Shown: positions 1 to 32,000, counted from the stretch's first letter. The stretch is DNA of 32,000 nucleotides from Mycolicibacterium smegmatis (GCF_001457595.1 NZ_LN831039.1:6570001-6602000); one strand, 5' to 3'. Notes: a model not told the origin generated them from the sequence alone. Made by a program: numbers and translations.

Positions 1-98
1 CCACCCGCGTGCTGACGCGTCTGACGGCCGGGGTCGCGCCCGAGAGCACGACGGCGGCGGTCGACCAATTGCGTTCTGCCGGAGTGACGATCAGCTGA
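1..98 (+). CDS. 3' end of an unidentified CDS entering from upstream of the window
   Basis: Frame 3 is open from the window edge to TGA at 96-98 (...TAAVDQLRSAGVTIS*). About 26 of 31 third codon positions are G/C, as in the confident genes here. The fragment is too short for a family call. Confidence 0.3.
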   Translation, partial: TRVLTRLTAGVAPESTTAAVDQLRSAGVTIS

Positions 99-267
99 CC
101 CGCGGGTGATGATTGCAACACCAGCAATAGGTTTAACCTGCGGAAATCGTTGATCCGCCAGCTCACCGGCGGCCGATGCGTACCGTGGCGCGCCCACCCG
201 GGTCCGGCGGACGACGACCCGTCGTCATTGTCCGACGCACTCACGCCGATCACCGTAAGGTCGAATC

Positions 268-2412
268 GTGGACCCAAGAGTTACCGAAACCGGTTTGGAG
301 ATCTGGCGAGGCAAGGCATACCCGTTGGGCGCCACCTACGACGGCTCGGGCACCAACTTCGCGTTGTTCAGCGAGGTCGCCGAGCGCGTCGAGTTGTGCC
401 TGTTCGACGACGACGGCGACGGCGGCCTGCGCGAAACCCGCATCACGCTGCCCGAGGTCGACGGCTTCGTGTGGCACGGCTTCATCCCCAACATCGAACC
501 GGGCCAGCGCTACGGCTACCGCGTACACGGGCCGTACGATCCGGCCGCGGGCCACCGGTGCAATCCCAACAAGCTGGTACTGGACCCGTACGCCAAGGCC
601 ATCGACGGTCAGTTCGACTGGGGTCAGCCGCTGTTCTCGTACAACTTCGGCGACCCGGACAGCTGCAACGACGACGATTCGGCGCCCAACATGCCGAAGT
701 CCGTGGTGATCAACCCGTACTTCGACTGGGGCGTGGACCGTCCGCCGAGCCACGACTACGCCGACACCGTGATCTACGAGGCCCACGTCAAGGGCCTGAC
801 CCAGACGCATCCCGACATCCCGGACAACATCCGTGGCACGTACGCCGCGGTCGCGCACCCGGCCATCGTCGAACATCTGCAGAACCTGGGGATCAACGCG
901 ATCGAGTTGATGCCGGTGCACCACTTCGCCAACGATTCGACGCTCATCGACAAGGGTCTGTCGAACTACTGGGGCTACAACACGATCGGATTCCTCGCGC
1001 CGGATTCGAAGTACAGCTCGAGCCCCAACCCGGGCGGGCAGGTGCAGGAATTCAAGGCGATGGTCCGCACGCTGCACGAGGCAGGCATCGAGGTGATCCT
1101 CGACGTGGTCTACAACCACACCGCCGAAGGCAACCACATGGGCCCGACGCTGTCCTTCCGCGGCATCGACAACGCGGCGTACTACCGCCTCGTCGACGAC
1201 GACAAGCGGTACTACATGGACTACACCGGCACGGGCAACAGCCTCAACGTCGGTCATCCGCACGCGTTGCAGCTGATCATGGATTCGTTGCGCTACTGGG
1301 TGATCGAGATGCACGTCGACGGTTTCCGCTTCGACCTGGCCTCGACGCTGGCCCGTGAGTTCTACGACGTCGACCGCCTGGCGACGTTCTTCGAACTGGT
1401 GCAACAGGATCCGGTGGTCAGCCAGGTCAAGCTGATCGCCGAGCCGTGGGACGTCGGCCCGGGCGGATACCAGGTGGGCAACTTCCCGCCGCTGTGGACC
1501 GAGTGGAACGGCAAGTACCGCGACACCGTGCGCGACTACTGGCGCGGCGAGCCGGCAACGCTCGACGAGTTCGCCTCCCGGATCACCGGTTCGGCCGATC
1601 TGTACGAGCAGACCGGCAGGCGCCCGTTCGCGTCGATCAACTTCGTCATCGCCCACGACGGCTTCACGCTGCGGGACCTGGTGTCCTACAACGAGAAACA
1701 CAACGAGGCCAACGGCGAGGACAACAACGACGGCGAGAGCCACAACCGGTCGTGGAACTGCGGAGCCGAGGGTCCGACCGATGATCCGGAGGTCAACGCC
1801 CTGCGGTCGCGTCAGCAACGCAACTTCATCACGACTCTTCTGCTCTCCCAAGGTGTTCCGATGCTCGCCCACGGCGACGAACTCGGCCGTACGCAGCAGG
1901 GCAACAACAACGTCTACTGCCAGGACAGTGAGCTGTCCTGGATCGACTGGGAGAGCGCGGACACCGAACTGCTGGAGTTCACGCAGAAGGTGTCGGCACT
2001 GCGGTCCGCGCACCCGGTGTTCCGGCGCAGGCGCTTCTTCAACGGCAGACCTGTGCGGCGTCCCGGTGAGCCGCGCCTGCCCGACATCGGCTGGTATGCG
2101 CCAGACGGGTCGGAGATGACCGACGAGGACTGGGACGCCGGCTACGCCAAGTCGATGGCGGTGTATCTCAACGGCCAGGGCATCCCCGACCGTGACGAGC
2201 GCGGGCAGCGCATCGTCGACGACTCGTTCTACATGTGTTTCAACGCACACTACGAGCCCATCGAGTTCGTGCTACCGCCGTCCGATTTCGCCGAGCAGTG
2301 GGTCGAGGTGATCAACACCGCAGCCGACTGCAGCACCGACCCGATCGAGGCGGGCACGCGGGTCACGGTCGAGTCACGCGCCATGCTCGTATTGCAGGCG
2401 CACCATGATTGA
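268..2412 (+). CDS. glgX: Glycogen debranching enzyme GlgX (GH13, isoamylase type)
   Basis: 714-aa ORF with a GTG start. N-terminal 'YPLGATYDGSGTNFALFSEVAERVELCLFDDDG' resembles a CBM48-like domain. GH13 catalytic blocks are 'VILDVVYNHTAEG', 'VDGFRFDLAS', 'IAEPWD' and 'NFVIAHDGFTLRDLVSYNEKHNEANGEDNNDG'. Confidence 0.93.
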   Translation: MDPRVTETGLEIWRGKAYPLGATYDGSGTNFALFSEVAERVELCLFDDDGDGGLRETRITLPEVDGFVWHGFIPNIEPGQRYGYRVHGPYDPAAGHRCNPNKLVLDPYAKAIDGQFDWGQPLFSYNFGDPDSCNDDDSAPNMPKSVVINPYFDWGVDRPPSHDYADTVIYEAHVKGLTQTHPDIPDNIRGTYAAVAHPAIVEHLQNLGINAIELMPVHHFANDSTLIDKGLSNYWGYNTIGFLAPDSKYSSSPNPGGQVQEFKAMVRTLHEAGIEVILDVVYNHTAEGNHMGPTLSFRGIDNAAYYRLVDDDKRYYMDYTGTGNSLNVGHPHALQLIMDSLRYWVIEMHVDGFRFDLASTLAREFYDVDRLATFFELVQQDPVVSQVKLIAEPWDVGPGGYQVGNFPPLWTEWNGKYRDTVRDYWRGEPATLDEFASRITGSADLYEQTGRRPFASINFVIAHDGFTLRDLVSYNEKHNEANGEDNNDGESHNRSWNCGAEGPTDDPEVNALRSRQQRNFITTLLLSQGVPMLAHGDELGRTQQGNNNVYCQDSELSWIDWESADTELLEFTQKVSALRSAHPVFRRRRFFNGRPVRRPGEPRLPDIGWYAPDGSEMTDEDWDAGYAKSMAVYLNGQGIPDRDERGQRIVDDSFYMCFNAHYEPIEFVLPPSDFAEQWVEVINTAADCSTDPIEAGTRVTVESRAMLVLQAHHD

Positions 2413-2475
2413 CGTGCGCGTAAGTTGCTCGCGGCCCCGTTGTCGCGGGCCGTACCAGTAAGTATGGTAATTTTT

Positions 2476-2597
2476 CAGGTAGCAGCCGTGGCCGCCCTAG
2501 TAGGCGCTGAGCCACAGCTTGGTGCCACCGGCCGGGCGGGCCGGGGGTAGAAGCCGGAGAGCGGCGGCAACTACCCTGCGGCCACGGCTGCTGCCTG
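2476..2597. repeat. Long inverted repeat: 20-nt arms (19/20 complementary) around an 82-nt GC-rich spacer
   Basis: Arm 2476-2495 is 'caggtagcagccgtggccgc'. Arm 2578-2597 is 'gcggccacggctgctgcctg', whose reverse complement is 'caggcagcagccgtggccgc'. The repeat lies in the glgX-marR intergenic region. Confidence 0.7.
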
Positions 2598-2650
2598 ATT
2601 CATCGTTTGCCAAGTCAGCACCAAGATCATTTGCGGAAAACCTCTCGTCA

Positions 2651-2673
2651 AATACCTCTGTGACAGAGGTATT
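2651..2673. promoter_or_regulatory. Perfect 11-1-11 palindrome, candidate MarR operator overlapping the promoter
   Basis: 'aatacctctgt g acagaggtatt' is exactly self-complementary. It ends 9 nt before the GTG (2683) of the MarR gene. A TANNNT hexamer 'tattgt' at 2670-2675 overlaps its right arm. Confidence 0.55.
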
Positions 2674-2682
2674 GTTTTTCGT

Positions 2683-3150
2683 GTGACCGAAACGCAGCGC
2701 CCACTCGACACCGAGGTGATCGGCGACCTGGCAGGTGTCATCGGCCGGTTCCGCAGACAGCTGCGGCGCGCCACGGGAGGCGGGTTCGACGCCGCGGGGC
2801 TCACCCAGTCCCAAGGCGAACTGCTGCGCCTCGTCGGCCGCAAACCCGGCATCTCGGTGCGTGAATCCGCCGACGAGCTGAGCCTGGTCCCCAACACCGC
2901 ATCGACACTGGTGTCACGCCTGGTCGCCGACGGTCTGCTGGTCAAGACCGCCGACGAGTCGGATCGACGGGTCGGCAGGCTCTGGCTCACGCCACGGGCC
3001 CAGCGCATCGCCGACGAATCACGCGCTGCGCGCCGCGCCGCGCTCTCCGACGTCCTCGCCAAGCTCGACGACGACCAGATCGAGCACCTGGCAAAAGGTT
3101 TGGACGTCCTGGCCGAGCTGACGCGGCTGCTGCAGGAAAGGGACTCATGA
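2683..3150 (+). CDS. MarR-family transcriptional regulator
   Basis: 155 aa. Winged-HTH region 'LTQSQGELLRLVGRKPGISVRESADELSLVPNTASTLVSRLVADGLLVKTADESDRRVGRLWLTPRA'. The stop overlaps the next start (ATGA at 3147-3150). Confidence 0.85.
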   Translation: MTETQRPLDTEVIGDLAGVIGRFRRQLRRATGGGFDAAGLTQSQGELLRLVGRKPGISVRESADELSLVPNTASTLVSRLVADGLLVKTADESDRRVGRLWLTPRAQRIADESRAARRAALSDVLAKLDDDQIEHLAKGLDVLAELTRLLQERDS

Positions 3151-4016
3151 CCGACCACATGCCCGAACCGACGCTTCCCGATCGAACGCCGGCCATCGAC
3201 TGTGACGGGCTGACCCACCGCTATGGGCAGTTCACCGCGGTCGAGGACCTGACGCTGCAGGTGCGCGCAGGCGAGACCCTGGGCCTGCTCGGCCCCAACG
3301 GCGCGGGCAAGACCACCGCGGTACGGGTCCTGACGACGCTGACCCCGGTGCAGCAGGGCCGGGTGCGGATTTTCGGGCTCGATACGCGTACGCACACCAT
3401 GGACATCCGGCACAACATCGGCTATGTCCCGCAGCAGCTCTCGATCGAGGCGGCGCTGACCGGCAGGCAGAACGTCGAGTTGTTCGCGCGGCTGTACGAC
3501 GTGCCGCGGTCCGAGCGCGCAGACCGGGTGGCCGCCGCGCTCGAGGCCATGCAGTTGCTCGACGTCGCCGACACCGTCGCGGGCACGTATTCGGGCGGCA
3601 TGGTGCGCCGCCTCGAGTTGGCGCAGGCCCTGGTGAACCGGCCTCTGCTGCTGATCCTCGACGAGCCGACCGTCGGCCTGGATCCCATCGCGCGCGACAG
3701 CGTGTGGACCCAGGTGCGCGCCATGCAGGCCGAGTTCGGCATGACGGTCCTGCTCACCACGCACTACATGGGCGAGGCCGATGCGTTGTGCGACCGCGTC
3801 GCGCTCATGCACCACGGCCGGTTGCAGGCCGTCGGCTCGCCCGACGAGCTCAAGCGGGCCGTATCGAGCCAGGCATCGGACGACGCCGGGGAGACCACGC
3901 TCGAAGACGTGTTCCGCCACTACGCGGGCTCGGATCTCGAGGGCGGCGCCGATCCGCGCCGCTCCGGTCTGGGTGAGGTCCGCTCGACCAGGAGGACGGC
4001 GCGCCGTGTCAGTTGA
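3147..4016 (+). CDS. ABC transporter ATP-binding protein (DrrA-like, ABC-2 exporter type)
   Basis: Walker A 'GPNGAGKTT', signature 'YSGGMVRRLELAQAL', Walker B 'LLILDEPTVGLD', H-loop 'TTHYM'. Confidence 0.9.
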   Translation: MTDHMPEPTLPDRTPAIDCDGLTHRYGQFTAVEDLTLQVRAGETLGLLGPNGAGKTTAVRVLTTLTPVQQGRVRIFGLDTRTHTMDIRHNIGYVPQQLSIEAALTGRQNVELFARLYDVPRSERADRVAAALEAMQLLDVADTVAGTYSGGMVRRLELAQALVNRPLLLILDEPTVGLDPIARDSVWTQVRAMQAEFGMTVLLTTHYMGEADALCDRVALMHHGRLQAVGSPDELKRAVSSQASDDAGETTLEDVFRHYAGSDLEGGADPRRSGLGEVRSTRRTARRVS

Positions 4017-4809
4017 GTTGGTACGCGCGCCGCGCGGGCTGCGCCGCGTGCGCGCGGTGGCGATGCGGATGGGTGCGTTCGCGCTCGTCGAACTCCAGAA
4101 GCTGCGTCATGACCGCACCGAGTTGTTCACCCGGATGGTCCAGCCCGCGCTGTGGCTGCTGATCTTCGGGCAGACCTTCAGCCGTCTGCACGTCGTCGAC
4201 ACCGGCGGCGTGCCGTACCTGGCGTTCCTGGCGCCCGGCATCATCGCGCAGTCGGCGCTGTTCATCTCGATCTTCTACGGCATCCAGATCATCTGGGACC
4301 GCGACGCGGGCATCCTCGCCAAGCTCATGGTCACGCCCGCGCCCGCCTCGGCGCTGGTCGCAGGCAAGGCCTTCGCGGCGGGCGTGCGCTCGGTGGTGCA
4401 GGTGATCGGCGTGGTGGCGCTGGCGTACCTGATGGGTATCGCCCTGACGCTCAACCCCCTGCGCATCCTGGCCGCCATGGGTGTGGTGGTGCTCGGCGCG
4501 GCGTTCTTCGCGTGCCTGTCCATGACGCTGGCCGGGCTGGTGCGCAAGCGTGACCGGCTCATGGGCATCGGGCAGGCCATCACGATGCCGCTGTTCTTCG
4601 CGTCGAACGCGCTGTACCCGGTGGACATCATGCCGACCTGGCTGCGCTGGCTGTCGGCGGTCAACCCGCTGAGCTACGAGGTCAACGCGCTGCGCGGGCT
4701 GTTGATCGGAACGCCCACCAATTGGGTACTCGACATCACCGTGCTGGTCGCCGCCGCGGTACTCGGTGTGGTGGCCGCGTCGGCACTGCTGCGCCGCCTG
4801 GTCCGATAA
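4006..4809 (+). CDS. ABC-2 type transporter permease (DrrB-like)
   Basis: The polytopic hydrophobic protein in the frame of ORF 3781-4809 has about 6 TM segments and an 'NPLSYEVNALRGLL' C-terminal block. The start is uncertain. GTG 4006 overlaps the ATPase stop by 11 nt; the alternative is ATG 4063. Confidence 0.8.
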   Translation: MSVELVRAPRGLRRVRAVAMRMGAFALVELQKLRHDRTELFTRMVQPALWLLIFGQTFSRLHVVDTGGVPYLAFLAPGIIAQSALFISIFYGIQIIWDRDAGILAKLMVTPAPASALVAGKAFAAGVRSVVQVIGVVALAYLMGIALTLNPLRILAAMGVVVLGAAFFACLSMTLAGLVRKRDRLMGIGQAITMPLFFASNALYPVDIMPTWLRWLSAVNPLSYEVNALRGLLIGTPTNWVLDITVLVAAAVLGVVAASALLRRLVR

Positions 4810-4867
4810 CCGACCAACCAACTGGGTGGTTTAGTGTGGCAACAGATCACCGAGTAGGGAGGCAGTC

Positions 4868-6025
<1,158 letters not shown>

Positions 6026-6033
6026 GTTGAGCC

Positions 6034-7143
6034 ATGGACTTTCAGTTAACCGAAGAGCAGACCCTGCTGGCCGACACCACGCGTGACCTGCTGTCGAGCT
6101 ATGACACCGAGACCCGCAACAAGGTGATCGCCTCCGACCCCGGTCACAAGCCCGAGGTGTGGAATCAGCTCGCCGAGATCGGCATCCTGGGACTGGGATT
6201 CGACGAGGATTCCGGTGGCCAGCTCGAGATCATGGTGGTGCTCAACGAGATCGGCCGCCGCCTTGCGCCCGAGCCGGTTCTGCACGGCGCGCTCGCCCCG
6301 GGCGCGATCATCGCCGAGCGTGGCACCGACGCGCAGCGCGCGCTGCTCGACGAGGTCGCAAGCGGGCAGCGGATCCTCGCGTTCGCCCATCTCGAGCCGG
6401 GTGTGCGCGACGCCGCGGCCACCCCGACCGTGACGGCCACGCGAGACGGTGATGCCTGGACGCTCAACGGGACCAAGAACCCGGTGCTGGCCGGCGACGC
6501 CGCCAACACCCTCGTGGTCAGCGCCGCGCTGCCTGACGGCGGCGCCGGGCTGTTCCTGGTCGACGCCGGCGCATCGGGCGTGTCACGCAAGCCGTTCCGC
6601 ACGTTCGACGGTGCGCGCGGCGCGCAGATCGAGTTGAGCGCCGCACCGGCCGAACCGCTCGGTGACGCCACCGACGCTTCGGAGACCATCTCCCGTGCAC
6701 TGGTGCGTATCTCGGCCGGGCTGGCCGCAGAGGCGCTGGGCGCCATGGAGGAGGCTCTGCGGCTGACGACGGACTACCTCAAGTCCCGCAAGCAGTTCGG
6801 CGTCACGCTCAGCAAGTTCCAGACACTCACGCAGCGCGCCGCCGACATGTACGTGTCGCTCGAGCTCGCGCGCAGCATGGCGTTCTACGCGTCGATGTCC
6901 ATCGCCGACGGCGAGTTCGACCCGGTGAAGGCCGCACGGGCCAAGCTGCAGATCGGCCGGTCCGGCAGGCACATCGCGCAGGAGTCGATCCAGCTGCACG
7001 GCGGTATCGGCATCACCGCGGAGTACCCGGTCGGCCACTACGCAGCGCGGCTCACCGCGATCGAGCACACGCTGGGCTCGGCGCAGGATCAGCTGCGCAC
7101 GCTGGCCGGTCAGCTCGACAGCTACGAGATCGTTTCGCTGTAG
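6034..7143 (+). CDS. Acyl-CoA dehydrogenase family protein (candidate beta subunit)
   Basis: 369 aa, starting 8 nt after the previous stop. ACAD C-terminal domain blocks 'YLKSRKQFGVTLSKFQTLTQRAADM' and 'IQLHGGIGITAEYPVGHY'. Confidence 0.88.
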   Translation: MDFQLTEEQTLLADTTRDLLSSYDTETRNKVIASDPGHKPEVWNQLAEIGILGLGFDEDSGGQLEIMVVLNEIGRRLAPEPVLHGALAPGAIIAERGTDAQRALLDEVASGQRILAFAHLEPGVRDAAATPTVTATRDGDAWTLNGTKNPVLAGDAANTLVVSAALPDGGAGLFLVDAGASGVSRKPFRTFDGARGAQIELSAAPAEPLGDATDASETISRALVRISAGLAAEALGAMEEALRLTTDYLKSRKQFGVTLSKFQTLTQRAADMYVSLELARSMAFYASMSIADGEFDPVKAARAKLQIGRSGRHIAQESIQLHGGIGITAEYPVGHYAARLTAIEHTLGSAQDQLRTLAGQLDSYEIVSL

Positions 7144-7163
7144 TCCTCCCGCGGCAAGGGGAA

Positions 7164-9155
7164 TCAGGCCCTGACGCCGATCCACCGCTCGCGGTGTTGC
7201 GGTGGCCGCGGTGCGTGCACCGTGCGGCGGACCGCCAGACGTTCGGTCTCCGGCTCACCCTGCACCGCGGGCGTGCCCGCACCGGGGCGTGGGGTGCCGC
7301 CCAGCCTCTCCAGGTAGCCGATCAGCGCTGCGACGTCCCCGTCCTCCCAGTCGGCGACGGCCCGCCCGAGACCCTGCACGTGTTGCGCGCGCTGCTGTTC
7401 CAGGCGTTCGTGGCCGTAGCGGGTGAGCGAAAAGACCGGTGCCAGGCCCGCTCTGGCGTCGGCACGCACCAGCGCGTCACGCACCAGCCGGGTCAGCTGC
7501 CTGCCGGTCTCGGCGCGGTCCGCGCCGACCGCGAGATCGTCCAGCGATGCCCGTCCGGCGGCGTCGATCCGGCTCATGACGAGATACGCGGGCCGGTCCA
7601 GCCAGCGTCTTCCCCCGACCCTGTGCATCGAGGTCAACGCGGCTTCGAGGTCACGTACCTGCTGCTGTGACGGGGCGGTCGCCGGAGACGGGGCAGACAC
7701 GGCCAACGACACTGTGGCGGGCTCGTTCTCGTCACACGCCGTTGCGCGTACTGAGCCGACTCGCGGGATCGCCAGGGCGATGAGCGCGGCACCCGCCGCC
7801 GCGCCCGCGGCGATGAACAACGCGGTGCGGAAGCCGTCGAGGGACGGCAGCACGTGACCCGCGAGGGTCACGGTCATCTGCGCGAGAACCGCGCTCATGA
7901 CCGCACTCGACGTCGAGGTGCCCAGTGACCGCGCGAGCGTGTTGATCCCGTTGGCGGCCGCGGTTTCCGACACCGGCACCGCGGCGTTGATCAGGGCGGG
8001 CATGGCCGCGAACGCGAATCCGACGCCGCTGCTGACGACGAGACTGAACACCAGCACACCCACCGGGCTGCCCAGCAGTTGTGTGCCCAGCAGATAACCC
8101 GTCGCGATCACCGCGCTGCCGACGATGAGCGCGAACTTGGGTCCGCGTGCGGCGACCACGCGCGCAGCCAGCGGTGCGGCCACCATCATGGCCAGGCCAC
8201 CGGGCGCCATCCACAAGCCCGCGGCAATCATGCTCTGCCCCAGGCCGTATCCGGTCTCCGACGGCATCTGCAGCAGCTGCGGCCCGACCAGGCTCATCGC
8301 GAACATGCCGAAGCCCACGGCGATCGAGGCCAGGTTGGTCAGCAGCACCGGGCGCCGCAGCGTGGTCCGCACATCGACGATCGGCGACGGCGCGCGGTAC
8401 TGCCACCAGCCGAACACCGCGAACGTGACGACGGCGCCGGCGAACAGGCCGAGCGTCGTCGTGCTGCCCCAACCCCACGTGGCGCCCTTGGAGATCGGGA
8501 GCAACAGCATCACGAGCCCGGCCGCCAGGGTGAGCGCGCCGAACGGATCGAACCGCCCGCCGGACACCGGCGGGATGTCGGGGACCAGGAACACGAACAG
8601 CAGTACCGAGGCCAGGCCGAGCGCGGCCGCACACCAGAACAGCGCGTGCCAGTCGAAGTGCTGGGCGATCACGGCCGACAACGGCAACCCGAGGGCGCCG
8701 CCCACGCCCAGCGATGCGCTCATCAGTCCCATGGCGGCACCGACGCGTTCGGCGGGCAGGGACGCGCGCAGCACGCTGATTCCGAGTGGGATGACCGGCG
8801 CGCCGAAACCCTGCAGGGCCCGGCCGATGATCAGCGGGATCAGTGACGTCGTGGTCGCGGCGACGACGGATCCGGCGACCAGCAGTGCGGCACACACGAT
8901 CAGGATCCGTTTGGGGCCGTACATGTCCCCGAGCCTGCCCAGCACCGGTGTCGCCACCGCTCCGGTGAGCAGTGTCGCGGTGATGGCCCATGATGCGTTG
9001 GCGGGGCTGGTCGACAACAGCGTGGGAAGCTGCGGGATGAGCGGGATCACCAGCGTCTGCATGAGCGAGACGCTGATACCCGCGCCGGCCAGCGCGGCGA
9101 CCAGGAACCCGGCTTTCGCAGGGCGCCCAACGCCGACGGCTTTACGATTAGGCAT
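7164..9155 (-). CDS. DHA2 (EmrB/QacA-type) 14-TM MFS transporter with a fused C-terminal MarR-like winged-helix extension
   Basis: Continuous ORF. MFS motif 'GRLGDMYGPKRIL' and about 14 hydrophobic segments up to ORF residue ~470. A linker follows, then 'YLVMSRIDAAGRASLDDLAVGADRAETGRQLTRLVRDALVRADARAGLAPVFSLTRYGHERLEQ...VAALIGYLERL' (nt ~7299-7658). ATG 9155 is preferred over the TTG at 9164. Confidence 0.85.
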   Translation of the reverse strand: MPNRKAVGVGRPAKAGFLVAALAGAGISVSLMQTLVIPLIPQLPTLLSTSPANASWAITATLLTGAVATPVLGRLGDMYGPKRILIVCAALLVAGSVVAATTTSLIPLIIGRALQGFGAPVIPLGISVLRASLPAERVGAAMGLMSASLGVGGALGLPLSAVIAQHFDWHALFWCAAALGLASVLLFVFLVPDIPPVSGGRFDPFGALTLAAGLVMLLLPISKGATWGWGSTTTLGLFAGAVVTFAVFGWWQYRAPSPIVDVRTTLRRPVLLTNLASIAVGFGMFAMSLVGPQLLQMPSETGYGLGQSMIAAGLWMAPGGLAMMVAAPLAARVVAARGPKFALIVGSAVIATGYLLGTQLLGSPVGVLVFSLVVSSGVGFAFAAMPALINAAVPVSETAAANGINTLARSLGTSTSSAVMSAVLAQMTVTLAGHVLPSLDGFRTALFIAAGAAAGAALIALAIPRVGSVRATACDENEPATVSLAVSAPSPATAPSQQQVRDLEAALTSMHRVGGRRWLDRPAYLVMSRIDAAGRASLDDLAVGADRAETGRQLTRLVRDALVRADARAGLAPVFSLTRYGHERLEQQRAQHVQGLGRAVADWEDGDVAALIGYLERLGGTPRPGAGTPAVQGEPETERLAVRRTVHAPRPPQHRERWIGVRA

Positions 9156-9206
9156 ACTAATCAAAGTAAATGAATAGCGTGCCTATGTAAAATTTGGTGG
9201 CGGTTC

Positions 9207-10528
9207 TCACTCCAGAAGACGTGCGATGGAGCCCAGAGGGATGGGCAGCCAGCTCGGGCGGTGCCGCGCCTCGTACGCGGCCTCGTAGACCGCCTTGTCC
9301 AGTTCGTAGGCCGCCAGCAGGTCGGCGCTGTCACGCGGATCGGTCCCGGCCTCGGCGGCGTACCCGTCGCAGAACGACGCACAGTTGCGCGTCACCCATT
9401 CCCGGGCCCGTGCCGCGAGCTGACGGGCGCGGTCGTCGTCGTCACCGGCCTGATCCACCAATCGCTGGTGCGCCGCGTACTCGAACGACCTCAGGATGCC
9501 CGCGACGTCACGCACCGGGGTGTCCGGGCGGCGACGCTCGTCGAGCGGCTGGCCCGGTTCACCCTCGAAGTCGATCAGCAACCAGCCTTTGGGTGTGCGC
9601 AGCACCTGCCCGAGATGCAGGTCGCCGTGCACGCGCTGCACGGTCATCGTCGTGTCCGCGAGCTTGTGATAGCGCTCCTCGATCTGCGGAACATGTTCGC
9701 GCAGTTCGGGAACCGCGTCGACGGCGGCGGCGAGGCGCTGCGCCATGACGTCGGCGGGGAACGGCACCTCCTCGGTACCGAGTTCGTGTGCCAGGCAGGC
9801 GTGCACCGATGCGACGGCCTCACCGAGCCGGTAGGCCTCGCCGGCGAAGTCCCCGCCCACCTCCTCGGCGTACAGGTCACCCTCGGCGAACAGGTCGCGC
9901 GTGCTGGTGGTCGCCATGTCCCAGCCCTCGGCGGAGTTCGCGGCGAACTCGGTGACCATGCCCAACGCGTAAGGCTCGCCCTCCCATTCGGTTTCGAACG
10001 AGCCGAGGAGCCTGGCGACGTGCGGGTTGCCTGCCCGGGCCAGGACCCGGTTGAGTTCGATGTCGGGGTGCACACCGGGCGTGATGCGCCGGAAGAGCTT
10101 GAAGATGGCGTCCTCGCCGAAGACCACGCTGGTGTTGCTCTGTTCGGCACCGAAGACCCGCGGCGGCGCGTCGAGCGGCAGTTCGACGTCGGGTTCGCGG
10201 ACGAACCGCACGTTCTGCACGGTCGCCGATTCGTCGATCAGCGACAACAGGTATCGCGTGGCGTCGGGGTCGTAGAGCGCGTCGTACGCGGTCTGCCCGT
10301 CGGCGATGCCGATCGTGGCGACCACGCTGTACTCGTCGATCGGTCCGCTTCCGGTCGCGACGATCACCTGGTAACGCTCATCGGGACCGCCGGCGTAATT
10401 CGCCTGCAGCAGCACCAGTTCCAGCCCGTCGCGCAGCGGCACCGCCATTGCGGTTGTGGCCGAGACCAATTCACGGTTACGTCCGGCGTACCAGCGCTGC
10501 TGGGTCAGCCAGTCCTCGAATTCGACAC

Positions 10529-10532
<4 letters not shown>
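9207..10532 (-). CDS. pep2: Maltokinase Pep2/Mak (maltose to maltose-1-phosphate)
   Basis: Starts '[20 protein letters not shown]'. Kinase catalytic loop '[12 protein letters not shown]' and 'LIDFEGEP'. ATG 10532-10530 overlaps the treS stop (ATGA). The upstream part of the tracked ORF (to 10730) lies inside treS and is not used. Confidence 0.9.
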
Positions 10533-12310
<1,778 letters not shown>

Positions 12311-12514
12311 CGGTGTTCAACGTACCCACTTCCGGGGCGGCAGACACCCGGTGATCGAAATGTCCTCGCAGCAACGCGATTCACGGCCACAACCAGGTTT
12401 GCCCAGAAATCAGCGGTTGAATAAGAGGCGATGGCGGGTTAGGTTTTCCCCGGTCTGATCTTGTCGCTGGGAAACACTTTCCGGCGGTCCGCAACGCTTC
12501 GACGAGGGATATCT

Positions 12515-12973
12515 GTGGCTGAGTCCGCACCGAATGATGGTGAAGCACCGGTAATCGTTGGTCTGTCCGATGCGGCGATGCACATGTACACCGCCGCGAT
12601 CGACGCGCTTCCGCCCGTCGGCGACGCGGAGTTCCCCGAACGCGCCGCGGTGGTGCTGAGCGGTCTGCGCAAACTTCAGGGGTCGCTCGCCGAGGCAGCG
12701 AGCCGCAGCCGCGCCACGCCGTCGGTGATCGTCGCGCTCAGCGGCGTCCGCACGCGGTACGACGAACTGATGACGACGGCGGCCGAGGGCCCCGGTGCGA
12801 CGCTGGGTCAGCGCCTCTATGTCGCGCGTCTGCGCGCCAAGCTCACCACCGCGGAGGCCGCCAACGGTATCGGCGTGCGCAAGGACCTCATCGAGGCCGT
12901 CGAGGCCGAGGAGCCCGCGACCGAGGCCGAGACCGCACAGATCAAGGATCTGATCGCCGCACTCGGCGGCTAG
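12515..12973 (+). CDS. Small protein with a C-terminal XRE-like helix-turn-helix
   Basis: High GC3 from about 12580 onward. HTH-like 'LGQRLYVARLRAKLTTAEAANGIGVRKDLIEAVE'. The start is uncertain. GTG 12515 is preceded by GAGGGA; ATG 12578 and ATG 12584 are alternatives. Confidence 0.55.
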   Translation: MAESAPNDGEAPVIVGLSDAAMHMYTAAIDALPPVGDAEFPERAAVVLSGLRKLQGSLAEAASRSRATPSVIVALSGVRTRYDELMTTAAEGPGATLGQRLYVARLRAKLTTAEAANGIGVRKDLIEAVEAEEPATEAETAQIKDLIAALGG

Positions 12974-13093
12974 GCAGGCCGTTCGCGACGCCGGTTTGCC
13001 GTCGCCGCACCGGATTCTCCGCGGGCTAAACACACGGCGTCCGGCGTCTGAAGAGCCGCCCCGGGGACACGCGGTCGACGGTATGGTTCGCGC

Positions 13094-13894
13094 GTGGCTG
13101 TTCGCGATCACGGAGACCCCGGGGATGCCCCCTCCGTCCCCCCGCCGTTGACACCGGTTGCCGACGTCATACGTCCGTCCGCGGCCGAGGAGGCCCGCAC
13201 GATCGCCGCGTCGACCAATGTCGGCACGCTGGCGACGCTGACCACCGAAGGCGATCCGTGGGCGTCGTTCGTGACGTACGGACTGCTCGGCGGCGCGCCC
13301 GTGCTGTGCGTGTCCGACATGGCCGAGCACGGACGCAATCTCGCGCACGACCCGCGCGCCAGCATCGCGATCGTCGCGCCGTCCGCCGAGTCCGATCCGC
13401 TCGCCAGCGCCCGCGTGACGCTCGCCGGGGTCGCCGAACGGCCCGAAGGCGACGAGCTCGCGGCCGCGCGCGCCGCGCATCTCGACGCGGTCGCGGCCGC
13501 CAAGTACTACATCGACTACAGCGACTTCTCGGTGTGGGTGCTGCGTGTGCAACGCGTGCGCTGGGTGGGCGGGTACGGCCGCATGGACTCCACAACCGGC
13601 GAGGCGTACGCGGCCGCCGAGGCCGACCCGGTGACACCGCGCGCGGCCGGGGCCATCGCGCACCTCAACGCCGACCACGCCGACTCGCTGCTGGCGATGG
13701 CGCGCAACCTCGGCGGCTACCCCGACACCGGTGAGGCCGTGTGTACGGGAGCCGACCGCTACGGCCTGGATCTGCGCGTGACAACCGAGCGTGGTGTGGC
13801 GTACACCAGGGTCGGCTATGCCGCCCCGATCAGCTCGTTCGACCAACTGCGCGCGGCAACAGTCGAATTGGCGCAGCGCGCAAAACAAAGCTGA
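13094..13894 (+). CDS. PPOX-like FMN/heme-binding split-barrel protein with a DUF2470-like C-domain (HugZ-like)
   Basis: 'ARTIAASTNVGTLATLTTEGDPWASFVTYGL...PVLCVSDMAEHGRNLAHDPRASI' matches the split-barrel domain. 'AIAHLNADHADSLLAMARNLGG...GADRYGLDLRV' resembles DUF2470. The start (GTG 13094) is uncertain. Confidence 0.72.
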   Translation: MAVRDHGDPGDAPSVPPPLTPVADVIRPSAAEEARTIAASTNVGTLATLTTEGDPWASFVTYGLLGGAPVLCVSDMAEHGRNLAHDPRASIAIVAPSAESDPLASARVTLAGVAERPEGDELAAARAAHLDAVAAAKYYIDYSDFSVWVLRVQRVRWVGGYGRMDSTTGEAYAAAEADPVTPRAAGAIAHLNADHADSLLAMARNLGGYPDTGEAVCTGADRYGLDLRVTTERGVAYTRVGYAAPISSFDQLRAATVELAQRAKQS

Positions 13895-13938
13895 GTGCAG
13901 GCGCGATACCCGCAGGCCGGTGCAATACGATCGCGGGT

Positions 13939-14517
13939 ATGCCTGCTGCCATCGAGCGCCCGGACACCTGGCAAGCCGCCTTCGACCTGATCCGTACCCG
14001 CGGCTACGAGCACCGCGAAGAGCCCTTCCGGCTCGCCAGCGGGCAGCTCAGCCACGACTACATCGACGGCAAGTACGCCATCGACACCGGTGAGCGCATG
14101 AGGATCGTCAGTGAGGCCGTCGCCGACCTGGCGAAGGCCATGGGCATCGAGTACGACGCCGTCGGCGGTTTGACGATGGGCGCCGACCCGCTGGCCCACG
14201 GCGTCGCGATGGTCACGGGCAAGGCCTGGTTCTCGGTGCGCAAGGAGCAGAAGAGCCGCGGTCGTGAGCAGTGGATCGAGGGCACCCGCCTCGAGCCGGG
14301 CACGCGGGTGCTGCTGGTCGACGACGTGATCAGCACCGGCGGCTCCACCGAGATCGCGTACGACCGGGTCACCGCGGCAGGCGCCGTGGTCAGCGGTGTC
14401 ATCCCGATGGTCGACCGCGGCGACATCGCCGCGGGCCGGTTCGCCAAACGCGGCGTGCCGTTCGCCGCGCTGGTCACCTACCGCGATCTGGGCATCGAAC
14501 CCGTCAAGGACGTCTAG
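13939..14517 (+). CDS. Type I phosphoribosyltransferase (orotate PRTase-like)
   Basis: ATG at 13939. PRPP-binding loop 'RVLLVDDVISTGGST' and 'VGGLTMGADPLA'. Confidence 0.8.
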   Translation: MPAAIERPDTWQAAFDLIRTRGYEHREEPFRLASGQLSHDYIDGKYAIDTGERMRIVSEAVADLAKAMGIEYDAVGGLTMGADPLAHGVAMVTGKAWFSVRKEQKSRGREQWIEGTRLEPGTRVLLVDDVISTGGSTEIAYDRVTAAGAVVSGVIPMVDRGDIAAGRFAKRGVPFAALVTYRDLGIEPVKDV

Positions 14518-14521
14518 GGAT

Positions 14522-15586
14522 TCACACCACGAGCACCGGTGCGGGTTCGAGCCCGACGCTCACGGTCTGACCGGCCTCGAAGGCACGTGCCTGCGAGCTG
14601 GGCAGCTGCGCATGGATGACCGGTCCGTCGGGCAGGTTCACGTACACCCGCGAGATCGGGCCGAGGAACGCCACCGAGGCCACCGTCGCGTTGCCGTCCG
14701 GATCATCCTGCACCGTAACGGATTCCGGCCGCACCATCGCGGTGCCGGCACCCGAGCCGACCGAACCGGCCAGCGTCGGGACCGTGGCGCCGAGCACCCG
14801 GGCCTTCCCGTCGGTCACCTCCGCCGGGATCTTGTTGTGCAGGCCGACGAACTCAGCGACGAACGGGGTCGCCGGGTTGGCGTACAACTCTGCGGGTGCG
14901 GCGAGCTGCTCGAGCTTGCCCTGGCTCATCACGCCGACGCGGTCGGCGACGGCGAGCGCCTCCTCCTGGTCGTGCGTGACGAACAGCGTCGTCGTACCGA
15001 CTTCGAGCTGCACACGCCGGATCTCGTCGCGCAACTGCGCGCGGACCTTGGCGTCGAGCGCCGAGAGCGGCTCGTCGAGCAGCAGCACCCGGGGCGCGAT
15101 CGCGAGCGCGCGGGCCAGTGCGACGCGCTGCTGCTGCCCACCGGACAGCTCGTTGGCGTACTTGTTCTTGTGCGCACCCAGACCCACCAGGTCGAGCATG
15201 TCGGCGGCCGTGGAAAGCCTGTCCCGCTTGGACTTACCGCGCATCTTCAATCCGAACGCGACGTTGTCCAGCACCGTCAGGTGCGGGAACAGGCTGTAGG
15301 CCTGGAACACCATGCCCATGTCGCGCTTGTTGGCGGGCACCGAGCTGACATCGCGGCCGTCGACCAGCACCGTCCCCGAGGTCGCCTCGTCGAGCCCGGC
15401 CAGGATCCGCAGTGCTGTGGTCTTGCCGCACCCGGACGGCCCGAGCAGCGCCACCAGTTCACCCGGCTCCATGCGCAGGCTCAGTCCGTCCAGCGCCTTG
15501 ACACTGCCGTAGCTGCGCGTGAGGTCGACCAGTTCGACGGCCACCCCACTCGTGGCCCCGGCGGCACCGGTCCCCGGAGTACTCAC
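14522..15586 (-). CDS. ABC importer ATP-binding protein (PotA/MalK-like with a C-terminal OB/TOBE-type domain)
   Basis: Walker A 'GPSGCGKTT', 'LSGGQQQRVALARAL', 'LLLDEPLSALD', 'FVTHDQEEA'. The GTG start overlaps the upstream stop (GTGA). Confidence 0.9.
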   Translation of the reverse strand: MSTPGTGAAGATSGVAVELVDLTRSYGSVKALDGLSLRMEPGELVALLGPSGCGKTTALRILAGLDEATSGTVLVDGRDVSSVPANKRDMGMVFQAYSLFPHLTVLDNVAFGLKMRGKSKRDRLSTAADMLDLVGLGAHKNKYANELSGGQQQRVALARALAIAPRVLLLDEPLSALDAKVRAQLRDEIRRVQLEVGTTTLFVTHDQEEALAVADRVGVMSQGKLEQLAAPAELYANPATPFVAEFVGLHNKIPAEVTDGKARVLGATVPTLAGSVGSGAGTAMVRPESVTVQDDPDGNATVASVAFLGPISRVYVNLPDGPVIHAQLPSSQARAFEAGQTVSVGLEPAPVLVV

Positions 15587-16404
15587 CCCTGATCTCCTAA
15601 CGTCCTACGACGGCCGCGCGTGAGAACCGCGAGTGCCAGCAACAACACGAAGCCCAACAGCAGCACCGCAAGCGACGCGGCCACCGAGGTGGGGCCGTCG
15701 CTCTTGCCGATCAGCACGATCTGCACCTGCAGGGTCTCGAAGCCGCTCAGTGACGCGATGGTGTACTCGCCGAGTACCACCGCGATGGATATGAAGGCCG
15801 CGGAGAGGATTCCGGACCAGATGTTGGGCACGATGACGCGCGTGATCGTGGTGAACCAGCCCGCCCCCAGCGAGCGTGCCGCCTCCGAAAGCGTCTGCAG
15901 GTCGATCGCGGCCAGTGCCGAGTCGATCGCGCGGTAGGCGAACGGCAGCACCAGCACCACGTAGACGAACGTCAGCGTCAGTGCCGACTCGCCCAGGAAG
16001 TAGGTCACCCACAGGTAGACATTGCGCAGGCCGACGACGATCACCAGGGCCGGGATCGTCAGCGGCAGCAGGCACAGGAACTCCACGATCCGGCGAGCCC
16101 ACCTCGCGCGCAACCGCACCCAGATCATCGTGGGCACCAACAGGACCAGCATCGCCACCACCGTGAACACCGCGAGCAGAAGCGAGATCACGATGGCGCG
16201 GTACAGCGCCTCGTCGGCCACCAGGTTGCCCCACGCGGCCAGGGTGCGCCCGCCCGAGATCAGGTTGCGCGTCGAGAAGTCGGCCATCGCGTACAGCGGG
16301 AACAGGAAGAACAAACCGAAGAGCACCCACAGCGTCGCGCGCACCGCGCGCCGCAGGGCACGGTTGCTCCCGGTGCTCGTCCCCGTGGTCGTCGAAGTGC
16401 TCAT
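15583..16404 (-). CDS. ABC importer permease (second)
   Basis: 6-TM protein with EAA loop 'SEAARSLGAGWFTTITRVIVPNI'. ATG 16404 forms an ATGA overlap with the upstream stop; GTG 16413 is an alternative start. Confidence 0.85.
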   Translation of the reverse strand: MSTSTTTGTSTGSNRALRRAVRATLWVLFGLFFLFPLYAMADFSTRNLISGGRTLAAWGNLVADEALYRAIVISLLLAVFTVVAMLVLLVPTMIWVRLRARWARRIVEFLCLLPLTIPALVIVVGLRNVYLWVTYFLGESALTLTFVYVVLVLPFAYRAIDSALAAIDLQTLSEAARSLGAGWFTTITRVIVPNIWSGILSAAFISIAVVLGEYTIASLSGFETLQVQIVLIGKSDGPTSVAASLAVLLLGFVLLLALAVLTRGRRRTLGDQG

Positions 16405-17261
16405 CGCAGCCACCTCGCGGTGCGACGCATCATCGCGTTGTAGGCGAACATCACGACCGCGACCACCACGATCATCTCCAGCGCCAGGGCGTAGGCGAAC
16501 CCGGACTGTCCCATCACCACCTCACTGGTGAGCGCGGCCCGGATCAGCAGCGGCACGATCGGGCTGCCCTGACTGACCAGGGCAGCCGCGGTGGCGTAGG
16601 CGGCAAATGCGTTGGCGAACAACAACAACGCCGAGCCGAGGAACGCGGGCATCAGCAGCGGCACCGCGACCTCGCGCAGGTACTGCCACGTCGAGGCGCC
16701 GAGATTCACCGCGGCCTCGCGCCACTGCTGGCGCAATCCCTCGAGCGCCGGGATGAACACGATCACCATGAGCGGGATCTGGAAGTACGTGTACACCAGG
16801 ATCAGCCCGGCCAGGCCATAGAGCCAGCCCGAACCCGCGAGGTCCCAGCCGAACAGTTGCCGCACCCACAACGTCAGCACGCCGTTGAGCCCGATGGTCG
16901 CGAGGAACGCGAACGCCAGTGCCACACCGCCGAACTGGGCCAGCACGCTGCACAGCGCCAGCACCGCGCGGCGCAGCATCGACGCCGGTGGGCTGCTGAC
17001 GATCAGCCAGGCGAGCGCCGCGCCCAGCACCGCACCGAGCAGTGCGGTACTGGCCGAGAGGATCACGCTCTTTCCCAGCGCCGTCAGCGCCGACCCGGTG
17101 AACAGCGCGAAGATGCGTTCCAGCGAGAAGGATCCGTCGGCGAAGAACGCCATCACGATCACCGTGACCGTCGGCACGATCAGGAACACCGTCACCACCG
17201 CCACGAAGGGCAGAAGCGGCAACGCGTCCCTGATCTGCCGACCCAGGGTGCGGCCCGACAT
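16401..17261 (-). CDS. ABC importer permease (first)
   Basis: 6-TM protein with EAA loop 'REAAVNLGASTWQYLREVAVPLL'. ATG at 17261, 8 nt after the binding-protein stop. Confidence 0.85.
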   Translation of the reverse strand: MSGRTLGRQIRDALPLLPFVAVVTVFLIVPTVTVIVMAFFADGSFSLERIFALFTGSALTALGKSVILSASTALLGAVLGAALAWLIVSSPPASMLRRAVLALCSVLAQFGGVALAFAFLATIGLNGVLTLWVRQLFGWDLAGSGWLYGLAGLILVYTYFQIPLMVIVFIPALEGLRQQWREAAVNLGASTWQYLREVAVPLLMPAFLGSALLLFANAFAAYATAAALVSQGSPIVPLLIRAALTSEVVMGQSGFAYALALEMIVVVAVVMFAYNAMMRRTARWLR

Positions 17262-17269
17262 AGGTGGTG

Positions 17270-18421
17270 TCAGCCGATCGCCTTGGCCCAGTTGTCGGCC
17301 AGATACTTTGTGGCGGCCTCGGTCTGCTCCGGGGTCGGGTTGGTCACCGGGCCGTGGACCACCGGCAGGTCGGCGAACGCGGCTTTGTCCTCGGTACCCG
17401 CGGCGATCATCGCGTCGGCGCGCACGGGGCGGACACCGCCTGCGGCATACAGGTTCTGGCCCTCATCGCTGAACAGGAACTCCTGCCACAGCCGTGCGGC
17501 CGCCGGATGCGGGGCGCCGGAGTTGATCGCCTGGTAGTAGTAGCCCGCGACAGGCGCGTTCTCGGGCACCAGGACCTGCCAGCTGGGGACCTTCTTGCTC
17601 TCGGTGGCGTTGAGGTAGTTCCAGTCGATCACCACGGGCGTCTGCCCCGACTCGATGGTCGCAGGCGTCGGGTCGACCGGCAGGAAGTTGCCCGCCTGCT
17701 TGAGCTTCGAGAAGAACTCGACGCCGGGGGCGATGTCATCGGCCGAACCGCCCTGCGCGACCGCCACCATCAGCACACCCGAGAATCCGGCGCCGGCCTG
17801 CGTGGGATCGCCGTTGAGCGCGACCTTGCCCTGGTACTCCGGCTTGAGCAGATCTTCGACGCTGGTGACCGGCGGCACCTTGGAGGTGTCGAAGCCGATC
17901 GACATGAAACCGCCGTAGTCGTTGACCCACTTGCCGTCGGCGTCCTTGTACTCCGCCGGGATGTCGTCGAACGTCGCGACCTTGTACGGAGCGAACATCG
18001 ACGTGTTCGCCAGTGCCACCGACTGTCCGAGGTCGAACACGTCGGGCGCACTGCTCTTGCCCTTCTGCTGGTTTGCCGCGTTGATCTCGTCCTGGCTCGA
18101 CGCGTCGGGCTGGGCCGAGTTCACCTTGATGCCGTATTTGTCCTCGAACGCGCTGATGAGCGCGCCGTAGTTCGCCCAATCCGGTGGCAGCGCAATCACG
18201 TTGAGCTCGCCCTCGGCCTTGGCCGCCTCGACCAGCTTGTCCATCCCGCCGAAGTCCTCGGCCGAGGTCGCCTCGGACACCTTGACGCCGCTCTCGGTGT
18301 CACCGCCGCTGGATTCCTTCTCGGGCGGTGCGCAGGCCGCCAGGCCCACGGCGACCAGAGCCGATGCCGCGACGGCGGCGGCTCTGGGCAGGATCCGATG
18401 TGCGGTCGGGAGAATGATCAT
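17270..18421 (-). CDS. ABC importer substrate-binding lipoprotein (solute-binding family 1; Fe3+/polyamine/thiamine-type fold)
   Basis: ATG 18421 is preceded by GGAAGG. Signal peptide plus lipobox 'ALVAVGLAAC'. The body is a typical PotD/AfuA-like binding protein. The substrate cannot be assigned by eye. Confidence 0.85.
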   Translation of the reverse strand: MIILPTAHRILPRAAAVAASALVAVGLAACAPPEKESSGGDTESGVKVSEATSAEDFGGMDKLVEAAKAEGELNVIALPPDWANYGALISAFEDKYGIKVNSAQPDASSQDEINAANQQKGKSSAPDVFDLGQSVALANTSMFAPYKVATFDDIPAEYKDADGKWVNDYGGFMSIGFDTSKVPPVTSVEDLLKPEYQGKVALNGDPTQAGAGFSGVLMVAVAQGGSADDIAPGVEFFSKLKQAGNFLPVDPTPATIESGQTPVVIDWNYLNATESKKVPSWQVLVPENAPVAGYYYQAINSGAPHPAAARLWQEFLFSDEGQNLYAAGGVRPVRADAMIAAGTEDKAAFADLPVVHGPVTNPTPEQTEAATKYLADNWAKAIG

Positions 18422-18650
18422 GGACAGAACCTTCCGATGGTCAGGAGGCGTCGCGGTGGCGCCCCGGTTACCGAAGCTCATCGCCAACCGGTCACCTGGG
18501 TGAACAAGTCCGCGGCAGGACCGCGTCGTTCTGCACAGGCGCATCGCACACTATCGTGACCTCGCCAAACTCGCTGCCGGTTCGCACCCAATCCCGCCGA
18601 TGCGGACCTTGTCGAGCATTTCCCCAGGTCGTCCCGCTAACATCGACAAG

Positions 18651-19605
<955 letters not shown>

Positions 19606-19609
19606 GCCG

Positions 19610-20215
19610 TCACGGCAGGACGCGCAGCCCGTACAGGTAGGTGGTCAGGTACACCTCCAGCACGGGGGCACGCGCATCCCTGGCTTCGGGGATCGTGATG
19701 AGAAGTGCGTAGAGACCGACCACGAACGACACGCCGACGTGCATCACGTCGACATCCGCCGGTATCTCGCCGCGTTGCTGCGCGCGCTGGAGTTCGGAGA
19801 TGATGACCGTGAGTGCCGGGTATCTGGTCCACTCCTGCGAGGGCGGCCTGGTGGTGGAGAAGTGCAGCGCCAGAAAGTCTTTGAACAGTCTGCGACCCAG
19901 CCGACGCTCGAGCTTCTCCAGCAGTCGGACGGTCTCGGCGAGCGTGTCGCGCACGCTGTGCGGGCGGGTGTACAGCCGCGTGAGTTCGGTGACCATGCGT
20001 TCCTGCTCGCGGGCCTCCAACTCGATCAGAACGTGTTCCTTGGTGGGGAAATGAAAGAAGAAGGTGCCGTGGGCAACTCCCGCGGCCGCCACGATGGCCG
20101 CGGTGTCGGCCGCCGCGATGCCGTTGCGCTTGAACTCCGCGAGCGCCGCGCCGAGCAGGCGCTCCCGCGTCTGCATGCCCTTCCTCCACCGGCCGGTGCG
20201 TTCCTGCCTCAGCAC
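19610..20215 (-). CDS. TetR-family transcriptional regulator
   Basis: N-terminal HTH 'RERLLGAALAEFKRNGIAAADTAAIVAAAGVAHGTFFFHFPTKEHVL'. It is divergent from the membrane operon at 20397. Confidence 0.88.
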   Translation of the reverse strand: MLRQERTGRWRKGMQTRERLLGAALAEFKRNGIAAADTAAIVAAAGVAHGTFFFHFPTKEHVLIELEAREQERMVTELTRLYTRPHSVRDTLAETVRLLEKLERRLGRRLFKDFLALHFSTTRPPSQEWTRYPALTVIISELQRAQQRGEIPADVDVMHVGVSFVVGLYALLITIPEARDARAPVLEVYLTTYLYGLRVLP

Positions 20216-20396
20216 ACGTCACCTCTTCACTGACTTCACTCAGTTTCACGCTTCCGTTTGCCTTGCGCGCACGCTACCGTGCAGAGCGGAGAACACAGGC
20301 AGTAATCGGAAACTCGCAGGCAAACATCGGTCGTCCGGACAGTGCGTCATCCACTTCCGCACTCTCTGGGCTGACCTGAGTCACTTGAACCGTACG

Positions 20397-21164
20397 ATGT
20401 CGGAGGTATCGGTGCAGATCCTCGAACAGGCCCAGGACCTGCCCACGGCGGGGAACATCAAAGCGCAGTGGGTCAGCCTGTGGACCGGGCCCGCAGTCGG
20501 ACTGGTGCTGCTGGCGGCGTTCGTGGCGTTCCCCGGCTTCCGGCCCCCGATGCCCCCGGACCTTCCGGCCGATCAGGTCGCGGCGTTCTACGCCGAGAAC
20601 ACCGCGTGGATGCGGTTCTCCCAGGTCACGTTCAACCTGTGCGGAATCCTGGTGCTGCCGTTCTTCATGGTGATCGCCGTGCAGATGAAGCGCATGGCCA
20701 ACCAGACCCACATCTTCGCCTACTGCTACCTGACCGCGGTGGTCAGCGGCGCCACCACATTCGCGTTGTCCAACATCCTGTTCCTGGTCGCGGCGTTCCG
20801 CCCCGGGCGCAACCCCGAACTGGTCATGCTGCTCAACGACCTGGCCTGGATCGTGTTCATCGCGCCCATCGGCATGGTGGTCAGCCAGTTCGTGATGCTC
20901 GCGCTCGCGGTCTACTTCGACACCAAAGGACACGGCGAACCGATCCTGCCGCGATGGGTGGGCCACTTCTCGCTGGCCACCGCGGTCGTCATGATCCCCG
21001 CCGCGGGCGCCGCGGTGTTCCACAGCGGACCGCTGGCATGGGACGGGTTCCTGTCGTTCTGGATGCGCAACGGCGCGTTCGCGGTCTTCGTGGTCGTGAT
21101 GTTCTTCGTGCTGCGCCGCGCGGTGATCCGCCAGGCCGTCGCCGAGGGTGTGGTGGCCGGATGA
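20397..21164 (+). CDS. Polytopic membrane protein, paralog A (unknown family)
   Basis: ATG 20397, about 6 TM segments. Shares the blocks 'PPMPPDLPADQVAAFYAENT', 'FRPGRNPELVMLLNDLAW' and 'GPLAWDGFLSFW' with the next gene. Confidence 0.75.
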   Translation: MSEVSVQILEQAQDLPTAGNIKAQWVSLWTGPAVGLVLLAAFVAFPGFRPPMPPDLPADQVAAFYAENTAWMRFSQVTFNLCGILVLPFFMVIAVQMKRMANQTHIFAYCYLTAVVSGATTFALSNILFLVAAFRPGRNPELVMLLNDLAWIVFIAPIGMVVSQFVMLALAVYFDTKGHGEPILPRWVGHFSLATAVVMIPAAGAAVFHSGPLAWDGFLSFWMRNGAFAVFVVVMFFVLRRAVIRQAVAEGVVAG

Positions 21165-21910
21165 GCACACTGACCCCGGAGCATCCCGTCGGCGCAGAGG
21201 TCAAACCCCGTCGCGGCAAGCCCGACGTGGTGTTGATGACGTGGTTCTTCCCGGCCTGGTACGCCGTCTTCGGCGTGATCATCTGCCTGATGGCGCGTGT
21301 CACGCCGCCGCCGCGCCCGGACGTCACCGACGCGGACAAGGTCGCGTTCTTCGTCGAGAACGGCACGACCATCCGGATCGGCTTCTGTCTGCTGCTGATC
21401 CTGCTGGGCGGGGCGGCGCTCACCAACGGCCTGGTGGCCTACCACGTGAAACGGATGTCGGTCGGTTCGGTGTTCGCGTACGCCTACATCGGCGGCATGG
21501 GCGTGGGTGCGCTGCCGGGCTTCCTGCTGGTCGCGGTGTGTTTCCTGACCGCGACGTTCCGCGCCGATCGCAACCCCGAACAGGTCAGCCTGCTCTACGA
21601 CCTCGGCATGCTGTCCTACAACGGATCGCTGGGCTGTTTCTCGGCCGCCTATCTGGTGCTGGCCCTCGCGATCCTCTATGACCGCAACGAGATCTTCCCC
21701 AAATGGTTTGCCTACGTCTCCATCTGGCAGATCATCACCGAGGTCATCGCGACCCAGATGTTCCTGTTCCAGGCCGGTCCCTTCGCGTGGAACGGCTCAC
21801 TGGCGTTCTGGTGGGCGGTGGTGGTGTTCTGCGTGTGGCTGACCGCGTTGATCGTGATTCTCAAGCAGGCCGCCGAGCGCCAGGCGCTCGACGAGCCGGC
21901 ACTGGACTGA
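21161..21910 (+). CDS. Polytopic membrane protein, paralog B (unknown family)
   Basis: ATG 21161 overlaps the paralog A stop (ATGA). Matching blocks are 'PPPRPDVTDADKVAFFVENG', 'FRADRNPEQVSLLYDLGM' and 'GPFAWNGSLAFW'. Confidence 0.75.
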   Translation: MSTLTPEHPVGAEVKPRRGKPDVVLMTWFFPAWYAVFGVIICLMARVTPPPRPDVTDADKVAFFVENGTTIRIGFCLLLILLGGAALTNGLVAYHVKRMSVGSVFAYAYIGGMGVGALPGFLLVAVCFLTATFRADRNPEQVSLLYDLGMLSYNGSLGCFSAAYLVLALAILYDRNEIFPKWFAYVSIWQIITEVIATQMFLFQAGPFAWNGSLAFWWAVVVFCVWLTALIVILKQAAERQALDEPALD

Positions 21911-21929
21911 CTGCGACAGAGGATGTTTC

Positions 21930-22505
21930 GTGACGCGAACCGACGAAATCACCGCGACTGCGGGCCGCGGGCATCTGCCCGGCGACGGCCACATGTGGGT
22001 CATGGTGCTGGGCGATCTGGTGATCTTCGCCGGATACTTCGTCATCTTCATGATCTACCGGACCATGAATCCCGACGAGTTCCTGCGGGCCCAACAACAT
22101 CTCGCGATCAACATCGGGGTGCTCAACACCGTGATCCTGCTGAGCAGTTCGTGGTTCGTCGCGCGCGCGGTCCTGGCGACCCGCGCGGCCCGGTACGAGA
22201 CGGCCATCCGATTGGTTCGCGCCGGCGGCGCGCTCGGTGTGGCCTTCATGGTGATCAAGAGTTACGAGTGGTTCGTCAAGATCCGTGCCGGACACACCAA
22301 TTCCGAGATGTTCTTCTCGTTCTACTACGTGATCACCGGTGTGCACCTGGTCCACGTGCTCATCGGGTTGATCGTGCTGGGTGTGCTGGTCCGCGAACTG
22401 CGCACCCGTCGCAGGCCGTCGATGGTGGAATCCGGCGCCGTGTACTGGCACATGGTGGACCTGCTGTGGATCGTGATCTTCGGCCTGCTCTACGTGATGA
22501 GGTGA
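21930..22505 (+). CDS. Heme-copper oxidase subunit III-like protein (CoxIII/CyoC/NorE family)
   Basis: 191 aa with 5 TM segments. GTG start with an AGAGGA RBS. 'GHMWVMVLGDLVIFAGYF', 'FFSFYYVITGVHLVHVLIGL' and 'AVYWHMVDLLWIVIFGLLYV' are the classic subunit III blocks. Confidence 0.85.
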   Translation: MTRTDEITATAGRGHLPGDGHMWVMVLGDLVIFAGYFVIFMIYRTMNPDEFLRAQQHLAINIGVLNTVILLSSSWFVARAVLATRAARYETAIRLVRAGGALGVAFMVIKSYEWFVKIRAGHTNSEMFFSFYYVITGVHLVHVLIGLIVLGVLVRELRTRRRPSMVESGAVYWHMVDLLWIVIFGLLYVMR

Positions 22506-22506
22506 C

Positions 22507-22800
22507 ATGGCCACGCGACCAACGACATCCGGTGAGAGCACCCGCAGCATCACGTGGGTCTGGCTGGCACTGACCGCGATCACGATCGGGTCGTGGTGGC
22601 TCGCACCCGCACACATCACGGGAACCGTCCAGGCGAGCACCACGATCACGGCCGTCGTGCTGGTCCTCACGTTCGTCAAGTGCCGTCTGATCATTCGGCA
22701 TTTCATGGAGGTTCGCACCGCACCCCGCTGGCTCGGGCACGCCACCGACGCGTGGCTCGTCGTGCTGCTCACCACGGTGTTCGTGATCTATCTGTTCTGA
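22507..22800 (+). CDS. Small 3-TM cytochrome oxidase subunit IV-like protein (CyoD / prokaryotic COX4 type)
   Basis: 97 aa, starting 1 nt after the previous stop. 'VLVLTFVKCRLIIRHFMEV' resembles the K-x-x-L-V...FMH block of CyoD-type subunits. Confidence 0.7.
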   Translation: MATRPTTSGESTRSITWVWLALTAITIGSWWLAPAHITGTVQASTTITAVVLVLTFVKCRLIIRHFMEVRTAPRWLGHATDAWLVVLLTTVFVIYLF

Positions 22801-22821
22801 TCTCACCGTATGGTGGTGGCG

Positions 22822-23427
22822 ATGAGCGACGCGCCGCGCAAGAAGCCGCGCCAGCGCCGGTCGAGAGAGACCGTCGAGGTGGTGCTGGAGGCCGCCGCGC
22901 AGGTTTTCGACCGCGAGGGACTCGCCGCGACCACCAACCGCATCGCCGAACGCGCCGGGGTGTCCATCGGTTCGCTCTACCAGTACTTCCCCAACAAGCA
23001 CGCGCTGCTCAACGCGCTCGCGCAGCGGCACGTGCAGACGGCCTCTGCGCGTCTCGACGCGGTCTTCACCGAACTGCGCCACGAGACACCAGAATTCGAC
23101 CAGACCCTGCGGTCGATCCTCGCGGTCGTCGTCGACCTGCACCACGACCGGCCCGCCCTACACCGGTTGATGCACCGCGTCGCGGTCCCGCGCGACGATC
23201 AACTCGCGGTGCTGCAGGAATTCGAGGACCGGCTCGCCGGCGAGGTCGCGTTCCACCTCGTGCGGTGCGGCCGCGTCCGGGATCCCGACGACGCCTCGGC
23301 GACGGCCCGCACCGTGGTGCACGCGGTCGACGCGCACCTGCACCGCGTGCTACCCCACCGCGAAGTCACCCGGGAGGCCGCCGTCGGCGATCTGGTCGGC
23401 CTGGTCGAACGGCTGCTGCGGCCCTGA
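22822..23427 (+). CDS. TetR-family transcriptional regulator
   Basis: HTH 'ETVEVVLEAAAQVFDREGLAATTNRIAERAGVSIGSLYQYFPNKHALL'. ATG 22822 is preferred; GTG 22810 is an alternative. Confidence 0.85.
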   Translation: MSDAPRKKPRQRRSRETVEVVLEAAAQVFDREGLAATTNRIAERAGVSIGSLYQYFPNKHALLNALAQRHVQTASARLDAVFTELRHETPEFDQTLRSILAVVVDLHHDRPALHRLMHRVAVPRDDQLAVLQEFEDRLAGEVAFHLVRCGRVRDPDDASATARTVVHAVDAHLHRVLPHREVTREAAVGDLVGLVERLLRP

Positions 23428-24366
23428 CGACCCACCACCGGCGAGCACGCTGTCGCAGACCCCGCGCAGCGCAGTCACCAGCTGACCGATCCCGGGCTCC
23501 TCGACCGGATAGTGACCACAGCTCTGCAGCAATACAGTCCGAGTCGGCGCCGAGATGCGGTCGGCGAACCGGATGCTCAGCGACCGCGGCGTCCACCGGT
23601 CGGCGCCCGGGTGCACCAGGGTCACGGATGCCGCGTCGAAGCGCTCCGCTGCGGTATGGCGAAAGTTCATCCAGCTTCCGAGAAACCCGAGCGGGATGTG
23701 CACGCCACCGCCGCGGGTGTCGCGCAGCACCAGTCGGTTCAGGTCCGGATTGCCGCTCATCGCAGCCATTTTCACGATCCATCGGATGGGCATCCGCACC
23801 CCGCCCACGTACCGGTCGGCCGCACCGAGGACCCGCGGCGCCACCCGCCCGAGCACCGGTACGCGCGCCGCGGCCGCCCGCGCCGCCGGGTCGGCCGGAT
23901 CGAGCAGGCACGTCGCCACCACGTGGGCGACCAGTCCGGTACGCGCGGCGACCTCGTAACCGAGCAGGCCGCCCATGCTCGCCCCGAACACCACGAGCGG
24001 ACGGTCGTCGTTCGCACACTCGTGGCGCACCAGATCGCTGACACACTCGACCCAGTCGTCGTAGCGCACCCGCCGCGGTTGCGGTACCCGGGTGTGCCCG
24101 TACAACGGCAGATCCGGCACCAGCACGTCGGCGCCCTCGGCGGCCGCCAACCCGGCGAACGGCCACAGCGCCGCGGCGTGCCCACCCGCGCCGTGCAGCA
24201 CCAGAACCCGCGCCCGACTGTCCGGCAGCTGCGCGCGCAGAATGTGCACGTCGTGTCCCCGCCACGACCACCACGTCGACGCCGGGGCAAGCGCCTGCCG
24301 GTACCCGGCGGGCAGGAACCCCGCATAGCGCTCGATGTCGGACCGAACTTCCCGCATGACATCCAT
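23350..24366 (-). CDS. Alpha/beta-fold hydrolase
   Basis: 'VLVLHGAGGHAA', nucleophile elbow 'VVFGASMGGLLG' (GxSxG), and C-terminal 'SCGHYPVEEP' His block. ATG 24366 is chosen. The 3' end overlaps the convergent TetR gene by 78 nt. Confidence 0.8.
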   Translation of the reverse strand: MDVMREVRSDIERYAGFLPAGYRQALAPASTWWSWRGHDVHILRAQLPDSRARVLVLHGAGGHAAALWPFAGLAAAEGADVLVPDLPLYGHTRVPQPRRVRYDDWVECVSDLVRHECANDDRPLVVFGASMGGLLGYEVAARTGLVAHVVATCLLDPADPAARAAAARVPVLGRVAPRVLGAADRYVGGVRMPIRWIVKMAAMSGNPDLNRLVLRDTRGGGVHIPLGFLGSWMNFRHTAAERFDAASVTLVHPGADRWTPRSLSIRFADRISAPTRTVLLQSCGHYPVEEPGIGQLVTALRGVCDSVLAGGGSSGPQQPFDQADQIADGGLPGDFAVG

Positions 24367-24551
24367 ACCGCAAGCCTGTGCCGCGCCGAATAGCCTGACA
24401 ACTCGCATTCGGTGGTCACAAAGCCGCCGGTGAACAGGCATCCGTCGTCGGCTGCTCGCGTTTCTGATCCGCCTGAAACTGGTGACAAACCCGGTTGTCA
24501 ACCTCCACTAGGCTTTTGCCATCTCGACCAGATGACGAGGGGAGCCTGCCG

Positions 24552-24836
24552 ATGGAGGTCGATCCGGAGATCCTGCGCGCTTTTGCCGGCCAGGTGGACA
24601 TCGCATCGGGGCTCATTCGCGAAGCCGATGCCGGAGACAAGGTCGCGACCGCCGCGGATGGGTTGGACGGCTCGACGACACAGTGGGCGGCACGACTCGT
24701 CGGATCGCACGTCAAAGAGATCGCGGCGCAGATCGCCGCTGACGTCAACGACATGGGCACCGCAGTTCGTGGCGCGGGCAACTCCTACGAAGTGACCGAT
24801 GCCGGTCTGGCGGGCAGCTTCGGGAAGATCTTCTGA
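24552..24836 (+). CDS. Small helical ESX-substrate-like protein (EspC/DUF2580-like) with a C-terminal YxxxD motif
   Basis: ATG 24552 with GAGGGGAG upstream, 94 aa. N-terminal 'MEVDPEILRAFAGQVD' and C-terminal 'GNSYEVTDAGLAGSFGKIF' (Y79-x3-D83, nt 24786-24800). Confidence 0.7.
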   Translation: MEVDPEILRAFAGQVDIASGLIREADAGDKVATAADGLDGSTTQWAARLVGSHVKEIAAQIAADVNDMGTAVRGAGNSYEVTDAGLAGSFGKIF

Positions 24837-24839
24837 CCA

Positions 24840-26132
24840 GTGTTGCCTTCACGTCCCCGCCTGGAGCGCTGGAACCCCGACTCGTTGTCGACGTCCGGTC
24901 AGAGCGCCCGAGAAGCCGGCGCGGCTGTCGGTCAAGCAGTAGCTCGTATCAGCAACAACCTCAAGACCATGCCGGAAACGCGATCGTGGTCGGGCGGCGC
25001 TCACGATGCGGCGGTCTCGATGTTCGAGCGGGCACAGAAGCAGACGGATAACTTTTCCAAGTACACGGCAGCCATCGGAGACGCGTTGAAAGGCGGCGCC
25101 GGACCGATCGGTAGCGCCCGCACAACACTGCTCAACAAGGCCGACGAGATCGATCAGAGCGGCCAATTATGGGTGAACGACCAATGGGTGGTCTTGATCA
25201 AAGGCGGCCAGATGACCGTCGAACAGGCCGCCGCGCTCGAAAAGCGTGCTCAGTCGGAGCAGCGGACTGTCATTACTCTTCTGTCCGCAGTCGGCAAGGC
25301 CGATGAAGACACGGCCGCGAAAGTGACGACTGCCGCGCAGCAGTTTGGTTTCGCAGTGCCCGACTCAGGTGGGCTCGGACCGCTGTTTCCTGGAGTCGCG
25401 AAACCAGACGACGAAGTGCCCAATCCGATGTTCCCCCTCGGGGTTCTACAGCAAGCTGTAATCCGCGACGGCGACATGAAGCAAACCGTCCGAGAGACAA
25501 CGGTCGAGAAGAAATACAATCCTGAGACCGGCGAAGAAATATCGACAGTTACGACCAGATACATGATGGACGGTAGTAGGTATGTCGAGACCGTCAACGC
25601 GAAAGCATCCTTCTCGGATCGTTCACCATTGACGACCGTCGTCCATTTCGACAAAGATAATAAGCAGATTTCCAGGACAGAAACTGTCACTTGGAAACCA
25701 TGGGCACCCAGTAGCCTTGCTGGCAAGACTACTAGTACAACTACCTACGCTGACGGCACAATAGCTGAATTGGAGCAATTACCAAACGGCGAGCAATTCG
25801 TGACGATAAGAACCCCGGATGCCCGGGAACCGAATGTGCCGATCAACCTCACCGACCATCCTGTGTTGAGTACCGTGAGCGCCGCGGGTGGCAAATACCT
25901 CGGGCCCGGAGTAGCAGTTGCCACGGCTCTGTGGGACTATCACGTGGCAGACTCCGACTTCAAGAAGTGTGTGGCCGCCGCCGAGGGAATCACAGGGGTA
26001 ACCGCCGGCACACTAGCAGGTCTTGCAACACTGGAGTTCTCTCCGGCTGTCTCGATACCGGTGGGATTGCTCGCAGCCGGTGGCGGCGAGGCTCTGGGCA
26101 ACTGGATCGGGAATACATTTTGTCCACGATGA
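24840..26132 (+). CDS. Modular WxG-bearing protein: helical N-domain, beta-rich middle, double glycine-zipper hydrophobic C-terminus (candidate T7SS-exported membrane toxin)
   Basis: 430 aa. GTG 24840 lies 3 nt after the upstream stop. W50-S-G52 is at nt 24987-24995. GxxxGxxxG occurs twice (G386/G390/G394 and G416/G420/G424). The CDS call is solid; the function is inferred. Confidence 0.75.
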   Translation: MLPSRPRLERWNPDSLSTSGQSAREAGAAVGQAVARISNNLKTMPETRSWSGGAHDAAVSMFERAQKQTDNFSKYTAAIGDALKGGAGPIGSARTTLLNKADEIDQSGQLWVNDQWVVLIKGGQMTVEQAAALEKRAQSEQRTVITLLSAVGKADEDTAAKVTTAAQQFGFAVPDSGGLGPLFPGVAKPDDEVPNPMFPLGVLQQAVIRDGDMKQTVRETTVEKKYNPETGEEISTVTTRYMMDGSRYVETVNAKASFSDRSPLTTVVHFDKDNKQISRTETVTWKPWAPSSLAGKTTSTTTYADGTIAELEQLPNGEQFVTIRTPDAREPNVPINLTDHPVLSTVSAAGGKYLGPGVAVATALWDYHVADSDFKKCVAAAEGITGVTAGTLAGLATLEFSPAVSIPVGLLAAGGGEALGNWIGNTFCPR

Positions 26133-26890
26133 GAACGGCCGGCGTACTACGTGTCGCATTCGTCTTCGCCATCCTGACAGGTGGAATTGTCTACATCGCC
26201 GTATGGGCGGCCATCTGGTTCGTTCATGGCGATTACATGACCACGGCATTGTGCCTCGGCGGTGTCGCATTGCTGACCGGCCTGATCCTTCACACAGCCT
26301 TCGGGGTATCAGGCAGAGCACGTCCGCGTACAGAATTTGGCCGTGACGGAACACTGGTCCGTCCTCAAAAACTCCCTGACGTGGCTTTTGGAACAGGCCT
26401 GGCCATAGGAGTACTTTCCGCCGCGATATATCTCGCTTTCTCGCAGCTGGGTACCGTCGCGTACACACCATCAGGAATTCTCCGCGTCGCATTTCCCGCG
26501 GCTTGCGCGTTCTATGTGATTTTCGGCATCCCAGTCCTCTATCGGATGTTGAAATTCCGCGACGGAAGCCATCTTCGTATCGACCCCAGCGGTTTCGAAG
26601 TGTGGGACGGCCAATGGAATACATTTGTGCGCGGGGGATGGGACGATGTTCAGCAGATTCTCGATCACCCCGTACGGGGGAAGACATCAGTTACCGATGT
26701 CATCGTTTTCGTCCTCGGTAAGCGAAAGAGCGCGAAGCTGGTAACCAACAGCATCACCGCCGACAGCCATGCGCTGAGGGAGTGGGTCCGTTTTTACTGG
26801 CAGCACCCGGAATATCGGGAGGAACTTGTCGACAGCCGAGGCGTGCACCGCCTCGAAGACCAGAGGTTCTCCCCGAGTGATGCGGCCTGA
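26129..26890 (+). CDS. 4-TM membrane protein with a C-terminal PH-like soluble domain (candidate immunity protein)
   Basis: ATG 26129 overlaps the upstream TGA (ATGA at 26129-26132). 253 aa with four hydrophobic helices in residues ~6-140. The C-terminal part is 'LRIDPSGFEVWDGQWNTFVRGGWDDVQQI...VIVFVLGKRKSAKLVTN', resembling a bacterial PH domain. Confidence 0.75.
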   Translation: MRTAGVLRVAFVFAILTGGIVYIAVWAAIWFVHGDYMTTALCLGGVALLTGLILHTAFGVSGRARPRTEFGRDGTLVRPQKLPDVAFGTGLAIGVLSAAIYLAFSQLGTVAYTPSGILRVAFPAACAFYVIFGIPVLYRMLKFRDGSHLRIDPSGFEVWDGQWNTFVRGGWDDVQQILDHPVRGKTSVTDVIVFVLGKRKSAKLVTNSITADSHALREWVRFYWQHPEYREELVDSRGVHRLEDQRFSPSDAA

Positions 26891-26956
26891 GAGAGGCCCC
26901 GGCGCATTGCGCTCGGATCCCCACACAAAGCTTCGGTTGATCAGAGCGCTTGCGGT

Positions 26957-26986
26957 TGAGGTGAGCCCCCTGTAGTGGTCCAGTCG
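26957..26986. repeat. Left terminal inverted repeat of the outer IS3-family element
   Basis: Starts TGAGG and shares the inner block GTGGTCCAGTCG with the right end. Confidence 0.7.
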
Positions 26987-27037
26987 TTGTGGGGACTCTG
27001 TTGCCCGAGTGTTCGGGCAGGAAGAATCACCAACGAC

Positions 27038-27325
27038 ATGACATCGAACAAACGCCGGCGGCATACCCCGGATCAGATCATCCGCAAGCTCGCCGAGGGC
27101 AACAAGCTCCTGGGGACCGGCCAGGAACTCGCCGAGGTGTGCCGGCACCTGGAGATCACCGAGTCGACCTGGCATCGCTGGGTGGCCCAGTACGGCGGCA
27201 TGAAAGCCAACGAGGCCAAACGCCTCAAGGAGCTCGAGGCGGAGAACGCCCGGCTCAAGAAGCTGGTCGCCAACCAGGCCCTCGACATCGACATGCTCAA
27301 GGAGATCTCGTCGGGAAACTTCTGA
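27038..27325 (+). CDS. IS3-family transposase OrfA (HTH + leucine zipper)
   Basis: 'MTSNKRRRHTPDQIIRKLAEGNKLL...ESTWHRWVAQYGGMKANEAKRLKELEAENARLKKLVANQALDIDMLKE'. Confidence 0.87.
   Translation: MTSNKRRRHTPDQIIRKLAEGNKLLGTGQELAEVCRHLEITESTWHRWVAQYGGMKANEAKRLKELEAENARLKKLVANQALDIDMLKEISSGNF
27313..27319 (+). promoter_or_regulatory. Candidate -1 programmed ribosomal frameshift heptamer G_GGA_AAC
   Basis: An X_XXY_YYZ heptamer lies in the OrfA frame (tcG GGA AAC ttc tga). The -1 frame reads GKLLTPNRKR and continues into OrfB. Confidence 0.6.
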
Positions 27326-28121
27326 CCCCGAACCGCAAGCGCAGCGCCGTCATCGCTCTGCGTGAACGGTTCGGGGTCTCTGAGCGCCGCGCGTGCTCGG
27401 TCGTCGGGCTGCACCGCTCGACGATGCGTCTGACGCCGGCTCCGGTCACCACCGAGGAGACCGAGTTGCGGGCGTGGCTGCGCCGGTTCTCCACTGATCG
27501 GCCGCGCTGGGGGTGGCGCCGGGCGGCGAAGATGGCCCGTCGCGCCGGCTGGAATGCCAACAACAAGCGCATCCGCCGACTGTGGCGCGAGGAGGGCCTG
27601 CGGGTGCCTCAGCGGCGCCGCAAGAAGCGGCTGACGGGGATCGGGGTCGCCGTGGGGGCGATGTCGCCGATCCGTCCGAATGCGATCTGGGCGATGGACT
27701 TTCAGTTTGATACCACCGCTGATGGTCGCACGCTGAAGATGCTCAACGTGATCGACGAGTTCACCCGCGAAGCCCTCGCCATCGAGGTGGATCGCAGCAT
27801 CGATGCCGACGGGGTCGTGGCTGTGCTGGATCGGCTCGCGCTCGTCCATGGGGCGCCGCACTATGTGCGTTTCGACAACGGGCCTGAGTTCGTCGCGCAC
27901 GCGGTGCGCGATTGGTGTCGATTCAACAGCGCCGGTTCACTTTTCATCGATCCGGGTTCGCCATGGCAGAACGCCTGGATCGAATCGTTTAACGGCAGAC
28001 TGCGAGACGAACTGCTCAACCTGTGGCGCTTCGATTCGCTACTGGAAGCCCGGGTGATCATCGAGGACTGGCGCTGCGATTACAACGCCAACCGGCCCCA
28101 CTCAGCCCACGGTGACCGCAC
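27313..28121 (+). pseudogene. IS3-family transposase OrfB (DDE), 3'-interrupted by the nested IS; the last 18 sense codons and stop resume at 29489-29543
   Basis: DDE blocks 'IWAMDFQFD', 'VRFDNGPEF' and 'WQNAWIESFNGRLRDE'. The frame breaks after '...NRPHSAHGDR'. Joining 28121 to 29489 restores '...GDRTPAEFALQWATTHQPKVA*'. Confidence 0.8.
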
Positions 28122-28151
28122 TGATCCGCCCCGGCGTGTCTGGAGAGTTCT
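28122..28151. repeat. Left IR of the nested IS6110-like element
   Basis: 'tgatccgccccggcgtgtctggagagttct'. Confidence 0.85.
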
Positions 28152-28172
28152 TCCGTTGGGAAGGATGGGCAC

Positions 28173-28499
28173 GTGGGATCGAAGTCATCGAGGCGGTATC
28201 CAGACGAGCTGAAGGTGCGGGCGGTGCAGATGGTGGCCGATCTGCGCAGCGAGACAGTTTCGGAGTGGGAGGCGATGGGCCGGGTTGCTGACCTGCTGGG
28301 CGTCGGTACTGCCGAAACGGTGCGCAAATGGGTCCGCCAGGCTGAGATCGACGCCGGCTCTCGGGCGGGGCAGACCAGCGAGGAATCCGAGGTCCTGCGC
28401 AAGCTGCGCCGGGAGAATGCCGAACTCAAGCGGGCCAACGCGATCTTGAAGGCGGCCTCGGTTTTCTTCGCCGCCGAGCTCGACCGGCCCTCTCAGTAG
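28173..28499 (+). CDS. IS6110-like transposase OrfA
   Basis: 'MGSKSSRRYPDELKVRAVQMVADLRSETVSEWEAMGRVADLLGVGTAETVRKWVRQAEIDAG...LRRENAELKRANAILKAASVFFAAELDRPSQ'. Confidence 0.88.
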   Translation: MGSKSSRRYPDELKVRAVQMVADLRSETVSEWEAMGRVADLLGVGTAETVRKWVRQAEIDAGSRAGQTSEESEVLRKLRRENAELKRANAILKAASVFFAAELDRPSQ

Positions 28500-28501
28500 T
28501 C

Positions 28502-29455
28502 GTGGAGTTCATCAGCGCCCACCAGCACATGCGGGTGGGCGTTGATGGTCTCAAGTGGGGTGTCGAGTCGATGTGCGCTGTGCTTTCCGAGTACGGCGTC
28601 ACGATCGCCCCGTCGACGTATTACGCCCACCGCGCCCGTCAGGGCCCCTCGAAAGCCGACTGGGCCGATGCGCAGGTGATCGATGCGATCTGGCAGCTTC
28701 GCCAATCGCAGAGTCTGTACCGAGTCCTGGGCGCTCGTAAGACATGGATTGTATTGCGCACCAATGGTATCGACGTATCGCGCTGTGTCGTGGAACGGGT
28801 CATGCGGGAGATGGGTTGGCGGGGTGCGTGCAAGCGCCGGCGGGTGCGCACCACCGTCGCCGATCCGGCAGCGACGCGAGCCCCGGATCGGGTCCGGCGT
28901 AATTTCGTCGCCGGTGCGCCTGACCGATTGTGGGTGGCCGATTTCACCTACTGCCGGACTCGTGCCGGCTGGGCCTACACGGCGTTCGTCACCGATGTCT
29001 ATGCCCGCAAGATCGTGGGTTGGAAGGTGGCTACCGAGATGACCCAGAAGCTGGTGACCGATGCGATCGACCACGCTATCGACACCAGAAAGCGTTCGGG
29101 TGCAGCATCTTTGGATTCACTTATCCACCACAGCGACGCGGGCTCGCAATACACCGCGGTCGCGTTCACCGAACGTCTGGCCGCTGAGGGGATCCTGCCT
29201 TCAGTCGGATCCGTCGGGGATAGTTTCGATAATGCTCTGGCCGAATCGGTGAACAGCAGCTACAAGACCGAACTCATCGACCGCCAGCCGCTCTATCCCG
29301 GTGCCACCGAACTGGCGCTGGGGACCGCCGAATGGGTGGCCTTCTACAACCGTCAGCGACCCAACGGCTACTGCCAGGACCTGACCCCCGATCGGGCCGA
29401 AGCGCTCTACTACCATCGCCAACGGCACCCTCATGCCGAGGAGGCACTCAGATAA
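28502..29455 (+). CDS. IS6110-like transposase OrfB (DDE integrase domain), probably expressed as an OrfAB fusion by a -1 frameshift
   Basis: It is in the -1 frame relative to OrfA, and that frame is open back to at least 28442. DDE blocks 'LWVADFTYCRT', 'LIHHSDAGSQYT' and 'DNALAESVNSSYKTELI'. Confidence 0.88.
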   Translation: MEFISAHQHMRVGVDGLKWGVESMCAVLSEYGVTIAPSTYYAHRARQGPSKADWADAQVIDAIWQLRQSQSLYRVLGARKTWIVLRTNGIDVSRCVVERVMREMGWRGACKRRRVRTTVADPAATRAPDRVRRNFVAGAPDRLWVADFTYCRTRAGWAYTAFVTDVYARKIVGWKVATEMTQKLVTDAIDHAIDTRKRSGAASLDSLIHHSDAGSQYTAVAFTERLAAEGILPSVGSVGDSFDNALAESVNSSYKTELIDRQPLYPGATELALGTAEWVAFYNRQRPNGYCQDLTPDRAEALYYHRQRHPHAEEALR

Positions 29456-29485
29456 GAGAACCTCCCGACATGCCGGGGCGGATCA
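29456..29485. repeat. Right IR of the nested IS6110-like element
   Basis: The reverse complement is 'tgatccgccccggcatgtcgggaggttctc'. Confidence 0.85.
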
Positions 29486-29543
29486 CACCCCAGCCGAGTT
29501 TGCCCTACAGTGGGCCACGACCCATCAACCGAAAGTCGCATAG

Positions 29544-29572
29544 CGACTGGACCACCAAACGGGTCCCCCTCA
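29544..29572. repeat. Right terminal inverted repeat of the outer IS3-family element
   Basis: 'cgactggaccaccaaacgggtccccctca', starting immediately after the restored OrfB stop (29541-29543). Confidence 0.7.
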
Positions 29573-29786
29573 GCCAGCGTCATTACCGGCACCAGACCGG
29601 CGCACGACACGAGATGGGCATCATCGAAGACCGCCGACGACGCAGCGAACCTATGGGACACTTTCACCGGAAGTGCCTTTCGAAGTTGTGCCGATAAGTG
29701 CCTAGAGAACACTCATCATCACAGCTCAGAAGGCACTTTCCTCGTCACGACACCCTGCGACCAGCCAATTCATCGGTGGATCGAGG

Positions 29787-30290
29787 CTAAATGCTCGATG
29801 GCAGAGCGGTATAGGACACGATGCGCGCACCGTTCTCGACCAGGTTGAGCGGCAAAGGATCCCGTCCCCACAGACTGCACACCCACAGTGCGCGTGAGCG
29901 CGCTGCACCGTGCACAGACCGAAGTCGCACCGTCGCATCTGAATGAGGGACGATGCGGCCACGCCAATCCGCGCGTGTACCAGAAGCACTGTCCTGCAAG
30001 GCGTCTGCGAGAGCAGCCGAGACCGAGGCCGCCCACGCCGGGGCGGCGGCTGCCGGTAGTGCAGCCACCTCGAACGCCGACCACAGATCAGGCGGCAGCG
30101 TCTCATCGAACCCTTCCGGGCACACTCCGGAGTACCCGACGCGCGATACGACCATCTTGGCGACCGTGGTCCCCGCGACGTGGTCGAGCACACCCTGGCG
30201 GTCTTCACCGTCCCACAGCAACGCCGCCGTGGCCGCAGAAATGGTCTGTTCGGCTGCGCGCTCTAAAATCGCCCAGTCAACTGCCATCAT
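29787..30290 (-). CDS. Hypothetical 167-aa protein translationally coupled to the upstream Pro/Gly/Ser-rich protein
   Basis: ATG 30290 overlaps the upstream TGA (ATGA). 'MMAVDWAILERAAEQTISAATAALLWDGEDRQGVLDH...'. I recognise no family. GC3 is only moderate. Confidence 0.55.
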   Translation of the reverse strand: MMAVDWAILERAAEQTISAATAALLWDGEDRQGVLDHVAGTTVAKMVVSRVGYSGVCPEGFDETLPPDLWSAFEVAALPAAAAPAWAASVSAALADALQDSASGTRADWRGRIVPHSDATVRLRSVHGAARSRALWVCSLWGRDPLPLNLVENGARIVSYTALPSSI

Positions 30291-32000
30291 GATCCCCCGC
30301 CCCATGGGGTGCTCACGATCTGCATCGCCAGATAAGCGATGTCGGCATACTTGATGTCCGGGCCGTTGTCCGGGTTCCACAACAGCAACAGTTCAGTCAG
30401 ACGAGCCAAATCGTGGCAGGCCAACACATACGGCGAGGCCACCTCGTTGCCGGCTAACCACCCCGGCCGCATGGCAGAGCCGTTCGCCGCCGCGGTCACC
30501 GATTCCGCCTCCAGTGCTCTCCACCGATCGTGTGACACCGGCAACCCGTTGCCCAATAGCTGCAGAATCTCCCGAATCACCGGCGACACCGCAAGATCTC
30601 GAACCGATCCCGCACGCCCCAACGCCATTTCAGCCGCCGACAGCGTTGTGCGCCACGCTTCGGATCGGTCCGGCAGTGGGCCCTCACCGAATCCGGTCAG
30701 CCGAGCGTATTCGGCACGGTTCAAGGTCTCCAACCGGTGGCTGTGTGTGTCGTCGAGCGGTGAGGGCGGCGCACCATCAGAGATCGGCGACAGAGACCGC
30801 GAGCAGTCTTCATAGTGCTCGATCACCGACCGCGCCGGCATCGATGAGCCCCCGAGATCCGTCGAGACCGCCAACGCCCACAACTCGATATCCGAACGGT
30901 GCTCAGAGGCCAACTTCGCATACGCCAGCATCGTCTCGGCCGGATTCGCCCAACTGAACCACCGCGCCCGAAACTCTGGTGGGAGCCCGCCATCGGCGAA
31001 CAACATCCGCGCCGACCGCGGCACAAACACCCCCGCTGGGAGGTAACCGGCACCCTCGCTGTTGACGATCAACGTCTCCACACCCGAGGACGTGCGGAAC
31101 ACACCCACACACCAATCCATGTACGGATACGCCCTGGAATCGTGCAACAGCTGATACAGCAACTGAGAAGCACTCGCCAGCAACGGGTCTGGCAGCGAGG
31201 AGCGGATCGCTTCGCTCGCAGCTCCCGCCGAAGCGCCCACACCGGAGCCCACCACCCCCGGCGGCAACGGCGCCACCGGGCCGGCAGAAGACCCACCACC
31301 ACCAGTCGGTGCGGTCGGCGCCGGCGCAGGACCGGCCGACGGTGTCACCGCGGCAGCCGGTGTCGCAGACCGCGCCACATCAGACCCGAACGGCGGCAGC
31401 GGCCCCATCGGGGCCGCCGGCACACCCGCCGAACCCACAGACCCCACCCCAGGACTTGCCGGCGCCGAAGACGGAACCGCCGGAGCCGACGACGCAGCCG
31501 AACCCGCAGCGACCGTCGACGGCGTCGCCCCCGCCGGAGCCGAAGGCACCCCAGAGGGAACAGCACTACCCGGTGAGCCCGTCGGCTGCGGAGAAACCGG
31601 CGGTGCAAATGTCGCCGGTCCGCCACCAGCGCTCAAACCAGCGCTCAAACCACGAGAAAAGTCCGACGGCGCACCAGCCGATGTCGACAACGGCGACTGC
31701 GGAAGGCCGCCGGCCCCCGGTACACCGCCACTGCTGGGCATGCCCGCACTGCCCAAACCGCCCGGCGAGCTCAACCCCTGAGTCGGCAGCCCGCCCGAAC
31801 CCAAACCGCTTGGCGCCGACGGCATCTTCGGAACACCGCCACTACCAAGGCTGCCTGCCGACCCCAGAGACGAAGCAGACGAACCACCGCCACCACTCAC
31901 GGGCAGTGCTGTTGGTGCTGGAGGGCCATCCTCGCTTGACTGCAAGCCATGACCACGTCTGTCACTTGGTGTGGGTGTGGCCCCTTCACCTTGGCTGGTG
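30287..32000 (-). CDS. Pro/Gly/Ser-rich protein with a conserved-looking about 300-aa C-terminal globular domain (5'-partial; ESX-associated-like)
   Basis: The reading frame is open from the stop at 30287-30289 to the window edge, so the TTG at 31945 in the ORF track is not necessarily the start. Low-complexity G/S/P/A region covers ~31207-32000. The globular domain begins 'LLYQLLHDSRAYPYMDWCVGVFRTSSGVETLIVNSEGAGYLPAGVFVPRS...'. Confidence 0.7.
   Translation of the reverse strand, partial: TSQGEGATPTPSDRRGHGLQSSEDGPPAPTALPVSGGGGSSASSLGSAGSLGSGGVPKMPSAPSGLGSGGLPTQGLSSPGGLGSAGMPSSGGVPGAGGLPQSPLSTSAGAPSDFSRGLSAGLSAGGGPATFAPPVSPQPTGSPGSAVPSGVPSAPAGATPSTVAAGSAASSAPAVPSSAPASPGVGSVGSAGVPAAPMGPLPPFGSDVARSATPAAAVTPSAGPAPAPTAPTGGGGSSAGPVAPLPPGVVGSGVGASAGAASEAIRSSLPDPLLASASQLLYQLLHDSRAYPYMDWCVGVFRTSSGVETLIVNSEGAGYLPAGVFVPRSARMLFADGGLPPEFRARWFSWANPAETMLAYAKLASEHRSDIELWALAVSTDLGGSSMPARSVIEHYEDCSRSLSPISDGAPPSPLDDTHSHRLETLNRAEYARLTGFGEGPLPDRSEAWRTTLSAAEMALGRAGSVRDLAVSPVIREILQLLGNGLPVSHDRWRALEAESVTAAANGSAMRPGWLAGNEVASPYVLACHDLARLTELLLLWNPDNGPDIKYADIAYLAMQIVSTPWGGGS

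Follow-up and report, generated by a model that had tools for sequence, protein, structure and literature searches.

A three-gene cassette of Mycolicibacterium smegmatis resembling a toxin of type VII secretion directed at membranes, with a candidate immunity protein

Three short co-directional genes of M. smegmatis raise the question of whether they form a functional unit and of what this unit might do. They lie in a stretch of 32,000 nucleotides, called here the window, from whose first letter all positions are counted and which is 100% identical to the M. smegmatis sequence CP082846. An earlier note had read them as an orphan ESX (type VII) toxin-immunity cassette whose C-terminal payload would vary from one relative to the next. 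The analysis described below leads to a narrower answer. Judged by its sequence, the cassette resembles a toxin that is secreted by a type VII system and attacks membranes, together with a membrane protein protecting against it, and genes 1 to 3 probably constitute an accessory effector-immunity cassette reliant on a T7SSa (ESX) system encoded elsewhere, a reading that is held with moderate confidence. The features on which the argument depends are the following:

24518-26140, no strand: strain-variable segment with genes 1 and 2, missing in MKD8-type M. smegmatis
24552 (ATG) to 24834-24836 (TGA), plus strand: gene 1, 94 aa
24786-24800, plus strand: YxxxD motif of gene 1 (Y79-E-V-T-D83), candidate half of a bipartite T7SS signal
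24840 (GTG) to 26132, plus strand: gene 2, 430 aa
24840-25340, plus strand: N-domain of gene 2, aa 1-167, WXG100-like helical bundle (AlphaFold2, Pfam)
24987-24995, plus strand: WxG motif of gene 2, aa 50-52, with W50 and G52 invariant
25434-25811, plus strand: middle domain of gene 2, aa 199-324 (AlphaFold2)
25860-26132, plus strand: C-terminal region of gene 2, aa 341-430, candidate membrane-active payload with glycine zippers and a Cys pair
26129 (ATG) to 26890, plus strand: gene 3, 253 aa
26967-29563, no strand: nested IS3-family elements with rve and HTH transposase domains; outer inverted repeats at 26967-26991 and 29539-29563, inner IS at 28122-29485
29787-32000, minus strand: neighbouring effector-like cassette, comprising a 166-aa gene (29787-30287) and an 828-aa protein from 30287

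All three open reading frames are present in the window sequence at these coordinates and are translationally coupled, as had been claimed. A Shine-Dalgarno-like GGGGAG stands about 8 nt upstream of the gene 1 start, only 3 nt (CCA) separate the gene 1 stop from the gene 2 start, and one ATGA is common to the gene 2 stop and the gene 3 start (CCACGATGAGAACG). This organisation is not due to chance, since the triad is kept at all 48 evaluable homologous loci, in each of which gene 3 overlaps gene 2 or lies directly 3' of it; 41 of 49 loci have gene 1 on the 5' side of gene 2. The GC content, 0.65-0.72 in the flanks, falls to 0.53 at 25501-26000 and is 0.58 throughout gene 3, which bears out the reported drop inside gene 2 and its persistence through gene 3; GC3 is 0.57-0.77 in the cassette against 0.86-0.90 in the flanking genes. 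The statement that the window lacks ecc/mycP core genes also holds, no ESX core gene having been found among the window ORFs tested.

The small partner and the three-part product of gene 2

From its Pfam matches, the product of gene 1 is a small helical T7SS partner of the EspC/PE type, in agreement with the EspC-type ESX substrate first proposed. It matches EspC (PF10824) with an E-value of 5.6e-5 and 23.9 bits, just above the gathering score (cut-off 23.5), and PE at E 7e-4. Within its family, EspC is matched by 22 of 23 members (best E 3.7e-9), WXG100 by 14 and PE by 12 of the same 23, and the NCBI label of the protein is 'type VII secretion target'. All 42 homologues have the aspartate of the YxxxD motif, while the first position is Y in 27 of them, F in 14 and C in the remaining one; the motif is thus degenerate in one third of the family, where F replaces Y, a departure that fits the T7SS-substrate reading poorly.

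The product of gene 2 is made of three parts. Its N-domain (aa 1-167) is helical in the AlphaFold2 model, with a pLDDT mostly above 85, and the WxG turn is placed between helices 15-43/45-48 and 53-106. Both W50 and G52 occur without exception in the 59 gene 2 sequences, 53 of which match WXG100 in Pfam, so that the predicted WxG-led helical domain of about 165 aa can be retained. The highest Foldseek probabilities are those of PPE15 (5xfs_B, 0.98) and PPE41 (6vj5_B, 0.77), with E-values of 0.18-0.47 that are not significant and TM-scores of at most 0.45. Neither gene 2 nor any family member matches the PPE Pfam family, EspA_EspE is matched by a single member of 59 (E 0.06), the LXG domain (PF04740) is absent from every member in Pfam, and the family profile retrieves from the PDB only weak WXG100 or ESAT-6-like matches (E up to 10). 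The N-terminus carries no signal-peptide-like sequence. The middle of the protein, described earlier as beta-rich, is modelled as helix 199-215 followed by eight strands (217-324) with a pLDDT of about 90. This domain is kept throughout the family; it has no Pfam match, and fold and sequence searches of the PDB gave nothing significant.

The C-terminus consists of Ala/Gly-rich helices in which two zippers can be recognized, G386xxxG390xxxG394 and A412-G416-G420-G424, with motif starts at aa 347, 386, 412 and 416. Averaged over the family, the last 100 aa contain 5.2 such motifs, against 1.7 in shuffled sequences and 0.55 elsewhere in the protein; the glycine-zipper character assigned to this region is therefore supported by a roughly threefold excess over shuffles. 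Gene 2 encodes two cysteines in all, C377 and C428, both C-terminal, and 36 of 38 homologues have either 2 or 4 cysteines. C377 is invariant in the family, and C428, G420 and G424 are conserved at 90% or more. Searches of Pfam, NCBIfam, PADLOC and the PDB returned no relative of this payload, and no homology to a known toxin was found.

The earlier note had relied on the combination of a trafficking domain with a variable payload, which is the grammar of polymorphic toxins. This part of the argument did not survive. A search with the N-domain alone gave 97 cluster representatives among 1.84 billion, with a nearly uniform architecture: the matches of full length (420-480 aa) are all alike in their middle and C-terminal regions, and a different payload was encountered only in P0267 (Abhydrolase_8, E 4e-5) and P0270 (CHAP, E 4.5e-4). 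These remote relatives are flanked by small genes, and one of them lies within an ESX-1-like locus. About 200 homologues share one constant three-part architecture, and no swapping of the C-terminal domain was seen within the family. The payload diverges in sequence instead, with a mean pairwise identity of 0.42 against 0.57 for the N-domain. A polymorphic-toxin system in the strict sense was accordingly rejected. This fixed architecture fits the toxin reading poorly, as do the well-folded beta domain, to which that reading gives no role, and the C-terminus itself, which is only moderately hydrophobic (maximal KD19 hydropathy 1.51) and, although helical in the AlphaFold2 model over aa 331-430, has a pLDDT below 50.

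The membrane protein and its distribution

Gene 3 had been described as a 4-TM protein with a PH-like cytosolic domain, and its model (pLDDT 89) agrees with this description, the PH likeness holding at the level of the fold only. Four transmembrane helices (2-32, 36-60, 81-107 and 118-143) stand beside a split beta-rich cytosolic domain with additional helices, and no lipobox is present. In the fold search, PH-like and PTB domains come out best, with probabilities of up to 0.97 and E-values of about 0.1-0.4 that are not significant. No member out of 40 matches the Pfam bPH family at E up to 0.1, and gene 3 has no relative in Pfam, NCBIfam, PADLOC or the PDB and no homology to a known immunity family. 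The transmembrane region is the fastest-evolving part of the protein (mean identity 0.25). It co-varies with the C-terminus of gene 2 (partial r 0.40) more than with its N-domain (0.21) or middle (0.05), values that are modest and confounded by shared ancestry. The cytosolic part is the most conserved one, which is unusual for immunity to an incoming toxin.

Positions 1-7906 of the MKD8 locus (L008) correspond to window positions 16620-24517 with 97.2% identity, and homology restarts only at 26141-26869, where the gene 3 homologue is 71% identical. MKD8-type strains hence carry at the same chromosomal site gene 3 alone, 68% identical to the copy of the window, and the comparison of the two gives a dN/dS of 0.11. 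In the contig collection, 53 blocks index the lone gene 3 protein, compared with the 15 contigs read for gene 2. Another gene 3 without its gene 2 occupies the variable part of the ESX-1 locus of M. sediminis. Extra copies, 25-55% identical to the cognate copy, occur at six loci (L010, L021, L029, L031, L047 and L050), and one of them is nearer to the cognate of another species (70%) than to its own. At L029, L031, L053 and L057 and in strain LT350, an intact gene 3 stands beside a gene 2 that is split or frameshifted, although frameshifts in draft assemblies may be sequencing errors; in other M. smegmatis strains, gene 2 is truncated or split. At least two complete genomes carry the identical cassette, as do several further contigs; genomes may contain several paralogous cassettes, some of which adjoin tRNA-Pro. 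Because gene 3 occurs alone and in duplicate, and gene 2 decays, the toxin-immunity component of the earlier reading is strengthened, in contrast to its polymorphic component.

The same observations bear on a different explanation, in which nothing is killed. Gene 2 could be a PE/PPE-type anchor or channel, held in the envelope of the producer by its C-terminal helices, and gene 3 an inner-membrane partner or assembly factor. PPE proteins act in outer-membrane transport, and a PE/PPE-like pair with an EspG-like chaperone, a fixed architecture free of payload swapping, and a well-folded beta domain suited to a structural or binding role would all be in keeping with such a self-acting module; the strongly conserved cytosolic domain of gene 3 would likewise suggest a conserved cellular partner. 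This explanation is nonetheless judged improbable. Against it stand the lone gene 3 copies that purifying selection maintains in the absence of gene 2, the accumulation of divergent additional copies at some loci, and the decay of gene 2 beside an intact gene 3. Together with the strain-variable presence, the island setting and the low GC3, this pattern is typical of toxin-immunity pairs and not of housekeeping envelope proteins.

Chaperone gene, insertion sequences and neighbouring genes

In the closest relatives, a further gene belongs to the module, which the earlier note did not include: an orphan gene that, by its sequence, encodes a putative EspG-like chaperone. It lies downstream of gene 3, in convergent orientation, at 24 related loci, that is 24 of the 25 loci of the closer clade, and all 12 representatives tested match PF14011 (best E 4.6e-9). 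Neither the window nor the L001 and L002 strains have it. A linked copy is also missing from the whole of a more distant clade, where the triad is intact. The site that this gene occupies in close relatives is taken here by the nested IS elements, one IS3-type element being inserted within another. The pile-up reported downstream of the cassette is thus real, but its distance must be corrected from 66 nt to 76 nt, as measured from the gene 3 stop to the outer inverted repeat at 26967.

This situation could point to an inert remnant of a family that functions elsewhere, export having become impossible once the EspG-like gene was lost through IS insertion or rearrangement. The near-universal presence of this gene in the closer clade, its replacement here by nested IS elements and the truncated or split gene 2 of other M. 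smegmatis strains speak for such a loss. On the other side, the three reading frames are intact and still coupled, the same cassette recurs in the complete genomes and contigs mentioned above, the distant clade keeps an intact triad with no linked EspG-like gene, and EspG1 or EspG3 could act in trans. An inert cassette is therefore considered rather unlikely, and slightly more so than an envelope module.

Besides its IS elements, the island around the cassette encodes an EspK_C protein and a protein with a GH-E nuclease domain. The EspK_C protein is the 828-aa neighbour, whose C-terminal part lies in the window and which runs off its end; the domain call is the precomputed Pfam assignment PF27215 in L001, and the N-terminus gives a weak WXG100_2 match. 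In M. sediminis, the gene 3 homologue sits in the mid-equivalent variable part of ESX-1, beside Conj_beta_prop_9 and EspK_C genes, and a Conj_beta_prop_9 gene lies within the M. lutetiense module. These neighbours, the EspK_C protein adjoining the cassette, alleles of 71% nucleotide identity at a single site whose flanks reach 97%, and the polymorphic kin-recognition gene on record in esx1 (PMC9040860) might suggest that gene 2 and gene 3 alleles serve as an ESX-1-linked, non-lethal kin or mating-compatibility marker by which M. smegmatis strains would tell self from non-self, with a phenotype like that of the mid/Msmeg0070 system. This is the least probable of the alternatives, given that Mid proteins are unrelated, Msmeg0070 being a proline-rich protein with one TM segment (PMC9040860), that glycine-zipper C-termini are a hallmark of T7SSb toxins (PMC10434224, PMC12744356), and that the link with conjugation genes amounts to a few neighbourhoods and Pfam names as annotated.

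Known systems and a proposed mechanism

Cassettes of this kind have only recently been recognised in mycobacteria. The claim that CpnT/TNT with EsxE-EsxF is the sole characterised mycobacterial precedent is now out of date because of EatA: the ESX-4-dependent EatA/Tap/EatI system was published in June 2026 together with a survey of many similar mycobacterial loci, whose payload functions are unknown according to the authors (PMC13444075).

By analogy of their described architecture, the nearest analogues of the cassette are EsxX/ExiCD and TelE, which provide in Firmicutes a precedent for glycine-zipper T7SS toxins with polytopic, orphan-prone immunity (PMC12744356, PMC10434224). EsxX of Staphylococcus aureus ST398, a T7SSb substrate encoded with ExiCD and ExiAB, combines as here a helical N-terminal targeting domain with small helical partners, and its C-terminal glycine zipper was shown experimentally to depolarise membranes (PMC12744356). 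ExiCD immunity is polytopic, and its genes are also found as orphans in non-producers, a situation comparable to that of the lone gene 3 (PMC12744356). The likeness is one of description, as no sequence homology to EsxX was detected with the family profile against the PDB. EsxX is an LXG protein (PF04740) of the T7SSb, whereas the present pair is WXG100-like and EspC/PE-like, with an EspG-like gene in relatives, in the style of the T7SSa; its immunity is divided between ExiC/ExiD and the soluble ExiAB, whereas here a single protein fuses four TM helices to a PH-like domain. TelE of Streptococcus gallolyticus destabilises the membrane through a C-terminal glycine zipper that is essential for the damage, and has an adjacent cognate immunity gene, tipE (PMC10434224). 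Unlike gene 2, TelE possesses an LXG N-domain and lacks a beta-rich middle, and TipE is a small DUF5085 protein, in contrast to the 4TM/PH architecture of gene 3.

On these precedents, the effector-immunity reading can be given the following outline. Gene 1 and the WxG N-domain of gene 2 would assemble into a helical bundle presenting a bipartite T7SS signal, assisted presumably, in close relatives, by the dedicated EspG-like chaperone encoded next door. After export, the zipper helices of gene 2 would enter the cytoplasmic membrane of a neighbouring mycobacterium and, following the EsxX model, oligomerise there with loss of the membrane potential; Cys377 and Cys428 are probably disulfide-bonded outside the cytoplasm. 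Gene 3 would shield the producer, as well as non-producers holding a lone copy. Its fast-evolving four-helix bundle might neutralise the zipper helices within the membrane, and the conserved PH-like domain in the cytosol may restrain the toxin until it is exported.

A more ambitious version of this outline can be entertained, with a low probability. It would make of the module a self-contained four-gene T7SSa weapon exported by ESX-1, in which a carrier of the WXG100 type, possibly PPE-like, is fused to a glycine-zipper toxin and accompanied by an EspC/PE-like partner, a private EspG-like chaperone, and a fused dual-compartment immunity protein, whose PH-like domain would restrain the toxin until export while its TM bundle would block the incoming one. 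If true, mycobacteria would have their first interbacterial toxin that depolarises membranes, and ESX-1 would be linked to antagonism or kin discrimination among natural strains. The ESX-1 system of M. smegmatis has so far been tied to conjugation.

The mycobacterial systems share the grammar of the cassette and differ from it in their payloads. In EatA/TapA1/TapA2/EatI of Mycobacterium abscessus, a small helical partner upstream, a helical N-domain and a protective gene downstream are found in the same order (PMC13444075), and loci of this type are strain-variable like the present one. The payload of EatA is however a GH183 arabinanase and EatI a lipoprotein inhibitor, whereas no glycoside hydrolase is present here and gene 3 is a 4TM protein; two Tap genes correspond to one EspC/PE-like partner; and the EatA N-domain clusters with helical domains of the T7SSb and is exported by ESX-4, in contrast to the weak PPE fold matches, the EspG-like gene of relatives and the hints of ESX-1 described above. 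Like the system proposed here, CpnT/TNT of M. tuberculosis is a toxin that depends on ESX, has a carrier domain at its N-terminus and is encoded next to its immunity factor. It differs in the payload, an NAD+ glycohydrolase that targets host cells and has no glycine zipper, and in the immunity factor IFT, which is soluble and cytosolic, unlike gene 3. Finally, the gene order, with the small YxxxD partner first and the WxG partner second, is common to the cassette, to PE/PPE with EspG and to EspA/EspC of ESX-1. The parallel extends to the EspC and PE matches of gene 1, to the EspG-family gene adjoining in relatives and perhaps to the N-domain fold of gene 2, whose nearest matches, though not significant, are PPE proteins; in contrast to both groups, the cassette lies outside ESX loci and is coupled to a dedicated 4TM protein, and gene 2 belongs to neither the PPE nor the EspA_EspE Pfam family.

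Organisation of the cassette and of its gene products

The cassette consists of three genes encoding an EspC/PE-like partner (gene 1), a WxG carrier with a glycine-zipper C-terminus (gene 2) and a protein combining four transmembrane helices with a PH-like domain (gene 3). The three co-directional open reading frames described in the earlier note are present as claimed, and are listed here with the insertion sequences found downstream.

24552-24836, + strand: gene 1, ATG 24552 to TGA 24834-24836, 94 aa
24840-26132, + strand: gene 2, GTG start 3 nt past the gene 1 stop, 430 aa
26129-26890, + strand: gene 3, ATG start, ATGA common to the gene 2 stop, 253 aa
26967-29563: nested IS3-family elements, one inserted within the other
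26967-26991 and 29539-29563: inverted repeats of the outer IS3-family element
28122-29485: inner IS3-family element, 24-nt inverted repeats, 92% complementary

The drop in GC content noticed from within gene 2 through gene 3 was recovered: the later half of gene 2 and the whole of gene 3 have values of 0.53-0.58. The cassette also has a lower GC3 (0.57-0.77) than the flanking genes (0.86-0.90). The pile-up of insertion sequences reported downstream corresponds indeed to nested IS3-type elements, located 76 nt from gene 3 and not 66. The tested ORFs of the window are ordinary metabolic and transport genes and, as the same note had stated for ESX core genes, none was found among them. A megablast search of PLSDB, made to look for a plasmid origin, gave no match, and no promoter was detected upstream of gene 1 by a simple sigma-70 scan, a method uninformative for mycobacteria. 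The window matches M. smegmatis CP082846.1 with 100% identity, and in strain CP080273 the same 1365-bp inner insertion sequence is found at another place, in inverted orientation. Two tandem overlapping genes of ~250 aa each (window ~20412-21910; 5573-7071 in locus L001), without Pfam match, are located upstream of a COX3/COX4-like pair; short DNA segments 84% identical between them suggest a tandem duplication.

The gene 1 product matches the Pfam EspC family (PF10824) barely over threshold, and PE more weakly. Its orthologues (n=23) match EspC in 22 cases (best E 3.7e-9), WXG100 in 14 and PE in 12. The motif Y79xxxD83 has its D in 42/42 homologues, 14 of which carry F instead of Y. A profile search returned 800 relatives, and the 120 matches listed are all close orthologues of 94-97 aa, adding nothing on the diversity of payloads; the NCBI label is 'type VII secretion target'.

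In gene 2, W50-x-G52 is invariant and a WXG100 match is obtained for 53 of the 59 family members tested; NCBIfam gave a weak WXG100 match and nothing else. The AlphaFold2 model (mean pLDDT 74) comprises two confident domains, one helical and N-terminal (aa 1-167) and the other made of one helix and eight beta strands (aa 199-324), followed by C-terminal helices of low confidence (aa 331-430). Foldseek found no significant match in the PDB, the top-probability entries being PPE15 and PPE41 from EspG5 complexes. Glycine-zipper motifs average 5.2 in the last 100 aa of the family members, versus 1.7 in shuffled sequences and 0.55 elsewhere in the protein, and the only two cysteines, C377 and C428, are both conserved. 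Membership of the EspA/EspE family was rejected (1/59 members matched, E 0.06). A hydrophobic beta-hairpin tip with strong conservation, LWVNDQWVVLI (aa 110-120, window 25167-25199), is located at the end of the helical N-domain. Its residues L110, W116, V118 and L119 show no variation, and the analogy with the PPE tip makes it a place where EspG might bind.

In the gene 3 model (pLDDT 89), four transmembrane helices are accompanied by a beta-rich domain; the best Foldseek matches of the latter in the PDB, none of them significant, are PH-like and PTB domains. Basic residues are concentrated in the 61-80 loop and the C-terminal domain, and the PH-like domain is for this reason predicted to be cytoplasmic. 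Neither gene 3 nor the C-terminal region of gene 2, hereafter the payload, has a family in Pfam, NCBIfam, PADLOC or the PDB. PADLOC gave no defence-system match, and sequence and profile searches of the PDB with the three products yielded nothing useful.

A conserved module with a fixed payload

When the representative genomes were searched with the single gene 2 protein, nothing was found, since the representative M. smegmatis genome is devoid of gene 2; a search with an 11-sequence alignment was successful. A full-length search retrieved at least 180 homologues, all from fast-growing Mycolicibacterium/Mycobacterium and nearly all of 428-460 aa, aligned over 100% of the query at identities as low as 36%. 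Each 20-aa block was alignable among 107 full-length sequences. The N-domain alone (aa 1-179) produced only 97 matches against 1.84 billion cluster representatives, and in the full-length ones the middle and C-terminal regions are unchanged even at 27-35% N-domain identity. The grammar of polymorphic toxins, to which the cassette had been ascribed, does not therefore apply in its strict sense: as judged from these alignments, the gene 2 family itself has a single fixed payload. Mean pairwise identity is 0.57 in the N-domain versus 0.43 and 0.42 further along, the payload being less conserved than the N-domain.

Two remote N-domain matches are the exceptions to this architecture. P0267 has small overlapping genes on its flanks and an Abhydrolase_8 domain as payload. 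P0270 (E 4.5e-4) is a 345-aa WXG100-CHAP protein encoded at 4001-5038 of L063/L064. The locus is ESX-1-like, with EccD, EspI-like, EsxA and GH19-like genes as neighbours; this make-up and location designate P0270 as a candidate T7SS cell-wall hydrolase effector. The gene 2 carrier is thus a distant member of a superfamily in which enzyme payloads do occur.

The gene neighbourhood was analysed in 49 related loci from other genomes. An overlapping gene 3 directly follows gene 2 in 48/48 evaluable loci, and gene 1 lies upstream in 41/49. Several paralogous cassettes are found per genome, at differing sites. In a sub-clade resembling M. iranicum, the cassette is devoid of gene 1 and lies near tRNA-Pro(CGG), within ~200 bp (L020, 5755-5829; L022, 5817-5891) or at 1-5 kb (L053, 4957-5031; L021, 820-894), which suggests the integration of an island at the tRNA site. 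Taken together, the computational evidence supports well the view of a conserved module, for which we infer a toxin-immunity function.

Lone copies of gene 3

The M. smegmatis strains CP082846 and CP080273 carry the full cassette, whereas MKD8 and many other assemblies possess at the same chromosomal site a diverged gene 3 homologue alone, without genes 1 and 2. The MKD8 flanks are 97% identical to the window up to position 24517, and its lone gene 3 shares 68% amino-acid and 71% nucleotide identity with that of the window; dN/dS between the two alleles is 0.11, with a dS of ~1.8, close to saturation. Four loci, as well as M. smegmatis LT350, have an intact gene 3 beside a split or frameshifted gene 2. 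Extra copies of gene 3 occur in six loci, with 25-55% identity to the cognate copy in the five where it was measured; that of M. thermoresistibile is 70% identical to the cognate copy of another species versus 40% to its own. The same kinds of pattern, including orphan immunity genes comparable to the lone gene 3, have been described for EsxX/ExiCD in staphylococci (PMC12744356). The fastest-evolving part of gene 3 is its transmembrane region (mean identity 0.25), whose co-variation with gene 2 (partial r 0.40 for the C-terminus, 0.21 for the N-domain and 0.05 for the middle) constitutes weak evidence, because the sequences have a common ancestry.

A second lone gene 3 (54% identity) was found in M. 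sediminis (L058, JACKUW010000007, 1-10753), in the variable part of the ESX-1 locus. It lies between the EccD/EspJ-position genes and the EspK_C/ESX1-associated genes, in the order PPE, two WXG100 genes, EspI-like, EccD, a 279-aa gene, gene 3, Conj_beta_prop_9, IS21, ESX1-associated and EspK_C. This region is the counterpart of the mating-identity (mid) segment of M. smegmatis.

Export route, probable function and neighbouring cassettes

Of the 25 loci in the closer clade (at least 46% identity), 24 have a divergent EspG-family gene, which converges on gene 3 or comes past an inserted gene; the distant clade has no linked copy. PF14011 is matched by 12/12 of the proteins tested (best E 4.6e-9). 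The family showed no sequence match to the solved EspG1, EspG3 and EspG5 structures and nothing in NCBIfam, and the PDB sequence and profile search brought nothing useful. In M. lutetiense, the complete module occupies the M. smegmatis site, in the order gene 1, gene 2, gene 3, Conj_beta_prop_9 and EspG-like, with EF-G next. The inserted gene there (L060/L061, 5761-7116), of ~440 aa, carries a precomputed Conj_beta_prop_9 domain (PF27095), and a similar-sized gap separates gene 3 from the EspG-like gene in L014, L017 and L033. With the EspG-like gene beside the triad, the module resembles a miniature PE/PPE/EspG system outside the ESX loci.

On the basis of these observations, we lean towards an exported membrane-depolarising toxin, encoded by gene 2 with gene 1 as its partner and neutralised by gene 3, a reading that has somewhat better than an even chance of being correct. 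The gene 2 N-domain would combine with gene 1 in a bipartite-signal bundle for export through an ESX system that is encoded elsewhere. The glycine-zipper helices would enter the cytoplasmic membrane of the target, form oligomers there and depolarise it, and the conserved cytosolic domain of gene 3 may bind the pre-export complex. ESX-4 is the demonstrated export route of EatA (PMC13444075). For the cassette, hints of ESX-1 come from the M. sediminis lone gene 3, from P0270 and from the EspK_C protein encoded next to it in the window. An envelope module of PPE-like type that acts on the producer itself is a distinctly less probable explanation. A little less probable again, and independent of the other explanations, is a cassette made inert in the window strain by the lack of the EspG-like gene, the position of which is occupied by IS elements. 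A non-lethal kin-recognition function linked to ESX-1 is improbable; the mid proteins already known are unrelated (PMC9040860). We rejected an identity of the cassette with mid/Msmeg0070, the kin-recognition genes of M. smegmatis, as these encode proline-rich proteins with a single transmembrane segment (PMC9040860).

CpnT/TNT had been presented as the only characterised mycobacterial T7SS toxin, a statement that no longer holds: EatA/TapA1/TapA2/EatI was characterised by Benedict et al. (June 2026), who also reported many mycobacterial loci of like grammar, the payload having no known function in 47% (PMC13444075). In Firmicutes, TelE (PMC10434224) and EsxX (PMC12744356) are established T7SS toxins of the glycine-zipper type. 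In full-text literature searches, no account was found of the 4TM/PH family, of the orphan EspG-like gene or of a glycine-zipper T7SS toxin from mycobacteria. A specialist would be moderately surprised, since the general concept dates from a 2026 publication and we infer the function of the cassette. Should the toxin reading be true, this would be the first candidate mycobacterial T7SS toxin aimed at membranes, and the first with PE/PPE-style recognition and a private EspG-like chaperone; gene 3 would constitute a new immunity family without Pfam entry, and the sole characterised case, EatA with ESX-4, would be extended to another payload class and possibly another ESX. M. smegmatis is a standard genetic model, and natural strain pairs differing at one site in such a host make competition, cross-immunity and secretion-route tests straightforward.

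A second effector-like cassette lies nearby (window 29787-32000, - strand; L001 14948-18452) and runs past the window end. Its 828-aa protein has a precomputed EspK_C domain (PF27215) and a weakly WXG100_2-like N-terminus, with a 165-aa gene before it and an overlapping 166-aa gene after it. Just past the window end (L001 18676-21293), a 140-aa gene precedes one encoding a protein of >546 aa, at the C-terminus of which lies a GH-E HNH/EndoVII nuclease toxin domain (PF14410, E 5e-12). At least three effector-like cassettes are thus present in the island.
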